Part shown: in pieces, positions 1 through 64,000 of the stretch
How the letters are laid out: every line of letters starts with the position of its first letter
Numbering within the stretch: the stretch's first letter is position 1
Assembly (NCBI GenBank): GCA_937980385.1
Contig: CALJPV010000005.1
Coordinates: 87,429 to 151,428 of the forward strand
Source of the DNA: an uncultured Collinsella sp.
GTDB lineage: Bacteria; Actinomycetota; Coriobacteriia; Coriobacteriales; Coriobacteriaceae
Reading direction: 5' to 3'
Length of the DNA: 64,000 bases
Notes under the pieces: generated by a model
Told to the model about the DNA's origin: nothing
What the model saw: the letters and a program-made list of their open reading frames with translations, nothing else
The model's database searches: none
Program-made: the position numbers and the translations under genes

Positions 1-1
1 C

Positions 2-751
2 GCGCTCGCGGCTGGCTACGAGCACATCGACACCGCCAACGCCTACATGAACGAGCGCGCCGTGGGCCGTGCCATCGCCAAGAGCGGCATCGCGCGCGAC
101 AAGATCTTCGTCTCCACCAAGCTCTGGCCGAGCGTCTACGACGCGGGCATGCCGGCGGTGGACGCCACACTCCAGCGCCTGGGGCTCGACTACGTCGACA
201 TGCTCATCCTGCACCAGCCGGTAGGCGACTACCTGGTCGCGTGGCGCACGATGGAGGAGGCGTACCGCGCGGGCAAGGTGCGCGCCCTCGGCCTCTCCAA
301 CTTCCCGCAAGACAAGATCGCCGAGGTCATCGAGGTCGCCGACATCAAGCCGCAGCTCGTGACCGTTGAGTGCCACCCCTACCACGCCCAGCGCGACCTG
401 CGCGCCTACCTCGCGCCGTACGGCACGGTGATCGAGGCGTGGTACCCACTCGGCCACGGCGACAAAGGTCTTCTGGAGGAGCCCGTCTTCGTCGCTCTCG
501 CCGAGAAGTACGGCAAGACCCCGGCCCAGGTGATCCTGCGCTGGCACGTGCAGATGGGCACCTCCATCATCCCCGGCTCCAAGAACCCCGCCCACATCGC
601 CGACAACGCGAACATCTTCGACTTCTCCCTCACCGAAGACGAGATGGCCGAGATTGCCAAGCACGACGGGACCATGACCTACTACACCGCCACCGAGGAG
701 GCACTCGCGGGCTACCTGGCCATACGCCCCGATTTCGACGCGCAGGAGTAG
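2..751 (+). CDS. aldo/keto reductase (2,5-diketo-D-gluconate reductase-like), 5' partial at window edge
   Basis: Frame open from nt 2 (ALAAGYEHIDTANAYMNERAVG...); AKR motifs (LWPSVYD, IPGSKNPAHI, dimer-type short AKR); stop at 751. Confidence 0.85.
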   Translation, partial: ALAAGYEHIDTANAYMNERAVGRAIAKSGIARDKIFVSTKLWPSVYDAGMPAVDATLQRLGLDYVDMLILHQPVGDYLVAWRTMEEAYRAGKVRALGLSNFPQDKIAEVIEVADIKPQLVTVECHPYHAQRDLRAYLAPYGTVIEAWYPLGHGDKGLLEEPVFVALAEKYGKTPAQVILRWHVQMGTSIIPGSKNPAHIADNANIFDFSLTEDEMAEIAKHDGTMTYYTATEEALAGYLAIRPDFDAQE

Positions 752-797
752 CGCTCAGACGATAACGGACCAACCAAGCCAACGAAGGAGATGCCCC

Positions 798-1424
798 ATG
801 ACCGCAAACCCGACCGTGACCAGAAGAAACTTCCTGCTCGGAGCCGCGCTGTGCGCAACGATGCTCTCCGGTTGCAGCCAGGGTGACGGCGGCCAAGCCG
901 CCGTCGAGGACGAGCCCGCCGCCGCGCCCGCTGCAGGCGGCAACGTCCTCGTGGCCTACTACTCGGCACAGGGCCACACCGCTGCCGTAGCTCAGACGAT
1001 CGCCGACGAGCTCGACGCCGACCTCTTTAAGGTGACGCCTACGGAGCCCTACTCCGACGATGACCTCAACTGGACCGACGACAGTAGCCGCGTGACCCGC
1101 GAGCACGAGGACGAGAGCCTGCGCGACGTCGAGCTTACGCAAGTCACGCAGAACGGCTGGGAGAACTACAACACCGTGCTCGTGGGGTATCCCATCTGGT
1201 GGGGCATCGCGGCCTGGCCCATCGACAACTTCATCTCAGGCAACGACTGGGACGGCAAGACGGTGATCCCGTTCTGTACCTCTTCCTCCTCGGGTCTTGG
1301 CCAGAGCGGCGAGCTACTCGCCGAGGCCGCGGACAGCGGAGAGTGGCAGGAGGGTCAGCGCTTCTCGTCCAGTGCGAACGAGTCTGGGGTTCGTGATTGG
1401 GTCGCCGGTCTCGGCCTGGCATAA
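798..1424 (+). CDS. flavodoxin-family lipoprotein with twin-arginine (Tat) signal
   Basis: AAGGAG RBS 8 nt upstream; N-term TRRNFLLGAA (Tat motif) plus lipobox LSGC; mature part has flavodoxin FMN-binding features (VLVAYYSAQGHTAAVAQ...GYPIWWG). Confidence 0.8.
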   Translation: MTANPTVTRRNFLLGAALCATMLSGCSQGDGGQAAVEDEPAAAPAAGGNVLVAYYSAQGHTAAVAQTIADELDADLFKVTPTEPYSDDDLNWTDDSSRVTREHEDESLRDVELTQVTQNGWENYNTVLVGYPIWWGIAAWPIDNFISGNDWDGKTVIPFCTSSSSGLGQSGELLAEAADSGEWQEGQRFSSSANESGVRDWVAGLGLA

Positions 1425-1442
1425 GCAATTGGAAATGGCAGA

Positions 1443-1811
1443 CCGCCGACAATCTGGGAGTTTCGAACGATCTCATACTTCACCGGAACGGGCAACTGCC
1501 TCTACGTGGCGCGAGAGCTGGCCGCGGAGGGCGAGAGGGTCCTGAGCATCCCGCAGGAGCTGCGCCGCGTAGGCGAGCTCGCCTACGCGGACGATGCGAT
1601 CGGCATCGTGTACCCCATCTACGGGCACATGATGCCCGACTGGCTGCATCGCGCTCGAGGGCGGCAAGGCTGCCCGCGGCGGCCAACCACGCGGCAGCCT
1701 CCAAAAACGAACGGCGCGACATCATCGCCGCACTCGATAGACGAGGTGGAGGCCGTCGCCGGCAAGGCGCTCGACGCGCTCGAGCGAGAATGCGTGCGGA
1801 CCGCCGGCTGA
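1443..1811 (+). pseudogene. remnant of EFR1-like flavodoxin gene (N-terminal ~55 codons only, no start codon)
   Basis: Frame reads ISYFTGTGNCLYVARELAAEGERVLSIPQ...YADDAIGIVYPIYGHMMPDW typical of flavodoxin N-terminus, then degenerates into GC-rich non-protein-like sequence; in-frame stop immediately upstream, no ATG. Confidence 0.3.
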
Positions 1812-2429
1812 GCGAGGCATCTCGTCGAAGACGGAAGCCGTTTCGGGCTCCCCCGAGACCGTCGGGGAGAGAACGAGGCTCAGCTCGTCAAGCACGCCCG
1901 CGGCAAGAAACGACATGTCCGTCTTTCCGCCGCCGCACACGAGCAGGCGCTCGATGCCAAAAAGCTCGCGCAGCTTGCGCAGGGCGAGCGGGAGGTCTAG
2001 CCTGCGCGAGCCGGCAAGCACGTATGAGACGCCGCGCTCTCGCAGATAGTCGCGATACGCCGGCGACGCCGCCTCGGTGAGGATCTCGATGACGTGCGCG
2101 TCCGCACGGCCGGCGCGACGATAGGTCGCAGACTCCCATGCAATCTCCCCGGCGGGGTCGACGGAGACGTAGAACGATCGTTCGGCGTGAGGCGCCACAA
2201 AGTCCCCCTTGGGCGCGCTCCCGTGGGTATCGAGCGCAAGGGGGCGCGACCCGACGAAGCCCTTCGTGGTCACGGCCCCGTACGCCACGGCGTCCGCCCC
2301 GAACTCGACCTGCATGCGAGAGTACGCGGCGCGTGCGGGCGAGGCGGCGGGGTCGAACATGTACGCGCCGTCGATACGCCCGTTGAGCCCGGCAAAGACG
2401 TGGCAGACGACATAGGGTCTCATGTTCAT
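1722..2429 (-). CDS. RibD C-terminal domain / dihydrofolate reductase family protein
   Basis: 235 aa; GLNGRIDG...LLVCGGG motif pattern typical of RibD_C/DHFR-like reductases; SD-like GGTAGGGAG upstream. Confidence 0.7.
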   Translation of the reverse strand: MNMRPYVVCHVFAGLNGRIDGAYMFDPAASPARAAYSRMQVEFGADAVAYGAVTTKGFVGSRPLALDTHGSAPKGDFVAPHAERSFYVSVDPAGEIAWESATYRRAGRADAHVIEILTEAASPAYRDYLRERGVSYVLAGSRRLDLPLALRKLRELFGIERLLVCGGGKTDMSFLAAGVLDELSLVLSPTVSGEPETASVFDEMPRSAGGPHAFSLERVERLAGDGLHLVYRVRR

Positions 2430-2435
2430 GGCTCC

Positions 2436-3425
2436 CTACCTTACCGCGTGCCCGCCGAAGACCATGAGGTCGAGTCCGTTGAGCAGCCCGTCGATCTTGG
2501 CAACTTCATCGTCGGTGAGCCCGACCTCGGCGGCGCCGAGGTTCTCGAGCAGTCGTTCGGGCTTGCGACTGCCCGGGATGGGGATGATATAGGGCTTCTT
2601 CTCGAGCATCCAGGAAAGGGAGACCTGTGCGGGCGTCGCCGCGTGCAGCTCAGCCAGCTCGCGAACGAACCGCATGATGGGCTCGGCGCGCCTTTCGCCT
2701 TCCTCTGTGTACTGCGGCATGCCATCGCGGTAGTCTTGAGCGCCCTCGAATCTGGTGTTGTGGCTGTACGCGCCCGTCAGAAAGCCGTTCGCCATGGGAG
2801 AGAATGCCACGAGGGCGACATTCAGCTCCTCGAGCACGGGGAACAGGGATTCGTTCCAGCGCGCCATCATGGAGTAGCGGTTCTGGACGGCGGAGACGGG
2901 GCACACCGCATCGGCGCGACGCAGGTACTCCTCCGTCGCCTCGGAGATTCCCCAGGCGCGGATCTTACCTTCCTTGATGAGGTCTGCCATGGTGCCTGCA
3001 ACGACCTCGGGGTCAACCTTTGGGTCGATTCGGTGCTGGTAGTAGAGGTCGATGTGGTCGGTGCGCAGCCGGCGCAGGCTCTTCTCCACCGAGATACGGA
3101 TAACCTCGGGGCGCGAGTCCACGAGGATGGTCTTGTCCGGGGCGTGCGTGACGCCGAACTTGGTGGCAATGACAACCTCGTCGCGCACGGGCGCGAGCGC
3201 CTTGCCCACCACGTCCTCGTTGTGCGCCTCGGTCCCGTCGGCGCACGTACCAACGTAGCACTCCGCCGTGTCAAAGAAGGTATAGCCCATCTCGTGGGCC
3301 TGACGGACGACGCTCACAGCCTCGTCGTCGGGCATCGGGTCTCCGCTCGCGTGCGTGATTCCCATGCAGCCCATGCCGAGCGGGCTGACTTCGATGCCGC
3401 TCTTTCCCAAAACGCGCTTGTCCAT
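2436..3425 (-). CDS. aldo/keto reductase (Tas/YajO-like, ~330 aa class)
   Basis: MDKRVLGKSGIEVSPLGMGCMG... classic AKR N-terminus, 329 aa. Confidence 0.85.
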   Translation of the reverse strand: MDKRVLGKSGIEVSPLGMGCMGITHASGDPMPDDEAVSVVRQAHEMGYTFFDTAECYVGTCADGTEAHNEDVVGKALAPVRDEVVIATKFGVTHAPDKTILVDSRPEVIRISVEKSLRRLRTDHIDLYYQHRIDPKVDPEVVAGTMADLIKEGKIRAWGISEATEEYLRRADAVCPVSAVQNRYSMMARWNESLFPVLEELNVALVAFSPMANGFLTGAYSHNTRFEGAQDYRDGMPQYTEEGERRAEPIMRFVRELAELHAATPAQVSLSWMLEKKPYIIPIPGSRKPERLLENLGAAEVGLTDDEVAKIDGLLNGLDLMVFGGHAVR

Positions 3426-3712
3426 TCCTGTTCTCCCTGTCTATGATATTCGTCATTTGTTTGCAAAGTCCACGTCCGCCCGTTCATCGAACTCCGTTAG
3501 GCACATCTCCTGTCGGTGGCTTGTGCTCCTTCATCGCCAAGCGTACGACCGCGAAGCGCTCGGCGGAATCCCCCTTTGGTGCGATGCCCTGAACCCGTGG
3601 GTTATAACCCCGTGCGCACCCCAGCGTTATAGAACCCTCACCAACGGAAACTTCCGCCGGCGCGGCGCCCCTCGTATGGTGGATACGTCAAGTTGCGAGA
3701 AAGGAAGGCACC

Positions 3713-4564
3713 ATGGACTACATCACCTTGAACAACGGCGTCAGGATGCCGCAGCTCGGCTTCGGCGTGTACCAGATCCCGGACGCCGCGGGATGCCAGC
3801 GCGCCGTGGAGGACGCGCTCTCGGTCGGCTACCGGCTGCTCGACACGGCCGCGAGCTACGGCAACGAAGAGGCGGTCGGGGCCGCCATTCGTGCGAGCGG
3901 CCTGCCGCGCGACGAGGTGTTCGTGACGACCAAGCTGTGGATGTCAGATGTGAGCTACGAGGGGGCCAAGCGCGGCTTCGACGCGTCGCTCAAGCGGCTG
4001 GGGCTCGACTACGTCGATCTCTACCTCATCCATCAGCCGTTCGGCGACGTCTTCGGCGCGTGGCGCGCCATGGAGGAGCTCTACGAGCAGGGCGTTATCC
4101 GCGCCATAGGCACAGCTAACTTCTACCCCGATCACCTCGCAAACCTCATCTCGTTCAACCGCATCGCCCCCGCCGTGAACCAAGTCGAGTGCAACGTGTT
4201 CTTCCAGCAGCGCGAGGCGCAGGAGTACATGGCCGGCAAGGAGGTGGCCATGGAGGGTTGGGCGCCCTTTGCGGAGGGCAGAAACGACCTCTTCCGCAAC
4301 GAGGTCCTCGCTCGCATCGGCGAGGCGCACGGCAAGACGGTCGCCCAGGTCGTGTTGCGCTGGCTGCTGCAGCGCGGTGTGGTCTGCATCCCTAAGAGCA
4401 CGCACCGCGATCGCATGGAGCAGAACTTCGACGTCTTCGACTTCGCGCTGGGCGACGACGAGATGGTCGCCATCGCCGCGCTCGACACCGGGCGCAGCGC
4501 GTTCTTCGACCACCACGACCCCGCCACCATCGAATGGATGTCCGGGCTCGTGCGCAACGTGTAG
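3713..4564 (+). CDS. aldo/keto reductase (DkgA-like)
   Basis: AAGGAAGG RBS; [21 protein letters not shown]..., 283 aa, paralogue of the gene at 2-751. Confidence 0.85.
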
Positions 4565-4607
4565 ACGAGCGTCAGACCGCACTGATAACTTACTAGGAGG
4601 AATTGCC

Positions 4608-5771
4608 ATGAACTCATTCACGTACGACTACCCGGTCAGGAACTACTTCGGCGAGGGGGCCATGGACCAGGCACTCGACGCCGAGATGGGTGCCATGGGC
4701 AAGACAGTGATGCTCGCCTACGGCGGAGGCTCGGTCAAACGAACCGGCGTCTACGGCCACGTGGTCGATAAACTCACGAGCGCGGGCAAGCGCGTGGTGG
4801 ACTTCGGCGGCATCATGCCCAATCCGACCTACGAGAAGTGCCAGGAAGGCGCCGCGCTCGCACGCGAGGAGCAGGTCGACTTCATTCTCGCCGTCGGCGG
4901 CGGGTCGGTCTTCGACTGCTGCAAGGTGGTCTCCGCACAGGCGATGCTTGACGACGACATCGAGACGTTCGAGCACGCCGACGGCAAGATACCGAGCTCG
5001 TTCATCCCCATGGGCTGCATCGTGACGCTCTCCGGCACGGGCGCCGAGCAGAACAACGGCGCCGTCATCACCAACGAGGAGACGCACGTGAAGGGTGCCT
5101 ATCTGGGGGCGATACCCATGTGGGCGGCGCTCGACCCGGCACTCACGCTCACCGTACCGCACGCGCAGTTCATGAGCGGCGCGTTCGACACGCTCTCGCA
5201 CTGCATGGAGAGCTATTTCGGAAGCCCGCGCGGACGCAACGTCACCGACGACATCAACCTCACCATCCAACGTAACGTCATCCGCAACATGCGGATCGTC
5301 GCGGACGACGACCAGAACCTCGATGCCAGAAGCGAGCTCGTATACGACTCCGCCATGGCCGAGAACGGCGTGCTCAAGATCGGCAAGTCAACGGACTTCC
5401 AGGCGCACATGATCCAGCACCAGTACGGCGCGTACACCCACACCAACCACGGAATGGGCCTCGCGGTCATCCACCCTGCGCTCTACCGCCACCTGGCCCC
5501 CGAGGCGCCCGCGCAGTTCGCCCGCTGGGCGCGCGAGGTGTGGGACGTCGACGCCAAGGGCAAAGACGACCTTACGGTGGCGCTCGAGGGCATCGACCGC
5601 CTGCAGACGTTCATCGGCGAGATGGGGCTTCCCACGAGCTTCGCCGAGATGGGCTCCGACGCGTCCGACGAGACGCTGCACAAGGTTGCGGACACCTGCG
5701 TGCTCACCGGCGGCTGCGCCAAGAAACTGGAGCGCAGCGAGGTGTTCCAGATTCTGACCGAGTGCCTCTAG
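4608..5771 (+). CDS. iron-containing alcohol dehydrogenase (YqhD/butanol DH-like)
   Basis: AGGAGG RBS at 4595-4600, ATG 4608 (ORF track start 4269 is an upstream extension); MNSFTYDYPVRNYFGEGA..., Fe-ADH family features, 387 aa. Confidence 0.85.
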   Translation: MNSFTYDYPVRNYFGEGAMDQALDAEMGAMGKTVMLAYGGGSVKRTGVYGHVVDKLTSAGKRVVDFGGIMPNPTYEKCQEGAALAREEQVDFILAVGGGSVFDCCKVVSAQAMLDDDIETFEHADGKIPSSFIPMGCIVTLSGTGAEQNNGAVITNEETHVKGAYLGAIPMWAALDPALTLTVPHAQFMSGAFDTLSHCMESYFGSPRGRNVTDDINLTIQRNVIRNMRIVADDDQNLDARSELVYDSAMAENGVLKIGKSTDFQAHMIQHQYGAYTHTNHGMGLAVIHPALYRHLAPEAPAQFARWAREVWDVDAKGKDDLTVALEGIDRLQTFIGEMGLPTSFAEMGSDASDETLHKVADTCVLTGGCAKKLERSEVFQILTECL

Positions 5772-5811
5772 ATCGGCGGGGGTCCCGATCAGCCCGCGCC
5801 GAAGGAAACAG

Positions 5812-5851
5812 GAAGGCTCCTCGTTTTTCCCGAGGAGCCTTCTGAGTTTTT
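5812..5851 (+). terminator. rho-independent terminator after Fe-ADH
   Basis: GAAGGCTCCTCG/CGAGGAGCCTTC stem followed by TGAGTTTTTG. Confidence 0.7.
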
Positions 5852-6285
5852 GCCCGATTGTGAAACCATGTGGCTTGCAGGTGCGGCGGTTCCGAAACGT
5901 CCCCATCGGTCGCCATCGGACCGTACGAAACCGTATGAAATACAAGAACAAGTGTTCTATTACTATTCCCGCTTAGTGACTAATCCAATCCGAGTGTTGT
6001 CGATGCGTGTCGCGTCGTACCGCCTAAGGACTGATTCGTGCGCAATTTGGGCGAATCAGGCCCTTGATTCCCGATTTCGGGAATGACCCAATTGATTCGC
6101 GAAACCGCAGGTCGCTTCTTTAATCAATCCCGGGTTTCCACCGGGATTCGTAGCGAGTGGCTTGAAAAGGAGTGATTCAAAGGGTCGGAGAGATGCGTCT
6201 TGGCCAAGAAATAAGGTTAGCCTTATCTTACTGCATGATTCGTGTGTTATAGTTAGATGGCTCTAACTGTTTGGGGGCGATAGCC

Positions 6286-6915
6286 ATGCACGAACGCAAG
6301 GGCTTCTGGGACAAGAATGCCGGTCGATACGACCGTTTCATGCGAAACGACCGGGCGGCGTATGAGAAGATGTATGGGCTGATCCGGCCGGTTGTGAAAG
6401 CAAAAACCGTGCTGGAGGTTGCCACCGGCACGGGGCTTATCGCAAAGAACATTGTGAATGCGGCGGCGCATATCGAGGCTACGGACGCTTCTGCAAAGAT
6501 GATCCTTGAAGCAAAGCGGGACAATCAATCCGCAAAGCTGCACTTTTCCGTACAAGATATGTTCCGCCTGCCCTATGCACAGAAGTCCTTCGAAGTGGTG
6601 ATCGCGTCCAACGCGCTTCACATAGTGCCGCATCCGGAAAAGGCACTGCAAGAAATCAGGCGGGTACTGAAGGACGACGGCGTGCTCATCGCGCCAACCT
6701 TCACCCACGCGGGGAACTCGGTTTCCGGCAAGGCAAAAGCCTTTTTCATGAGTATGGCGGGATTCCCCCTCCACAGCAGGTGGACAAGCGAGGAATACCT
6801 ACGTTTCCTGCGTCAAAACGGCTGGGCGGTGCAGAAAAGCGCGGTGCTGAAGGCCTCGTTCCCGTTGACCTATGCGGAATGCACGAAATCGGAGGGGCCA
6901 GATGTCGTTCTTTGA
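6286..6915 (+). CDS. class I SAM-dependent methyltransferase (Methyltransf_11-like)
   Basis: LEVATGTGLIAKNI glycine-rich SAM motif; 210 aa; GC noticeably lower than flanks. Confidence 0.8.
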   Translation: MHERKGFWDKNAGRYDRFMRNDRAAYEKMYGLIRPVVKAKTVLEVATGTGLIAKNIVNAAAHIEATDASAKMILEAKRDNQSAKLHFSVQDMFRLPYAQKSFEVVIASNALHIVPHPEKALQEIRRVLKDDGVLIAPTFTHAGNSVSGKAKAFFMSMAGFPLHSRWTSEEYLRFLRQNGWAVQKSAVLKASFPLTYAECTKSEGPDVVL

Positions 6916-7507
6916 AAACACCCGCAAGCCCGTGGGCCTCGGCGGAAAACTTATGGTTGCCATGATGAATCTGGGCCACAGCCCTGTGGCGCGGTGGGGA
7001 CTTCGATTTCTACAACTTGCGCCAAATGCCAAGGTGCTGGATTGCGGCTGCGGCGGCGGGGCGAACATAAAACGGCTGCTGAAAAAATGCCCGCATGGCG
7101 TCGTCAAGGGCATCGACTATTCACCCGTCAGCGTGGAGAAGACTAGAAAGCTCAACCGAATTGCAATTCAGGAGGGGCGTTGCGCCGTTCTGCAAGGCAG
7201 TGTGGCGGATATGGTGTTTGAGGATAGCTATTTCGATGCCGCCACGGCCTTTGAGACCGTCTATTTTTGGCCTGATTTGCCCCGATGCTTCCGTGAGGTC
7301 TGGCGGACGCTGAAGCCAGGCGGGACAATTCTTATCTGCAACGAGAGCAATGGCGATACGGACATGGACGAGAGGTGGACGCAAATCATCGGCGGCATGA
7401 CCATCTACAAGGACATCGAATTAAAGGCATGTCTGGAGCAGGCGGGTTTTAACGAGGTGCAGATACACAAAAAGAAAAAGTGGCTCTGCGTCACGGCGCG
7501 GAAGTAA
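6902..7507 (+). CDS. class I SAM-dependent methyltransferase
   Basis: GGAGGGG RBS; starts MSFFEN overlapping upstream gene by 14 nt; VLDCGCGGGANI motif; 202 aa. Confidence 0.8.
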   Translation: MSFFENTRKPVGLGGKLMVAMMNLGHSPVARWGLRFLQLAPNAKVLDCGCGGGANIKRLLKKCPHGVVKGIDYSPVSVEKTRKLNRIAIQEGRCAVLQGSVADMVFEDSYFDAATAFETVYFWPDLPRCFREVWRTLKPGGTILICNESNGDTDMDERWTQIIGGMTIYKDIELKACLEQAGFNEVQIHKKKKWLCVTARK

Positions 7508-7622
7508 GGGCATCAAGCACGGGTATTTTTGCATCCATCCTGCACATAGCGATAGGCATGACGGTCATAGCGGCTGTGCTGGCGGCAATTGTGACAGTTT
7601 TTATTCACTGAGGAAGAAACCT

Positions 7623-8453
7623 ATGAAATGTAAAATTGAGAAAAACACCGTTCAGGAGACGCTGATCCTCCCGCTGTATTCCCGGAAGCTGTGTACGGAG
7701 CTGTACCCGAACCTTTATAGGGATGAAACAGCGGTTCGTCTGCTCGACCAAATCGACTACGACTTTTCAGAGGCAGAGAAAAACTCCCGCAGCCTGATGC
7801 AGCGCTTTGGTGCGCTGGAGGTGGCCGCACGGCAGAGTGATCTTGCTTTCGAGGTGCGGGATTACCTGAAAGGCCACCCCAATGCGGCGGTGGTCAATCT
7901 GGGCTGCGGGCTGGACAACACCGGCAGAACCTGCGACAACGGTAGATGCAAGATCTACAATCTGGACTACCCGGATGTGATTGCCTTGCGGCAGCAGCTA
8001 CTGCCCGCCGGGGATCGAGAACAAAATATCCCCTGCGACCTGAAAGACACCGCATGGTTTAGCAAAATCGATACCTCCGGCGGGGCGGTGTTCTTTGCCT
8101 CCGGGGTGTTCTATTACTTTCTGACCCAGCAGGTCCGGGAACTGGTGCGGGGGATGGCGGACGCTTTCCCCGGCAGTGTGCTGGTCTTTGATGCTGCCAA
8201 TCGGACGGCAGTAAAGATGATCGCAAAAACATGGCTTAAGACTGCAAAAATCAAGGATGTGGGGGCATATTTTGCGGTTTCGAATGCCGCCAAGGAAATC
8301 GGCACGTGGGACAGCCGTCTGCAGGTCACAAGTCGCGGCTATATGCTGGGTTACAACGATTTGAGAGACCCTTCTGTCAGCGGCTTTTTCCGGTTTCTCG
8401 CAAGGGTCGGTGACAACGGGATGAAAATGCAAATCGTGAAAATAAGATTTTGA
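7623..8453 (+). CDS. class I SAM-dependent O-methyltransferase (TcmP / leucine carboxyl methyltransferase-like)
   Basis: GAGGAAG RBS; VVNLGCGLDNTG motif and overall LCM-family layout; 276 aa. Confidence 0.75.
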   Translation: MKCKIEKNTVQETLILPLYSRKLCTELYPNLYRDETAVRLLDQIDYDFSEAEKNSRSLMQRFGALEVAARQSDLAFEVRDYLKGHPNAAVVNLGCGLDNTGRTCDNGRCKIYNLDYPDVIALRQQLLPAGDREQNIPCDLKDTAWFSKIDTSGGAVFFASGVFYYFLTQQVRELVRGMADAFPGSVLVFDAANRTAVKMIAKTWLKTAKIKDVGAYFAVSNAAKEIGTWDSRLQVTSRGYMLGYNDLRDPSVSGFFRFLARVGDNGMKMQIVKIRF

Positions 8454-8541
8454 GAGGAAAAAAATGAAGCGCATTCACTTTGACGTTGGAGAAGACGGCT
8501 TTTACGGCGCATATTGGGCGTGCAAGGACACACATACAGCA

Positions 8542-8598
8542 GCGGGCACGGATTCGATTGAAACCGTGCCCGCTATCTTATGCTATATTATTTTTTCG
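8542..8598 (+). terminator. rho-independent terminator after methyltransferase trio
   Basis: GCGGGCACGG...CCGTGCCCGC hairpin followed by T-rich tract. Confidence 0.65.
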
Positions 8599-8608
8599 AA
8601 CGTCTGTT

Positions 8609-9284
8609 CTACTCCCACTCGATAACAAGATCCGCAGGTAGAAGTGTAGTCCAGTTATTTGCACCACAAATTAACAGGCGTTTCTTCAACTGAATTTGGT
8701 CCTCATTTGGTCCCCACGCATAAAACGGAAAGGCCGATTCAAGATCTTTAATCAACTGGATCGTCCTTTGGTGGACATTTGACCCAACGATATTTCTCAT
8801 CGTCAAGGCGCGCGGCCAACTCATGGCGATCTCTATAGCGCAATGCTATAGGTTTAGGGAAAAGATCGTCTTTTACGGAAGCAATCAACTCGTGAGGCGC
8901 ATTGTTGTCTATCAGCGAAATCATTGCAAGGACATATCCGCTATAAAGACCGTCCACATAACCCGTTTGGTGCAAATTTTCAATAAGTAAATCATTTGGC
9001 AAGCCGCCATATCCACTTGGCAGTAAGCCTTCTTCTACGAGCTGAGAAGACCATAGGGAGATGATCTCATCCTCGTCTTTCTTGCTAAGTTTTCCTAGAA
9101 TATCATCAATATCGATGCCCTGAACTTTATCGTTAAGGTATGCGAACAAGATCCGAATGAGGGTCTTGACCATCGAAGACAACTCGCGATTGATTTCTTT
9201 CTTTACCTCATTAGCGACTCCGTCGCCCAATTTTGTTTCTTTATTCATATCCTTTACCCTTCCTAGCGGCATGTCCCGAAGCAT
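8609..9284 (-). CDS. low-GC hypothetical protein, apparently split by a frameshift (ORFs 8748-9284 and 8609-8824 overlap in different frames)
   Basis: Two protein-like AT-rich ORFs (178 aa and 71 aa) overlapping by 77 nt in different frames; no recognisable domain; lies between the methyltransferases and res. Confidence 0.4.
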
Positions 9285-9503
9285 ATGCTCCGACTCGTCA
9301 ACAAAGGAAGCGCTTGCTAAGCAAACGCATACCCCTTCTTGAAACGCTCGTCGAAGGGGCAGAAATCGCTATAAAAATGGCCGTCAATAAGCTGTGAACC
9401 GTTCGGTTGACGTATCGACCGCCTTGATTCCTCGTTTTTCTCCTTTGTTGTTTTGTGTAGCCCTAAACTGAGCACACTTCGGAGTCGGTATCCAATCAAT
9501 CTT

Positions 9504-12413
9504 CTAATGGTAGTCGTTTGCATACGAACTATAGAAGAGCGCCTTGCAATCGACATCGCTGTAGCCCGTAACGGCATCCTGCACATCGGCGCGCAAGAGG
9601 TTAAGCACCTTGTATACGCCCCCTCCCATGTCCCCAACGAAAAGCACCTGCTTAAACACGTCGGGATACTCACGTAGATAGGCAACGTAACCCCTGAGCT
9701 TGGCAAGCGTGTCACTGAGGAAATCTCCGTGCGGGTCGACGATCGACGGTTTGATTGTCCCGTCGCCGTCCTTCACGAAGAAGAGGAAGTCTGGATGCAG
9801 GGCTTTGCGTCCCACCGAAGACATGTACGGAATCGAAAACGCCTTGGCAGACATGCTGCCCGACGGATTGCGGTAGAAGGCAACCGTGCGATTCTTTGCC
9901 AATTCGTTCCTAACGATATAGTCTTCCGCCGGGTTCAGGTCAAGCGGGCAGAGGCCGTCCTCTTTCTGCACGATATGGCACGGATACTTAGCGAAGTCAT
10001 CCGACGTGCTGGCAGACGTGGGCCACTCTATCTTTGTGAGGCGCTTGCCTTCGGTTTCACGGGCCAGCTCGTCGTAACGCTGCTTTGCCGAGTCGTTAAG
10101 GTAGTCATAATCGCCAGATCCATCGACCTTATCGAAGTATTCCTTTCGGCATTGAGCCGCCCAGCCCTCGAGCGCATCAACGATAGCCCGCGTGCGCACC
10201 GCCGCGGCAAGGCGCAGGTCGCACTCGGGGCGCCCAAGCTCCTTGAAGTTGACGCGACGATACTCATTCGCAAACTCCTTAGTGAAATGCATATCGGCGT
10301 CGCGGGCGGCCTTTCTGAGGCCCTCGGCGTCCGTGCGGGCTTCCTCCTGCTCCTGGTCCTCAGTCTCGTTGAGCTTGTCGAGCGTGATCTTGACGGTCTC
10401 GGCAACCTCTACGTCGTGTTTGGCTTCGCGGTACTCGTCCTCGTTAGCAACGATGTATCCCGTGAGCTTCTGGACGAACTGTTTTTTCACGTCGGCCGCG
10501 GCATTGACATCGAGGCCAGTCTCGACAAGCAGAGTCGCCGTCTTAACCAGGCTCTGGAATTCGTTTCTAGCCTTCTTCGGAATGCGCTGGACGGGGATGG
10601 AATCGAAGGCTGCGCGGATGCCCTGCCACTCCTGATGCGTGAAAGACTGCTCGCGTTTGGTGGGCGGTTTGGGCTTTGCCATGGGCACGGGTTTTACGAC
10701 CGAGACGGGCTGGGTCGGCTCGGTCTGTGTGGAACTTGGCTCAGGTGTCGCAGGTTGCTGCGGGGCAGACGCTGCAACGTAGTTGCCCGTTGCGGGCCGA
10801 GGCGCCAGCTCCGCTCCTAGCGCCGGGACGTCGACGGGCCTGGCCGCCGAGGCAAGCGAGGGCTGCGTTCCCTGCATGTCCAACGGCTCCTGAATCGCGA
10901 TGCCGACAAGCGGCGCCTGGTAGCCGGGTTGTGTCTGCCGCGCCGCCTCGATGGCCTTCTCGTTCTCCTCGTACGCCTTGAGCTCCTGTTGGTAGTCGGC
11001 TTCGGACTTGGGCGCAGCCGCCGTGATAGTCACGGGGTTGAGAACGATGTTCTGCTTGCCAATGGAGCTCTCGCCCATGTCGTCCTTGCGGCCCATGAGG
11101 TAGTCGACCACGTCCTGAGTGCTCTCGGGATTGAACTGGGGCAGGTAGCAGGCGACGGAGTTCAAAAGATCATCGGATTCGATGCGCCGCGCAAGTGGAG
11201 TGCGTACCATACGTCCCACGAGCTGTGCGATATAGGTCGAGTCCGAACGCCTGCGCTGCGAGAAGATGACCTCCGCTCGCGGGCAGTCCCATCCGTTGGA
11301 GACAGCCTCCTTGGCGAAGAGCACGCGAATGCGCGAGGCGTCCTGAACGAACTCGGGCTCGACATAGGGAATGAGGTATTTTCCCGCCGCGATGTCCTTA
11401 TGCTCGCCGAAGACGTTGGCGAACGACATCGCCTCGGAAAGGCCGGGGACCAGGCCCGTGATCTGGTCGCACATCTCAGCCAGGGCCGAGTTGCTCACGT
11501 TGTCCGCCGCTTGGATGAGCAGCAGCGGGTTGACGGGGCTCTCGCCCTCACGGGCACAGTACTCGCCCCATTCGCGGCAAGTCAGGGCATAGCGCTCGCA
11601 CGCCATAGTGAGGTACTGGTGCTCGACCGGGTCGTCCTTCTCTGGCACGCGCAACTCGATGATGTCCTTGAGCAGACCTGACTCCTGGACCTCGCGAGGG
11701 GTCACAGCGACCTTTGGCATACGTACGCGATCGGCGCGCTGGTCCATGGCCGCCTCGAACCTCTGCGGCGTGGCAGAGACCCCGACGACGATGGGCATCG
11801 CTGCACGGCCGTCGAGCCCATCAATGAGGCTGGCGTAGATCGTCGCGGTGCCGCGCTCGCTCGAGGCATTGGCCCCCAGACCGCGATGGGCCTCGTCTAT
11901 GAACAGATAGAGGTTACGCTCCGGGTCCCTGATGGTGCGGTCAAGGATGTCCCAGAACACGCGGCCGGAGTTGGCCTCACTACCCTTGGTGAGCAGGCCG
12001 TTCTTACTGAGTAGGTCCTTGCTGAGGAAATAGACGTGGCGCGGCTCGAGAATGTCGTGCGCGGCTCCGAAGTCGTTGGTAATTGTGACCAGGTGGCGCC
12101 TGTCAAGGATGCTGTCTGCCAGCTTGTCCGCCACGTTTGAGAAACGCACGCTCGTCTGCTCGTTCAGGCTCGGGGAATCCGAGAGCCAAAGAACGACGGC
12201 ATTCTCGTCGGGCATGAGGCTCAGATCGTCGTCTCCGAAGAAGAGCGCTTCGATCGTCGCTGCGCACATGACCGTTTTGCCCGATCCCGTGGGAGATGCG
12301 AGGCATATCGAGGACAGCTCGCCGTCCTGCTCGTAGCGTCGGCGCATCGACTGCAACTTGTTCGCCAGGGTCGCGACCGCACCGGCTTGGAAATCCTTAA
12401 GTTCGACTCTCAT
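9504..12413 (-). CDS. res: Type III restriction enzyme Res subunit (SF2 helicase plus C-terminal domain)
   Basis: Walker A PTGSGKT, DEAH box LFIDEAHRG, motif VI QLVGRMVRT; start ATG 12413 with GGTGAGGT RBS, 4 nt from mod stop (TAA 12416-12418); 970 aa; Pro-rich linker then ~330-aa C-terminal domain. Confidence 0.8.
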   Translation of the reverse strand: MRVELKDFQAGAVATLANKLQSMRRRYEQDGELSSICLASPTGSGKTVMCAATIEALFFGDDDLSLMPDENAVVLWLSDSPSLNEQTSVRFSNVADKLADSILDRRHLVTITNDFGAAHDILEPRHVYFLSKDLLSKNGLLTKGSEANSGRVFWDILDRTIRDPERNLYLFIDEAHRGLGANASSERGTATIYASLIDGLDGRAAMPIVVGVSATPQRFEAAMDQRADRVRMPKVAVTPREVQESGLLKDIIELRVPEKDDPVEHQYLTMACERYALTCREWGEYCAREGESPVNPLLLIQAADNVSNSALAEMCDQITGLVPGLSEAMSFANVFGEHKDIAAGKYLIPYVEPEFVQDASRIRVLFAKEAVSNGWDCPRAEVIFSQRRRSDSTYIAQLVGRMVRTPLARRIESDDLLNSVACYLPQFNPESTQDVVDYLMGRKDDMGESSIGKQNIVLNPVTITAAAPKSEADYQQELKAYEENEKAIEAARQTQPGYQAPLVGIAIQEPLDMQGTQPSLASAARPVDVPALGAELAPRPATGNYVAASAPQQPATPEPSSTQTEPTQPVSVVKPVPMAKPKPPTKREQSFTHQEWQGIRAAFDSIPVQRIPKKARNEFQSLVKTATLLVETGLDVNAAADVKKQFVQKLTGYIVANEDEYREAKHDVEVAETVKITLDKLNETEDQEQEEARTDAEGLRKAARDADMHFTKEFANEYRRVNFKELGRPECDLRLAAAVRTRAIVDALEGWAAQCRKEYFDKVDGSGDYDYLNDSAKQRYDELARETEGKRLTKIEWPTSASTSDDFAKYPCHIVQKEDGLCPLDLNPAEDYIVRNELAKNRTVAFYRNPSGSMSAKAFSIPYMSSVGRKALHPDFLFFVKDGDGTIKPSIVDPHGDFLSDTLAKLRGYVAYLREYPDVFKQVLFVGDMGGGVYKVLNLLRADVQDAVTGYSDVDCKALFYSSYANDYH

Positions 12414-12415
12414 GT

Positions 12416-14362
12416 TTACCTCACCGCATCCTCGGCGGCAATCTTGAACGATTGCAGGTAGTTCTCGTACAGGCGGACGACGTCGAGCCCAGGCAGTTGT
12501 GCCTTGACGGAGGCGTATCGAGCCGTGTCGTCCGTGATCACATAGGCGCACCCTATGCTGGCATTCTGCTTGACGGCGTCTATGAAAGCGCCGACCGAAG
12601 CAAAGTCGAAGAGGACGGCGTAGGCGTCGGCCATGGCAAAGCCCGGCTGCTCGTGCTTGATGATGCTGCCACGCGAACCAGCGCGCAGCCAGAGCAGGGG
12701 CGCGATCTCCTCGAAGGCCACGCCCAGCTCGACGGCGTCCGGGTCTTCGTAGGTGAGGTCAAAGAAGACGGCGTTTTCCTCGAAGCCGTCGGCCATGGGG
12801 AACTCGTCGGTGAACTTGTAGTCACCCTTGATGGAATCGCCCTCGGGCGTCTTGCCCGTGATGGCCGCCGTGACGCGTGGTTTGGTAACGTACTGGCAGA
12901 TGCCCAGCGCCTCCCATTCGGGGTCGCCCTGGCGAAGACCGCGCTTGGTGAGCTTTTTGGATTCGTCCTCGGAGACCTCGTTATTCGTTACGCTGATGGA
13001 GCGCCTGCGCCCGCCGTCCTGATGGTTCAAGCGCATGACGGCATGTGCCGTGGTGCCCGATCCTGAGAAGAAATCGACTACAAGGGCGTCGGGCTTGTCG
13101 GCAACAACGGAAGCGATTGAGAGCTCGGTCGCATAAAGGGACTTTGGAAATGTGAAGCGCCTATCGCCGATGAACTTTTTGATATATCGGCTCCCGTATT
13201 CACCGGCAGAGAACTGCGTGCCACTCCAAACAGTTGTTGGAATGGCAGAGCGCTCTCCCTGCTCTTCGAGAAGCAAGGACCCATCCTCAGCCTTGCCGAT
13301 GAGTTTTATTTCTCCATTCTTGAGACGCTCCTCTTGGGAATCTCCTAGGTAAAGGAGGGAGTACCGATCACTCTTTTTGTTGTACTCACCTACTTTTGCG
13401 CACCCGCGATCAAGCTTGGCCTGTAGAGCATTCTGGGAGATCCTCCAAGTCGCCTCTCGGCCATCGGTCCTAATAGGCCAAACTGCCCTGAGACCCGTTT
13501 TTGTCGGTATCTTTGTCCAGTCTTGTTCAAGGGGGAGAGAAGCGCCGAGCTCCTTAATTGTCGCGGTCTCCTCATCGATATAGATGGGATAGAAGAGGTT
13601 CGGCCTTGCGGTGCGAGCGGCATTGGGACCGCCCCTCAGCAGCCACTCCCAACGTACTTTACGTTGGGAGCGGCTGCTCGACGCGTCATCAGCCACTTTT
13701 TCCTCAAGTTCTCCGAACTCAACGGAATAGAGTCTGCGGTCCACTTGGCACGGCGCGGCGGTGCCAAAAAAGCAAAAGACAGCGTACTCGTCAGCTCTCT
13801 TGAACTGGTTGCCGCGGGCAACCCCGTTCTTGTTTATGGTGATTGAAACCGTCTGGATACCGGTCGCGTTGGGAAAAACGCTCTCTAAAAGAAGCTCAAG
13901 CCTTGCGTACTCCTTCTCGTCGATCGTCACGATGAGTACGGAATCGTTGGGGTTGAGCAGCTGCTTGGCGAGCTTGAGGCGGCGCTCCATGAAGGCAAGC
14001 CACTTGGAGTGGCGATAGGCGTCGGAGCCGTCGACGTAATCGTTGTTGTATTTCCAGTCGCGGGCGCCAGTGTTATAGGGTGGGTCAATATATATGCAGT
14101 CCACTTTGCCTGCATAGGCAAAGGCCAAGGTTTCAAGGGCATGGTAGTTTTCGCCGTTAATGACTACTTGATAGGGCTTATCGCCAGCGCGCTCGACACG
14201 CCCAGTCTCTTTGAGGCCAGCATAAATCGGCTGGTCATATTCAGCAACAGGCACGACATCGTCGACAGCAACGGAGCGGGGCTCACATTCGTTTTCGTCA
14301 TATGAGGGCGATTGATATGGCTTTAGATCAGCAACCCCCCCCGAACGGCATTTACCAACCAT
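12416..14362 (-). CDS. mod: Type III DNA methyltransferase Mod (beta-class N6-adenine MTase), as annotated from internal ATG; likely N-terminally incomplete in this frame
   Basis: DPPYNTG (motif IV) at residue ~96 followed later by FFSGSGTT (motif I), the Type III beta-class order; GENYHALETL...IYIDPPYN resembles EcoP15I-type Mod; no SD before ATG 14362; in-frame stop 14375-14377 just upstream. Confidence 0.8.
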   Translation of the reverse strand: MVGKCRSGGVADLKPYQSPSYDENECEPRSVAVDDVVPVAEYDQPIYAGLKETGRVERAGDKPYQVVINGENYHALETLAFAYAGKVDCIYIDPPYNTGARDWKYNNDYVDGSDAYRHSKWLAFMERRLKLAKQLLNPNDSVLIVTIDEKEYARLELLLESVFPNATGIQTVSITINKNGVARGNQFKRADEYAVFCFFGTAAPCQVDRRLYSVEFGELEEKVADDASSSRSQRKVRWEWLLRGGPNAARTARPNLFYPIYIDEETATIKELGASLPLEQDWTKIPTKTGLRAVWPIRTDGREATWRISQNALQAKLDRGCAKVGEYNKKSDRYSLLYLGDSQEERLKNGEIKLIGKAEDGSLLLEEQGERSAIPTTVWSGTQFSAGEYGSRYIKKFIGDRRFTFPKSLYATELSIASVVADKPDALVVDFFSGSGTTAHAVMRLNHQDGGRRRSISVTNNEVSEDESKKLTKRGLRQGDPEWEALGICQYVTKPRVTAAITGKTPEGDSIKGDYKFTDEFPMADGFEENAVFFDLTYEDPDAVELGVAFEEIAPLLWLRAGSRGSIIKHEQPGFAMADAYAVLFDFASVGAFIDAVKQNASIGCAYVITDDTARYASVKAQLPGLDVVRLYENYLQSFKIAAEDAVR

Positions 14363-14598
14363 AGCAGTTGGGAGCTAGAGTCCTCTTTTTTACCACGCTC
14401 GGGAAGCACCTGTACGACATCGCCCTCCATGATAGGTTTGCCATAAAGGCGAAGTCGCTCTGGACGGTTGTGTTCAAATACAAGCCCAAACTGGCGCTGC
14501 GCAGCAAAGGCGCGGATGTCGGCAGCGAGCTGACGATCGCCCAGCTTGACAGCGCGATCAACAAGGTTCTGAACGACCGCTTGCGCCGTCTGAGACAT
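14323..14598 (-). CDS. mod: 91-codon ORF that appears to be the true N-terminus of Mod, in the -1 frame relative to 12416-14362
   Basis: ATG 14596-14598 overlaps RHH stop (TGATG); LRLYGKPI resembles the h-x-h-x-GK motif of Type III Mod N-termini; its frame and the mod frame are both open only in the 49-nt window 14326-14374, which contains the G8 tract. Confidence 0.55.
   Translation of the reverse strand: MSQTAQAVVQNLVDRAVKLGDRQLAADIRAFAAQRQFGLVFEHNRPERLRLYGKPIMEGDVVQVLPERGKKEDSSSQLLWLVNAVRGGLLI
14335..14342 (-). repeat. G8 homopolymer tract (C8 on + strand) at the mod frame junction
   Basis: Read directly: gcaaCCCCCCCCgaacgg; +1 (G9) or -2 (G6) would fuse the N-terminal ORF to mod. Confidence 0.9.
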
Positions 14599-14765
14599 CA
14601 CTTCTCCCCCTTGCACTTCTCGTCAATCCATTCGCGCAGGACTTTAGCCACCGTCTTATCCTGGCGCGCGGCATAGGACTTAAGAGCCCGCTTATCCTCG
14701 CGGGTTATCGAGAGCGTGAACTTATCTAGCTCCCTTTCGGCATGAACAGCCTGATCTTCCTCCAT
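14598..14765 (-). CDS. ribbon-helix-helix (CopG-like) DNA-binding protein
   Basis: 55 aa MEEDQAVHAERELDKFTLSITREDKRALKSYAARQDKTVAKVLREWIDEK; GGAGGGG SD; stop overlaps next start. Confidence 0.6.
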   Translation of the reverse strand: MEEDQAVHAERELDKFTLSITREDKRALKSYAARQDKTVAKVLREWIDEKCKGEK

Positions 14766-14826
14766 GATCGCCCCTCCGAATTGACCTGTTCTACGTTCCT
14801 TAATTGACCGAAATCATTTTACTTCA

Positions 14827-14850
14827 GAATACGTAATTACGTAATTACGT
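14827..14850. promoter_or_regulatory. tandem overlapping palindromes TACGTAATTACGTAATTACGTA upstream of the RHH gene
   Basis: Perfect palindromic array in an AT-rich region ~60 nt upstream of the RHH start; candidate operator/promoter. Confidence 0.5.
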
Positions 14851-15200
14851 ATGCCAATTTGAGCCATGCATCACTCAATCACTAGTCAGTATTCGTTGAC
14901 GAATCGTTGGGGATAACGAATATATCGAGGTAGACAGTCGTTTTTACCGTCTGTGAGTACCAGCAAATCGATACTCAAAACGTCGTGAGTACATTTTGAG
15001 TACCAGTCCGAGCGGCCTCTTGCGGGCGGACGCGATCTGCCGGTCAGCATTAATTGAAATAAATTGATGGCGTTGCTTCGGTAATTGAAAACACTTTAAA
15101 AAATACCAGCAAACAATAATCCCAGCTAAACAGCTTGAGAGATTGCGTGGCTGGTTTGCATGTACCACATACACCACAATGCACAAGCATCCATGGCACG

Positions 15201-15238
15201 CAAATAAAAAACGAGGGAGGCCGCATCCAACCTCCCTC
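15201..15238 (-). terminator. rho-independent terminator of guaA
   Basis: GAGGGAGG...CCTCCCTC hairpin with U-tract on minus strand. Confidence 0.7.
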
Positions 15239-15253
15239 GCAAAGAGCTATTTA

Positions 15254-16852
15254 CTATTCCCACTCGATGGTCGCGGGCGGCTTGGACGTGATGTCGTAGC
15301 ACACGCGGTTGGCGCCGGGAACCTCGGCAACGATGCGGCCGGAGATGCGGGCCAGAACGTCATAGGGCAGCTTAGCCCAGTCGGCGGTCATGGCATCGCT
15401 GGACTCGACGGCACGCAGGATGATCGGGCGCTGATAGGTGCGCTCGTCGCCCATAACGCCGACGGACTTGATGTCGGGCAGGACCGCGAAATACTGCCAG
15501 CAGCTGTGCTCGGAGTTGCGCTCGCCGGTCTGCTCAAACAGACGCTGGTTGTAGGCGTCGAGCTCCTCGCGCACGATGGCGTCGGCGTTCTTGAGGATCT
15601 CGAGCTTCTCCTTGTCGACCGCGCCGATGATGCGGATGGCAAGACCCGGGCCCGGGAAGGGCTGACGGAACACGATGTGACCCGGCAGGCCCAGCGCCAG
15701 ACCAAGCGCGCGGACCTCGTCCTTAAAGAAGTGGTCGAGCGGCTCAATGAGGTCGAAGTGCACGCCCTCGGGGAACGGGATCAGGTTGTGATGGCTCTTG
15801 ATGGTGGCCGTCTTGCCGCCCGTCTTGCGAGCGCCGGACTCGATGATGTCGGGGTAGATGGTGCCCTGGGCCAGGTACTTGACCGGCTTGCCATCGGTCT
15901 CGAGCTGCTGCGCCACGGCGAAGAACTCTTTCCAGAACTGCGTACCGATGATGCGGCGCTTCTCCTCGGGCTCAGTCACGCCGGCCAGAAGCTCGGCATA
16001 GCGGTCCTCGGCGTGAACGTGAATAAAGTCGACATCGAACTGCTTGGTGAAGACCTCCTCCACCTGCTCGGGCTCGCCCTTGCGCAGCAGGCCGTGGTTG
16101 ATGAACACGCAGGTCATCTGCTTGCCCACGGCGCGGGCGCCCAGCGCGGCCACGACGGAGGAGTCGACGCCACCGGACAGGGCCAGAATCACGCGGTCGT
16201 CGCCGACCTTCTCGCGGAACTCGGCCGTCATGGTCTCGACCAGGTTGTCCATGCTCCAGTTGGGCTCCAGGCCACAGATCTCAAACAGGAAGTTGCTCAG
16301 CAGCTGCTGACCGTACTCGGAATGCTTGACCTCGGGGTGGAACTGCGTGGTGAAGATCTTGCGCTCGACGCACTCCATGGCGGCAACCGGGCACACGTCG
16401 GTGCTGGCGGTAACGGTAAAGCCCTCGGGCACCTCGGAAACGGCGTCGCGATGGCTCATCCACACGGTCTGCTCCATGGGCGTGGAGTTAAAGAGTTTGG
16501 CGCCGGCCGTGCGCGTGATGGTGGCGCGGCCGTACTCGCCCACCTCGGAGTGGCCGACCTTGCCGCCGAGCGTCACTGCCGTGATCTGATGGCCGTAGCA
16601 AAAGCCCAGAACGGGAAGGCCCAGGTCAAAGATGGCAGGGTCGATGGACGGAGCGTCCTCGGCATACACAGAAGCCGGGCCGCCGGAAAGGATGAGCGCA
16701 GAGGCGTTCATCTCGCGAATCTCGTCGGCCGAGATGTCGCAGGGAACGATCTCGGAATACACGTTGAGGTCGCGGACGCGACGGGCAATGAGCTGACCGT
16801 ACTGCGCACCAAAGTCGAGTACGAGGACCTTTGCGGAAGCCTTTTGATCCAT
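15254..16852 (-). CDS. guaA: GMP synthase (glutamine-hydrolysing)
   Basis: MDQKASAKVLVLDFGAQYGQLIARRVR... GATase plus ATP-PPase SGGVDSS motif; start ATG 16852 (ORF track extension upstream not used); 532 aa. Confidence 0.9.
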   Translation of the reverse strand: MDQKASAKVLVLDFGAQYGQLIARRVRDLNVYSEIVPCDISADEIREMNASALILSGGPASVYAEDAPSIDPAIFDLGLPVLGFCYGHQITAVTLGGKVGHSEVGEYGRATITRTAGAKLFNSTPMEQTVWMSHRDAVSEVPEGFTVTASTDVCPVAAMECVERKIFTTQFHPEVKHSEYGQQLLSNFLFEICGLEPNWSMDNLVETMTAEFREKVGDDRVILALSGGVDSSVVAALGARAVGKQMTCVFINHGLLRKGEPEQVEEVFTKQFDVDFIHVHAEDRYAELLAGVTEPEEKRRIIGTQFWKEFFAVAQQLETDGKPVKYLAQGTIYPDIIESGARKTGGKTATIKSHHNLIPFPEGVHFDLIEPLDHFFKDEVRALGLALGLPGHIVFRQPFPGPGLAIRIIGAVDKEKLEILKNADAIVREELDAYNQRLFEQTGERNSEHSCWQYFAVLPDIKSVGVMGDERTYQRPIILRAVESSDAMTADWAKLPYDVLARISGRIVAEVPGANRVCYDITSKPPATIEWE

Positions 16853-17120
16853 GGTATCCCCCTCTTGTTGGCGGGGAGCCGGTGCCCGCCCGCGCGAATA
16901 AACGAAAATTGCTTTCATAGTGTACACGTTATATGGGGTTTCTCGTCCCTCGCAGCCATCAGCGCACGGCAAACGCACGACCTGGACTCCTATTTGACGA
17001 CAATTGAAGTGTTACCAACCGTTACAGATGATGTAATACGTTTGAACATTCGACGCCCTGTGCCACAATACTGCCGAACGACTCCGCCTCTGTGGCGGCA
17101 AATACGATAGGAATACCAGC

Positions 17121-18134
17121 ATGAAGCGCATCCTTCTCATCGCCACGGGCGGCACCATCGCATCGACCGAGGACGGTAACGGCCTCTCCCCCGCCCTGAC
17201 CGGCGAGGAGCTCGCCCAGAGCGTCCCCGAGATTTCGGGCCTCTGCGAGCTCGACGTGGTGCAGCCCATGAACATCGACAGCACCAATATGCGCCCGAGC
17301 GACTGGATGCGCATCCGCGATGTCATCGTCGAAGGCTATGCCGATCACGACGGCTTCGTAGTCCTTCACGGCACCGACACCATGAGCTACACCGCGGCAG
17401 CGCTTTCCTATCTGATTCAGGACAGTCCCAAGCCCATCGTACTCACCGGCTCGCAAAAGCCCATGGGCAACCCCTTTACCGACGCCAAGCTCAACCTGTA
17501 CCAGAGCCTGCTCTATGCGCTCGACGAGCACTCGCACGACGTCTCGATCGTGTTTGGCGGCGTCACCATTGCCGGCACGCGCGCCCGCAAGCAGCGCACC
17601 ATGAGCTTTAACGCGTTCATTAGCGTCAACTATCCGCCCATTGCCTACATCCGCAACGACCGCATTGTGCGCAACGGTCTTCACGGCACGCACCAGAATG
17701 AGAGCCCGGTTCGTTTCTACGACAATATCGACCCGCGCGTGTTTGTCCTTAAGCTGACGCCCGGCGTGAACCCGGGTATCCTGGACGCCCTGGCCGATAG
17801 CTACGATGCCGTGATTCTGGAGACCTTTGGCATTGGCGGTATCCCCGAGTTTGGCGAGTCGGGCGAGACATTCCAAGAGGCGATTTTTCGCTGGGTCGAT
17901 TCGGGTCGCACCGTCGTTATGACCACGCAAGTCCCCGAAGAGGGCCTCGATCTGGGCGTTTATGAGGTCGGCCGTGCCTACGCCGATCATCCGGGCATTC
18001 TGCGCGGCGACGATATGACCACCGAAACGCTCGTGGCCAAGACCATGTGGGCGCTCGGCCAGTCACGCGATGCGGCCGAGATTCAGCGCCTGTTTTACAG
18101 CCAAGTCAACCACGACCGTATCCCGATGGCGTAG
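17121..18134 (+). CDS. ansA: L-asparaginase, type I
   Basis: MKRILLIATGGTIAS...HGTDTM motifs; 337 aa. Confidence 0.85.
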   Translation: MKRILLIATGGTIASTEDGNGLSPALTGEELAQSVPEISGLCELDVVQPMNIDSTNMRPSDWMRIRDVIVEGYADHDGFVVLHGTDTMSYTAAALSYLIQDSPKPIVLTGSQKPMGNPFTDAKLNLYQSLLYALDEHSHDVSIVFGGVTIAGTRARKQRTMSFNAFISVNYPPIAYIRNDRIVRNGLHGTHQNESPVRFYDNIDPRVFVLKLTPGVNPGILDALADSYDAVILETFGIGGIPEFGESGETFQEAIFRWVDSGRTVVMTTQVPEEGLDLGVYEVGRAYADHPGILRGDDMTTETLVAKTMWALGQSRDAAEIQRLFYSQVNHDRIPMA

Positions 18135-18452
18135 CTAAAACAAAATCCGCCTCTTTGGGCCTTGTAGGGCACGTGGTACCCCTCGGAACGTGCAAAAAGC
18201 GGAGTTTTCAGCATCCGCCCCTTCCGGGAACGTTAAAACCGCTGGCTGTAAATTGCCTTTCGACTCGAAAGACTCGTTCCGCGCGCTTGTTATTCCTCAT
18301 ATTATTGAATTTTGTGGATAATCCAAAACATTACGCGTCGTATTTGTGGCCCCGGCTGCCGTCAAATTATTGAGGGATGCTGAATACTCGCGTTTTTGCA
18401 CGCCGCCGTCGGGGGGACCCGTTCAACAAGCGGCAAATCTAGCAAAAAAGGC

Positions 18453-18669
18453 TACTCGATACCCTCGAGAAGCTCTGACACCGTCATGCCGAGTGCGGGC
18501 GCGATCTTAAATAGAACCTTGAGCGTGAAATTTGCCGTCCCATCTTCGATTCGGTCGAGTTAGGTCGGCTGATTCCTGTCGCCACACAAAAATCAACCTT
18601 GGAGATACCAAGGTCTCTGCGTGTCTCTTCGACCCGCCTGCCAAGAATCTGTTTCGCACGTTCGTCCAT
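18453..18669 (-). pseudogene. XRE-family HTH regulator with +1 frameshift (217 nt between start and in-frame-shifted stop)
   Basis: Frame A gives MDERAKQILGRRVEETRRDLGISKVDFCVATGISRP..., a second frame gives ...LDRIEDGTANFTLKVLFKIAPALGMTVSELLEGIE*; together a canonical ~72-aa XRE protein interrupted by one extra nucleotide near 18545-18560. Confidence 0.55.
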
Positions 18670-18698
18670 GCAGCCGAGTTTGAAATGGAGCCGAACAT

Positions 18699-18722
18699 AA
18701 ACGTAAACTATAGTTTACGTTT
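18699..18722. promoter_or_regulatory. perfect 24-bp palindrome AAACGTAAACTATAGTTTACGTTT between divergent XRE gene and 18746 gene
   Basis: Read directly; typical placement for an XRE operator. Confidence 0.6.
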
Positions 18723-18745
18723 TGCCGAATACACAGGAGTTTTCT

Positions 18746-19135
18746 ATGTCGGGTTCTTCGGTCCGCACGTACCGAGCCACGCTTCGCACAAACAGCGCAC
18801 CGCCCAAGCTCGTCGTCGTTGAAGCAGAATGTCTTTCGCCCGATGAGCGCACAGCATTTGCATTGCTATCAAGTCGCGTCGCCGCCGTTCTGGTCCCTTG
18901 CCCGGCGCAAGGTGAACTTGCCATCCAATGCCAAGCGCACAGCTGCTCGCTCAATCAGGCTGCCGTAATCGTAACCAGCCAACGCGGCCTGTCGCTCCTT
19001 TTGGAAGCCGGCATCGCGCTCGCCCTCCGCGGCGCCGGATACGAAAACGAGGCCGCCGCCGACATGGTCTTTCAACCACGATCGAGCGGCGGCCTCGCAG
19101 CAGCCATCGAATATGCTTGCAGGCTCGTTGCCTAA
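18746..19135 (+). CDS. hypothetical protein
   Basis: ACAGGAG RBS; 129 aa, no recognisable motif. Confidence 0.5.
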   Translation: MSGSSVRTYRATLRTNSAPPKLVVVEAECLSPDERTAFALLSSRVAAVLVPCPAQGELAIQCQAHSCSLNQAAVIVTSQRGLSLLLEAGIALALRGAGYENEAAADMVFQPRSSGGLAAAIEYACRLVA

Positions 19136-19144
19136 AGGCGCAAG

Positions 19145-19528
19145 CTAAAAGCCCAGGCCAAAGCCCATACCGGTAATCGCCGAATACATAAAGTAGACGT
19201 TGATCACGTTGAGGAACACACCCGTGATGCAACCGTTGCGCAGGTAGCGCTCGCACACGATGCGCGCCATGGCGGCGGAGTCATCATTGTTCTTTGCCTG
19301 GCGTCCCGCCGTAAAGTACGTCGCCACGCTCAGCAGCAGATTGAGCACCGGCAGTGCCAGCAGCTCGTAGCTCTTGCCCCAGCGCGTCGCCTCGCCGGCG
19401 GCATTAAACTTTGTTGCCACCTCGGGACCAATGTTGGGGATAACACACGCTGCGACCACCAGCGGAATCACCGCAAGTACGAGCAGCGCAATACCCATGT
19501 AGCCAGCTTTTTTGCCATATTTAAACAT
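19145..19528 (-). CDS. small integral membrane protein (SdpI/DUF1648-like)
   Basis: 127 aa with 3-4 hydrophobic helices. Confidence 0.5.
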   Translation of the reverse strand: MFKYGKKAGYMGIALLVLAVIPLVVAACVIPNIGPEVATKFNAAGEATRWGKSYELLALPVLNLLLSVATYFTAGRQAKNNDDSAAMARIVCERYLRNGCITGVFLNVINVYFMYSAITGMGFGLGF

Positions 19529-19539
19529 ATGCGTCGTCC

Positions 19540-20616
19540 TTACACGTTAAAGCGGAAGTGCACGACGTCGCCATCGACCATGACATAGTCCTTGCCCTCA
19601 ATACGCAGCTTGCCGGCAGCCTTGGCGCCCTGCTCGCCACCGAGCTCGATGTAGTCGTCGTAGCCAATGACCTCGGCCTTAATAAAGCCGCGCTCAAAGT
19701 CGGTGTGGATGACACCGGCGGCCTGCGGGGCGGTCGCGCCCTGACGCACCGTCCAGGCCTTGACCTCCATCTCGCCAGCCGTAAAGAACGACTGCAGGCC
19801 GAGCAGCTTGTAGGCAGCCTGAGCGAGCACGTCCAGACCGGGCTGCTCCAGGCCCAGGCTCTCCAGGTAGTCGGCGGCATCCTCGGGATCGAGCTCGGAA
19901 AGCTCGGCCTCGATCTTGGCGCAGATCGGCAGCGGCTTGACGCCATCAATGGGCGCCAGGTCCTCGTTGAGCATGTCCTCGTCTACGTTGGCCACATATA
20001 GGATGGGCTTCATGGTGAGCAGGAACAAGCCCTTGGCAGCGGCGCGCTCCTCGTCGGTCATCTCCATGGACGCGGCGCGCTTGCCCTCGTTGAGCCAGGC
20101 AAGCAGGCGCTTGGCGACCTCAAACTTGGGCATGAGCTCCTTGTCGCGCTTGGCCTCCTTCTCGAGCTTGGGCAGCTGCTTCTCGAGCGTGCCCATGTCG
20201 GCCAGGATGAGCTCGGTCATGATGGTGTCGGCATCGCCGGCGGGATCGACGAACTCGCCCGTGCGGCCCACCTCACGCATGACGTTGGGGTCCTTAAAGT
20301 AGCGCACGACCTCGCAGATAGCGTCGGTCTCGCGGATGTTTGCCAAGAACTGGTTGCCCAGACCCTCGCCCTCGTTAGCGCCCTTCACCAGACCTGCGAT
20401 GTCGACAAACTCGACCGTAGCCGGCACAATGCGGCCGGGGTTGACGATGTCGGCGAGCTTTTGCAGGCGGCTATCGGGCACATCGACGATACCCACGTTG
20501 GGGTCGATTGTGGCAAACGGGTAGTTGGCGGCAAGGCCAGTCTTTTTGGTAAGCGCGGTGAACAGCGTCGACTTGCCCACGTTGGGCAGGCCCACGATAC
20601 CGATGGAAAGGGACAC
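19540..20616 (-). CDS. ychF: redox-regulated ribosome-binding ATPase YchF
   Basis: GTG start with AAGGAG RBS (SLSIGIVGLPNVGKSTLF...), C-term DGDVVHFRFNV; ORF-track N-terminal extension rejected; 359 aa. Confidence 0.85.
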   Translation of the reverse strand: MSLSIGIVGLPNVGKSTLFTALTKKTGLAANYPFATIDPNVGIVDVPDSRLQKLADIVNPGRIVPATVEFVDIAGLVKGANEGEGLGNQFLANIRETDAICEVVRYFKDPNVMREVGRTGEFVDPAGDADTIMTELILADMGTLEKQLPKLEKEAKRDKELMPKFEVAKRLLAWLNEGKRAASMEMTDEERAAAKGLFLLTMKPILYVANVDEDMLNEDLAPIDGVKPLPICAKIEAELSELDPEDAADYLESLGLEQPGLDVLAQAAYKLLGLQSFFTAGEMEVKAWTVRQGATAPQAAGVIHTDFERGFIKAEVIGYDDYIELGGEQGAKAAGKLRIEGKDYVMVDGDVVHFRFNV

Positions 20617-20743
20617 GACAGCTCCTTTTGGTACAGGTACTTCAAACTGCATAAGTATAGCGCCGCCGCAGCATCTGGGCGAACCCGGACGCCACGGCGG
20701 CGCAAATGAAGCAAAGATGAGTGAGAGTTCGAGACTGCAGTCC

Positions 20744-22114
<1,371 letters not shown>

Positions 22115-22242
22115 TCAATCCATCCCCGCACGCGGCCTGCACGGTTTGGAATTGTTACCTAGAAGTGGAGTTTTTTATCTCTAGAATCGGCCTTGCGGTG
22201 CATACCGGCTCTGCAAGGCCGATTGTTTCGATGGACGATGGT

Positions 22243-23853
22243 TTACAGAAGAGTCTCGAACTTCAGAAGACTCTCGAACTTCTCGCGAACCTGCGGGACG
22301 GTAAGGCCGATGATGACCTGGATCGACTGACCTTGGACCACCAAGCCATGCGTACCGATCGCCTTGAAGGAAGCCTCGGGTGCAACGACGCCCTTATCCT
22401 TGACGTTAACGCGCAGACGGGTAGCGCAGTTAGTTACATCGATGATGTTATCCGCGCCACCGAGCAGATCGAGGATGTTCTCGGCAAGCACCAAGCGCTC
22501 ATCATCTTTACTCTGGGCGACCGATTTGTCAGCAGCAGCACCGCCCTGCTTTTGCTTGTAGTCGGCCTTGGACTTGAGCTCGACCTCAACATCGTCATCC
22601 TCGCGACCGGGGGTCTTAAAGTCGAACTTGACGATCAGGAAACGGAAGACCACGACCCAAAGGGCGGTAAAGCACAGACCGACAAGGATGGAGATGGCGT
22701 ACTGCAGACCGTGTGCGGCCCAAAGGGGCAGCCAGTCCCACGAGAGCATCGAGATGATGCCGCCGTCGAAGATGCCCACGACGCCAAGGAGGTTTTGAGC
22801 CATGCAGCCAAGCGCTCCGAGCACGCAGTGGACGACGAACAGGCCGGGCGCGATGAACAGGAAGGTGAAGTCAAGCGGCTCGGTAATACCGCAAAGCATA
22901 GCGGTAAGGGTGACGGGAATGAGCAGAGCCTTGACGCGCTGCTTGCGCTCGGGTTTGGCGGTCATATAAAACGCAATGGCGACGCCAAGCGAGCCGAAGA
23001 CTTTAGTCCATCCAGGGCAGGTATAGGCAGCCCAGGGTGCGGCATCCTTAAGAGCAATGCTCGGATCGGCAGCCAGTTGGGGCAGGATGTTAGCCCAAGC
23101 GGCAAAGATGCCGCCGTTGACCGCCGCGTTGTCGTAATAGAACGGCGTATAGATAAAGTGGTGCAGGCCTGTAGGAATCAGCACGCGCTCGAAGAAAGCA
23201 AAGACGCCCACGCCAAACGTACCGGCGGAAAGGATGAATCCCTGGAAGGCGGCGATAGCAGCCTGAACATGCGGCCATACCAGGCAGGCAATAAGAGCGA
23301 CCGGAACCATAACGAAGAAACCGATCATATAGATGAACACGGAGCCCGAGAACACGCCCAACCACTCAGGAAGTTCGGTGTCGAAGTACTTGTTGTGAAG
23401 CATCGTGGCAATACCCGAAATGATAAGCGCGCCCATGATGCCCATATCAAGCGTTTTGATGCTTGCGATAGTGGCAAGACCAGTACCGCTGCCCGCCTCG
23501 ACAGAGTAGTCGACCCCAAAGACAGGGCCCCACTGCCCCAAGATTGTGCTTACAAAGTAGTTGAAGGTAAGGTAGATGGCCAAAGCCTCCATGCAGCAGC
23601 GAGCGTTCTGCTTGTTCGCGAGCGAGATTGGCAACGCTACGCAAAACAGCAACGGCATCTGGTTAAAGAGCGTCCAACCACCCTGGAGCAGCACATTCCA
23701 GCAATCAAACCAAAGATGACCCGCAGTGGCCATCTCGCCAAAGATCGCCTCGGTGGTAAACAACGTACCCAGGCCGACGACGATTCCGGAAAATGCGAAA
23801 AGAATTGCAGGCGTGTACATTGCACCGCCGAAACGTTGTATCTTTTGCATCAT
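22243..23853 (-). CDS. PTS glucose/maltose-family EIICB component (GlvC/MalP-like)
   Basis: Start MMQKIQRFGGAMYTPAILFAF with GAGGGGG RBS (ORF-track start 23994 is an extension); EIIB motif CATRLR near C-terminus; 537 aa. Confidence 0.85.
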   Translation of the reverse strand: MMQKIQRFGGAMYTPAILFAFSGIVVGLGTLFTTEAIFGEMATAGHLWFDCWNVLLQGGWTLFNQMPLLFCVALPISLANKQNARCCMEALAIYLTFNYFVSTILGQWGPVFGVDYSVEAGSGTGLATIASIKTLDMGIMGALIISGIATMLHNKYFDTELPEWLGVFSGSVFIYMIGFFVMVPVALIACLVWPHVQAAIAAFQGFILSAGTFGVGVFAFFERVLIPTGLHHFIYTPFYYDNAAVNGGIFAAWANILPQLAADPSIALKDAAPWAAYTCPGWTKVFGSLGVAIAFYMTAKPERKQRVKALLIPVTLTAMLCGITEPLDFTFLFIAPGLFVVHCVLGALGCMAQNLLGVVGIFDGGIISMLSWDWLPLWAAHGLQYAISILVGLCFTALWVVVFRFLIVKFDFKTPGREDDDVEVELKSKADYKQKQGGAAADKSVAQSKDDERLVLAENILDLLGGADNIIDVTNCATRLRVNVKDKGVVAPEASFKAIGTHGLVVQGQSIQVIIGLTVPQVREKFESLLKFETLL

Positions 23854-24000
23854 GACGGGGAATCCCCCTCTCTTCATTCGGAGCGCTGCGGTTTTGGCTT
23901 CACTCGAGACCGCAGACGCGCCGTTTGCGTGTACCTCGTGCAATAGGACGGGTGGGCCCGCTTCCCTGACTTCTTGCGCTTCTATTTTTATCATATCACT

Positions 24001-24163
24001 TATCTAGACAAGTTAGTATAAATACTACGGTCGGTAAACGGTTGATTATTGGCCGTAAACGGTATATGTCCAGTATTTCGCCTGCTAAATCTGATATAGG
24101 TGATAGCTGCAATTCATATTTCTTTTTTACTTGTCTAGATATGCTTGTCTATATCTGCAGACA
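24001..24163. promoter_or_regulatory. three related palindromic operator-like sites (TATCTAGACAAG at 24001-24012, its reverse complement CTTGTCTAGATA at 24130-24141, TGTCTatatctgcAGACA at 24146-24163)
   Basis: Read directly in the AT-rich divergent intergenic region between the PTS operon and the Zn-ADH/GntR genes; resembles GntR/HutC half-site architecture. Confidence 0.5.
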
Positions 24164-24209
24164 TACCTATACTTCATTACAACATTCACCACCACGTTAA
24201 GGAGTCACC

Positions 24210-25235
24210 ATGAAAAGCGCGGTCTTCTATGGAAAGCACGATCTCAGGGTCGAGGATTCGACAAAGCCGGCCGTGGGCAAGCGCGACGTTCTGATCAACG
24301 TCAAGGCTTGCGGCGTCTGCGGTACCGACGTTCATATCTATGAAGGCGACAAGGGTGCAGCCGACGTTACCCCGCCCACGATCCTTGGTCATGAGTTTGC
24401 GGGCGTTGTCGAGGCCGTGGGCAGCGACGTCGCTGGCTTTAAACCGGGCGATCGCGTGTGCATCGACCCAAACCATCCCTGCGGCTGCTGCGAACCCTGC
24501 CGCGACGGAATCAACCACTACTGCGAGCATATGACCGGTTACGGCACCACCGTTAACGGCGGCTTTGCCGAGTACTGCTCCGTCGATATGCAGCAAGTCT
24601 ACAAGTTGGGCGATCACACCAGCTTTGAGCAGGGTGCTATGACCGAGCCCGTCGCCTGCTGCCTGCACGGCATCGATATGTGCAACATCAAGCCCGGCAG
24701 CACGGTTGTCGTCATCGGCGGTGGCATGATCGGTCTGCTCATGATGCAGCTTGCCAAAAACGCCGGCGCCACCAAGGTCGTCTTGCTCGAGCCCGTCGAG
24801 GGCAAGCGCGAGGTTGCGCTCAAACTCGGCGCCGATCTGGCAATTGATTCCATCCACGAGGACGTCCCGGCCCGCCTGAAGCAGGAGGGCGTCGGCAACG
24901 TCGATGTCGTTATCGAGTGTGTTGGCAAGCCCGTCACCATCGAGCAGGCCATCCAGATCGCCGGCCACAAGGCTACGGTCATGATGTTCGGCCTCACCAA
25001 GCCCGATGAGACAATCACCGTCAAGCCCTTCGAGGTCTTCCAGAAGGAGCTTGTGCTCACCTCGTCCTACATCAACCCTTATACGCAGCGTCGCGCGCTC
25101 GAGCTCATCGACTCTGGCAGGCTCGACGTATCCTCGATGGTCGCCAAGGTGGCTTCCCTCGACGAACTCGGCGCCATCCTGTCAGACCCGGCCCTGCGTG
25201 CCATGGGTAAATATATAATCGACCCCAGCAAGTAA
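24210..25235 (+). CDS. zinc-dependent alcohol/polyol dehydrogenase (MDR family, sorbitol/threonine DH-like)
   Basis: GHEFAGVVEAVG, CGCCEPC structural-Zn ligands, GGGMIG Rossmann; 341 aa. Confidence 0.85.
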   Translation: MKSAVFYGKHDLRVEDSTKPAVGKRDVLINVKACGVCGTDVHIYEGDKGAADVTPPTILGHEFAGVVEAVGSDVAGFKPGDRVCIDPNHPCGCCEPCRDGINHYCEHMTGYGTTVNGGFAEYCSVDMQQVYKLGDHTSFEQGAMTEPVACCLHGIDMCNIKPGSTVVVIGGGMIGLLMMQLAKNAGATKVVLLEPVEGKREVALKLGADLAIDSIHEDVPARLKQEGVGNVDVVIECVGKPVTIEQAIQIAGHKATVMMFGLTKPDETITVKPFEVFQKELVLTSSYINPYTQRRALELIDSGRLDVSSMVAKVASLDELGAILSDPALRAMGKYIIDPSK

Positions 25236-25300
25236 ATCGATTGACACCTGCGCGGGCGGCCCTCACCCGTCGTTCGCGCACCCAGCTCTAGGAGACCGTC

Positions 25301-26056
25301 ATGGCGCGAGCCATCTTCCAAACTATTTATGACAACGTGAAGCAGTCGATTGACGACGGCACATACGCCTATCAGAGTTATCTGCCTTCGGAAACTGAGC
25401 TCACGCAGCTGTTTGACTGTTCGCGCATGACGGTCCGTCGCGCCATCTCGATGCTTGCGGCAGATGGTTACGTGCTCCCCCAGCAAGGCAAAGGCATGCG
25501 CGTCATTCGGAACATCAGTGACGAGAAGAGTCGTGGTGGCGGCGGACTCGAGACCTTTAAGGAAATCGCGGTCAACCGAGGCTTTGAGCTCAAGACTGTC
25601 ACCACCGTCTTTGAGCTCCTCATCTGCAGCAAGGCGCTCTCCAAGATTACCGGGTTTCCCGAAGGCTGTGAGCTCACACGCGCCAAACGCATCCGTTATG
25701 CAGACGGACAAGCCGTGTGCTCCGACGACTCCTATTACCTAAGCTCACAAGTACCGGGGCTGACACCCGAGATTGTCAATGACTCGATCTATCGTTACCT
25801 CGAAGAAGACCTTGGCATTAAAATTGCCACGGGCAAACGCGATGTGACGATCGAGCATCCCACTCCCGAGGATGCGCGCGTGCTCGATCTCGACGATTTT
25901 AACGCACTTGGCGTTGTACGCGGACAGACCTACAACGCCGACGGTATCCTTATGGAATACACCGAGACCAAACAGGTCCCCGGGTTCTTTTTGCTCCATG
26001 AAACCGTGACGCGTAACGGTACCGGTCGAACCGGCCACCAAAGCAGCATGAGCTAA
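25301..26056 (+). CDS. GntR-family transcriptional regulator (HutC/UTRA subfamily)
   Basis: N-terminal wHTH (LPSETELTQLFDCSRMTVRRAISML) plus UTRA effector domain; 251 aa. Confidence 0.8.
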   Translation: MARAIFQTIYDNVKQSIDDGTYAYQSYLPSETELTQLFDCSRMTVRRAISMLAADGYVLPQQGKGMRVIRNISDEKSRGGGGLETFKEIAVNRGFELKTVTTVFELLICSKALSKITGFPEGCELTRAKRIRYADGQAVCSDDSYYLSSQVPGLTPEIVNDSIYRYLEEDLGIKIATGKRDVTIEHPTPEDARVLDLDDFNALGVVRGQTYNADGILMEYTETKQVPGFFLLHETVTRNGTGRTGHQSSMS

Positions 26057-26065
26057 CCATCTATT

Positions 26066-26138
26066 AGTTGCGGTGGAATAGTTCCTAGAATGGCCAGCTT
26101 AAGGGCAAAACAGGAACTGTTCCACCGCAACTTTTTTG
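26066..26138 (+). terminator. rho-independent terminator after GntR gene
   Basis: 21-bp stem AGTTGCGGTGGAAtAGTTCCT / AGGAACTgTTCCACCGCAACT then TTTTTT. Confidence 0.75.
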
Positions 26139-26187
26139 GCCGATGGGGCAGTACCTGTCCCATCGGCCATCATTTACGCTCTTTTAG

Positions 26188-27441
26188 CTAGTCCGCGAGC
26201 TTCTCCACCTGGTCGAGCATCTTGTCAAGCTTGGCCTTTGCCTCGGCCTTGACCTTCTCAGCTTCTTCGTGAGCCTTCGCCTTCTGGGCAGCCTTTTCCT
26301 CGGCTTCGGGGTCGACGACAACCAGATTGGACGCGTCATGCTCAACCAACTTGAGCGCATGCTCGGGGCACACCTTGGCACAAGCGCCGCAGCCCAAACA
26401 ATACGTGGACTCCAACGCAAAGCGACCGCTTCCCACCAGGTCACAGGCAGATGTGGGGCACGCATTGACGCACTCTCCGCACGACGTGCACTTGTCAAAA
26501 TCGCACTCCGGCGTACTCACCTGTATGTTCTTGGCAAGCTCGGGGTGGTTTTGCAGCGTCGAGAGCACCAGCTGCCGCCCGTGCGTGAGCGAACGGCGAC
26601 GCTTGGTTGTCGTGGTGCCGCACATGGTGTTGAGCGTGCGCTCCAGCTGGGTAATCTGATGGCGATGGGCCTTGAGCTTTTGCGTCACCGAGGCTAGCGC
26701 CGCCGTTGCCGGGTTGAGCTTGGTCACGGTAAGGCCCGTGGTGCGGGCGATCTTTTCCATGTACTCCTTGCGCTCGTACTCGCGAAGCTTATGGCACTTG
26801 AGGCTCTTGGGGTCGACCTCCAGACCCATACCCGTGCCAGACCACTCCTCGGCCTTCGCAATCGCCTCGCCCAGAATGTCCTCACCGCCGATGTTGCGGC
26901 ATTTATCGCACACGCCCAACGGCAGGTACACGCTCACGTTGGGATAGTCCGCCAGTACCGAGAACCAGGTCTCGGCCGTAATATCGCCCACGCAGGCAAC
27001 GACAACTTCGTTTTCGCGCGGCATGCGCTTGAGGGCGCGCGTGCAGGTGACGTAGGCGGTCTCGTGGCTCGTAGCCGCCGAGACAATGTCGTCATACAGG
27101 TTTTTAGGCGCCAGGCGCGGCGAGATGATCGCCTCGGTCGGACAGGCAGCGGCGCACAGGCCACACTTGCGACAGGAGTCGAGGATCTCGATGGCGTCTT
27201 CCTCGACCTCGATAGCGTTGACCGGGCACACGTCCATGCACGCGGTGCAGCCGCTCTTCTCGTTTTTACAGGTCAGGCACGGAATGGTGTTGCCGCGCGG
27301 ACGCTCCTTGTAGTCGGCAGGATTCCACTGTGGCGCCGACGGATCGAGTGCATCGGTCACACCGCCAAGCGGGTTTTTTAGAAAGTCGAAACCCTTGCTG
27401 ATCTCGATAATGTCATCAAACAGATCGTGTTCCTGCGCCAT
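26188..27441 (-). CDS. 4Fe-4S cluster-binding protein (two ferredoxin-type Cys pairs at each end, coiled-coil K/E-rich C-terminus)
   Basis: CxxCxxCxxxCP motifs near both termini; start ATG 27441; 417 aa. Confidence 0.7.
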   Translation of the reverse strand: MAQEHDLFDDIIEISKGFDFLKNPLGGVTDALDPSAPQWNPADYKERPRGNTIPCLTCKNEKSGCTACMDVCPVNAIEVEEDAIEILDSCRKCGLCAAACPTEAIISPRLAPKNLYDDIVSAATSHETAYVTCTRALKRMPRENEVVVACVGDITAETWFSVLADYPNVSVYLPLGVCDKCRNIGGEDILGEAIAKAEEWSGTGMGLEVDPKSLKCHKLREYERKEYMEKIARTTGLTVTKLNPATAALASVTQKLKAHRHQITQLERTLNTMCGTTTTKRRRSLTHGRQLVLSTLQNHPELAKNIQVSTPECDFDKCTSCGECVNACPTSACDLVGSGRFALESTYCLGCGACAKVCPEHALKLVEHDASNLVVVDPEAEEKAAQKAKAHEEAEKVKAEAKAKLDKMLDQVEKLAD

Positions 27442-27592
27442 GCGCGGCCCCTCCCTGAGCAGTGCAAACAAGCAAGAGATAATGATACGCTATCGGCCCA
27501 CGCCTCGGGCAAATTATACGCGGAGCATCTTTGCGGCAGATAGCCTATGGCCTATCGCCGCCCCGATTGCACAAGGTCAATCAAGCGCCAAG

Positions 27593-28660
27593 CTATGCCT
27601 CGCACATGAGCTGCACGAGCTTCTGTTTGGTCACCTTGGCCTGCTCGTTGGCCATATTACGCTCGTTTCTAAAGACCGCATTTGCAACACCCTGCAGGTC
27701 GGCATCGGAAATCTCGCCAAGGCCCAGCTCCTCGAGCGTCGTCGGCAGACCAACGCGCTGGCAAAACTCGAGCACCTGATCAAGCTCGGGCGCACGCTCC
27801 AGGCGCAGCTGCACCACCAGGCCAAATGCCACGGCCTCGCCATGCATGGCCTTGCACTCGGGCAGAATCGTCAGACCGTTGGCGATGGCATGCGCCAACG
27901 CCAAGCCACCGCTTTCAAAGCCGACGCCCGAGAGCAGAATATTGCACTCGATCAGACGCTCAACCGCCGGCGATATACGTCCCTTTTTGAGATCGCGCTT
28001 GGCAGCGACGCCGCACTCCATGAGCGTGTCGTAGCAGGCGCGAGCCGCGACCAGAGCCAAGTGCCCCGGCTCGCCACCGTGCTCGTTGGTACCGTGCGCC
28101 GCGGCGCACGAACGCGCCTCGAAGTACGTTGCCAGTGCGTCGCCCATGCCAGCGACCGTCATACGCAGTGGGGCTGCCGCGACCACGTTGGTATCGACCA
28201 CGACCAGGTCTGGATTCTTCTCGAGCATCAGGTAGTGGTCGAACGACCCATCCTCGTGATACAGCACCGAAATCGCGCTGCACGGACCGTCCATCGAAGC
28301 CGCCGTGGGGCATACGCACAACGGCAGCTCGGCATAAAACGCTACTGCTTTGGCGATATCGAGCATTTTGCCGCCGCCAATACCCACCACCATGTCGCAA
28401 TACTCGGCCTGGGCTTCCTTAGCCATTTCGACAACGGCCTCTTCCGTACACGGACCGTCATAAATCTTAAAGAACGGCTCACTTAGATCTTCGTCCAGAA
28501 ATCCATCGACAATCTGCTTGCACAGCCGATCCTCGGTGCCCTGGTCAAACAAGACATAAGCAGCGCAGCCCAACCATGACAAATACCTGCCCTGACGCGA
28601 AAGTTCGCCCGGCCCCTGAACATACCGGCCGGGACCGCCATAAACCATGGGAAGCGCCAT
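27593..28660 (-). CDS. gldA: glycerol dehydrogenase (Fe-ADH family)
   Basis: GIGGGKMLDIAKAV, metal-binding His pattern typical of GldA; 355 aa. Confidence 0.8.
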   Translation of the reverse strand: MALPMVYGGPGRYVQGPGELSRQGRYLSWLGCAAYVLFDQGTEDRLCKQIVDGFLDEDLSEPFFKIYDGPCTEEAVVEMAKEAQAEYCDMVVGIGGGKMLDIAKAVAFYAELPLCVCPTAASMDGPCSAISVLYHEDGSFDHYLMLEKNPDLVVVDTNVVAAAPLRMTVAGMGDALATYFEARSCAAAHGTNEHGGEPGHLALVAARACYDTLMECGVAAKRDLKKGRISPAVERLIECNILLSGVGFESGGLALAHAIANGLTILPECKAMHGEAVAFGLVVQLRLERAPELDQVLEFCQRVGLPTTLEELGLGEISDADLQGVANAVFRNERNMANEQAKVTKQKLVQLMCEA

Positions 28661-28804
28661 ACGAGAATCCGCCCTTCATCAAACAACGATTGGTGCAAAG
28701 TAACTTGCCCCCTGCACCAACTTGTGCATTGGAGACAGGCCACTTTGCACCATAGTAAAAAGGGGCAAAGTCATCTGCTGGCTTTGCCCCTTCCTTAGCT
28801 TGAT

Positions 28805-29905
28805 TTACTCATCCATGAGATAGTAGTGGCCCAGCGCGTCGGCACCCAGGATGGCGTTTGCGACCATCTCGGGCGTCACCTCAAACGGCATGTTGCACAT
28901 GGTGTCATCGGGTGCGCAGGCGGCCTCGGCAACAATCATGGCCTGCTCGCGCGTAAGCTCGGCAACGCCAAGTTCCTTCATCGTGACCGGCAGGCCCAGC
29001 TCAATGCAGAAGCCCAAGACTTCCTCGAGCTTCTCGGTCGGGGCATCCTCGAGTACCAGCTGGACGATGGTGCCGAAGGCGACCTTCTCGCCGTGATACA
29101 TGCCGTGGCACTCGGGCAGCATCGTCAGGCCATTGTGGATGGCATGAGCAGCAGCAAGGCCCGAGCTCTCAAAGCCAATGCCCGAAAGCAGCGTATTGGC
29201 CTCAATGATGTGCTCGACGGCAGGCGTGAGCGCACCCTTCTCCAGCGCGACCTTGGCCTTGACGCCATCGGCCATAAGCGTCTCGTAGCAGAGCTTGGCG
29301 AGCGCCAGGCCGGCCATGCCGCCCTTGCCGCCGGCGCAAGTGCCGCCGTCGGCATCATGCGTCGCCTGGGCCTCAAAGTAGGTTGCGAGCGCATCGCCCA
29401 TGCCGGAAACCGTCAGGCGCACCGGGCTCGCCGCGATAACCGTCGTATCCATAAGGACAATATTGGGGTTTGCCTTAAGGAAGAGATACTTGTCGAACTG
29501 GCCGTCGTCGGTGTAGAGCACCGAAAGTGCCGAGCACGGAGCATCGGTCGAAGCAATGGTGGGGCAAATGATGACCGGGGACTCCAGGTAGTAGGCAACG
29601 GCCTTCGCGGTGTCGAGGATCTTGCCGCCACCGACGCCGACGATGATGTCGCAACCGTTGTCGCGCGCGAGCGCAACCAGACGATCGACCTCACCCTTGG
29701 AGCACTCGCCGTTAAAGTCATCGAACAGCAGCTCGGCCTTGGCCTCGGCAAAGCCGCCCTCGATCTTGGCACCGACGCGCTTCTTGCCCGAAGGCGTCAC
29801 GATGACGAGGGCCTTAGCGCCGAGCGGCTCAACATAGGAGCCGAGCTTTGCGAGCTCGTCCGGACCCTGGATGTACTTGCTGGGGCTATTGAAAATTGCA
29901 GCCAT
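28805..29905 (-). CDS. gldA: glycerol dehydrogenase paralogue
   Basis: MAAIFNSPSKYIQGPDELAKLG..., GVGGGKILDTAKAV; ~50% identical to neighbour; 366 aa. Confidence 0.8.
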   Translation of the reverse strand: MAAIFNSPSKYIQGPDELAKLGSYVEPLGAKALVIVTPSGKKRVGAKIEGGFAEAKAELLFDDFNGECSKGEVDRLVALARDNGCDIIVGVGGGKILDTAKAVAYYLESPVIICPTIASTDAPCSALSVLYTDDGQFDKYLFLKANPNIVLMDTTVIAASPVRLTVSGMGDALATYFEAQATHDADGGTCAGGKGGMAGLALAKLCYETLMADGVKAKVALEKGALTPAVEHIIEANTLLSGIGFESSGLAAAHAIHNGLTMLPECHGMYHGEKVAFGTIVQLVLEDAPTEKLEEVLGFCIELGLPVTMKELGVAELTREQAMIVAEAACAPDDTMCNMPFEVTPEMVANAILGADALGHYYLMDE

Positions 29906-29988
29906 AACTATCCCATTCTCTAAAAGAAAAAAGAAAGGGGCTCCGTACGGATACGTGCGGAGCCCCTCGTTACGATAACAAGAGTCGA

Positions 29989-31212
29989 TTAGAAATCGAT
30001 GTCGGTGTCGTAGTAGCAGGCCTTGAGGATCTTCTCGAAGTCGGCAGCCTTGGTCTCACGCGGGTTCTCCGGCGTGCAGGCGTCGGTCTCGGCGTTCGCG
30101 GCGATCTCGGGCAGCTTGGCGAGGAACTCCTCCTCGGAAACCATCTGCGGGTTCTCGGCGTCGACCTTCACGCCGCCATTCGCGTAATCCTTGATGGACT
30201 GCGGAATGTTGAGCTGGTCGTTGAGGTCGCGAATCTTCTGGACGAGCGCGGCGATGAGCTCCTCGTTGGTCTCGCCGGGAAGGTGCAGGATCTCCTTGGC
30301 CACGTAAGCGTAACGCTCGGCAGCACGGGGATCCTTGGAGTTCCACTGGATAACCTTGCCCAGGTACATAGCGTTTGCGGCACCATGGATGATGTGACCG
30401 TTCTCGAAGGCAGCACCGGTCTTGTGAGCCATGGAGTGAACGATGCCGAGCAGGCCCGAGGAGAAGGCGATACCGGCGATGCACTGAGCCTCGTGCATGT
30501 GCTGACGGGCCTCATGGTCGCCAGCATAGGACTTGGGCAGCCACTCGACGATCTCGCGGATGCCGTGCAGAGCGTTGGCGTCGGTGAACATGGAAGCGCA
30601 GGTGGAAACGTAGGCCTCCATGCAGTGGGTCAGAGCGTCCATGCCGGTGTGAGCGCACAGCTTGGCGGGCATGGTGTAGGTGAGCTCGGGGTCGACGATG
30701 GCGACATCAGGGGTGATGTTGAAGTCGGCCAGCGGGTACTTGATGCCCTTGGCGTAGTCGGTAATGACGGAGAAGGCAGTGACCTCGGTAGCGGTACCGG
30801 AGGTAGAGGAGATGGCGCAGAAGTGAGCCTTCTGACGCAGCTCGGGGAAGCTGAACGGCTGGATGATGTTATCGAAGGACTCCTCGGGATACTCGTAGAA
30901 GACCCACATGGCCTTAGCGGCATCGATGGGCGAGCCGCCGCCGATGGCGATAATCCAGTCGGGCTCGAACTCGCGCATGGCCTCGGCGCCCTTCATGACC
31001 GTCTCGATGGACGGATCGGACTCGACGCCCTCGAACAGCTTGACCTCCATGCCGGCCTCTTTGAGGTCGGCCTCAACGTCCTGCAGGAACCCGCCACGGC
31101 GCATAGAGCTGCCGCCAGAAACGATGATGGCCTTCTTGCCCTTGAGGTTCTTCACCTCGTGGCGAGCGCCCTCACCAAAGTACAGATCACGAGGATTGGT
31201 AAAACGTCCCAT
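29989..31212 (-). CDS. iron-containing alcohol dehydrogenase (DhaT/FucO/lactaldehyde reductase-like)
   Basis: Start MGRFTNPRDLYFGEGA with AGGAGG RBS (ORF-track start 31263 rejected); GGGSPIDAAK motif; 407 aa. Confidence 0.8.
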   Translation of the reverse strand: MGRFTNPRDLYFGEGARHEVKNLKGKKAIIVSGGSSMRRGGFLQDVEADLKEAGMEVKLFEGVESDPSIETVMKGAEAMREFEPDWIIAIGGGSPIDAAKAMWVFYEYPEESFDNIIQPFSFPELRQKAHFCAISSTSGTATEVTAFSVITDYAKGIKYPLADFNITPDVAIVDPELTYTMPAKLCAHTGMDALTHCMEAYVSTCASMFTDANALHGIREIVEWLPKSYAGDHEARQHMHEAQCIAGIAFSSGLLGIVHSMAHKTGAAFENGHIIHGAANAMYLGKVIQWNSKDPRAAERYAYVAKEILHLPGETNEELIAALVQKIRDLNDQLNIPQSIKDYANGGVKVDAENPQMVSEEEFLAKLPEIAANAETDACTPENPRETKAADFEKILKACYYDTDIDF

Positions 31213-31712
31213 ACTGTGCCTCCTAAACAAGCCCCTCTTAGACTTGCGTATATAACGGAGCACCCGATTGGCTCCGTCAGGACCGTTTTGCGCGTTGCCG
31301 GCGATGACAATGCGCGATGTCTAAACGTCTCAACGCTCAGACAAACACTATTCTACCGTTCTGGTTGGTCAGTTATTCACCTAAAGCCGACAATGATGAA
31401 ACGTTTTTTCTATCCCTGAAGACCCTTGTGGGGCATTCATACTCCCAAGCTGGGCAAACGTTTTATCAAGGTTGCCCACATATCCCGGGCAGGACTGTGC
31501 CCCTCCAAAATGCGCCCCGTTCGCCGCCAAAAATCGACCGTTTGCGGCACCGTGATACCACTCAGTCGTCCAAGGTGCCGACATTTGTGCGACATCCGTC
31601 TTCGTGGTGCAAAGGTGCATGTCCAAGTGCGGCACCCCCCGTGTGCCACATGCGGGTAAACTAGAACCTTATATAGAGACATTTGAACCCTAACCGCAGC
31701 AAAGGAGGCCCC

Positions 31713-32789
31713 ATGGCATTCGATCCCATTCAAGAGGATTGCCATCGCCTCGTTCTTGAGGCCTTGCGCCGCGACAATATCCCGCTCACCGACGGTGCCG
31801 CCGTAGAGCGTCTGATGGAACAATTCACCCGCAACCCCGCGCCGCTCATCGTGCACGACCGCGACCGCGCCGGGCACCTCATTGCCAAGGTGGTCGAGGC
31901 TGTCGACTACCGCATTCCCTTTATCCCTGACGATACCCAGGCAGAGCAAGAAGAGGCCGCTGCCGAGAACATGCTTCGCGAGGCAGCCGCGCTCGACCCC
32001 ACCAACTGGGATGCCCAGCGCATGCTGGCCGCCCTCACCGCCAACTCCAACGAGGAGTACGTACAGTACCTGGTATCCAAGCGCGATGAAGTCGAGCACG
32101 ACCTGGCACTCAAGATCGCCTCGGCGCAGGACCCCTACGAGCGTGAGGCCGCAGGCGACCTTATGCGCCGCCCCTACCTGCGCTGGCTTGCCGCCCTTGC
32201 GTCGCGCGCCCTCATTAGCGGCCGCTATCGCATGTCGCTCGAAGCCGCAAACTGCAGCCTCGACTTTGCCCCCAACGATCCGGCCGGCGTCCGTCACACC
32301 GCGATGCTCGCCATGGCGAAGCTCGAATACCCCGCCGAGGAGCTCAAGCGCTTTCGCTCTGCCCACTCCGTCCCCTATCTCACCAACACGCCGCTACGCC
32401 GTCGTCCCAAGGACGCGGAGCGCGACTTGGACCCATGGACGCTCATCGCGCTGATGAGCGCTGCCTGGCGCGAGCTGGACTACGAGGGTGCCGAGCACTA
32501 CTTGCGCATCCTTGCACGCTCGTGCCCACACGCAGCCGAGGCGCTCTATTTCCAAACCGAGTTTCCCGATGGCGTCTATGCCCGCGTCAACGTGGGCGTG
32601 GGCTCCACCGACGAGCTTGTCCTTGCGCTGTCCGAGGCGACGCCGGTACTGCAAGAGGGCTTGGGCGCCCCCGACAACGCCAGCTTTGCCGCCTGGGTCG
32701 CCACCAACGATATCGTGCGTTCCCAGATTGACGAGCGCATCCTGCGGGCGGCCGAGCAGGGCCTGCCGTTTAAGGGAGGAGACCTCTAA
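31713..32789 (+). CDS. hypothetical helical protein (unknown function)
   Basis: AAGGAGG RBS; 358 aa acidic alpha-helical; stop TAA overlaps next ATG (TAATG). Confidence 0.6.
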   Translation: MAFDPIQEDCHRLVLEALRRDNIPLTDGAAVERLMEQFTRNPAPLIVHDRDRAGHLIAKVVEAVDYRIPFIPDDTQAEQEEAAAENMLREAAALDPTNWDAQRMLAALTANSNEEYVQYLVSKRDEVEHDLALKIASAQDPYEREAAGDLMRRPYLRWLAALASRALISGRYRMSLEAANCSLDFAPNDPAGVRHTAMLAMAKLEYPAEELKRFRSAHSVPYLTNTPLRRRPKDAERDLDPWTLIALMSAAWRELDYEGAEHYLRILARSCPHAAEALYFQTEFPDGVYARVNVGVGSTDELVLALSEATPVLQEGLGAPDNASFAAWVATNDIVRSQIDERILRAAEQGLPFKGGDL

Positions 32790-33832
32790 TGGATCCGAGC
32801 GTCTACATCCCCGCCTACCTGGAGCGCGCCTACCTTGCGTCGCACCCCGAACTCACCGATGCAGCACGCGAGCTTGTCCATAACGACGTGAGCGTCAACC
32901 CTCATAAGTATGCGCAGACCGAGCATGCCCAGGCACTGCTGTCCTATGCAGGCGTCCACCGCCACCTGCTCGACGAGCTCCATCGCATCGAGGACATGGG
33001 CAGCGACGAGGAGTTTGAACAGACGCGCAACCACCTGTTCGACGATACGCGCGATGAGCTGCTCAAGATCGTCCGCGTCGACGCGCTGGCCGTCGATGCC
33101 CAGCTGCTCGCCATCATTTTGGCGGACACGCCCGTCGACGCCTGTCTGGGCGACCTGATGAAACTCGAGGCGACCACGACCGATTACCTGCAGCAAAGCG
33201 TGCCCGGGTTCGACATGGAGGCCCCGCACTACTGGGCCAACAAGGTGCTGGCAGACGGCGTGACGGCGGCCGATCTCACCGTAAGCGAGCCGGCTCTTAT
33301 CGGGTGGCTCCACACGCTCGAGGCCATCTCGCAGCTGTGCATGGCGAGCGCTCGCTACCGTGCTGCCGCCAACTACGCCCGCCGCGTCCTTAAGGCGGAA
33401 GGCTATCCCACCCGAGCTGCAGGCACCGTGCTACTCGCCCTCGCTCGCCTAGAAGACGAGGACGGCTTTTTTGCCCTGGCCCACCAGCTCGAGGAGCAGA
33501 TGGGGGCCGATACCCTCGAGAACTCCCCCTGGTACCTGCTCGCCCGCACGATCTTGCTGTTCAAAACGAACAAAATGCGCCCGGCGACACGCGCGCTGCG
33601 TGAGTTTGCCAACCGCTGCGAGGGCGGCGCGTTCTTTTTGCTGAACCCCATGTATCAGACGCCGTATCTTCCCTGCCGGCCCGAACCGCACGACCCCTGG
33701 GACCTTTCGCATCAGGCAGTTTGGGAGGCCGACGGCATCATCTCGGATACTCCCGACTTTGCCCCCTGGGCCAGCGCTTGCGAAGACGTATCGCAGCTTG
33801 CCCAGGAATTTGCGCGCCGCTACGGCTTTTAA
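32789..33832 (+). CDS. hypothetical helical protein, translationally coupled to upstream gene
   Basis: 347 aa; similar composition and architecture to the upstream protein; 45 nt upstream of murT-gatD. Confidence 0.6.
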   Translation: MDPSVYIPAYLERAYLASHPELTDAARELVHNDVSVNPHKYAQTEHAQALLSYAGVHRHLLDELHRIEDMGSDEEFEQTRNHLFDDTRDELLKIVRVDALAVDAQLLAIILADTPVDACLGDLMKLEATTTDYLQQSVPGFDMEAPHYWANKVLADGVTAADLTVSEPALIGWLHTLEAISQLCMASARYRAAANYARRVLKAEGYPTRAAGTVLLALARLEDEDGFFALAHQLEEQMGADTLENSPWYLLARTILLFKTNKMRPATRALREFANRCEGGAFFLLNPMYQTPYLPCRPEPHDPWDLSHQAVWEADGIISDTPDFAPWASACEDVSQLAQEFARRYGF

Positions 33833-33877
33833 CGGCACAAACGTCACGACCATGTCATTCACGTTAGGAACGGCTTC

Positions 33878-36055
33878 ATGAACTTCCGCTCATCTCTCGC
33901 CTGCACCTCGAGCGATATCGCCCGCTGGGGACTGCGCTCCGTCCTTAAGCGCCAGGGCGGCGTACTCCCCGGCCGTATCGCCATGAAGATCGACCCCGAG
34001 CTGCTAAGCGACCTCGCGGGCCTTGTCGACCGCAGCGTGGTGATCACCGGCACCAACGGCAAGACCACCACCTCCAACCTCATCGCCGATGCCGTTGCCG
34101 CCAGCGGCGCCACCGTGGTATGCAACCGTGCCGGAAACAACATGGAGCCGGGCGTGGTGGGCGCGTTGCTCGAGGCGCGCGGCAACCTTAAGCGAACCGC
34201 CAGCAGCAAGCGCGTAGGCGTCTTTGAGTGCGACGAGCTCTACACGGTGCGCGTCCTGCCCAAGCTCAAGCCGACCTACTTTGTGCTGCTCAACCTGTTC
34301 CGCGACCAGCTGGACCGCTACGGTGAGATCGACCACACCCAGGACGTCATCGCCCACGCGCTGGAGCTTTCGCCGACAACGACGCTCATCTATAACGCCG
34401 ACGACCCGCTGTGCGCCGCGATCGCCGCGCGCGTTCCCAATGCAAGCATCGCCTTTGGCATCGACGGCGCCACCGACACCGAGTCCGATCGCATTAGCGA
34501 CTCGCGCTTTTGCTCGCAGTGCAACACCCCGTTGGAGTACGACTACGTGCAATACGGCCAGCTCGGCGCCTATCATTGTCCTTCGTGCGGCTGGAGTCGT
34601 CCCGCGCTGGTCCGTCGCGTGACAGGCGTTGAGCTCACCTGCAGTGGCTACGGCTTTGACCTGAACTTTGGACCCGATACCGACGCACCTGCAACGCACA
34701 TCGTCACGCGCTACAACGGCCTGTACATGGTCTACAACGTTGCCGCCGCCTTCTTTGCGGCGCGCGAGCTGGGCGGGGACGCGGCGCATCTGCAGCCCAC
34801 GCTCGATGCCTACGTCCCCGCCGGCGGACGCATGGGCCGCTGGGAGATCGCCGGCCGCACCGTCGAGGCAAACCTGGCCAAAAATCCCGTGGGCTTCGAT
34901 CGCCAGATCCAGTCCATTAAAACGGCAGGCGGCAGGCTCTGCGCCTTCTTCCTGAACGACAACGACGCCGACGGCCACGATGTCTCGTGGATCTACGACG
35001 TCGACTTCGAGCGCATCGCCGACACCCCAGGGCTTGTCGCCTTTGCCGGAGGTACGCGCGCGCACGATATGCAGGTACGCCTGAAGTACGCCGGCATCGA
35101 CGCCGCCATCATCGCGAATATCGAGCAGGCGATCGGCGCCGTGGCAGACGAGGAGGCTGGCGACACTTTCTACGCCGTCGCCAACTACACGGCCTTCCCG
35201 CCACTGGTCAAGGAGCTCGACGAGCTTAAGGGCGCCGATGCGAGCTCGGTTGCCTCCCACGCCGCAACGCGCACCGATGGCAGCGCTGTCCCCACCGATA
35301 TTGCGCCGGTCGAGCTCTCGCGCCCCCTGCGCATCGTCTACCTGTATCCCGATGCCCTCAACCTCTATGGCGACGGCGGCAACGTCATTGCCCTCGAGCG
35401 CCGCTGCGCCTGGCGCGGCATTCCCGTGCGTGTGGATGAGGTCCGTATGGGCGAGTCGCTCGATCTCACCGACGCCGACATCGTTATGATGGGCGGTGGC
35501 TCCGACCGCGATCAGCTTGCCGTGGCAAACGAGCTGTTCGCTCAAAAAGACAAGGTTGCGGCCTATGTTGAGGATGGCGGCTCGCTGCTCGCCATCTGCG
35601 GCAGCTATCAGCTGCTCGGCCGTTCGTACTATATGGGTGAGAATCGCATCGAGGGCCTGGGCGTCATTGCCGCCGAGACCGTGCGCGGCTCCGATCGCCT
35701 GATCGGCAACGTCGCCGTCAAGACCGACCTGGCACCCGAGCCCTTTGTGGGATTTGAGAATCACGGCGGCCGCACCCTGCTCGATGCAGAGGCCACGCCG
35801 CTCGGAACGTCTGTCGTCACGGGCACCGGCAACAACGGCGACGATGGCTTTGAGGGTCTCATCTACAAGGGCGTCATCGGCACGTACCTACACGGACCGG
35901 CACTGCCCAAGAACCCCGAGCTCGCCGACTGGCTCATCGCCCACGCTCTCGAGCACCGTGGCGATGCACAGACCACCGCCCTGCTGCCGCTCAAACCCCT
36001 CGACGACGCTTACGAGCACGCTGCCCACGACGCCGCCATGAAGCTCCTCCCCTAA
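33878..36055 (+). CDS. murT-gatD: fused lipid II isoglutaminyl synthase: MurT (Mur ligase-like) N-terminal ~470 aa plus GatD (class-I glutamine amidotransferase) C-terminal ~240 aa
   Basis: N-part aligns to S. aureus MurT (GTNGKTTTSNLI, FRDQLDRYGEIDH, YDYVQYGQLGAYHCPSCGW, DGHDVSWIYDVDFE); C-part aligns to GatD (LNLYGDGGNVIAL, MGGGSDRDQ, ICGSYQLLG, GFENHGGRT, GTYLHGPALPKN); single uninterrupted 725-aa ORF. Confidence 0.85.
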   Translation: MNFRSSLACTSSDIARWGLRSVLKRQGGVLPGRIAMKIDPELLSDLAGLVDRSVVITGTNGKTTTSNLIADAVAASGATVVCNRAGNNMEPGVVGALLEARGNLKRTASSKRVGVFECDELYTVRVLPKLKPTYFVLLNLFRDQLDRYGEIDHTQDVIAHALELSPTTTLIYNADDPLCAAIAARVPNASIAFGIDGATDTESDRISDSRFCSQCNTPLEYDYVQYGQLGAYHCPSCGWSRPALVRRVTGVELTCSGYGFDLNFGPDTDAPATHIVTRYNGLYMVYNVAAAFFAARELGGDAAHLQPTLDAYVPAGGRMGRWEIAGRTVEANLAKNPVGFDRQIQSIKTAGGRLCAFFLNDNDADGHDVSWIYDVDFERIADTPGLVAFAGGTRAHDMQVRLKYAGIDAAIIANIEQAIGAVADEEAGDTFYAVANYTAFPPLVKELDELKGADASSVASHAATRTDGSAVPTDIAPVELSRPLRIVYLYPDALNLYGDGGNVIALERRCAWRGIPVRVDEVRMGESLDLTDADIVMMGGGSDRDQLAVANELFAQKDKVAAYVEDGGSLLAICGSYQLLGRSYYMGENRIEGLGVIAAETVRGSDRLIGNVAVKTDLAPEPFVGFENHGGRTLLDAEATPLGTSVVTGTGNNGDDGFEGLIYKGVIGTYLHGPALPKNPELADWLIAHALEHRGDAQTTALLPLKPLDDAYEHAAHDAAMKLLP

Positions 36056-36062
36056 CGCCCCG

Positions 36063-36105
36063 CCACCACAAAGGGGACAGGCACCTTTGTGGTGGTTTTG
36101 ACCTG
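36063..36105 (+). terminator. rho-independent terminator after murT-gatD
   Basis: CCACCACAAAGG...CCTTTGTGGTGG hairpin then TTTTG. Confidence 0.7.
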
Positions 36106-36114
36106 CCACGGCAG

Positions 36115-36254
36115 TTTGTCTCAATCTGTAACATCTAGACCGTTAAAAGTCGTCTTACTGTTACAGAACGAGATGTTCGTCCCGACGCCCGCCGTTTGTC
36201 TCGATCTGTAACAGATAGAGCCGATTTGCCTGCCCAGATGTTACAGATTGAGAT
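36115..36254. repeat. array of four copies of a 16-20-nt motif (GTTTGTCTCRATCTGTAACA) in alternating orientation forming two long hairpins
   Basis: Copies at 36115-36134 (+), 36159-36174 (rc), 36195-36214 (+), 36239-36254 (rc); also a TGTGGTGGTTTT direct repeat at 36091 and 36286. Confidence 0.7.
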
Positions 36255-36354
36255 ATTTGAAAATCAGGATAGGGAGCCAGCTCCTGTGTGGTGGTTTTCC
36301 AGTTTGCCAACGATATACGCGCCGGCAAAAAAGTCTGCTATACTCTTTCCCGCT

Positions 36355-36431
36355 GTCCCCATCGTCTAGCGGCCAAGGACGCCACCCTTTCAAGGTGGAT
36401 ACCGCGGGTTCGAATCCCGCTGGGGGCACCA
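36355..36431 (+). tRNA. tRNA-Glu (anticodon TTC), CCA encoded
   Basis: Cloverleaf by eye: acceptor GTCCCCA/TGGGGGC, anticodon loop CTTTCAA, T-arm GGTTCGAATCC; TATACT -10 box ~8 nt upstream. Confidence 0.85.
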
Positions 36432-36442
36432 CAGAATCTGAG

Positions 36443-36475
36443 AAGCCCGTTACCAATTCGGTAGCGGGCTTTTTG
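36443..36475 (+). terminator. terminator hairpin after tRNA-Glu
   Basis: AAGCCCGTTACC / GGTAGCGGGCTT stem, TTTTT. Confidence 0.7.
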
Positions 36476-36602
36476 CTACCCATGCGCCGGGATTCGAACC
36501 CGACAGGGTGCGGAGCTGAGGAAACGCGCAAGCGTTTTCCAGCGCAGCACGCGAGGAGCGGAGCGACGCAGCGGAAGCGAGCGGCGGAAGCCGCACGCGG
36601 AC

Positions 36603-36620
36603 ATCCCGCTGGGGGCACCA
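36603..36620 (+). repeat. 18-nt exact duplicate of the tRNA-Glu 3' end (ATCCCGCTGGGGGCACCA)
   Basis: Identical to 36414-36431; intervening 171 nt contain a tRNA T-arm-like GGGATTCGAACCC fragment and GC-rich simple repeats. Confidence 0.8.
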
Positions 36621-36632
36621 ACTCAAAAATGT

Positions 36633-36675
36633 ACGAACCCGCCGGATGTAAGGTCCGACGGGTTCGTTCTTTTTG
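36633..36675. terminator. bidirectional rho-independent terminator
   Basis: ACGAACCCG...CGGGTTCGT stem with T-tracts on both strands; downstream of minus-strand gene 36711-37472. Confidence 0.65.
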
Positions 36676-36710
36676 CCGTTATAAAACGAAAAATACTCAA
36701 TGCCCTTGCG

Positions 36711-37472
36711 CTAGATAAACAGCTCGCACTCCTTCCGCTCGGCACAGGCTTTGCTCAACATCTTGGTAGCCGCAGAGAGCATGATGGGGTTTACCGCGCG
36801 GGCGGCATGCAGACATACGGCGACACAGCGCATGCAAGAGATGCAGGCCTTTTTGTCCACCCGCTTGGGATCGTCTTTATCGATAGCGCCAACAGGGCAC
36901 GCTGCGGCACAAGCCCCGCAAGCGGTGCACTCTTTTGTGGCCTTGGGCACCATACCGGCGCCCCCGGCCTTCTTATAGGGACGATTGCCCGGAATAGCCG
37001 GCTCAGAAGCATCTCCTGCAGATATCTTTTGCTGAATCTGATTCGCAAACCCAGCGAGCTGCGCCGCGTCCTGTGGGTCTGGCCGACCGGCTGCAAACTG
37101 GCGAACAATAGAATGCTCGGCGATGGCAGAAACCGCCGCGATCACCCGAAAGCCCGCGCCCTTTGCCGCATCCTCAAGCTCGACCAGCGTGTCCTCATAC
37201 GCGCGGTTTCCGTAAACACAAACCAGAACCGCCTGCGCACCGTTTCCCCGCATCATACCCAAGCGCTCCGCAGCCACAGCCGGGACTCGCCCGCCATACG
37301 AGGGCACCGCGATCACGGCTACATCCTCTTTTGTCATCGCAACTGTGCGAAAACCAAGCCCGCTATCGGTCAGATCTACAGCAACGGTTTCCCCTTCCAA
37401 CGCATTGGCAATGTAGCCAGACGCCTTTTCCGTTCCGCCGGTCGGGCTAAACACGATATCGAATACCTTCAT
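36711..37472 (-). CDS. flavodoxin-like domain fused to 4Fe-4S ferredoxin domain (EFR1-family ferredoxin)
   Basis: Start MKVFDIVFSPTGGTEKA with AAGGGGAGG RBS (ORF-track start 37637 rejected); C-terminal CTACGACAAACP...CISCMRCVAVCL; 253 aa. Confidence 0.75.
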   Translation of the reverse strand: MKVFDIVFSPTGGTEKASGYIANALEGETVAVDLTDSGLGFRTVAMTKEDVAVIAVPSYGGRVPAVAAERLGMMRGNGAQAVLVCVYGNRAYEDTLVELEDAAKGAGFRVIAAVSAIAEHSIVRQFAAGRPDPQDAAQLAGFANQIQQKISAGDASEPAIPGNRPYKKAGGAGMVPKATKECTACGACAAACPVGAIDKDDPKRVDKKACISCMRCVAVCLHAARAVNPIMLSAATKMLSKACAERKECELFI

Positions 37473-37656
37473 CGGATCATCCTCCCCTTTATGAACAAAC
37501 GCCCGAAACGTCCGCGTGCCAAAACAGGTTACAACTTTCAAGATGCCCCGCGCGAAACGCCCGCTCGGCTGCAAGTTCAAAGCAGGTCCGAGCGACATAA
37601 AAAGAAGGGGCCTCGCACTGGCGAGACCCCTTCGCACGCAAAATCAAACGCGTCTG

Positions 37657-39744
37657 TTACACATAGAACAGGATGTCGTCGTAGGTCGGGACCGGCCAGT
37701 AGTCGGCGGCCACGATCTCCTCCATGGCATCCACGGCGGCGCGCAGCGTATCCATAGCGGGAACGACCTCGTGTGCATACACGTTGGCCTGCTCCTGACC
37801 ATCGAGGGCTTCGGCCTTTTGATGCACGGCGTCGAGCGCCTTGATGGAGTCGTTGATGGTGGTGATACCGTTGCAGAGCTTGTTGAGCGTGTTCTGCTCG
37901 CACTGCATGGCGGCCTCGGCACCGGCGGCACGAATAGTCTCAAGGCCCTTAGCGACCTTGGTGGCATAGGCGGTAATGACCGGGCGATAGGTGCGACGCG
38001 CCTCGCGAACCATCGTGGTGGCCTCGATGTTCATGAGCTTGTTGTACTTCTCGAGCTTGCAGTCGTAGCGGCACTGGGCCTCGGCCTTGGTCAGGACACC
38101 CGTCTCCTCAAAGAGCGCAATGGCCTTATCGGAAACAAAGGCGGGCAGGGCGTCGGCCGTGGTCTTGTTGTTGGCAAGGCCGCGCTTCTCGGCCTCAACG
38201 GGCCACTCGTCGGAGTAGCCATCGCCGGAAAAGAGGATGCGCTGGTGGTCGGTCAGGACCTTCTTGCAGTACTCGAGCGCAGCGTCCTGGAACTCATCCT
38301 CGGGCGTACCCTCAAGCGCGTCGGCGAAGGACTTGAGCGACTTGGCCACGGCGGCATCGAGCACCAAGTTGGAGTCGGAGACGTTCTGCTCGGAGCCGCA
38401 GGCACGGAACTCAAACTTGTTGCCGGTGAAGGCAAACGGGGAGGTGCGGTTGCGGTCGGTGTTGTCCTGCATCAGCTTGGGCAGGGTATCGGCGCCCAGG
38501 TCGAGCACGCCGCGCGTGGCATGGACGGAAGCCTTGCCATCGATGATCTTCTCGACGACCTCGGTAAGCTGGTCGCCCAGGAAGATGGACATAATCGCCG
38601 GAGGAGCCTCGTTGGCGCCCAGACGATGGTCGTTGCCGGCCGAGGCAACGGAGGCACGCAGGAGCTCCTGATAGTTATCGACGGCCTCGATCACCGCGGT
38701 GAGGAAGACGATGAACTGCAGGTTGTCGAGCGGGGTGTCGCCCGGATCGAGCAGATTCTCGGACTCGGTGCCAAGCGACCAGTTGTTGTGCTTGCCCGAA
38801 CCGTTAATGCCCTCGAAGGGCTTCTCGTGCAGCAGGCAGACCAAGTCGTGGCGGGAGGCGATGAGCTTCATCTTCTCCATCATGACCAGATTCTGGTCGA
38901 TGGCCTCGTTGACCTCGCCATAGACCGGTGCGAGCTCATGCTGGCAGGGAGCGACCTCGTTGTGCTTGGTCTTGGCGGGAATGCCAAGCGCCCACAGTTC
39001 ATCGTCCAGGTCCTTCATATAGGCCGAGACGGTGGGGCGGATAGCGCCAAAGTAGTGCTCCTCGAGCTCCTGGCCCTTGCAGGGAGCAGCACCAAAGAGG
39101 GTGCGGCCGGTGATGACCAGGTCCTTGCGCTTGCGGTAAGCGTCCTTCTTGATCAGGAAGTACTCCTGCTCGTCACCCACGGAAGGAACGACCTTCTTGG
39201 GGGTCTTGCCAAACAGCGCCAAAACGCGCTTGGACTCACGCGAGAGCGCGGTCATGGAGCGCAGCAGCGGGGTCTTCTTGTCCAGGGCCTCGCCCGTGTA
39301 GGAGCAGAAAGCCGTGGGGATGCACAGGACATCGTCCTTAATGAAGGCGGGGCTAGTGGGGTCCCAAGCGGTGTAGCCACGGGCCTCGAAGGTAGCACGC
39401 AGGCCACCGTTGGGGAAGCTCGAGGCATCGGGCTCGCCCTGGATGAGGTTCTTGCCCGTAAACTTGGTAATGGCGGTGCCGTCGTGGTTGGGCTCCAGGA
39501 AGCTGTCGTGCTTCTCGGAAGTAATGCCCGAAAGCGGCTGGAACCAGTGCGCGTAGTGCGTCGCGCCCTTGGAGATGGCCCAGACCTTCATGGCGTGGGC
39601 AACGGCGTTGGCCACATCCAGGTCGAGCGGCTCACCGCCCTCGAGGGTTGCAGCAAGGCGCTTCCAAATGTCCTTGGGGAGGTAGTCCTTCATGACTTCC
39701 TCAGAGAACACCATGGTCCCGAAGCGGTCAGTAAGTTCGGCCAT
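37657..39744 (-). CDS. glnN: glutamine synthetase type III
   Basis: ~695 aa, GSIII-length, start [30 protein letters not shown] with AAGGGAG RBS; conserved GSIII N-terminal and catalytic regions. Confidence 0.8.
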
Positions 39745-39954
39745 ACGGAACTCCCTTCGTATCGGCACCGCGTGAGAAGCGGTGTTGATTACTAACGAAC
39801 GAGTCATAGCTTAGACTCGCCGTGTTTCCGCGACATTACCGTTATGTTGCCGTCGCGAAACCAATCAATGAGGTTACCCTATCGAGGCGGCGTTGCCACC
39901 CTCAACAGTCAATCAACTGCATAAATTGCAGACCTCTCCCCATGGTTTAAGGGT

Positions 39955-40032
39955 GGTCAATGTAGGATGGGGCTCTATTAACTGGTATTTCGCATCAGAT
40001 ACCATTCAATATAGCCCCATCCTACATTGACC
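39955..40032. repeat. 78-nt near-perfect palindrome (20-bp arms GGTCAATGTAGGATGGGGCT / AGCCCCATCCTACATTGACC with nested ACTGGTAT...ATACCA hairpin)
   Basis: Read directly in the glnN / metF divergent intergenic region. Confidence 0.7.
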
Positions 40033-40170
40033 GCTCTGTTATAGGAAATGCCGATAGCAAGGCATCTTTGATTGGCATCCCCAAATAGCGAGTGAAACTC
40101 CACCGTGGCACAGTGGTGCAGTAGAATCCTTACAACACATCACACTATTACGTATCTAGAGGAGCACGAT

Positions 40171-41043
40171 ATGCGCGTCGACGAGGTTTTTAAGCAGGCA
40201 GCATCCCAGGGCACCGCGCCCGTTTCGTTTGAGATGTTCCCGCCCAAGGGCGAGCTGACCCTCGATACGGCTCGCGAAGTGGCAGGCAATCTGTGCAAGC
40301 TTTCGCCGAGCTTTGTCTCGGTCACCTGCTCGGCCGGCGGCTCGGGCAACGGTGCCACCACCGCCCCCATCGCGCATATGATTACGAGCGAATTCGATAC
40401 GCCCTCGGTAGCGCACCTCACCTGCGTTGGCCGCACCCACGCCGACATCGCCGCCAAGATTGACGAGTATCGCTCGGCCGGTGTGGAAAACGTGCTAGCC
40501 CTGCGCGGCGATCTTCCAGCCGGCGCGACCGAGGACGACAAGCCCGCCTCGGACTACGCCTACGCCTGCGACCTCATCCCGGAGCTCGTCGATGCCGGCT
40601 TTTGTGTGGGCGCCGCAGCCTACCCCGAGGGCCACATTGCCTGCGAGGATCTCAACCTCTCGGTCGAATACCTCAAGCAAAAACAGGACGCCGGCGCGAG
40701 CTTCTTTGTGACGCAGCTCTTTTTTGACAACGAGTGCTTCTACCGTTTTCGCGAGCTTGCCGACAAGGCCGGCATCACCGTGCCCATTACCGCGGGCATC
40801 ATGCCGTTTATGGGCAAGTCGCAGATCAGCCGCATGGTCTTTATGTGCGGCGCGTCGCTGCCCTCCCCCGTCATCAAGATCCTCGCCAAGTACGAGAACG
40901 ACCCCGAGAGCCTGCAGGCAGCCGGTGTAGATTATGCCGCCCGTCAGCTTTGCGACCTCAAGGAGCACGGTGCCGACGGTCTGCACCTGTACACTATGAA
41001 TCGTCCTGCGATCGCCGCAACCATTATGGAGCGCCTGGGGTAA
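40171..41043 (+). CDS. metF: methylenetetrahydrofolate reductase
   Basis: GGAGGAG RBS; MRVDEVFKQAA...VSFEMFPPK motif; 290 aa. Confidence 0.85.
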   Translation: MRVDEVFKQAASQGTAPVSFEMFPPKGELTLDTAREVAGNLCKLSPSFVSVTCSAGGSGNGATTAPIAHMITSEFDTPSVAHLTCVGRTHADIAAKIDEYRSAGVENVLALRGDLPAGATEDDKPASDYAYACDLIPELVDAGFCVGAAAYPEGHIACEDLNLSVEYLKQKQDAGASFFVTQLFFDNECFYRFRELADKAGITVPITAGIMPFMGKSQISRMVFMCGASLPSPVIKILAKYENDPESLQAAGVDYAARQLCDLKEHGADGLHLYTMNRPAIAATIMERLG

Positions 41044-41831
41044 TGGAAAAACCGCACATCGATACAGCTTTTGGTGAAGTGCCGGCCGACCTTGCGTCGC
41101 CGGCGCTCTACCGTATCGATGCTGCCCATCGCCCCCGAGTCGACCGTGCCGAGATGCTGCGGTATCTGGGCTACGGCGGCCAGCAGATTGAGCCCGAGCT
41201 GTCGCAGCGTATTGAGCTTGTCGTTGAACGTTTGGAACTGGACATTGAGCCCCGTGGCGTGCGACGCGTGTTTGCCGTCGATGCCACGGGCGTCGACGAG
41301 CAGGGCGAGCCTTGCATCCGCCTGGTCGGCACCAACGTTGAGCTGCGCGGCCGCGATATCTATCGCCACCTCAAAGACGCCCGCTTTGCCGCACTCATGG
41401 CATGCACCCTCGGCATGGACGCCGAGCGTCGCCTGCGAACCACGGGAGCCCAGCAGCCCCTAGAGGGAGCCGTGCTCGACGCCGCATGCTCTGCCTATGT
41501 AGAAGCCGCCGTCGAGCAGATGGACCAACAGGTCAAGGCTGCGGCCGCTGCACACGGACTCGCCGGTAACTGGCGCTTCAGCCCCGGCTACGGCGACTGC
41601 CCGCTTACGGCCCAGCACTCAATCGTGGCTGCGCTCAACGCCACGCGGCTCATCGGGCTTACCGTCACACCTACCAGCCTGCTCATGCCCACCAAGAGTG
41701 TGACCGCAGTGATCGGTCTGTTTGACGGCGAGGTCCACGACGCCCAGAGCCGCCCTACCTGCAATATCTGCCGCATGCGCGAGCACTGCCGCTTCCGCGC
41801 CGCCCACACCACCTGCTATTCCAGCCATTAG
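41044..41831 (+). CDS. stand-alone methionine synthase reactivation (AdoMet-binding activation) domain protein
   Basis: ATG immediately after metF stop (TAATGG); Met_synt_B12-like sequence; separate ORF in the +1 frame relative to metF. Confidence 0.7.
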
Positions 41832-41840
41832 GAGCCCTCG

Positions 41841-44396
41841 ATGTTTACTCCGCTTATCACTCATGATCTGGACGGTGCCGCGCTGGCGGCGCCCGTTGAT
41901 GCCGCACGCCGTAATGGCGCTGCATACAAGACGCGCACGATCGACGACCTTCGCATTAAGGACGATCGCCTGCGCGCCGCCATCGAGGGCACGGGACACC
42001 TCCTGTTCGACGGCGGCATGGGTACCATGCTGCAGGCGGCCGGCATGAAGGCCGGCGCCCTGCCCGAGCTGCTCAACTTTGAGGAGCCTCAGGTCATCAC
42101 CGATATCCAGCGTCAGTACGTCGAGGCTGGCTGTGACGTGATCACCGCCAACACCTTTGGCGCCAACGCCCACAAGCTCGACGGCACCGCCACCGTGGCA
42201 GACGTCTTTGCCGCGGCAGTCACCTGCGCTCGCGAGGCCGGCGCCCGCTACGTCGCCGGCGACATCGGCCCCATCGGCGCCCTGCTGCGCCCCCTGGGCA
42301 CTCTGAGCTTCGACGAGGCCTATGACCTCTTTGCCGAGGAAGTGCGCGCCGGCGTCGATGCGGGCGTGGACCTCTTTATTATCGAGACCATGACCGACCT
42401 TGCCGAGATCAAGGCGGCCGTCCTCGCCTGCCGCGAGAACTCCAACCTGCCCGTCTTTGCCACCATGACCTTTGAGGAAGACGGTCGCACCTTCCTGGGC
42501 ACAAGTCCCGAGGTTGCCGCCATCACGCTCGAAGCCATCGGCGCCGACGTTTTGGGCATCAACTGCAGCCAGGGACCGGCCGAGCTCAGAGGGCTCGCCG
42601 CACGCATGCTCACCGTTACGGACAAGCCCGTTATGGTTCAGGCCAATGCGGGACTCCCCCACGTGGACGATGACGGCAATACCGTCTTTGATATCCAGGC
42701 CCCCGAATACGCCAAGGCCGTCTCCGGCATGATCGCCGACGGCGTGAGCGTCGTGGGCGGCTGCTGCGGCACCACGCCGGCGCACATGGCGGCCTTGCGC
42801 ACGCTTATCGACAACCACACGCCCAGCCCACGTCACCGCAAGCCCAGTATGTCGGTCACGAGCGCCCAGACGGTCGTGGACCTTCCCTGTGACGGCCACA
42901 AGATCGCCGTCATCGGCGAGCGCATCAATCCCACCGGCAAAAAGCGCCTGCAACAGGCCCTGCGCGACGGCGACCTAGACTACGTCGTGAGCCAGGGCAT
43001 CAGCCAGCAGGAACAGGGCGCCGACATCCTGGACGTCAACGTAGGCCTGCCCGAGATCGACGAGGTCAAGATCATCCAGCAGGCGACCGAGCAGCTCCAG
43101 GGCTCCACGCTGCTGCCGCTGCAGATCGACTCCACCGACCCCGCAGCCGTCGAGGCAGCCGTGCGCCGCTACGCCGGCAAGCCCATCATCAACTCGGTCA
43201 ATGGCAAACAGCAGATCATGGATGAGATCTTCCCGCTAGTCGCCCACTACGGCACCAACGTCGTCGGCCTCACACTCGACGAAGGCGGCATCCCCGATAC
43301 TGCCGAGGCTCGCTTCGCCATCGCCGAGCGCATCGTGGCCGAGGCTGCCCGTTACGGCATCGGACCGGACCGCATCCTCATCGACTGCCTGGTCATGACC
43401 GCCTCGACCAACCAGCGCCAGGCCGAACAGATCCTGCGCGCCATGTCCCTGTGCAAGGAACGCCTGGGCGTCAAGTGCGCGCTCGGCGTGTCGAACATCA
43501 GCTTTGGTCTGCCCGCCCGCCCGCTGCTGGGCTCGGTCTTTTTGGCTGCCGCCTTCGGCGCGGGCCTGGACGCCCCCATCATGAACCCAGGTTCCAAGCG
43601 CTTTATGGATACCGTCTACAGCTATCGCGTCCTGAGCGTTGAGGACGAGGGCTCGACCGGATACATCGAACGCTACGCCGGCTGGACCGATCCGTACAAG
43701 ATCGCCGCTAACCCGGCAGCAGCTCAAGCAGTATCGAGCGATGCCGCGCCTGCCGCAAGCACCACCGCAAGCGCCGATGACGATCCCATCCGCCACATGG
43801 TCGTCTCGGGCCGCAAAGGCGAGATCGCAGCCGAGACCGAACGTCTTCTGGCAGATCACGACGCCATGGACCTCATCAACAACCACTTTATCCCCGCCCT
43901 CGACGAGGTTGGCGTCCTCTTTGACCAGGGAAAGTTCTTCTTGCCGCAGCTCATGGCCTCGGCCGAGGCCGCGCGTGCTGGCTTTGACACCATTAAGCGC
44001 CTGATGCCCGCCGGCGAGATTGCCGACAAGGGCAAAATCTGCGTGGCCACCGTCAAGGGCGACATCCACGACATCGGTAAGAACATCGTCAAGATGCTGC
44101 TCGATAACTACGGCTACACCGTCTTTGATCTGGGTCGCGACGTCGACCCGCAGGAGGTGCTCAAGACCGTCAAGGAACGCGACATTAAGCTCGTCGGCCT
44201 CTCGGCGCTTATGACTACCACGGTCGTCGCCATGGAGGAGACCATCAAGCTGCTTCATGCCGAGGTGCCGGGCGTCAAGATCATCGTAGGTGGCGCCGTG
44301 CTCACCCCCGAATATGCCAAGCAGATCGGCGCGGACTACTACGCCAAGGACGCCGCCGAAAGCGCGCGCATCGCCGAAGAGGTCTTTGGGCAGTAA
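41841..44396 (+). CDS. metH: methionine synthase lacking C-terminal activation domain (Hcy-binding, pterin-binding, B12-cap and B12-binding domains)
   Basis: GGCCGTTP zinc/Hcy motif, pterin-binding region, DIHDIGKNIV B12-binding DxHxxG motif; 851 aa. Confidence 0.85.
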   Translation: MFTPLITHDLDGAALAAPVDAARRNGAAYKTRTIDDLRIKDDRLRAAIEGTGHLLFDGGMGTMLQAAGMKAGALPELLNFEEPQVITDIQRQYVEAGCDVITANTFGANAHKLDGTATVADVFAAAVTCAREAGARYVAGDIGPIGALLRPLGTLSFDEAYDLFAEEVRAGVDAGVDLFIIETMTDLAEIKAAVLACRENSNLPVFATMTFEEDGRTFLGTSPEVAAITLEAIGADVLGINCSQGPAELRGLAARMLTVTDKPVMVQANAGLPHVDDDGNTVFDIQAPEYAKAVSGMIADGVSVVGGCCGTTPAHMAALRTLIDNHTPSPRHRKPSMSVTSAQTVVDLPCDGHKIAVIGERINPTGKKRLQQALRDGDLDYVVSQGISQQEQGADILDVNVGLPEIDEVKIIQQATEQLQGSTLLPLQIDSTDPAAVEAAVRRYAGKPIINSVNGKQQIMDEIFPLVAHYGTNVVGLTLDEGGIPDTAEARFAIAERIVAEAARYGIGPDRILIDCLVMTASTNQRQAEQILRAMSLCKERLGVKCALGVSNISFGLPARPLLGSVFLAAAFGAGLDAPIMNPGSKRFMDTVYSYRVLSVEDEGSTGYIERYAGWTDPYKIAANPAAAQAVSSDAAPAASTTASADDDPIRHMVVSGRKGEIAAETERLLADHDAMDLINNHFIPALDEVGVLFDQGKFFLPQLMASAEAARAGFDTIKRLMPAGEIADKGKICVATVKGDIHDIGKNIVKMLLDNYGYTVFDLGRDVDPQEVLKTVKERDIKLVGLSALMTTTVVAMEETIKLLHAEVPGVKIIVGGAVLTPEYAKQIGADYYAKDAAESARIAEEVFGQ

Positions 44397-44504
44397 CACA
44401 ACGGAAACAACCGAGCACCAAAACGTGCCGCACGCGCCACTTGGCACGTGCGGCACGTTAGAATAGATAAGACTATGCTCGTTTTGGCAGATAGGAGCGC
44501 AAGG

Positions 44505-45869
44505 ATGGCAATCACGCCCGCAGAAATCGCGGAAACCCGCGGCATGGTTGAGGAACAGAACCTCGACATCAGAACCATCACCATGGGCATTTCGCTCATG
44601 GGTTGCGGTGACGAGAACCTCGACCGCATGTGCACGAAGATCTACGACCACGTGACGCACACGGCTGAGCACCTGGTCGAGACCGCCGAGAACCTCGAGC
44701 GCGAGTACGGTATCCCCATCGTCAACAAGCGCGTTTCCGTCACCCCGGTGGCGCAGATTGCCGCTTGCTGCAAGGATGAGAACCTCACCCCTATCGCGCA
44801 TGCCCTCGACCGCGCGGCCGAGACGCTCGGCATCGATTACCTGGGCGGCTTCTCCGCGCTCGTCCAGAAGGGCATCGGCGACGCCGACCGCCGTGTCATC
44901 CAGTCCATCCCCCAGGCGCTCGCCGCCACCAGCCGCGTCTGCTCCAGCGTCAACGTCGCTAGCCTGCGCGCCGGCATCAACATGGATGCCGTGCTCATGG
45001 CGGCTCAGACCATCATCGATGCCGCCAAGCTTACGGCAGACGAGGATTCCGTTGGCGCCTCCAAGTTTGTCTGCTTTGCCAACATGGTCGAGGACTCCCC
45101 GTTTATGGCGGGTGCCGTCCACGGAGGTGGCGAGGCCGACGCCGTCATCAACGTAGGCGTCTCGGGTCCCGGCGTTATGGCTGCAGCCCTGGAGACGCTG
45201 CCCGATTCCGCATCGATGATGGAAGTCGCCGAGAAGATTAAGCAGACCGCCTTTAAGATCACCCGTGCCGGCGAGCTCATGAGCCGCGAGGCCGCCCATC
45301 GCCTGGATGTCGAGAAGGGCATTGTCGACCTGTCGCTGGCTCCCACGCCCGCCATCGGCGACTCCGTCGCGCGCATCCTCGAGATCATCGGCGTGGGCAC
45401 CTGCGGTGGCCCCGGCACGACCTGCGCGCTCGCCATGCTCAACGATGCCGTCAAGAAGGGCGGCGTCATGGCCAGCTCCAGCGTGGGCGGTCTCTCGGGT
45501 GCCTTTATCCCCGTGTCCGAGGACGCCGGCATGATCGCCGCCGTCGAGGCCGGCGCGCTTTCGCTCGAGAAGCTCGAGGCCATGACCTGCGTGTGCTCCG
45601 TTGGCCTGGACATGATCGCCATCCCCGGCGACACCCCGGTCGAGACCATCGCCGGCATCATCGCCGACGAGATGGCCATCGGCGTCATCAACAACAAGAC
45701 CACGGCCGTGCGCGTGATTCCCGCCATCGGCAAGGGCGTGGGCGACTGCGTCGAGTATGGCGGCCTGTTTGGCCGTGCACCCATCATGCCGGTGAACCCC
45801 AACGCCGGCACCGTGCTTGCCCATCGCGGCGGACGCTTCCCGGCACCGCTGAACTCGCTGAAGAACTAG
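44505..45869 (+). CDS. UPF0210 (DUF711) family protein
   Basis: Start [31 protein letters not shown] (AGGAG RBS); characteristic UPF0210 N-terminus; 454 aa. Confidence 0.75.
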
Positions 45870-45885
45870 CTGAGGGTTCGGGCGA

Positions 45886-46027
45886 GGAGCCCCGCCGCCG
45901 GGCGGCAGACATATAAGGTCGCCTGCTCGGACAGTCCTGACTCGCACGGAGAGCACATTAAGTGCTCTCCGGCTCGTGCGGAACTCGCAATCGACCTTAT
46001 ATGTCTGCCGCCCGGCGGCGGGGCTCC
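45886..46027. repeat. 142-nt element: perfect 36-bp terminal inverted repeats flanking a 70-nt core that contains its own 9-bp palindrome
   Basis: GGAGCCCCGCCGCCGGGCGGCAGACATATAAGGTCG at 45886-45921 and exact reverse complement at 45992-46027; inner GGAGAGCAC..GTGCTCTCC. Confidence 0.8.
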
Positions 46028-46193
46028 CGCACAACGGGACCTCGGTTGGGTTCTATCCCGTATGGCAGTCGCTTCGCTCCTGCCCGCCTTGGTTGTGAGG
46101 GCGGTTTGGCGTTGGAACGGTTCTTTCTGATATATGCTGGTTGCGGCTCTTCTTTTGGGAGGAGTCGCTTTTTTGTTGTGAGGGGGATGGCCC

Positions 46194-47081
46194 GTGGCTG
46201 ATGGTGTAATTCAATCTGAGCTGCTTTCTGCGGATTGGAATGACAAATGGATGCGCTTGCAAGCTGATCGGCATCGGGCTGATGATCCTTTTGAGTGGGA
46301 TAAGCGGGCTCGGCATTTTCGGCCATTGGAGACTGCCCCGTATGCTCGGGATTTTATAAAACTGCTGGCGCTTGAGCCTGGTGAGTCGGTGCTCGATATG
46401 GGGTGTGGGGCTGGGTCGATTGCTATTCCGCTTGCGCAAGACGGGCATTCCGTGATTGCTGCCGACTTCTCTCCTGCCATGTTGGGCACCCTTGATGCCG
46501 GCATTGAGTATTACAGGCTCGGGGATCTTATTACGCCGCTTGAGCTTGCTTGGGATGACGATTGGGATCTGGTTGGACCGGTCGCGAAAGCGGTAGATGT
46601 TGCCTTTGCCAGTCGCTCTGTCACCACGACCAACCTAAAAGGCGCACTTGTCAAGCTTGACCGCACGGCTCGTCGGCGTTGTGCTGTCACGATGGTCGCC
46701 AACTCCAGCCCGCGCTACGACCTGCACGTGATGAACGCCATCGGCGCCTCGGTTACCTGCAGTAATGGCTTTGTGTATGCCTTTAACATTCTCATTCAGA
46801 TGGGTGCTCTGCCGCAGGTTACGTACTTTGAATCGCCTCGGCGCGACACCTTCGATAGTCTCGAGGCGGGCGTGACGGACTTCTCCCGTATGCTCGAACA
46901 TGGCAACGAAGATAAAATCGACCGTCTGCGCGACTACATCGCCCAGCACATGATCGAGAATCCCCATGCCAGCGAGCCGGGGTCCAAGGGCGTGCCGCAG
47001 GGGCGCTATATGCTCGACCATATCCGTAAGGTCCGCTGGGCCTTTATTGCCTGGGCGCCAGTTTCCGCGAACCGCCTGTAG
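46194..47081 (+). CDS. class I SAM-dependent methyltransferase
   Basis: GTG start with GAGGGGGA SD; VLDMGCGAGSIAI motif; 295 aa; local GC lower than backbone. Confidence 0.75.
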   Translation: MADGVIQSELLSADWNDKWMRLQADRHRADDPFEWDKRARHFRPLETAPYARDFIKLLALEPGESVLDMGCGAGSIAIPLAQDGHSVIAADFSPAMLGTLDAGIEYYRLGDLITPLELAWDDDWDLVGPVAKAVDVAFASRSVTTTNLKGALVKLDRTARRRCAVTMVANSSPRYDLHVMNAIGASVTCSNGFVYAFNILIQMGALPQVTYFESPRRDTFDSLEAGVTDFSRMLEHGNEDKIDRLRDYIAQHMIENPHASEPGSKGVPQGRYMLDHIRKVRWAFIAWAPVSANRL

Positions 47082-47262
47082 CCCAATTGCACCCGCGCCG
47101 CTTACCCGCTTGCAGCCCGCGCCGTCCACCCGCCCGGCATCCGCATTCTTTGCGAACTGGGCAAACGTGCTCCACACCACGCCGTTCCTGCGCTATCGTG
47201 GGACAGCTCACGTAGATTAAGGCCCCATTGCGGGGCGCCCCATACATAGAAAGCGAGAACCC

Positions 47263-47562
47263 ATGGCACTGACAGGAGCCCAGGTCAAGCAGCTTCGCAG
47301 CATGGCCCATCACCTCAACCCCGCCATCATCATCGGTAAGTCCGATGTCAACGAGGGCACCGTCGAGCAGACGGTCGCCTACCTGGAGAAGCACGAGCTC
47401 GTTAAGTGCTCCGTGCTGGACGGCTCCAGCCTTTCTGCCCGTGAGGCCGCCGAGGAGCTCGCCGAGCGCTGCCACGCCGACGTCGTACAGGTTATCGGCC
47501 GCAAGTTCTCGCTGTATCGCGAGTCCTCGCGCAAGGATATCGAGAAGATCAAGCTCGTCTAA
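47263..47562 (+). CDS. yhbY: ribosome assembly RNA-binding protein YhbY (CRM domain)
   Basis: MALTGAQVKQLRSMAHHLNPAIIIGK...VIGRKFSLYRE; 99 aa. Confidence 0.8.
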   Translation: MALTGAQVKQLRSMAHHLNPAIIIGKSDVNEGTVEQTVAYLEKHELVKCSVLDGSSLSAREAAEELAERCHADVVQVIGRKFSLYRESSRKDIEKIKLV

Positions 47563-47620
47563 AACCGACTGGCCATACCGAGTAGCTTGCGGGCGTCCGA
47601 GTGATTCGGGCGCCCGCTTT

Positions 47621-50617
47621 TTATCGCTCGACAAGCACGCGCTTGAGTCTGCCTTCGACCAAGCGCTCATACAGACGCCTTGTCTCGGGCTCGGGCACGC
47701 CTTGAACCTGCTCTCGCAGGTGGTGCATGTGGCCGCTGTATAACTCGACAACATCGCGGCGTCGTCCCGCCGCGCCGTAAACGCGCATGGCGCAGCGAAC
47801 CATGTCCTCGCGCGAAGTCTCTTGGCGAAGCCCCGATTCCACGAGCCAAATTGCCGATTGCAGGTCATTCTCCTCGAGAGCGGCATTCGCTCCCCTAATC
47901 ATGCAGTCGATGTACTTGGATTGCATAATGTGGCGCATGCGCGTAAAGAACGTGGGATTGCAACCGGTGGGAACATACAGCGGGCCCGTGTAAAGCTGCT
48001 CAACCTTAAGACATAGCTCAACCAGGTGAGGCCCTCTCGCACCCATGCGATTTCCCAAGATCTCGCGGCTCAGCTGTTCAAAGAGCCTAACATCGGTCTT
48101 AACGTAGTCGCCGTTGAGTCCAATGCACTCGTTTTGGATGAGCACGCACGACTTGCCATCCGGCGTTGGACCCAAAGCCGAGCGCAAGCGCGATACCGTC
48201 GAATACAGATTGTTGCGCGCGGCGCTAAACTCGGCATGGGGCCACAACTCCATGGCGATTGTCTCGCGGTCGACCATGGCATCCATACCCAGCGCAAGAC
48301 GTTCGGCAAGTGTTGCCGCCTTTTTGCGACGCCACATCTTATCCGTGATGGGAAAACCGTCGCGCTCGGCGCGAAACGCGCCAAACATGCGCATCTCAAT
48401 ATGACCGATGGTATCGACAGCCTCAACCTCGCCCGCCTGGAACAGGTGCTCGCTTTCGCCCTCAAAGTCATCGCGTAGTGAATACCGCGACAGCTCGCGC
48501 ACCGGAAGCTTCTTGCGAATCCTAACGGCAGGCTCGCCCAGGCAATGCATCGCAAGACGCGCAAAAAGCCGATACGATGGGTCTAAAATCCCCGAGCGAT
48601 TCATAGACATCCAGGCAGCAAGATCGCTATCGCGGCCCGCAGCGGCCAGGTGCAGCGCCACGATCCAAGCTTCTGAGCCACCGACCTGCGTCTTGCTAAT
48701 GTCGAGCAGCTCCGCCTCTTCGCGAACCGATACCAGCGACGTATTGCGCAGATACGCCACGCGCTCCAGCAGCAACGCGTTTTCGCGCATGTACGTAATC
48801 GATTCGTCGGCGAGCTTGAGCACCTGGACCGCGCGGAACTTCGCGTTGACCGGCCGCCCCTCCGCCAGCGATTGCCAGCCCTCCAGCAATAGCCCAAACA
48901 GCTGAATTTGATTGTCGCGAACACGCACCGCAAAGCGGTCGAGCTCGCCAAACGCCACATCGTCGGTCACGGGCAAGCCCGCGAGCAGGCGCCGCGCCGC
49001 CAGCACCATACGCAGCCAAATGGATGGCGCCTTAAGCCCGCGGATATCGAGCGCCTCGAGTATCTGCGCCATCTTGTCATCGCGCTCGTCGGGTTTAGCA
49101 AACGAGCCGTCGAACAGCTCCACCAGCATATGGTCGGCCTGTATGAGAATCCCCGCGATGTCGAGCTCGCAATCATAAGCTTTGCACGCCTTGAGCTTCG
49201 CGAGAACATTGCCGTCTTCCGCTCGCTCGGTTAGGTGGCGCTTGACCTCGATATGCGCGGACAGCATGTCGAGCACCTCGCAGGATGTCTGTTCTTGCAC
49301 AACAGGGTTGGCGGGAAGCCCCAGGTCATTGTCGCCATAAAAGGCGATGGTGAGCGCCTGGGCTATTTTCCAGGTAGCGGAATCGACCTCGTGCGCCGCC
49401 TGGTCACCCGCACGTTCGATAACGGACGCCATATACCTTGCTAGCTTTGTATTGCACACGCTGACAGCCGCCAGATACACGCCGAGTGCCTCGGCGGGTG
49501 CCGGCTCTTGCTCCTGCTTTTCCGCATTGATCATCGCCGACGCCGCACGGCAAATGTCCCCTCCGTGCCCGGTCAGGGCAAGATCGGCCCCATACTGCCC
49601 GGCAAGTTCCAATACCACATGGCGGTCCAAGAACGCGTCGGCCAGGTCCATAGCCAAATCGCATCGGCCCGCCTTGATCAAAATGCGAGCAGCCCGCGAT
49701 ACAAGTTCGGGACGGATCTCGGCAACAAGCTTTCGCAGCCTCAGGCGCGCGTTGTCCTTAGCGCCCAAACACCTAAAGGTGCGATCAGACGGATCCACGC
49801 CAAAAATCGGATAATCGCGCACAAAGATGGACTGGTCGACCATCGAAAGCCTCACGCCGCACGCCTCTAGCTCCGCAATGCGGCCCTCGCCCATCAGTAC
49901 CATCAAACAGGCAACGGTAAACAACAGGTTGTTCTCGAGCGATGCGAGATCGGCCAGCGCCGCACCGTACACGTTGACGATTTCGTTCTCGAGCAACCCG
50001 GCAACATCGCCCTGTCCATACATTCCCGTCTGCAGGGCCGATACCAGCTCGGGTACACCCTGTGTGAGCCGATAGAAATCAAGCGATGTGCTGATTGAGA
50101 ACGCCGTGACCCATGACGAATACTCATAGGCGTGCACCTTGAGCATCTGCGCATTGACTTTTACAGAATCGCCCAGCCCGTGGATAAGCAATCGGTTGGA
50201 GGGGCGGCAGGCAATAAAGACCCCCGTCCCCGTAGCACGTAAGCTGCGGATTCGATCGATGAGGTCCTCGGTTTCGTGCTGCTCGAGATTGGGCACGTTG
50301 TCGATCGCAACGAGCGAATGAGGTTTGTCCTTAAGCTCATCGGCGACAACCTCGAGCTGCATAAAGAGCTCGCGTCCAATCGCGCGGTCGGCCTCGATAA
50401 TCCGAACCGGCCCTCGCGTGGGGTCCGATTTAACCTCCTGCACGTATTGCAGCAACACCGACGTCTTACCAAACCCATCGGGCGCGTAGAGCAAAACAAT
50501 TCCCGCCTTGCGCCCTTTAACGATGAGCTCGTTCATCAAGCGATCGCGCCGCACCATATAGCCGCCGCCCGTCGGCATCAACTCGAGGTCGTCAGTATTG
50601 CCCAGATCGTTTACCAT
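47621..50617 (-). CDS. large transcriptional regulator: N-terminal MalT-like AAA ATPase (P-loop APDGFGKTS) with helical repeats, C-terminal OmpR-type winged-helix plus BTAD (SARP-like)
   Basis: 998 aa; Walker A LLYAPDGFGKTSVLLQY; C-terminal ...RMFGAFRAERDGFPI...ELWPHAEFSAARNNLYSTVSRLRSAL (wHTH) followed by TPR-like BTAD segment. Confidence 0.7.
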   Translation of the reverse strand: MVNDLGNTDDLELMPTGGGYMVRRDRLMNELIVKGRKAGIVLLYAPDGFGKTSVLLQYVQEVKSDPTRGPVRIIEADRAIGRELFMQLEVVADELKDKPHSLVAIDNVPNLEQHETEDLIDRIRSLRATGTGVFIACRPSNRLLIHGLGDSVKVNAQMLKVHAYEYSSWVTAFSISTSLDFYRLTQGVPELVSALQTGMYGQGDVAGLLENEIVNVYGAALADLASLENNLLFTVACLMVLMGEGRIAELEACGVRLSMVDQSIFVRDYPIFGVDPSDRTFRCLGAKDNARLRLRKLVAEIRPELVSRAARILIKAGRCDLAMDLADAFLDRHVVLELAGQYGADLALTGHGGDICRAASAMINAEKQEQEPAPAEALGVYLAAVSVCNTKLARYMASVIERAGDQAAHEVDSATWKIAQALTIAFYGDNDLGLPANPVVQEQTSCEVLDMLSAHIEVKRHLTERAEDGNVLAKLKACKAYDCELDIAGILIQADHMLVELFDGSFAKPDERDDKMAQILEALDIRGLKAPSIWLRMVLAARRLLAGLPVTDDVAFGELDRFAVRVRDNQIQLFGLLLEGWQSLAEGRPVNAKFRAVQVLKLADESITYMRENALLLERVAYLRNTSLVSVREEAELLDISKTQVGGSEAWIVALHLAAAGRDSDLAAWMSMNRSGILDPSYRLFARLAMHCLGEPAVRIRKKLPVRELSRYSLRDDFEGESEHLFQAGEVEAVDTIGHIEMRMFGAFRAERDGFPITDKMWRRKKAATLAERLALGMDAMVDRETIAMELWPHAEFSAARNNLYSTVSRLRSALGPTPDGKSCVLIQNECIGLNGDYVKTDVRLFEQLSREILGNRMGARGPHLVELCLKVEQLYTGPLYVPTGCNPTFFTRMRHIMQSKYIDCMIRGANAALEENDLQSAIWLVESGLRQETSREDMVRCAMRVYGAAGRRRDVVELYSGHMHHLREQVQGVPEPETRRLYERLVEGRLKRVLVER

Positions 50618-51009
50618 GCTTGCTCCTCAACTCGACCATATGGACACCGTAGCTGCAGGACCATATGAGCCGCCCCGTGAATAGCGCGACTTAGAGTTTT
50701 TAATTGTCTGCCGGTACGTGTTTGGCAAGTTTTTGTACAGCGAGGCCCGATGGTAACTTATCCCCCGACCAATAGGTCTTTGCGCATGTCAATGCGCTTG
50801 CCAGCATGTCCCATCCCATTTGCAGTGTAGCGCAGTCGGCTATTTTTATTTGAGTTGCGCAACTCGCCTACTCCTCGCTACCGCCTGCGACTCTATGGTG
50901 GCAAATGTGCATAGAATCTGCTATAGAATGAATCACAAAAATTTAAAACCCTCCAGTCAAGCACGCGGCAAGGTTTCCGTCATGTATACGCCACGGCGTA
51001 TGTCCACTC

Positions 51010-51040
51010 AAAAGGCCCCCGCAAAGCGAGGGCCTTTTGA
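51010..51040. terminator. terminator hairpin downstream of nagB
   Basis: AAAAGGCCC...GGGCCTTTT. Confidence 0.65.
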
Positions 51041-51067
51041 GAAACTATGTAAGATCGCTTGATCGCG

Positions 51068-51796
51068 TTACTCGCAGAGCGAAAGAGCGGCCTCGTCAGC
51101 AACGACAACGCAGTTGGTGTGCAGCTGCAGGATCGAAGCCGGGCATTTGGGCGTAACCGGACCATAGCACATATCGTGCACGGCCTGAGCCTTTGCCTCG
51201 CCGTTGGCGACAACCAGGATCATGCGGGCATACATGATGGTCTGGGTGCCCATGGTGTAAGCCTGACGGGGCACGTCATCGATGCTGTCGAACAGGCGGC
51301 TGTTGGCCTGAATGGTGCTCTCGGTGAGGTCGACGCAGTGCGTGCCCTTGGAGAAGTGGTCATCGGGCTCGTTAAAGCCGATGTGACCGTTGTTGCCAAT
51401 GCCGAGCAGCTGCAGATCCGGGTAACCGGCGGCAGCGACGATCTTGTCGTACTCGGAGCAGGCAGCGGCGGCATCGGGGTTGGAGCCATCGGGCACGTGC
51501 GTGTTGTTCAGATCGATATTGATGTGATCGAAGAAGTTCTCGCGCATAAAGTAGTGGTAGCTCTGGGGATCGTCGTGCGAAAGACCACGATACTCGTCCA
51601 GGTTATAGGTGCTGACCTCGGCAAAGTCAATGTCGCCCTTCTCGTACCAAGCAGCGAGCTGTTTGTAAGCGCCAATCGGGGTGGAGCCGGTGGCAAGACC
51701 CAACACGCAATCGGGCTTGAGGATAACCTGAGCCGAGATGATATTAGCGGCCTTGCGGCTCATATCCTCGTAGTCTTTAGCTTTAATGATTTTCAT
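51068..51796 (-). CDS. nagB: glucosamine-6-phosphate deaminase
   Basis: Start MKIIKAKDYEDMSRKAA (ORF-track extension rejected); LGLATGSTP motif; 242 aa. Confidence 0.85.
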   Translation of the reverse strand: MKIIKAKDYEDMSRKAANIISAQVILKPDCVLGLATGSTPIGAYKQLAAWYEKGDIDFAEVSTYNLDEYRGLSHDDPQSYHYFMRENFFDHINIDLNNTHVPDGSNPDAAAACSEYDKIVAAAGYPDLQLLGIGNNGHIGFNEPDDHFSKGTHCVDLTESTIQANSRLFDSIDDVPRQAYTMGTQTIMYARMILVVANGEAKAQAVHDMCYGPVTPKCPASILQLHTNCVVVADEAALSLCE

Positions 51797-51996
51797 TACG
51801 CGTCCTTTCTCGTACAAGAGAGGCAAGGCTCCCCTTACAAGCACTTGCCCGCGGCCCGCGTCGGCCGCAACCAACGTGTGCGGCCACCAGGGCGAGGTCG
51901 CGTAATATATGTGTCTCGTGTCTAACCGCGTCGAGGCCCCTGCCCGTCCACGGTGACCCAAAGCTGTTTAGCTTCGGACAATCCCCATCTTGCCAC

Positions 51997-52026
51997 GGAG
52001 GGCGCCCTCTTTCAAGGGCGCCCTCC
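51997..52026 (-). terminator. GC hairpin downstream of crr (no clear U-tract)
   Basis: GGAGGGCGCCCT...GGGCGCCCTCC. Confidence 0.4.
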
Positions 52027-52068
52027 GTAAACGTGATTGAATTGTAGGCTAAAGGCCAAGCGGAGCGA

Positions 52069-52566
52069 CTAGCGCTCGCGAGCAACGATGAGCTGGTCCA
52101 TCTCCTCGACATGCTCGCCAACGGAGCCCTTGATGCTCGAGAACTCAACAGAGTTGCACACCAAGATGGGAACCGTCACATCGTAACCCTCGGCAGCAAT
52201 TGCCTCGCGATCGAACTCGATGAGCACATCGCGCTTATGGACGACATCACCCACCTGTGCATGCACGCTAAAATGCTTGCCCTCAAGCTGGACAGTGTCC
52301 AAACCAACATGGATGAGCACGTCTAGACCATCGACCGTGTTGAGCGCAACGGCATGACCCGTGGGAAAAATCGCCTCGACCTTAGCGTCAGCCGGAGCAA
52401 TCACACGTGTACCCGTAGGCTGAATCGCCACGCCCTGACCCAAAAGGCCGGTAGCAAACGTCTGGTCTTTGACCTCGGATAACGGAATGACGTCGCCCGA
52501 GATGGGAGCATCCAGCGTAAGGACTCGACCACGCATACCAAAAGACCTCAGGACTTTAGTGAACAT
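52069..52566 (-). CDS. crr: PTS glucose-family EIIA component
   Basis: Start MFTKVLRSFG...; conserved EIIA-Glc His region (HVGLDTV...GDVVHKRDV); 165 aa. Confidence 0.8.
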   Translation of the reverse strand: MFTKVLRSFGMRGRVLTLDAPISGDVIPLSEVKDQTFATGLLGQGVAIQPTGTRVIAPADAKVEAIFPTGHAVALNTVDGLDVLIHVGLDTVQLEGKHFSVHAQVGDVVHKRDVLIEFDREAIAAEGYDVTVPILVCNSVEFSSIKGSVGEHVEEMDQLIVARER

Positions 52567-52637
52567 GCTCCCCCTCGGACATACCAATCAATCAAAATAA
52601 CTTTAACAGTCTACCACTTGGCACCCGTTTTTGACCA

Positions 52638-53975
52638 TTAGGGAAGTTCGCGCTTGACAACCTCGACGATGTCGTCAACCACACGCTGGGTCAGCTCGTG
52701 CGTCTCGGCCTCGGCCATCACGCGGACCAGCGGCTCGGTGCCACTCGGACGCACCAGAATGCGGCCGCGGCCGTTGAGCTCCTTCTCGGCGGCAGCGACG
52801 GCGTCCCAAATGGGCTGGCAATCGTCCAGGCCGGCCTTGTTGTCGGAATGCACGTTGACAAGCACCTGCGGGTACTTCTTCATGATGCCGGCAAGGTCGG
52901 TGAGGGTACGGCCGGTGCGCTTGAGCACGGCCAGAAGCTGCAGGGCCGTCACCAAGCCGTCACCGGTGGTGTTGTGCTCCAGGAAGATGATGTGGCCGGA
53001 CTGCTCGCCGCCGATGACGGCACCGTCCTCGAGCATACGCTCGAGGACATAGCGGTCGCCCACTGCGGTCTGGACCATCTCGAAGCCCTGCTCCTTCATG
53101 GCGATGGAGAAGCCTAGGTTGCACATAACGGTCGAGACGATCTCGGAGTTGGCGAGCTTGCCGCGAGCGGCCAAGTCGGAGCCGCAGATGGCCAGGATGT
53201 AGTCGCCATCGATTTCGTTGCCCTCGCTGTCCACGAACAGCACGCGATCGGCGTCGCCATCGTGAGCCAGACCGATGTCGGCGTGGGTGCGCAGCACGAG
53301 CTCACGCAGGGGCTCAAGATGAGTGGAGCCGCACTCGACGTTAATGTCGGTGCCGCAGTAGTCGGTGTTGATGGCATGGACCGTGGCGCCCAGGCGCTGC
53401 AGTGCGGCGGGCGTGGTCTGGCAAGAAGCGCCGTGGCCGCAGTCGACGGCAACAACCAGGCCGTCGAGCTTAAGGCCGTCGAGCGTGTTGATGGCATGAT
53501 CGACATATGCCTTGCGGGCGTCCTTCATCTTGATGATGTGACCCACACCGGCGCCGGTCGGCAGCGTGTCGGCAGCCATGGCCTCCTCGGACATGACCCA
53601 GGCGCTGATCTCTTCCTCGACAGCATCGGGAAGCTTCATGCCCTTGCGGCTAAAGAACTTGATGCCGTTGAACTCCGGCGGATTGTGCGAAGCAGAGATG
53701 ACGATGCCGCCGTCGAGCTCGTTTTGGACGGTGAGCAGCGCCACGGCCGGCGTAGGGATAACGCCGCAGCAGTGCGGTCGGCCGCCCTCGGCCATAATGC
53801 CGGCGGTCAGAGCACTCTCGAGCATGGTGCCCGAAAGACGCGTGTCACGGCCGATGCAAATGTCCGGACCAAGGAACTTGGTCGCCGCACGGCCAAGACG
53901 AAACGCGAGGTCGCACGAGAGGTCGGCGTTGGCGACGCCGCGGACGCCATCGGTACCGAAGATGTTCTGGGGCAT
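52638..53975 (-). CDS. glmM: phosphoglucosamine mutase
   Basis: Start MPQNIFGTDGVRGVAN with GAAGGAG RBS; active-site SASHNP; 445 aa. Confidence 0.9.
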   Translation of the reverse strand: MPQNIFGTDGVRGVANADLSCDLAFRLGRAATKFLGPDICIGRDTRLSGTMLESALTAGIMAEGGRPHCCGVIPTPAVALLTVQNELDGGIVISASHNPPEFNGIKFFSRKGMKLPDAVEEEISAWVMSEEAMAADTLPTGAGVGHIIKMKDARKAYVDHAINTLDGLKLDGLVVAVDCGHGASCQTTPAALQRLGATVHAINTDYCGTDINVECGSTHLEPLRELVLRTHADIGLAHDGDADRVLFVDSEGNEIDGDYILAICGSDLAARGKLANSEIVSTVMCNLGFSIAMKEQGFEMVQTAVGDRYVLERMLEDGAVIGGEQSGHIIFLEHNTTGDGLVTALQLLAVLKRTGRTLTDLAGIMKKYPQVLVNVHSDNKAGLDDCQPIWDAVAAAEKELNGRGRILVRPSGTEPLVRVMAEAETHELTQRVVDDIVEVVKRELP

Positions 53976-54019
53976 AGGATCGCTCCTTCCCAAGTGGGCA
54001 AAACGCAGTCGCCCACCCT

Positions 54020-54068
54020 AGTCGAAAAAGAAAAGCGGGACCCGCCGAGCAATCGGCAGGCCCCGCTT
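54020..54068 (-). terminator. rho-independent terminator of rplM-rpsI operon
   Basis: AAGCGGG...CCCGCTT hairpin with U-tract on minus strand. Confidence 0.6.
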
Positions 54069-54098
54069 GTACATTGTATCTCGTAAGGAGATAAAACC

Positions 54099-54494
<396 letters not shown>

Positions 54495-54496
54495 CT

Positions 54497-54940
54497 TTAA
54501 GCCTCCAGCTCAATCTTCGTGGGGTTCTGGGCAGCGTGCGGATGCTCGGCACCAGCGTAGACCTTAAGCTTGGTCATCTGGGCACGACCGAGGGTGGTCT
54601 TGGGCAGCATGCCGCGAACGGCGCGCTCGATGACCTTCTCCGGGTGCTTCTCCATAGCCTGGCGGAAGCTCTCAGCCTTGAGGCCGCCGTTGTAGCCGCT
54701 GTGGCGATAATAGGTCTTCGTGTCGGCCTTGTTACCGGTAAGCTGGACCTTATCGGCGTTGATGACGACAACGAAGTCGCCGCAGTCGCTGTTGGGCGTG
54801 AACTGGGGCTTGTTCTTACCGCGCAGGATCATTGCGATCTGGGTGGCAAGACGGCCCAGGACAGCACCATCGGCGTCGACGAGAACCCAGTTGCGCTGGA
54901 CCTCGCCCTGCTTGGCGTAGTGAGTCGATTTCGAAATCAC
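54497..54940 (-). CDS. rplM: 50S ribosomal protein L13
   Basis: 147 aa, typical L13 sequence. Confidence 0.95.
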
Positions 54941-55097
54941 TTAGACTCCTCCATGTACAGTACGTGTTGTTACAGAGATTCACGGGGCTCTGCAAGTAAC
55001 CCGTCTATATTACCCCGCTCGTCGCCCGAGTCAACAGGTATTTTGGCTCTGACCAGACTTTCTGCACATGTCGTCCATGGGTCATGACGTCGCGACG

Positions 55098-55976
55098 CTA
55101 GCGCTCGACAAACGCCTCGATATCTCCCAGCAATCGCTTTGCCTCCTGGCGGCCCTGAATATACAGGTCGAGGAGCTTTGCCGGATCGTGCTCAACGTGG
55201 CCGACCTCGACCGGCTTTTGCGGAGCAACGACCAGCGCACGGCCCTCGCGCTCATACTTCCACAGATGCATGCGTTGGATGTTATAGCGGTCGTGGCGCG
55301 TCTCGATAGCCTCGAGCAGGTAGGGGTAGTCGGCATAGCGGGCGCGCGCGGCGGGCATAAACTCGTAGGGCTTTTTCTCGTATGAGCGGTCCTGCGTAAC
55401 GATAACGACCGCACGGTCGAAGCCCGCCTCCTCGAGCACATGCTCGATAGGGACCGAATCGGCTACGCCGCCGTCGACGTATTTGTGCCCGTCAATCTCG
55501 ACCGGCGGCGTCACCAGCGGCAGCGACGTCGAGGCGCGCACGGCATCGAGGTCAAGTACGGCGCTTTTGACCGGAAGGTACGTGGCGGTTCCAAAGAGCA
55601 TGTCCGTCGCGACGGCGTACATCTCGATGGGGCTCGCGTCGAACGTCTCGTTGTCAAAGGGATCCAGGCGGTCCTGGACATCGTTGAAGATAAAGTCGTA
55701 ACCCACAATAGAGCCCGTGGACGCAAACGATGCGGCGCCCATAAAGCGGCTGTCGTTGCAGAAAGCCAGGTTGATGCGGTTGGCACGGCCGATCTGGTGC
55801 GACTTGTAGTTCACGCCGTTGAGGGCGCCGGCCGATACACCGTAGACAGCCGGAATCTCGACGCCGGCCTCCATGAGAACGTCGAGCACGCCCGCGGTAA
55901 ACTGCCCGCGGAAGCTGCCGCCCTCCAAAACGAGCGCGACCTTGCCGGCGTTCTTTGCCCTATCTTCTGCAGTCAT
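55098..55976 (-). CDS. patatin-like phospholipase
   Basis: Start MTAEDRAKNAGKVALVLEGGSFRG with AGGAGG RBS (ORF-track start 56087 rejected); GGxR oxyanion and GVSAG serine lipase motif; 292 aa. Confidence 0.8.
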   Translation of the reverse strand: MTAEDRAKNAGKVALVLEGGSFRGQFTAGVLDVLMEAGVEIPAVYGVSAGALNGVNYKSHQIGRANRINLAFCNDSRFMGAASFASTGSIVGYDFIFNDVQDRLDPFDNETFDASPIEMYAVATDMLFGTATYLPVKSAVLDLDAVRASTSLPLVTPPVEIDGHKYVDGGVADSVPIEHVLEEAGFDRAVVIVTQDRSYEKKPYEFMPAARARYADYPYLLEAIETRHDRYNIQRMHLWKYEREGRALVVAPQKPVEVGHVEHDPAKLLDLYIQGRQEAKRLLGDIEAFVER

Positions 55977-56295
55977 ATTGACCTCCTGCTGTTTCGTTTG
56001 GGCTTCTTCTACCCAGTTTTGGGATAGAGAGCGCATTGGTTTTGGAGTTGCGGAGGACGGGGCGGTCGGCGGGAAAGCGCGTCCCACTCTGCGTTGCTGC
56101 GGCGCATGGCAGGCTGAGATTCGATATCATCGCATCTATATAGGTTTGAGGCTTTGCGCGGAGAATCCGCGTATTTGCTTCGCAAATCCGCACCGGCTTC
56201 GGCCGCCTGCCGGCGTCCTCGCCCGCTCGCTACAAACGCCTCGCGTTTGCTTAACGCTCGCGCCCTGCATAGAGTTCGATTCTCCGCGGTATCTG

Positions 56296-56337
56296 CAAGT
56301 AATAAAAAAGCAGGTAGGTGCGTTTACCTACCTGCTT
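56296..56337 (-). terminator. rho-independent terminator of tmRNA
   Basis: AAGCAGGTAGGT...ACCTACCTGCTT hairpin with U-tract on minus strand. Confidence 0.7.
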
Positions 56338-56345
56338 GTAACTAT

Positions 56346-56709
56346 TGGTGGAGGCGCGGAGAATCGAACTCCGGTCCACGAAAGCCCCCTGATTGGCATC
56401 TCCAAGCTCAGTCGCTGGTTTAGTCTCGGACGCTTTGCGCGCAGCGACACGCTCGCGGCGTCCTAACCGGTTCGGTCTTAGCCTGCGCCATACCGATTAC
56501 GTGCGCAGGAGCATTCCCCTAACATGACGTCGCGCCGGTGTCGGGGAAATCACCGGGTTGACGCGCCGCTATAAACTAAGCAGCGAGAGCCATAGGCTCA
56601 AAAGAAGAGTTGTTGTCAATTCAATTTGACGGTACCCCTGTTTAACGAGGCGAGGAGACCTCGGCTTGCTTCCTCTCTCAGAGCTATCGTGTCGAAACCA
56701 GTCGCCCCC
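56346..56709 (-). ncRNA. ssrA: tmRNA (SsrA)
   Basis: 5' GGGGGCGACTGGTTTCGACACG and 3' GGAGTTCGATTCTCCGCGCCTCCACCA tRNA-like halves with G3-U70 pair; internal tag ORF ...GAC AAC AAC TCT TCT TTT GAG CCT ATG GCT CTC GCT GCT TAG (DNNSSFEPMALAA*). Confidence 0.85.
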
Positions 56710-56946
56710 GAATGTCGGGAAAGTCTGGATGGCATTGGGCACGAGCGCCCAACACCCGTCGACTTTTCAAGGAGCATGCGGAGCGAGCCCCGCTTGTGGA
56801 GTGTTATCTTACCACGTTCTGAAAGCGGACAGCTGTTCTATGCACGAGCTGTGAAGACCCCAATGTGCGCCGCACTTCGCACTTTTGCTACCGATCGCGT
56901 CACGTATATTTTCGCCAAGCAAAATTGACCCGTCGAAAGGACCGTT

Positions 56947-57381
56947 ATGGATACCAAGCAGCAACTCGTCAATGCCCTCGCAGGCCTGGGCTCAACCATT
57001 ACCGAAGCTATGGATGTCATCGAAGGCTTTGTCCCCTGCGGACATCCCGCCCTCACGGTATCGAACGCACTCGTCGCGCTGGACGCTGACGATGATGCAG
57101 CTCTCGCCCAGCAGCTTGAGACCGTCGAGGGTTTTATCGACCACGTGAGTGAGAACCGCGGCGTGGCCGCCTACCACGGCGTCGACGTCGAGCTCGCAGG
57201 TCCCAAAGCTGATCTGCTCGCAGCAATCCGCGAGGTAGGCGCCCTTATGCAGACCGCAGGCGTCAAGAACACCCAGGCCAACGAGTGGGTCTACCGCAGT
57301 CTGGCAGCACTAAACGATTCCGACGAAAAGGCAGCCGAACAGCTCGAAGAAAGTCCCACCATTAAGGCCGAGCTTTTGTAA
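56947..57381 (+). CDS. hypothetical protein
   Basis: 144 aa, acidic, no recognisable motif. Confidence 0.5.
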   Translation: MDTKQQLVNALAGLGSTITEAMDVIEGFVPCGHPALTVSNALVALDADDDAALAQQLETVEGFIDHVSENRGVAAYHGVDVELAGPKADLLAAIREVGALMQTAGVKNTQANEWVYRSLAALNDSDEKAAEQLEESPTIKAELL

Positions 57382-57439
57382 ATAGCAGACGCGGGTCCCT
57401 TGGCGCATCGTCGTCCAAGAGGCCCGCAAGCAGTTCGCG

Positions 57440-57955
57440 TTAACCGATAGCCGCGCCGCCGCGTTCGGCCAAAGCAAGAATCGGCATCATTTGGCGCGGG
57501 GTCTTCGCTGCAAGATCGGCATGTTCGAGCAGCTTGCGATCGTTGGTCACCAAGTAATCGACCTGCGCGCGCTTGCATGCGGCAAGCACCAAGTTGTCCT
57601 CGTAATCGCGATGGAGCGTCAGATATTTGTCGGCCAGCCAAAGGTCCGACGCATCCGCACCCACGGCTGTGACGTTTTCGGTCATATTCCGAACAAACGC
57701 CAGCGCCGCATCGCCAATTGCGCGGGCAGAAGCCTCGTCGAGCGCTCCCCCGCTGGCAAGAACGCTACGCTTCAGCTCGTGTTGGACAACGTACAGTACG
57801 TCCTTAGCGATATGCACCGGAAAGAACAGCAACGCCCCCGTCTCCGTCGCCTGCCCAATAAACGCACGCGCGGCAAGTGACTCGGCATGGTCGACGCAAA
57901 ACGAATCAACCCATACGTTGGCGTCCACCATTATTTTGAGGGGAGCCCCGCTCAC
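57440..57955 (-). CDS. PIN-domain ribonuclease (VapC-like toxin)
   Basis: GTG start overlapping upstream stop (GTGA) with AAAAGGGGATGA SD; IMVDANVWVD N-terminal acidic residue, LVTND conserved motif; 172 aa. Confidence 0.7.
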   Translation of the reverse strand: MSGAPLKIMVDANVWVDSFCVDHAESLAARAFIGQATETGALLFFPVHIAKDVLYVVQHELKRSVLASGGALDEASARAIGDAALAFVRNMTENVTAVGADASDLWLADKYLTLHRDYEDNLVLAACKRAQVDYLVTNDRKLLEHADLAAKTPRQMMPILALAERGGAAIG

Positions 57956-58305
57956 AGGATCATCCCCTTTTGGCGATAGCGCTCGTCCATGGCTTCGGAA
58001 TAGATTGCGTCCCAATCACGATCGTCGGACACGGACGACGTAGCGATGCCCAGGTCCGCGTAAAGCTGATCCGCCGCCGCCCATGATGCGGCGAACGGAG
58101 TATCGTGCGCGACGGTCTGCTGCCGGTCGTCGACGGCCGCAAGCACTTCCTCGCACTGCCCGCCACCCTGTGCGACCTTGGCCACCACCTTTTTGATGAG
58201 CTCGGGCAGCGACCCGCCCGAAAGCCGCAGCGCCTCCTCGGCGCGCTCTTTAACCGAGCGATCTACGCGAACATTTACCTGCGCCATGCCGCCAACGGTA
58301 GCCAT
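57952..58305 (-). CDS. RHH-type antitoxin (VapB-like)
   Basis: Start MATVGGMAQVNVRVDRSVKERAEEAL with GAAGGTGAGGT SD; 117 aa; 4-nt overlap with PIN gene. Confidence 0.6.
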   Translation of the reverse strand: MATVGGMAQVNVRVDRSVKERAEEALRLSGGSLPELIKKVVAKVAQGGGQCEEVLAAVDDRQQTVAHDTPFAASWAAADQLYADLGIATSSVSDDRDWDAIYSEAMDERYRQKGMIL

Positions 58306-58444
58306 CTCAACCTCACCTTCAGCATTTGCTAGCAGTGCTAGCACAAGCATATATCCGAGCTAACATCTCGTCAAACAAAAGAAGGCCTGCACCCTGTCGG
58401 CTGCGGTGCCACCCGAATGCAGGCCATATACTCAATCGAAAACG

Positions 58445-60520
58445 CTAACGCAGGTAAGCCTTCGCGTTGCCCAGGCTGTAGGCGATCGTTGAGCCGTTAT
58501 GCAGCAGTGACGACGTCTGCGGAGTGATCATGCCGGTAATACCCAATGCCAACAGCGCCGAGTTTGTGAGCATCACCTTGGAATACGAACTCGTCAGACG
58601 GTCAATAAGCCCCTGGCTCATGCGGCGCAGGCGCACGATCGCGGCCAGATCCGTATCGGTCAGGATGATATCGGCGACCTCCTTGGCGATGTCGCTTCCG
58701 CCGCCCATGGCCAGCCCCACGTCGGCCAAACCGAGCGCCGGCGAATCGTTGACGCCGTCGCCCACCATGGCAACGTGGCGCCCCTCGCGCTTAATCCGCT
58801 CCACATAGGCGTACTTGTCCTCGGGCAGCAGCTCGGCCTTAAACTCGTCGACACCTGCCTCGCGAGCAATGCGCTCGGCCGTGCGCTCCGAGTCGCCCGT
58901 GAGCATAACCACGTGTTTAACGCCCAACGCATGCAGGTCGGCGATGGCCTCACGGACCCCGGGCTTGAGCGGATCCTCGATACCGAGCACGCCCACAACG
59001 GTGCCATCGACCGCCAGGTACAGCGGCGACAAGCCCTGCATCTGGAGCTCGATTTGCTCCTTAATGTCGGACTCGAGCTGCGCGCCCTCATCCTCAAATA
59101 CAAAGTGCGCGGAACCGATGATGGCGCGACGTCCCTCGATGGACGAGGCAATGCCGTGTGCCACGATGTACTCGACCGCAGCGTGACGCTCGCGGTGCTC
59201 GAGCCCGCGTTCGCGCGCTGCATTGACCACGGCGCGTGCAACCGGATGCGGGAAATGCTCCTCCAAGCAAGCGGAAAGGCGCAGGACCTCGTCCTCGCTC
59301 CAGCCATCAGTCGTCAGCACGCAAGCCAGGCGCGGCTGTGCCTCGGTAAGCGTGCCGGTCTTATCAAACACAATGGTGTCGGCCTTGGCAAACGACTCAA
59401 AGTACTTCGCGCCCTTGACCATGACGCCCATCTTGGCAGCATCGCTCATAGCGGTCATGACGGCAACGGAACCCGTGAGCTTGAGTGCGCACGAGTAGTC
59501 GACCATCAGCGCCGCTGAGGTCTTGATGAGGCTACGCGTGGTGAACGCAACAAGGCCCGCGAGCAGGAAGTTCCACGGGACGATCTTGTTGGCAAGGTCC
59601 TCCATATGCGACTGGCCCTCGGACTTAAGCGAGTCGGCCGTCTGCACGAGCGAGACGATTGAGCGCAACTTGGTTTGCGCCGTATTGGCGCGCACGCGCA
59701 CCAGGATGCTGCCGTCTTCCACGACGGTGCCGGCGAACACGTCGTCGCCCGCGCTGCGCTCGACGGCAAGCGGCTCGCCGGTCAGGGTCGCCTGGTTGAC
59801 CATGGCGCTCCCCTGCTCGACCACGCCGTCAATGCAGATGGACATGCCGGTGCGCACGGCTACCAAGTCGCCAGGCTCAAGCTCGGTAGCGGCAACGCTC
59901 ACCTCGGTGTCGCCGACCACCTTTTGTGCCTTGTCGGGCACATCGAGCAGCGAGTTGATGAGCTCGTTTTCGCTCATGGCGCGGGTGTAGTCCTCGAGCA
60001 GCTCGCCCACGTTGAGCAGGAACATTGTCTGACCCGCGGTGTCGACATCACGCTTGACGAACGAAATGCCGATGGCCGAAGCGTCGAGTACGGGAACGGT
60101 CAGGCGCGGCTGCGCCAGCTCATGAAGGGCAGCGCGCAAAAATGCCATGTAACCGGCCACGACAAACACCGCGCGCAGAGGCGTCGGCAAGAACCAGCGA
60201 CGTGCGTAATGGGCACCGACGAGTGTCGCCAGGTCCATAACGAGTTTGTGCTTGCGCGGCTCGAGTTGCATCACGTAGCCCGACTTGGCATCGGCGATAG
60301 CTTGAGCATCGAGTGCGCCCAAGGCGTCGAGTACGCTCGCGCGGCGCGACTCGTCGTACTCCAGCGCCATCTGGCCAATGCGACCATACACGCGCACTTT
60401 GCGCACACCATCGATTTCGCCACTGAGCTTTAGAAGCGCATCGAGATCGCTCTCTGGCACAGGACCCGCCAACTGGAGGCGGGTCCTGCCGGGGATCTCG
60501 CTGATAATCGAGAATCTCAT
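58445..60520 (-). CDS. P1B-type (heavy-metal family) P-type ATPase, atypical
   Basis: DKTGTLT phosphorylation site, TGE, MLTGD, GDGVNDSPAL; TM6 has YSCAL instead of canonical CPC; N-terminal HMA-like fold without CxxC; 691 aa. Confidence 0.8.
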   Translation of the reverse strand: MRFSIISEIPGRTRLQLAGPVPESDLDALLKLSGEIDGVRKVRVYGRIGQMALEYDESRRASVLDALGALDAQAIADAKSGYVMQLEPRKHKLVMDLATLVGAHYARRWFLPTPLRAVFVVAGYMAFLRAALHELAQPRLTVPVLDASAIGISFVKRDVDTAGQTMFLLNVGELLEDYTRAMSENELINSLLDVPDKAQKVVGDTEVSVAATELEPGDLVAVRTGMSICIDGVVEQGSAMVNQATLTGEPLAVERSAGDDVFAGTVVEDGSILVRVRANTAQTKLRSIVSLVQTADSLKSEGQSHMEDLANKIVPWNFLLAGLVAFTTRSLIKTSAALMVDYSCALKLTGSVAVMTAMSDAAKMGVMVKGAKYFESFAKADTIVFDKTGTLTEAQPRLACVLTTDGWSEDEVLRLSACLEEHFPHPVARAVVNAARERGLEHRERHAAVEYIVAHGIASSIEGRRAIIGSAHFVFEDEGAQLESDIKEQIELQMQGLSPLYLAVDGTVVGVLGIEDPLKPGVREAIADLHALGVKHVVMLTGDSERTAERIAREAGVDEFKAELLPEDKYAYVERIKREGRHVAMVGDGVNDSPALGLADVGLAMGGGSDIAKEVADIILTDTDLAAIVRLRRMSQGLIDRLTSSYSKVMLTNSALLALGITGMITPQTSSLLHNGSTIAYSLGNAKAYLR

Positions 60521-60538
60521 AGTTTGTGCCTGGGAGTG

Positions 60539-60784
60539 CTACTCGGCTGCCTTGTCCGCAGCGGCCTCGCTCTGGGTGATGTAGGCCGCCTCGGCAACCA
60601 TGTCGTCGACATTAGCCTTGGCCTGCTCGACCATGTCCTGGTAGCAGTTCTTGACGCGCATACCGCACGCGATACCCTGCACGCAGGCATTCTTTACCGG
60701 AGCGCTGGTGAGCAGCTTGATGCCGGCCGTGCCAAGCAGAAAACCGCCACCGACAAGCAAGGTGTTAAACGTCGACTTCTTCAT
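60539..60784 (-). CDS. small membrane-anchored protein adjacent to P-type ATPase
   Basis: AAGGGAGAAG RBS; MKKSTFNTLLVGGGFLLGTAGIKLL hydrophobic N-terminus; CVQGIACGM; 81 aa; stop 19 nt before ATPase start. Confidence 0.5.
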   Translation of the reverse strand: MKKSTFNTLLVGGGFLLGTAGIKLLTSAPVKNACVQGIACGMRVKNCYQDMVEQAKANVDDMVAEAAYITQSEAAADKAAE

Positions 60785-60979
60785 GTTGCTTCTCCCTTTT
60801 GCCGCATTGGACGCGGCACGGTGCCTCAGCACCCGAGTAAATAAGTTTGCTCGAGCACACTTTTAGAAAATAGTTTAGTTTATCTAACTATTGAGGTCAA
60901 CAAAGGTTAACTTTTTGGAAATCTTGAGGCGCGATATGACCAAGGGAACCGCCCCTGCGCCACATCCACAAAAACGAGG

Positions 60980-61313
60980 GCGCCAACGACGCCCTCATCA
61001 CCAAATTCCATTCAGCCCCGCCTGACCCGAACGGCCGAGTCGTCACGGAACCCGGGAGCCCCGGCAGGGCGGGTGCTTGCTCAAAATGAGTTCCCCTCAA
61101 AACAATGGGCGTGCCAACGGCGCGCCCATTCACTCTATTCCATTCAGCCTACCTGACCCGAACGGCCGAGTCGTCACGGAACCGAGGGGCCGGGCGCAGG
61201 GCCTTGCCTCTCAATGAGTTCCGCACGAACAGGAGGCGCCAGTGGCGCCTCCGTCGTGAGTCAGGACTGTCCGAAATTGAGAGGCAAGGCCCTGCGCCCG
61301 GCCCCTCGGTTCC
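60980..61313. repeat. imperfect ~128-nt tandem duplication (60980-61107, 61108-61237) followed by 38-bp perfect inverted repeat (61178-61215 / 61276-61313) with nested GGAGGCGCC/GGCGCCTCC hairpin
   Basis: Shared blocks ATTCCATTCAGCC..CCTGACCCGAACGGCCGAGTCGTCACGGAACC in both copies; IR GGAACCGAGGGGCCGGGCGCAGGGCCTTGCCTCTCAAT and exact reverse complement. Confidence 0.75.
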
Positions 61314-61316
61314 CGC

Positions 61317-62987
61317 TTACGAGAGCGACGTTCTCAGCAACTCGTTGAAGAGCTTCGGGTTGCCCTTGCCGCGGCTCGCCTTCATGCACTGGCCCACCAA
61401 AAAGCCGATGACCTTCTGGTTGCCGTCACGATACTGCTGCGCCTGATCGGCACAGTTTGCCAGCACCTCGTCCACAATCGGCTGCAGCGCGCCGGCATCG
61501 CTCACCTGACGCATACCGCGCTCGTCGACGATCTTGTTGGGGTCGTCGCCGGTCTGGGCCATGGCCTCAAAGACCTCGTGCGCCTGGTTGGAGCTGATGG
61601 CATCGGTCGCGAGCAACTTGGCAAGAGCTGCCACCTGAGCCGGCGCGATGCCGGACTCGGCCAGCGAGACGCCCGCGCCCTTAAGGTAGGCGATCATCTC
61701 GTTCACCAGCAGGTTTGCGACCGTCTGGGCCTCCTTGCCAGCCATACCGGCAGCGGCGGCCTCAAAGAACTCGGCAAACTCCGGGTCGCCGGCGATCTGC
61801 TCGGCATCGGCCGTCTTAATGCCAAAGTCGGCCTCAAAACGGGCGCGCTTGGCATCGGGCAGCTCGGGGATCTCGCCACGGCAGCGGTCGATGAACTCGT
61901 CGTCCAGATCGAACGGCGCCAGATCGGGGTCGGGGAACAGGCGGTAGTCGTCGGCCGTCTCCTTCACACGCATGACCACGGTGCGCTTGCGGCTGGGCTC
62001 CCAGTGGCGGGTCTCCTGATAGATGATGCCGCCCTCCTCGAGCACCTCGGCCTGGCGGCAAATCTCGTAGGCAAGGCCATCATGCAGACTCTTAAACGAG
62101 TTGAGGTTCTTAAGCTCGGTCTTGGTGCCCAGCTTGGTCTCGCCGCGGCGACGCAGCGACACGTTGCCGTCGCAGCGCATGGAACCCTTCTCCATGGAGC
62201 AGTCCGAAATGCCCAGCGTCACAAAGATGCGACGGAGCTTCTCCATAAACAGGCGGGCCTCCTCGGGCGTGCGCAAGTCGGGCTCAGTCACGAGCTCAAT
62301 CAAAGGCGTGCCGCAGCGGTTGTAGTCGACGAGCGACTCGGCCGCGGCGGTAATGCGGCCCTCGGCACCGCCCACGTGCACCATCTTGGCGGCGTCCTCC
62401 TCCATGTGGATGCGAAGGATACGGATGGGCACCGTGTAGGAACCGTCCTCGCGACGCTCGGGCATCTGCAGGTTGGACGCGTCATAGCTGGCCAGATGGC
62501 CGGCGCGCTGGTTGCCCTCGCGCATGGTCGACGTCATGGACGTGGACAGGCCCTCGGCGTTGGCCGAGGCGCTCGCCAGGCTCTGGGCCTCGCCAAATGC
62601 GCAGTCGGGGCGCTCGGCGGCACCGCGACCGGTCACGTCCAGGTCCAGGTGACCGTACATGGCAAAGGCGACCGGGCCCTGCGTGGTCTGGAAGTTCTTG
62701 GCCATATCGGGATAGAAGTAGTGCTTGCGGTAGAACATCGAGTGGCGCTGGATCTCGCAGTTGGTGGCGAGACCGGCCTTGACGATGCTCTCGATGGCGC
62801 GCTTGTTGGGCACCGGCAAGGCGCCGGGCAGGCCCAGGCACACCGGGCACACGTTGGCGTTGGGTTCGTCATCGTGGCTGAGCTTGCAGTTGCAGAACAT
62901 CTTGGTATCGAGTGCGGTGAGCTCGGTATGAATCTCCAGGCCGATCACGGCCTCCCAATCCTGCAGGACCTCGGAAAGCTCCTTCAT
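61317..62987 (-). CDS. gatB: Asp-tRNA(Asn)/Glu-tRNA(Gln) amidotransferase subunit B, with ~55-aa low-complexity insertion
   Basis: MKELSEVLQDWEAVIGLEIHTEL...CPVCLGLPGALP; 556 aa versus ~480 typical. Confidence 0.9.
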   Translation of the reverse strand: MKELSEVLQDWEAVIGLEIHTELTALDTKMFCNCKLSHDDEPNANVCPVCLGLPGALPVPNKRAIESIVKAGLATNCEIQRHSMFYRKHYFYPDMAKNFQTTQGPVAFAMYGHLDLDVTGRGAAERPDCAFGEAQSLASASANAEGLSTSMTSTMREGNQRAGHLASYDASNLQMPERREDGSYTVPIRILRIHMEEDAAKMVHVGGAEGRITAAAESLVDYNRCGTPLIELVTEPDLRTPEEARLFMEKLRRIFVTLGISDCSMEKGSMRCDGNVSLRRRGETKLGTKTELKNLNSFKSLHDGLAYEICRQAEVLEEGGIIYQETRHWEPSRKRTVVMRVKETADDYRLFPDPDLAPFDLDDEFIDRCRGEIPELPDAKRARFEADFGIKTADAEQIAGDPEFAEFFEAAAAGMAGKEAQTVANLLVNEMIAYLKGAGVSLAESGIAPAQVAALAKLLATDAISSNQAHEVFEAMAQTGDDPNKIVDERGMRQVSDAGALQPIVDEVLANCADQAQQYRDGNQKVIGFLVGQCMKASRGKGNPKLFNELLRTSLS

Positions 62988-64000
62988 TACAGCTCGCCTC
63001 CCTTCCCGGCAAAATCGGGCGCGACGGAAAGCGCGGGCGCACCCGTGGCGGCATCCGCAAAGCCGCGCTCCAAGGCGCGGGCAAACGTGAGCAGCTGGCG
63101 GTCCTTAAACGCCGGACCAACCAGCTGGGCAGAAACGGGCAGCTGAGTATCCTCGCCCAGGCCCAGCGGCACCGAGATACCGCCGTTGCCGCAAATGTTG
63201 AGCGAAATGGTGTACAGGTCGGAGAGATACATCTGCGTGGGGTCGCTAATCTCGCCAAACTTAAAGGCCGTGCGCGGCGAGGCGGGCATGAGGATGGTGT
63301 CCACCTTGGCATACGCGGCGTCGTAGTCCTGCGTGATGAGCGTGCGGGCCTTTTGCGCGGCGTAGTAGTACTTGTCGTACACGCCCGAGCTCAGCAGGTA
63401 GGCGCCGAGCATCTGACGGCGCTTGGCCTCGGCGCCAAAGCCGTGGGCGCGCGAGAGCGAGCTCTGGTCGGACAGGTTGGCGCAGCCCTCCTCCTGATAG
63501 CCGTAGCGAATGCCGTCGAAGCGAGCCAGGTTGGAGAACGCCTCGGCCGGGCCGATGACGTAGTAGGCGGCGATGGCGGCGTCCAGGTGCGGCAGGTCGA
63601 CCTCGACCAGCTCGGCGCCCTGGTTCTGAAGCTCCTGGGCGGCACGCTGAACGGCGGCCTTGACCTCGGGCGTCAGGCCCTCGGCCTCCATAAACGCGGG
63701 GATGATGCCCACGCGCTTGCCCTCGATGCTGTCGTTGAGATGCTCGGTAAAGTCGACGGCGCAATCCTGGCTGGTGCAGTCGTACGGATCGTGGCCCGCG
63801 CCGGTAAGCGCGTTCATGGCCAGCGCGACATCCTCGACCGTGCGGCCAAAGGGGCCCACCTGGTCGAGCGACGAGCCAAAGGCAACCACGCCGTAACGGC
63901 TCACGGCGCCATACGTGGGCTTAAAGCCCACCACGCCGCACAGCGACGCCGGCTGACGGATGGAGCCGCCGGTGTCCGAGCCCAGCGAGAGCGCGACCTC
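62987..64000 (-). CDS. gatA: Glu-tRNA(Gln) amidotransferase subunit A, 3' portion (start beyond window)
   Basis: Amidase-signature family sequence ...GGSSGGSA-like region reading to window edge; stop overlaps gatB start. Confidence 0.85.
   Translation of the reverse strand, partial: EVALSLGSDTGGSIRQPASLCGVVGFKPTYGAVSRYGVVAFGSSLDQVGPFGRTVEDVALAMNALTGAGHDPYDCTSQDCAVDFTEHLNDSIEGKRVGIIPAFMEAEGLTPEVKAAVQRAAQELQNQGAELVEVDLPHLDAAIAAYYVIGPAEAFSNLARFDGIRYGYQEEGCANLSDQSSLSRAHGFGAEAKRRQMLGAYLLSSGVYDKYYYAAQKARTLITQDYDAAYAKVDTILMPASPRTAFKFGEISDPTQMYLSDLYTISLNICGNGGISVPLGLGEDTQLPVSAQLVGPAFKDRQLLTFARALERGFADAATGAPALSVAPDFAGKGGEL

What the first reader, a model, noticed from the sequence alone, without database searches (positions are those of the whole stretch)
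12416..14765. Type III mod gene split by a G8 homopolymer: candidate phase-variable (phasevarion-type) methyltransferase currently in the OFF frame
The mod ORF (DPPY then FxGxG order, EcoP15I-like) begins at an ATG with no SD and has an in-frame stop 4 codons upstream. A 91-codon ORF with good coupling to the upstream RHH gene (TGATG) and a Type III Mod-like N-terminus (LRLYGKPI) runs in the -1 frame. The two frames are simultaneously open only across 14326-14374, and that window contains a run of eight G (14335-14342). G9 or G6 would yield one ~727-aa Mod. Homopolymer-driven ON/OFF switching of Type III mod genes is the established phasevarion mechanism in several host-adapted pathogens. It would be notable here in a high-GC gut actinobacterium, and because res stays in frame it would mean unmethylated sites while Res is intact. 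The alternative is a homopolymer sequencing error.
Basis: partly seen in the sequence, partly recalled or inferred. Interest (0 to 1): 0.8.

Follow-up and report, generated by a model that had tools for sequence, protein, structure and literature searches.

The report
Phase-variable Type III methylase in Collinsella
A restriction-modification methylase gene of the gut bacterium Collinsella is interrupted by a run of eight G's. The same run is 7 to 11 G's long in hundreds of other public assemblies, so it is very probably a natural slippage on/off switch caught in the off state, a known kind of switch not previously described in this organism.

Summary
On the minus strand, an RHH gene (14765-14598) is followed by a Type III mod gene. 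A G8 run (14335-14342) splits mod into a 91-codon 5' ORF (14598-14323) and a 648-codon 3' ORF (14362-12416). G9 or G6 restores a 727- or 726-aa Mod. An intact res (12413-9504) follows.

The organism is Collinsella (aerofaciens group). In 71 non-redundant related loci collected without regard to tract length, the run is G8 in 7, G9 (ON) in 49, G10 in 14 and G11 in 1. About 31% are out of frame.

Evidence that the polymorphism is real:
- Identical 900-nt flanks carry G8, G9 and G10.
- Tract length shows no phylogenetic signal.
- OFF calls are not linked to low coverage.
- Cultured isolates at about 26x coverage carry G8 or G10.
- Exact-sequence look-ups find the G7, G8, G10 and G11 products of this haplotype on 22 to 519 contigs each.

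The gene family has at least 9 tract-bearing specificity-domain alleles between near-identical termini. A published survey found neither MutS-MutL nor NucS in Coriobacteriia.

[quoted passage not shown] This is a new member of a known kind. Reversibility within a clone, methylation and any regulon remain untested. Because Res needs Mod, OFF silences restriction as well.

The parts
14830..14851 (-). Palindromic 8-bp repeat array, (TACGTAAT)x2 + TACGTA, upstream of the RHH gene. It is the probable operator or promoter element of the operon.
   Evidence: Conserved in 104 of 105 related loci. Copy number is 1, 2 or 3 in 7, 95 and 5 loci. The operator role is inferred.
14598..14765 (-). Small ribbon-helix-helix gene (55 aa). 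Its stop overlaps the mod start (TGATG). It is the probable transcriptional controller of the operon.
   Evidence: Sub-threshold Pfam hit to PF21432 56B_RHH: E = 1.2e-4, 22.4 bits against a cutoff of 27.2. Present directly upstream of mod in all related loci listed.
14323..14598 (-). 5' segment of mod. In the G8 state it reads as a 91-codon ORF ending RGGLLI*. It is the genuine N-terminus of Mod.
   Evidence: The N-terminus aligns to the Type III MTase profile from residue 21 and to full-length homologues, including distant phyla.
14335..14342 (-). Poly-G tract, G8 here (OFF). G9 is ON and encodes Arg-Gly-Gly (CGG GGG GGG) followed by Val (GTT).
   Evidence: Lengths of 7 to 11 are seen in relatives.
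12416..14362 (-). 3' segment of mod (648-codon ORF from an internal ATG without an SD). It contains DPPY (14075-14086), the variable central target-recognition region (about 13076-13909) and FFSGSGTT (13049-13072).
   Evidence: The 645 residues shared with the G9 and G10 products of the same allele are identical in sequence.
13640..13697 (-). Two 8-nt direct repeats, AGTGGCTG (13690-13697 and 13640-13647), 50 nt apart. Both are intact here. In other strains the intervening 50 nt are deleted, which irreversibly frameshifts mod.
9504..12413 (-). res (969 aa, intact). Its ATG lies 2 nt after the mod stop, and its SD lies inside the end of mod, so translational coupling is likely.
   Evidence: Pfam ResIII, PADLOC REase_III, junction sequence. 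It is 969 aa in every locus where it is complete, apart from two 961-aa variants and one lineage with a 2-nt insertion.

Best explanation
This is a slipped-strand, phase-variable Type III restriction-modification operon (RHH-mod-res) of Collinsella, captured with mod OFF.

**How it most likely works**
- The poly-G tract lies in codons 86-89 of mod and gains or loses single G's during replication.
- G9 (also G6 or G12) gives the 727-aa Mod.
- G8 or G11 stops translation after 91-92 codons. G7 or G10 stops it after 89-90 codons.
- Coriobacteriia are reported to have neither MutS-MutL nor NucS, so slippage loops would go uncorrected and the tract would be hypermutable.
- Mod carries site recognition and supports Res, and res is probably translationally coupled to mod. 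OFF should therefore abolish both methylation and restriction, which avoids self-cleavage.
- Populations would then be mixtures of R-M-proficient and R-M-deficient cells. Many alternative specificity (TRD) alleles sit on the same switch.

**Shown here:** gene identity, the frame logic, pervasive and recurrent tract-length polymorphism on identical backgrounds, and TRD allelic diversity.

**Inferred:** reversibility and rate within a clone, loss of methylation and restriction in OFF cells, and the selective benefit (phage/HGT trade-off and/or gene regulation).
For: **Gene identity**
- The fused ORF is a full-length Type III MTase (PDB relatives Mbo45V, a Mod, and EcoP15I Mod).
- 727-aa homologues cover it 100%.

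**Tract census, unbiased for length**
- GTDB species representatives: G8 x4, G9 x29, G10 x4, G11 x1.
- Metagenome DNA-pattern scan: G8 x3, G9 x21, G10 x10.

**Recurrence**
- Five groups of loci with identical 900-nt flanks carry two or three different tract lengths.
- Fitch parsimony needs 17 changes on 65 tips, against 17.8 for randomised tips and at most 14 for any nucleotide site.

**Not an error signature**
- Isolates: ATCC 25986 is G9 at 290x, strain 1001216st1_F6 is G10 at 27x, and strain D35st2_F2 is G8 at 26x.
- Median coverage is 6.5 for ON and 6.6 for OFF, Mann-Whitney p = 0.84.

**Exact-sequence census**
- The window's allele occurs as the G9 727-aa protein on 141 contigs, the G10 645-aa protein on 38 and the G8 648-aa protein on 13.
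- The N-terminal peptides of G7, G8, G10 and G11 occur on 106, 136, 519 and 22 contigs.

**Same sample**
- Two contigs of one metagenome assembly (GCA_964261755.1) are identical over 4185 nt except G9 versus G10.

**Derived tract**
- Relatives outside this clade encode D-G-Q, S-G-D and similar at the same position with ordinary codons.

**Alleles**
- There are 18 central-region groups below 80% identity between conserved termini. Nine of them contain tract-bearing loci, and OFF states occur in several.

**Repair and rate**
- Analysed Coriobacteriia lack NucS and MutS-MutL (PMC5290159).
- Nine-base mononucleotide tracts are reported to switch at about 10^-3 and are the published threshold for calling a mod gene phase-variable (PMC5909438).
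Against: - No read-level or single-clone data were available. Reversible, high-frequency switching within a lineage is therefore not demonstrated.
- Part of the length spread in mass-produced assemblies could be an assembler or Illumina homopolymer artefact. G7 is common in the exact-sequence census, which is dominated by Logan assemblies, yet it is absent from the 71 loci of the two DNA-level scans.
- The window's G8 is one base below the published G9 criterion.
- No methylome or expression data exist for this system.
- About a quarter of assessable loci (14 of 59) also carry other mod lesions: the 50-nt and 11-nt deletions, nonsense mutations and further truncations, at least one of which may only be a contig end. 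Some OFF states may therefore be steps towards decay rather than switching.
Confidence: 0.8

Rival explanations
1. The G8 in this window is a homopolymer sequencing or assembly error. The organism actually carries G9 and an intact mod.
For: - G9 is the modal length, at 49 of 71 non-redundant loci.
- Homopolymers of this length are error-prone on all platforms.
- The sequencing technology of the window is unknown.
- The discrepant G7 frequencies between collections hint that some calls are artefacts.
Against: - The exact G8 products of this haplotype recur on many independent contigs from different samples and assemblers: 13 to 22 contigs for the 648-aa ORF and 136 for the 91-aa ORF, the latter indexed in 280 blocks.
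- An isolate at 26x coverage is G8.
- OFF calls are not enriched at low coverage.
Confidence: 0.1
2. mod is simply a decaying pseudogene. The frameshift is an irreversible inactivating mutation like any other, and the R-M system is being lost in this strain.
For: - Irreversible lesions are common in this gene: a recurrent 50-nt microhomology deletion, an 11-nt deletion and nonsense mutations.
- One lineage has a 2-nt insertion in res.
- This shows that loss of function is tolerated or favoured.
Against: - The 3' ORF of the window has no other lesion. Its 645 residues shared with the ON protein found on 141 contigs are identical.
- res is intact.
- The same flanks occur with G8, G9 and G10.
- Tract changes recur about 17 times on the tree.
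- Lengths stay within one or two of the ON length rather than drifting.
Confidence: 0.05
3. The G8 allele still yields functional Mod without any DNA change. Routes would be transcriptional slippage on the G run, +1/-1 ribosomal frameshifting in the 49-nt two-frame overlap, or initiation at the internal ATG. On this reading the gene is constitutively (weakly) ON rather than switched.
For: - The two frames overlap only around the tract.
- RNA polymerase slippage on long homopolymers is an established phenomenon (general knowledge).
- A 648-aa ORF with both catalytic motifs remains open.
Against: - There is no SD before ATG 14362.
- The missing N-terminal roughly 80 residues are conserved across phyla.
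- No recognisable frameshift stimulator was looked for or found.
- If G8 were functionally equal to G9, the strong mode at G9 would be unexplained.
- At best this route makes OFF leaky.
Confidence: 0.05

Closest known systems
Helicobacter pylori modH (also modJ, modL) and Campylobacter upsaliensis modU: Type III mod genes switched by an intragenic poly-G tract, each with many TRD alleles (PMC5909438)
   Same: - A mononucleotide G tract lies inside the mod ORF.
- ON/OFF is set by frame.
- Multiple alleles differ only in the central recognition domain.
- The hosts are described (from my own knowledge) as lacking a functional MutS/MutL-type mismatch repair pathway.
- The organisms are host-associated.
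   Different: - The host here is a high-GC Gram-positive gut commensal (Coriobacteriia), not an epsilonproteobacterial pathogen.
- An RHH gene with a repeat operator precedes mod.
- No methylome, switching rate or regulon has been measured.
modA phasevarions of Haemophilus influenzae and Neisseria (PMC1976455, PMC2667262, PMC4525171)
   Same: - Phase-variable Type III Mod.
- A family of TRD alleles on a conserved scaffold.
- Population heterogeneity in ON/OFF state.
   Different: - Those systems use tetranucleotide repeats (from my own knowledge).
- A regulon is demonstrated experimentally there.
- res is often inactivated there (PMC3874151), whereas here res is intact in almost all loci. Defence rather than regulation may therefore be the main role.
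Reversible homopolymer frameshifts in mismatch-repair-deficient Actinobacteria, for example the 7C tract of Mycobacterium tuberculosis glpK (recalled from general knowledge, not checked here)
   Same: - The phylum is the same.
- A short G/C homopolymer acts as a reversible frameshift switch where canonical MMR is absent.
   Different: - The target there is a metabolic gene, not an R-M system.
- The tract is shorter.
- Mycobacteria have NucS, whereas Coriobacteriia are reported to lack even that (PMC5290159).
Predicted SSR-containing Type III mod genes of commensal and environmental bacteria in the REBASE survey, for example Corynebacterium casei M.Cca44701ORF9495P (PMC5909438)
   Same: It is an in-silico candidate defined by an SSR of threshold length in a Type III mod gene, in a non-pathogen, including an actinobacterium.
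   Different: - The survey text says such organisms often show a single mod without allelic diversification.
- Here there are many TRD alleles and direct population-level length polymorphism.
- Collinsella is not mentioned in the main text. The supplement could not be read.

Membership tests
Type III R-M modification subunit (beta-class N6-adenine MTase) | Motif order: DPPY (motif IV), then a variable recognition domain, then FxGxG (motif I) | tested here: met
   DPPY is at fused residues 172-175 and FFSGSGTT at 510-517. 278 aa lie between the conserved TIDEKE and DFFSGSG blocks that bracket the variable region. Pfam N6_N4_Mtase matches residues 166-527.
Type III R-M modification subunit (beta-class N6-adenine MTase) | Full-length similarity to known Type III Mod proteins | tested here: met
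   PADLOC MTase_III PDLC03645: E = 1.7e-204, residues 21-721 against profile positions 15-706 of 709. PDB hits are Mbo45V, a Mod protein and EcoP15I Mod.
Type III R-M modification subunit (beta-class N6-adenine MTase) | Adjacent co-oriented res gene encoding a helicase-type restriction subunit | tested here: met
   A 969-aa ORF starts 2 nt after the mod stop. It hits Pfam ResIII and PADLOC REase_III, E = 4e-12.
Type III R-M modification subunit (beta-class N6-adenine MTase) | m6A methylation of a short asymmetric motif, and ATP-dependent cleavage that needs two sites | not testable with these tools
   Needs a methylome and biochemistry.
SSR-mediated (slipped-strand) phase-variable gene | A simple repeat inside the ORF, of a length known to switch (G9 or longer in PMC5909438) | tested here: met
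   The modal allele is G9, and G10 and G11 are also seen. The window itself is G8, one below the threshold.
SSR-mediated (slipped-strand) phase-variable gene | Repeat-length polymorphism among closely related strains that toggles the reading frame | tested here: met
   G7 to G11 occur on the same haplotype. Identical 900-nt flanks carry different lengths. There are 17 independent changes on 65 tips.
SSR-mediated (slipped-strand) phase-variable gene | High-frequency, reversible switching within a clonal population | not testable with these tools
   No reads or cultures were available. The nearest evidence is two contigs of one metagenome assembly that differ only by G9 versus G10. Their sequence upstream of the module differs, so these are two co-resident strains rather than one clone.
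Phasevarion (phase-variable regulon controlled by a Mod) | Multiple mod alleles that differ in the central TRD | tested here: met
   There are 18 groups below 80% identity in the central region, with 33-76% identity between groups. Nine groups include tract-bearing loci.
Phasevarion (phase-variable regulon controlled by a Mod) | Genome-wide methylation differs between ON and OFF, and this changes the expression of a gene set | not testable with these tools
   Needs a methylome and RNA-seq of ON and OFF clones.
Phasevarion (phase-variable regulon controlled by a Mod) | res frequently inactivated (typical but not obligatory; PMC3874151) | tested here: not met
   res is intact in the window and in all loci where it is complete (969 or 961 aa). 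The only exception is one lineage with a 2-nt insertion.

The most novel reading that the evidence does not exclude
Collinsella, an abundant human gut commensal reported to have no known mismatch repair, runs a true phasevarion. A poly-G switch on a family of at least 9 Mod specificities would reversibly reprogramme methylation and gene expression. It would sit alongside a second length-variable 8-bp repeat in the operon's operator. Roughly a third of natural populations would be in the OFF state at any time. That would extend epigenetic bet-hedging of the pathogen type to a dominant commensal actinobacterium. Strain-level phenotypes, including links between Collinsella and host metabolism, would then depend on an unassembled one-base difference.
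Probability: 0.3. Interest if true: 0.7.

Novelty: new member of a known kind. Interest (0 to 1): 0.45.

Why it matters
**Practical consequences**
- Collinsella genomes and MAGs will be annotated with a 'split' or 'pseudogene' mod, or with spurious 89- to 92-aa hypothetical proteins. One example is WP_199572798.1, which is just the OFF state.
- Transformation and phage work on Collinsella should take the tract length of the stock into account.

**Biological consequences**
- The locus gives a clean, countable marker of slipped-strand mutation in a bacterial class reported to lack every known mismatch-repair system.
- It shows that the mod-allele-plus-SSR architecture known from mucosal pathogens also exists in a prevalent gut commensal.
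- In that commensal, about 30% of sampled populations have the system switched off.
- Existing metagenome reads and a few isolates are enough to test whether this modulates phage defence and HGT, or also gene expression.

Tried and rejected
1. **Composition-only significance.** A G8 is not rarer than chance in dinucleotide shuffles: mean 2.58, and 84 of 100 shuffles have at least one. I dropped that argument and used codon usage and polymorphism instead.
2. **Literature.** No paper pairs Collinsella with 'phasevarion'. The only paper combining Collinsella, 'phase-variable' and 'methyltransferase' is an unrelated gastric cancer review. A search on Collinsella aerofaciens, restriction-modification and methylome listed nothing relevant among the papers shown. 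The gut epigenetic phase-variation preprint (PMC11741434) does not mention Collinsella or SSRs. The REBASE survey supplement is not held, so I could not check whether a Collinsella mod is listed there.
3. **Stand-alone 91-aa protein.** Rejected. Every member of its cluster that was listed is an 89- to 92-aa frameshift product of the same N-terminus.
4. **A second SSR as the cause of the extra truncations near codon 325.** Rejected. There is no homopolymer there. The cause is a 50-nt deletion between 8-nt direct repeats.
5. **OFF calls as low-coverage artefacts.** Not supported.
6. **One clonal OFF lineage.** Rejected by the parsimony and haplotype tests.
7. I did not use structure prediction or the representative-protein search. 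Gene identity was already unambiguous.
Full report
**1. The observation**

All genes lie on the minus strand.
- A 55-codon gene (14765-14598) has a weak ribbon-helix-helix hit: PF21432, E = 1.2e-4, below the curated cutoff.
- Its stop overlaps an ATG at 14598 (TGATG), which is preceded by GGGGGAG.
- That ATG opens a 91-codon ORF ending at TAA 14325-14323.
- A second ORF, in another frame, runs from ATG 14362 to 12416 (648 codons). It has a stop five codons upstream and no Shine-Dalgarno sequence.
- The two frames are both open only between 14374 and 14326. That stretch contains G8 at 14335-14342, the only G/C run of 7 or more in the whole window.
- Inserting one G gives a single 727-aa ORF. 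Removing two gives 726 aa.

A lone G8 is not compositionally surprising. Dinucleotide shuffles give a mean of 2.58 per window. It is, however, built from disfavoured codons. GGG is 14.5% of Gly codons and CGG is 13% of Arg codons, and none of 135 Gly-Gly pairs in 26 other ORFs of the window is GGG-GGG.

**2. What the gene is**

- The fused protein matches a Type III methyltransferase profile from end to end: PADLOC PDLC03645, residues 21-721 against positions 15-706 of 709, E = 1.7e-204.
- It hits Pfam N6_N4_Mtase and the solved Type III Mod proteins Mbo45V, a Mod, and EcoP15I Mod.
- It has the beta-class motif order DPPY, then a variable region, then FxGxG.
- A 969-aa res gene (ResIII helicase domain, PADLOC REase_III) starts 2 nt after the mod stop, with its SD inside mod.
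- The 91-codon ORF is therefore the true N-terminus of Mod. It aligns to homologues in unrelated phyla that have no interruption.

**3. Whose gene it is**

A scan of one genome per GTDB species returned 46 Coriobacteriia loci. Nearly all were Collinsella, including C. aerofaciens ATCC 25986, C. acetigenes and many MAGs. Their N-terminal 231 residues are 76-100% identical to the window's. In most of them the operon sits beside guaA, as in the window.

**4. The tract is polymorphic, recurrently, on identical backgrounds**

*Protein level.* Public databases hold three kinds of near-identical product:
- 727-aa proteins reading ...VRGGVADL... (G9);
- 648-aa proteins starting MVGKYRSGGVADL (G8, the window's frame);
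- 645-aa proteins starting MPFGGGVADL (G10, the third frame).

*DNA level.* Two collections were sampled without regard to tract length.

| Collection | G8 | G9 | G10 | G11 |
|---|---|---|---|---|
| GTDB species representatives | 4 | 29 | 4 | 1 |
| Metagenome contigs (pattern allowing 5-17 G's) | 3 | 21 | 10 | 0 |

After removing one duplicate contig, 22 of 71 loci (31%) are out of frame.

*Recurrence.*
- Five groups of loci with identical 900-nt flanks contain two or three different tract lengths.
- On a neighbour-joining tree of the flanks, tract length needs 17 changes on 65 tips. Randomly shuffled tips need 17.8, and no nucleotide site needs more than 14.
- So essentially every OFF allele is an independent event.

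*Exact-sequence look-ups in about 15 billion proteins.*

| Tract | Whole-gene product of the window's own allele (contigs) | N-terminal peptide of this haplotype (contigs) |
|---|---|---|
| G7 | not looked up | 106 |
| G8 | 648 aa: 13 | 136 |
| G9 | 727 aa: 141 | none (ON) |
| G10 | 645 aa: 38 | 519 |
| G11 | not looked up | 22 |

NCBI even carries the G10 fragment as WP_199572798.1, 'MULTISPECIES: hypothetical protein [Collinsella]'.

*Same sample.* Two contigs of one NCBI metagenome assembly (GCA_964261755.1; 2.33 Mb and 1.37 Mb) are identical over 4185 nt of RHH-mod-res except for G9 versus G10.

**5. Is it sequencing error?**

I cannot see reads, so the window's own call is not proven. The polymorphism as a whole, however, is not an error signature.
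- Cultured isolates assembled at 26-27x coverage carry G8 (D35st2_F2) and G10 (1001216st1_F6). ATCC 25986 at 290x carries G9.
- Where contig names give coverage, ON and OFF loci have the same median: 6.5 against 6.6, Mann-Whitney p = 0.84.
- G8 appears in SPAdes, MEGAHIT and Logan assemblies of many different samples.

One caution remains. G7 is frequent in the exact-sequence census, which is dominated by Logan assemblies, but it is absent from the 71 loci of the two DNA scans. Some fraction of calls in mass-produced assemblies may therefore be artefactual.

**6. Why the tract should be hypermutable here**

- A published survey found that all analysed Coriobacteriia lack both MutS-MutL and NucS (PMC5290159).
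- That parallels Campylobacter and Helicobacter, whose poly-G tracts are the classic mononucleotide switches.
- The REBASE survey of Type III mod genes uses G9 as the threshold for calling a mononucleotide tract phase-variable. It cites switching rates of about 10^-3 for 9-base tracts (PMC5909438).
- The tract is a derived feature of the C. aerofaciens-group clade. Neighbouring lineages encode D-G-Q, S-G-D, C-G-S and similar at the same position with ordinary codons.

**7. Allelic specificity domains**

- I compared the region between the conserved TIDEKE and DFFSGSG blocks (261-278 aa) in 182 proteins with otherwise near-identical N- and C-termini.
- It falls into 18 groups at an 80% identity threshold, with 33-76% identity between groups.
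- Nine groups contain loci in which I verified the tract. OFF lengths occur in at least six of those groups.
- This architecture, a conserved scaffold with a swappable TRD and an SSR, is the hallmark of modA, modH and modM families.
- The central non-homologous third of Type III Mod proteins is what sets specificity (PMC3874151).

**8. Consequences of OFF**

- In Type III systems Mod recognises the site and directs Res, and Mod expression raises the amount of Res (PMC3874151).
- Here res is probably also translationally coupled to mod.
- mod-OFF should therefore silence restriction as well.
- res is intact in the window and in every locus where it is complete (969 aa, or 961 aa in two variants). 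The exception is one lineage with a 2-nt GT insertion.
- That argues that the system is kept as a working R-M system and has not degenerated into a pure regulator. A regulatory role is possible but untested.

**9. Other lesions**

Among 59 loci where mod could be assessed after correcting the tract to G9, 14 have a further truncation.
- The commonest is a 50-nt deletion between two AGTGGCTG repeats. It occurs in two different TRD backgrounds. Both repeats are intact in the window at 13690-13697 and 13640-13647.
- One locus has an 11-nt deletion.
- Two loci have nonsense codons.
- The remaining truncations were not examined in detail, and at least one (L009) may only be a contig end.
- Within the deletion lineage the tract still varies (G8, G9, G10). 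This is what intrinsic hypermutability without selection predicts.
- Loss of Mod is thus repeatedly tolerated or favoured. The G tract offers the reversible route.

**10. Verdict**

- It is a new member of a well-known kind. I found no description of it in the searchable literature.
- It is not a new mechanism.
- What remains to be shown is within-clone reversibility, the methylated motif, and whether the switch serves defence and HGT trade-offs, gene regulation, or both.

Noticed in passing
window 14830-14851 (minus strand, upstream of the RHH gene): A palindromic 8-bp repeat, (TACGTAAT)n + TACGTA. It is conserved in 104 of 105 related loci. Its copy number varies: n = 1 in 7 loci, n = 2 in 95 and n = 3 in 5. 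It is probably the RHH operator, and it could be a second length-variable control element of the operon.
   Followed up: partly
window 13640-13697; L035, L099, L104, L117, L133, L134, L108, L122; L110: A recurrent 50-nt deletion between two AGTGGCTG direct repeats inside mod. It is seen in two different TRD backgrounds. L110 carries an 11-nt deletion nearby. Both are irreversible frameshifts. The window has both repeats intact.
   Followed up: yes
L137 (res at about 3687-5184) and L151, both from NCBI GCA_964261755.1: Two large contigs of one metagenome assembly share a 2-nt GT insertion that splits res into 237 + 747 aa. mod stays intact and differs only by G9 versus G10. This is a natural res-null, mod-variable lineage, the configuration typical of pure phasevarions.
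   Followed up: partly
L034 (Collinsella tanakaei An791), G11 at about 2984-2994, 6 nt upstream of the mod ATG at 3001: A more distant homologue lacks the intragenic tract. Instead it has a G11 run immediately upstream of the start codon, in the ribosome-binding region. This may be an independent, translational or transcriptional form of the same switch.
   Followed up: no
L092, L095, L099, L141, L146, L150, L152, L154 (upstream of the RHH gene): The RHH-mod-res module lies next to guaA in most genomes. In others it is flanked by Abi_2, Y1 transposase, DUF3800/HTH_17 or ABC-transporter genes. This suggests a mobile module or a variable defence island.
   Followed up: no
protein databases: WP_199572798.1 (90 aa) and the 89- to 92-aa cluster of 180 members: The N-terminal fragments of Mod produced by G7, G8, G10 and G11 are annotated as independent hypothetical proteins or as 'adenine-specific DNA-methyltransferase'. 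This is an annotation artefact of the switch.
   Followed up: yes
window 15143-17110 (+) against 15254-16978 (-): The 655-codon plus-strand ORF has no family hit. It is a shadow ORF of guaA (GMP synthase) on the opposite strand.
   Followed up: partly

Follow-up and report, generated by a model that had tools for sequence, protein, structure and literature searches.

A 64,000-nucleotide stretch of an uncultured Collinsella genome, referred to here as the window, encodes MurT and GatD on one polypeptide of 725 amino acids. We read this gene, with a probability of roughly 0.88, as a single-chain lipid II isoglutaminyl synthase in which MurT and GatD are joined by a fast-evolving flexible tether, a form that is typical of the lineage in Collinsella, Coriobacteriaceae and Eggerthellaceae. 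Fused MurT-GatD proteins are already known and are ordinary for this bacterial class.

One open reading frame for MurT and GatD

The fusion gene is one unbroken ORF with an ATG start (Table 1). As the first-pass annotation had stated, it spans both halves without an internal stop. It carries the Pfam domains of both proteins, and the E-values of its homologies rule out a chance ORF. A Shine-Dalgarno-like motif precedes the start codon, and a promoter scan of positions 31400–36800 returned no sigma-70-like promoter. The weak hairpin behind the stop codon is only suggestive as a terminator, because the five terminator-like sites in the scanned region are not above the shuffled expectation of 3.8 ± 2.0. 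The convergent gene for a type III glutamine synthetase is kept downstream of the fused gene in eight Collinsella loci (about 99% amino acid identity) and in a further fused locus, L082 (58%). Two conserved ORFs upstream of the fused gene gave no Pfam or NCBIfam matches.

Table 1. Features of the fused murT-gatD gene and its surroundings, in window positions
Feature	Position	Strand	Basis or remark
Shine-Dalgarno-like AGGAA	33866..33870	+	7 nt 5' of ATG; sequence inspection
Complete murT-gatD fusion CDS	33878..36055	+	725 codons and stop; ORF list
MurT half, aa 1–448: Mur-ligase central domain and MurT_C	33878..35221	+	PDB, Pfam and Foldseek matches
ATP-binding P-loop GTNGKTT, aa 58–64	34049..34069	+	Mur-ligase central domain; residues verified
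Cys4 zinc-ribbon insert, C212, C215, C234, C237	34511..34588	+	Conservation in alignments A1 and A3; weak Pfam DZR match at aa 207–239
Codon for D368, counterpart of S. aureus MurT D349	34979..34981	+	HMMER alignment to 7q8e_A, GHD vs GRD
Linker ELKGADASSVASHAATRTDGSAVPTDIAPVELSRP, aa 449–483 (35 aa)	35222..35326	+	7 Ala and 5 Ser of 35 residues
GatD half, aa 484–695: class-I, CobQ-type glutamine amidotransferase domain	35327..35962	+	PDB, Pfam and Foldseek matches
Codon for C574, GatD nucleophile (S. aureus C94)	35597..35599	+	Alignment to 6gs2_A/5n9m_A, ICGSYQ vs ICGGYQ
Codon for H672, GatD catalytic His (S. aureus H189)	35891..35893	+	GTYLHGP identical in S. aureus GatD
C-terminal helical tail of GatD half, aa 696–725	35963..36052	+	Conservation; AF2 model
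Weak terminator-like hairpin	36087..36111	+	32 nt 3' of stop; consensus scan
Type III glutamine synthetase (context, convergent)	37657..39807	-	Pfam GSIII_N, Gln-synt_C, Gln-synt_C-ter

Domain content and conserved residues

The homology of the two halves to S. aureus MurT and GatD, which had been proposed from the letters of the sequence, was borne out by PDB sequence searches, where S. aureus MurT (7q8e_A) matched residues 12–448 with E=6.4e-69 and S. aureus GatD (6gs2_A) matched residues 484–695 with E=1.6e-46. Three Pfam families scored above their gathering cut-offs: Mur_ligase_M (PF08245) at residues 56–215 (49.8 bits, cut-off 24), MurT_C (PF08353, DUF1727) at residues 333–439 (96.6 bits, cut-off 25) and the CobB/CobQ-type GATase_3 (PF07685) at residues 485–679 (126.2 bits, cut-off 27). 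The equivalog models of NCBIfam scored below their trusted cut-offs, both for MurT (NF052464 and NF045635, 262 and 235 bits against 800) and for GatD (NF052463 and NF045636, 192 and 179 bits against 450 and 400). 'MurT ligase domain-containing protein', the generic name used by NCBI, follows from the MurT equivalog cut-off not being reached.

Conservation was assessed in an alignment of 15 divergent fused proteins (A1) and in a second one of 32 sequences (A3). Residues G58, T59, N60, G61 and K62 of the P-loop are invariant in A1. Within the Cys4 insert, which aligns with the CxxC...CxC region of S. aureus MurT in 7q8e_A, A1 shows no variation at C212, C215 or C234, and A3 none at any of the four cysteines. 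D368, the last Asp of a DNxxDGxD loop in MurT_C, is invariant in both alignments; its counterpart D349 in S. aureus MurT makes up the catalytic triad of GatD as its third residue (PMC10050696). In the GatD half, H672 is likewise invariant in A1 and A3, C574 is conserved in 14 of 15 and 32 of 32 sequences, respectively, and R607, which aligns with the glutamine-binding R128 of S. aureus GatD, is invariant across the fused proteins. Thus, the protein shares with the S. aureus enzyme the P-loop, the Cys4 ribbon, the triad Asp, the Cys/His pair and the glutamine-binding Arg, and apart from C574 (14/15) these features stay invariant in fused proteins down to 32–38% identity.

Overall, the modules and their order match those of the S. 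aureus, S. pneumoniae and S. pyogenes MurT/GatD systems and operons (6GS2, 6H5E, 7Q8E, 6FQB, 9SQ9). The Collinsella protein differs from the two-subunit enzymes in being one polypeptide with a 35-residue linker, in its 30–40% identity to them and in scoring below the NCBIfam equivalog cut-offs. Where a MurT/GatD complex is defined by two adjacent genes and separate subunits, the single chain is its sole architectural departure. The assignment to MurT/GatD is drawn from this level of identity together with the conserved motifs, and should be read as probable on that basis.

Predicted structure

Modelled with AF2, as had been proposed at the outset, the fused protein reached a pLDDT of 85.4 and a pTM of 0.75, the latter suggesting a defined arrangement of the two halves in the model. 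In the two-subunit complex, GatD docks onto MurT_C in such a way that the MurT Asp comes within reach of the Cys/His site. In Foldseek searches, both halves matched first the MurT and GatD chains of known crystal structures (6FQB, 9SQ9, 6GS2 and 5N9M). The GatD half gave a TMt of 0.85–0.89 to GatD chains. For the MurT half, the TMt was 0.80 with the MurT structures from S. pneumoniae and S. pyogenes and 0.59–0.61 with those from S. aureus, so its predicted conformation appears closer to the streptococcal than to the S. aureus structures. Confidence in the model is lowest in the loop bearing D368, where residues 364–366 have a pLDDT below 50. The C-terminal tail of the GatD half is predicted to form helices at residues 697–700 and 711–721, and its mean identity among Collinsella-type homologues is 74.8%. 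Among the fold matches was also a MurE-MurF protein (PDB 8F5D), a natural fusion cited in PMC11915815, which follows the same logic of adjacent partner genes becoming one ORF, with other domains and no amidotransferase.

These results bear on whether the protein could be a MurT/GatD-like ligase-amidotransferase with another substrate or product, for example one amidating another carboxylate in the stem peptide or cross-bridge of Coriobacteriia, which are unusual. The missed equivalog thresholds and the modest identity to characterized enzymes would be compatible with such a role, and archaea do have MurT-like paralogues with other roles (PMC11915815). We nevertheless consider it quite unlikely, given that all residues of established importance in the enzymes of S. 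aureus and S. pneumoniae are kept, including the triad Asp and the Cys4 ribbon, that MurT/GatD complexes are the best matches in both sequence and structure, far above MurC/D/E/F and pMurC, and that the split orthologues of the sister family Atopobiaceae form ordinary murT-gatD operons.

The linker and the junction

The short Ala/Ser-rich linker described in the first-pass annotation was located at residues 449–483, and sequence inspection of the assembly revealed no stop or frame change across it (35222–35326). Among 117 Collinsella-type homologues, the linker has a mean identity of 37.7%, as against 76–79% in the domains, and a length of 31–68 residues; its length differences among the complete Collinsella loci are multiples of 3 nt. 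In the AF2 model, it is coil save for a short helix at residues 455–459, with a pLDDT of about 85.

The linker sits where Atopobiaceae GatD, as a free-standing protein, has an N-terminal tail of low complexity. The nearest split system is an Atopobiaceae operon (GCA_050953285, locus L081), whose MurT and GatD are 47% and 53% identical to the two halves of the window protein. Its two genes lie in different frames and share 8 nt (ATGAGTAG), and its GatD starts with MSSTQTTPTSPAAPATPSGAAKK, immediately ahead of the conserved LRIxHLYP core, where the fused proteins carry the linker. The Ala/Pro/Ser/Thr-rich tail of Atopobiaceae GatD matches the Collinsella linker in composition as well as in position. 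In ten split loci, the stop-to-stop frame test found a single in-frame stop between the two open frames. Because the examined split relatives are separated by either the 8-nt overlap or a lone in-frame stop, one mutation would suffice to turn the split form into the fused one. Long frames preceding GatD in Thermoleophilia gave no Pfam matches.

A separate GatD might still be made from the fused gene, through internal initiation or proteolysis of the linker, the working enzyme then being a two-chain heterodimer. A low-complexity, fast-evolving and length-variable linker is what a protease-accessible tether would look like, and this one is positionally homologous to the tail of a free GatD. Against this, codons 425–500 contain no in-frame ATG, GTG or TTG from which GatD could start, the confidence of the modelled linker is not that of a disordered segment, and the unbroken frame has been maintained across families at 32–64% identity, which together make a separately produced GatD very improbable.

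Distribution of fused and split forms

The identical 725-residue protein falls in a 90%-identity cluster whose 25,845 members come from assemblies in NCBI, JGI, ENA and Logan. All 120 best matches to the window protein are fused, as are all ten complete loci of Collinsella species representatives and all 120 best matches to an Eggerthellaceae-type profile; 116 of the best 120 Atopobiaceae-type matches are MurT-only and four are fused. Among the top 150 representatives at 50% identity, 31 have both halves. Loci were taken from among the matches listed in a genome scan (600 stretches), so the counts of loci are no estimate of frequencies, and fused and split forms were called by the stop-to-stop frame test, given that the number of query residues matched is misleading here: the neighbouring genes of a split pair, as in Staphylococcus, likewise match about residues 1–716. 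By this test, two overlapping or abutting genes were found in 58 of the 80 loci sampled. These include staphylococcal and streptococcal loci (L023, L053 and L064), in agreement with the earlier statement that both genera encode two genes.

Fused MurT-GatD is therefore what Collinsella and Eggerthellaceae (Eggerthella, Paraeggerthella and Ellagibacter) normally have. The Eggerthellaceae proteins, for example those of Eggerthella timonensis, Paraeggerthella hongkongensis and Ellagibacter isourolithinifaciens, have the same three-domain architecture and the same invariant residues at 728–816 residues in length and 43–48% identity, but their linkers are longer and unrelated in sequence, and the MurT distance tree sets these proteins apart as a block of their own. 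Atopobiaceae are mostly split and sporadically fused, and scattered fusions are also seen in several unrelated lineages; beyond Coriobacteriaceae and Eggerthellaceae, at least seven lineages have fused forms. Several origins of the fusion are suggested by a neighbour-joining tree without support values. Fusions in Bacillota are supported by clusters named 'Lachnospiraceae bacterium' and 'Firmicutes bacterium'. A further candidate, L011, labelled 'Butyrivibrio sp. CAG:318', was rejected as a Firmicute fusion: it is a 5-kb MAG contig of 64.8% GC that groups with Eggerthellaceae and is probably mis-binned. Of the split MurT proteins in the representative library, the nearest is P0143 (54% identity), from a single-member MAG cluster labelled Slackia.

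An error of sequencing or assembly, with a missed stop or frameshift hiding two genes, is effectively refuted as the source of the single ORF: a one-base error could merge overlapping or abutting genes, and P0143 places split and fused calls among near relatives, but thousands of independent assemblies in the large cluster show the same ORF, the best homologues and Collinsella loci are fused without exception with linker lengths varying by multiples of 3 nt, and fused genes are also present in genomes from isolates, namely Eggerthella timonensis and Paraeggerthella hongkongensis.

The same survey lends no support to the unusualness that the first-pass annotation had implied. Across the relatives (Collinsella and Eggerthellaceae), the fusion turned out to be the common annotated form, which NCBI, UniRef and JGI name either 'MurT ligase domain-containing protein' or else 'lipid II isoglutaminyl synthase'.

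Figueiredo et al. (2012; PLoS Pathog 8:e1002508, Fig. S1; PMC3267633) had already described murT and gatD merged into one ORF in three Actinobacteria and called such cases rare. Those ORFs come from the same phylum as Collinsella; what was called rare in 2012 is here the norm in two families of Coriobacteriia and occurs outside Actinomycetota as well. In the 2018 MurT/GatD structure papers and in Munch 2012, the only fusions mentioned are engineered tag fusions. The literature searches found no relevant paper on MurT in Coriobacteriia, Eggerthella or Collinsella and no biochemical or muropeptide data for Collinsella, and a review of gut peptidoglycan contained no Collinsella amidation data.

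Proposed mechanism and origin

By analogy with the characterized two-subunit enzyme, the MurT part, using ATP bound at the P-loop (G58–T64), would activate the second residue of the lipid II stem peptide, D-Glu, at its alpha-carboxylate. The GatD part would hydrolyse glutamine with C574 and H672, D368 from MurT's C-terminal domain completing the triad, and the ammonia set free would convert D-Glu into D-iso-glutamine. Fusion would alter just how the parts are held: their interface would be intramolecular, in a 1:1 ratio and under one start codon. That fusion fixes a 1:1 stoichiometry, as had been suggested from the sequence, may reasonably be inferred.

The most likely origin of the fused gene is a normal murT-gatD operon that lost the murT stop or underwent a small frameshift, and by that event the low-complexity N-terminal tail of GatD would have become the linker.

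Whether covalent tethering has been functionally selected in Coriobacteriia, as opposed to being a neutral Rosetta-stone fusion, is a separate matter, and we regard selection as unlikely. If it did operate, the linker, which in the AF2 model is ordered and packed on the surface, might act as a gate for ammonia channelling or for closure of the domains, or might suit the enzyme to a class whose peptidoglycan is unusual, and the repeated switching between split and fused forms would reflect selection on expression stoichiometry.

Significance

In S. aureus, S. pneumoniae and M. tuberculosis, MurT/GatD is an essential or important enzyme, and it is under study as a drug target. Single-chain versions that exist in nature could be convenient for structural studies and for inhibitor studies on this validated antibiotic target, since their stoichiometry is built in and co-expression is unnecessary. 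The impression of rarity left in 2012 for merged ORFs is corrected by the survey, which adds no new biology. The fusion offers independent confirmation that MurT and GatD are an obligate 1:1 pair. For annotation, it means that a 'MurT ligase domain-containing protein' of about 720–820 amino acids in Collinsella or Eggerthellaceae would represent a complete lipid II isoglutaminyl synthase, and that a missing separate gatD in these genomes would be no gap in the pathway.

Domain architecture of the fused protein

The first-pass annotation described a single uninterrupted 725-aa ORF whose MurT and GatD halves are joined by an Ala/Ser-rich linker, and the reading frame, the Pfam domains and the PDB matches all agree with this, the linker being in frame and free of stop codons. 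Both halves align to the S. aureus subunits, as had also been claimed. In PDB sequence searches, S. aureus MurT was the top match (7q8e_A, E=6.4e-69, residues 12-448), and the C-terminal part best matched S. aureus GatD (6gs2_A, E=1.6e-46, residues 484-695). In NCBIfam, the MurT and GatD equivalog models also rank top, yet far under their trusted cut-offs (262 versus 800 bits and 192 versus 450 bits, respectively), which explains the generic NCBI name 'MurT ligase domain-containing protein'.

Features of the murT-gatD region (nt, window positions) and of the encoded protein (aa, residues)
Feature	Position	Strand	Remarks
GntR/UTRA regulator	nt 25301-26056		Adjoins alcohol dehydrogenases
Multi-4Fe-4S protein	nt 26188-27471		Adjoins alcohol dehydrogenases
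Three tandem iron-containing alcohol dehydrogenase paralogues	nt 27593-31263	-	355, 366, 424 aa
Two co-directional ORFs	nt 31683-32789, 32789-33832	+	368 and 347 aa; ATGA stop/start overlap; directly upstream of murT-gatD
AGGAA motif	7 nt upstream of fusion ATG	+	Read from sequence
murT-gatD fusion ORF	nt 33878-36055	+	ATG start; 725 aa; single uninterrupted frame
Mur_ligase_M	aa 56-215		Pfam, above gathering cut-off
P-loop	G58-T64		MurT half
Zinc-ribbon cysteines	C212, C215, C234, C237		MurT half
MurT_C	aa 333-439		Pfam, above gathering cut-off
Asp	D368		MurT half; aligned with S. aureus MurT D349
Linker ELKGADASSVASHAATRTDGSAVPTDIAPVELSRP	aa 449-483, nt 35222-35326	+	35 residues, of which 7 are Ala and 5 Ser; in frame, no stop
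GATase_3	aa 485-679		Pfam, above gathering cut-off
GatD nucleophile	C574		S. aureus C94
Arg	R607		GatD half; S. aureus R128
His	H672		GatD half; S. aureus H189
tRNA-Glu	nt 36355-36431	+	
4Fe-4S ferredoxin-domain ORF	nt 36711-37637	-	Between tRNA-Glu and glutamine synthetase
Type III glutamine synthetase	nt 37657-39807	-	Convergent to murT-gatD
tmRNA gene	nt 56346-56709	-	Tag peptide ARQPGDFPDTGATSC

Genuineness of the fusion

The MurT-GatD fusion is real. Its exact sequence is present in a collection of 15 billion proteins, and the 90%-identity cluster that holds it has 25,845 members (NCBI, JGI, ENA and Logan), named as Collinsella sp. All of the best 120 matches (64-95% identity, 651-795 aa) carry the three Pfam domains. 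Loci from GTDB species-representative genomes were scored by whether both halves lie within one stop-free frame, and the 10 complete Collinsella loci listed are all fused. Among 117 Collinsella-type homologues, the linker ranges from 31 to 68 aa, with a mean identity of 37.7% versus 76-79% in the two domains; retention of the frame through many in-frame indels marks it as a translated tether under selection rather than an error. A sequencing or assembly error as the source of the single ORF is effectively ruled out by the cluster size, the uniformly fused matches and loci, and these frame-preserving indels. Codons 425-500 contain no in-frame ATG, GTG or TTG, making a separately initiated GatD unlikely.

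Catalytic residues and predicted fold

Alignment to S. aureus MurT and GatD located every residue of known importance in the characterised enzymes, including the counterpart of MurT D349, an Asp whose role is to complete the GatD triad (PMC10050696). Across 15 fused proteins with just 32-64% identity to the query, no variation is seen at G58-K62, C212, C215, C234, D368, R607 and H672, and 14 retain C574; the 32-sequence alignment behind the structural model shows C237 and C574 invariant too. The AlphaFold2 model, built on those 32 homologues, has a mean pLDDT of 85.4 and a pTM of 0.75, the D368 loop being its lowest-confidence region. In a Foldseek search of the PDB, MurT chains came out on top (6FQB and 9SQ9, TMt 0.80), followed by GatD chains (TMt 0.85-0.89), with pMurC, MurE, MurF and MurC ranking behind both.

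In the 794-aa fused cluster representative P0145, VDSGFQ stands in place of the (I/V)CG(S/G)YQ of all others (columns ~750-760 of the 15-protein alignment), and the nucleophile Cys is absent. The protein may have lost its glutaminase activity, or the sequence may contain an error.

Distribution of fused and split forms

The first-pass annotation implied that the fusion was unusual, and named as a refutation that it should prove common and annotated throughout the clade. This is so: the fusion is the usual, annotated form across Collinsella and Eggerthellaceae, and it recurs elsewhere. The best 120 matches to a profile of 40-47%-identity fused proteins are all fused (728-816 aa), with named sources including Paraeggerthella hongkongensis, Eggerthella timonensis (on a 3.9-Mb contig), Ellagibacter isourolithinifaciens and Eggerthellaceae bacterium 3-80; in JGI, some are called 'lipid II isoglutaminyl synthase (glutamine-hydrolysing)'. 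Split genes prevail in Atopobiaceae, the sister family: with an Atopobiaceae MurT as query, 116 of its 120 best matches are MurT-only proteins, mostly ~450 aa (Olsenella, Olegusella and others), and four close relatives, 713-735 aa long, are fused.

Among 1.84 billion 50%-identity representatives, searched exhaustively, 31 of the top 150 matches have both halves in MurT-then-GatD order, with linkers of 19-175 aa and identity to the query as low as 31%. Bacillota are among them by the cluster names 'Lachnospiraceae bacterium' and 'Firmicutes bacterium'. Fused proteins occupy at least seven or eight distinct positions when 182 MurT domains are placed in a neighbour-joining tree, a rough one without support values; this implies repeated fusion, fission or transfer. 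Split adjacent genes predominate in the other phyla sampled (58 of 80 loci listed; genome-scan counts here are a sample of loci, not frequencies), consistent with the literature. They include Staphylococcus and Streptococcus, for which two adjacent genes had been correctly noted.

A fused gene on a 5-kb MAG contig labelled Butyrivibrio sp. CAG:318 (L011, CAVGAF010000102.1; 64.8% GC) groups with Eggerthellaceae; the contig probably comes from Coriobacteriia and was mis-binned into a Firmicute MAG.

Origin of the linker

At a typical split Atopobiaceae locus (L081), murT (449 aa) and gatD (266 aa) occupy different frames and share an 8-nt overlap (ATGAGTAG). The free-standing GatD starts with MSSTQTTPTSPAAPATPSGAAKK, right ahead of the conserved LRIxHLYPxLLNLYGD core, and this low-complexity tail occupies the exact position of the linker both in the window protein and in L082, an Atopobiaceae-like locus with the fusion. 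At ten split loci (L012, L014, L018, L022, L027, L036, L059 and L065-L067), both frames are in phase with one stop codon between them. From either arrangement, one small indel or stop-codon substitution would turn split into fused. Such a one-step conversion, with a linker pre-existing as the GatD N-terminal tail, would account for both the recurrence of the fusion and the poor conservation of the linker.

An unusual split locus from an Atopobiaceae MAG (L024, 2983-5592) encodes a MurT with a ~90-aa insertion in the central domain, followed by a 240-nt spacer and gatD, which shares the frame of murT but lies beyond two stops; the spacer is compatible with a linker decayed after fission. In loci from Thermoleophilia, Solirubrobacterales and Miltoncostaeaceae (L030, L034, L041, L044, L062 and L065-L067), the GatD domain begins ~750 nt past the murT stop. 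At the four tested (L034, L065-L067), this domain sits in a frame free of stops, the first 230-260 codons of which gave no Pfam match. GatD may be extended at its N terminus here, a gene in another frame may intervene, or the frame may be open by chance in DNA of high GC content.

Gene neighbourhood

The two upstream ORFs, which have no Pfam or NCBIfam match, hold this position in 10-11 Collinsella loci (94-98% aa identity) and may be co-transcribed with the fusion. Downstream, a glutamine producer adjoins the glutamine-consuming amidotransferase: the synthetase holds the same position in eight Collinsella loci, at about 99% aa identity, and in L082 (5029-7119, minus strand, 58%), and L081 has no such neighbour. 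The ferredoxin-domain ORF has no counterpart in any Collinsella locus fetched, where only ~0.8 kb separates murT-gatD from the synthetase, and looks like a strain-specific insertion. Elsewhere in the window, positions 6001-10000 have a GC content of 0.49-0.54 versus a mean of 0.60 and may be horizontally acquired DNA.

Proposed function and significance

The assignment as a MurT/GatD enzyme is very probably correct. By analogy with the S. aureus and S. pneumoniae homologues (PMC3266927, PMC6085368, PMC6113224), the protein is predicted to amidate lipid II at the alpha-carboxylate of the D-Glu in position 2 of its stem peptide. Using ATP, the MurT part would activate the carboxylate, and the GatD part would release ammonia from glutamine via C574 and H672, with D368 of the MurT C-terminal domain. 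As a single chain, the fusion would impose 1:1 stoichiometry and co-translation; nothing suggests that it alters the chemistry. Our literature search found no Collinsella report on the enzyme activity or on iGln in peptidoglycan.

The fusion itself is already known. Merged murT-gatD ORFs in Actinobacteria have been on record since 2012, in a passage of Figueiredo et al. that calls them 'rare' (PMC3267633), and no further paper discussing a natural murT-gatD fusion was found in the literature searched. Tens of thousands of such proteins are already stored and annotated in public databases. MurE-MurF, a cell-wall ligase pair, is another natural fusion of adjacent genes for interacting partners. 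What the analysis adds is minor: in two Coriobacteriia families the fusion is the rule, not 'rare'; other phyla have it as well; and its linker is equivalent to the GatD N-terminal tail.
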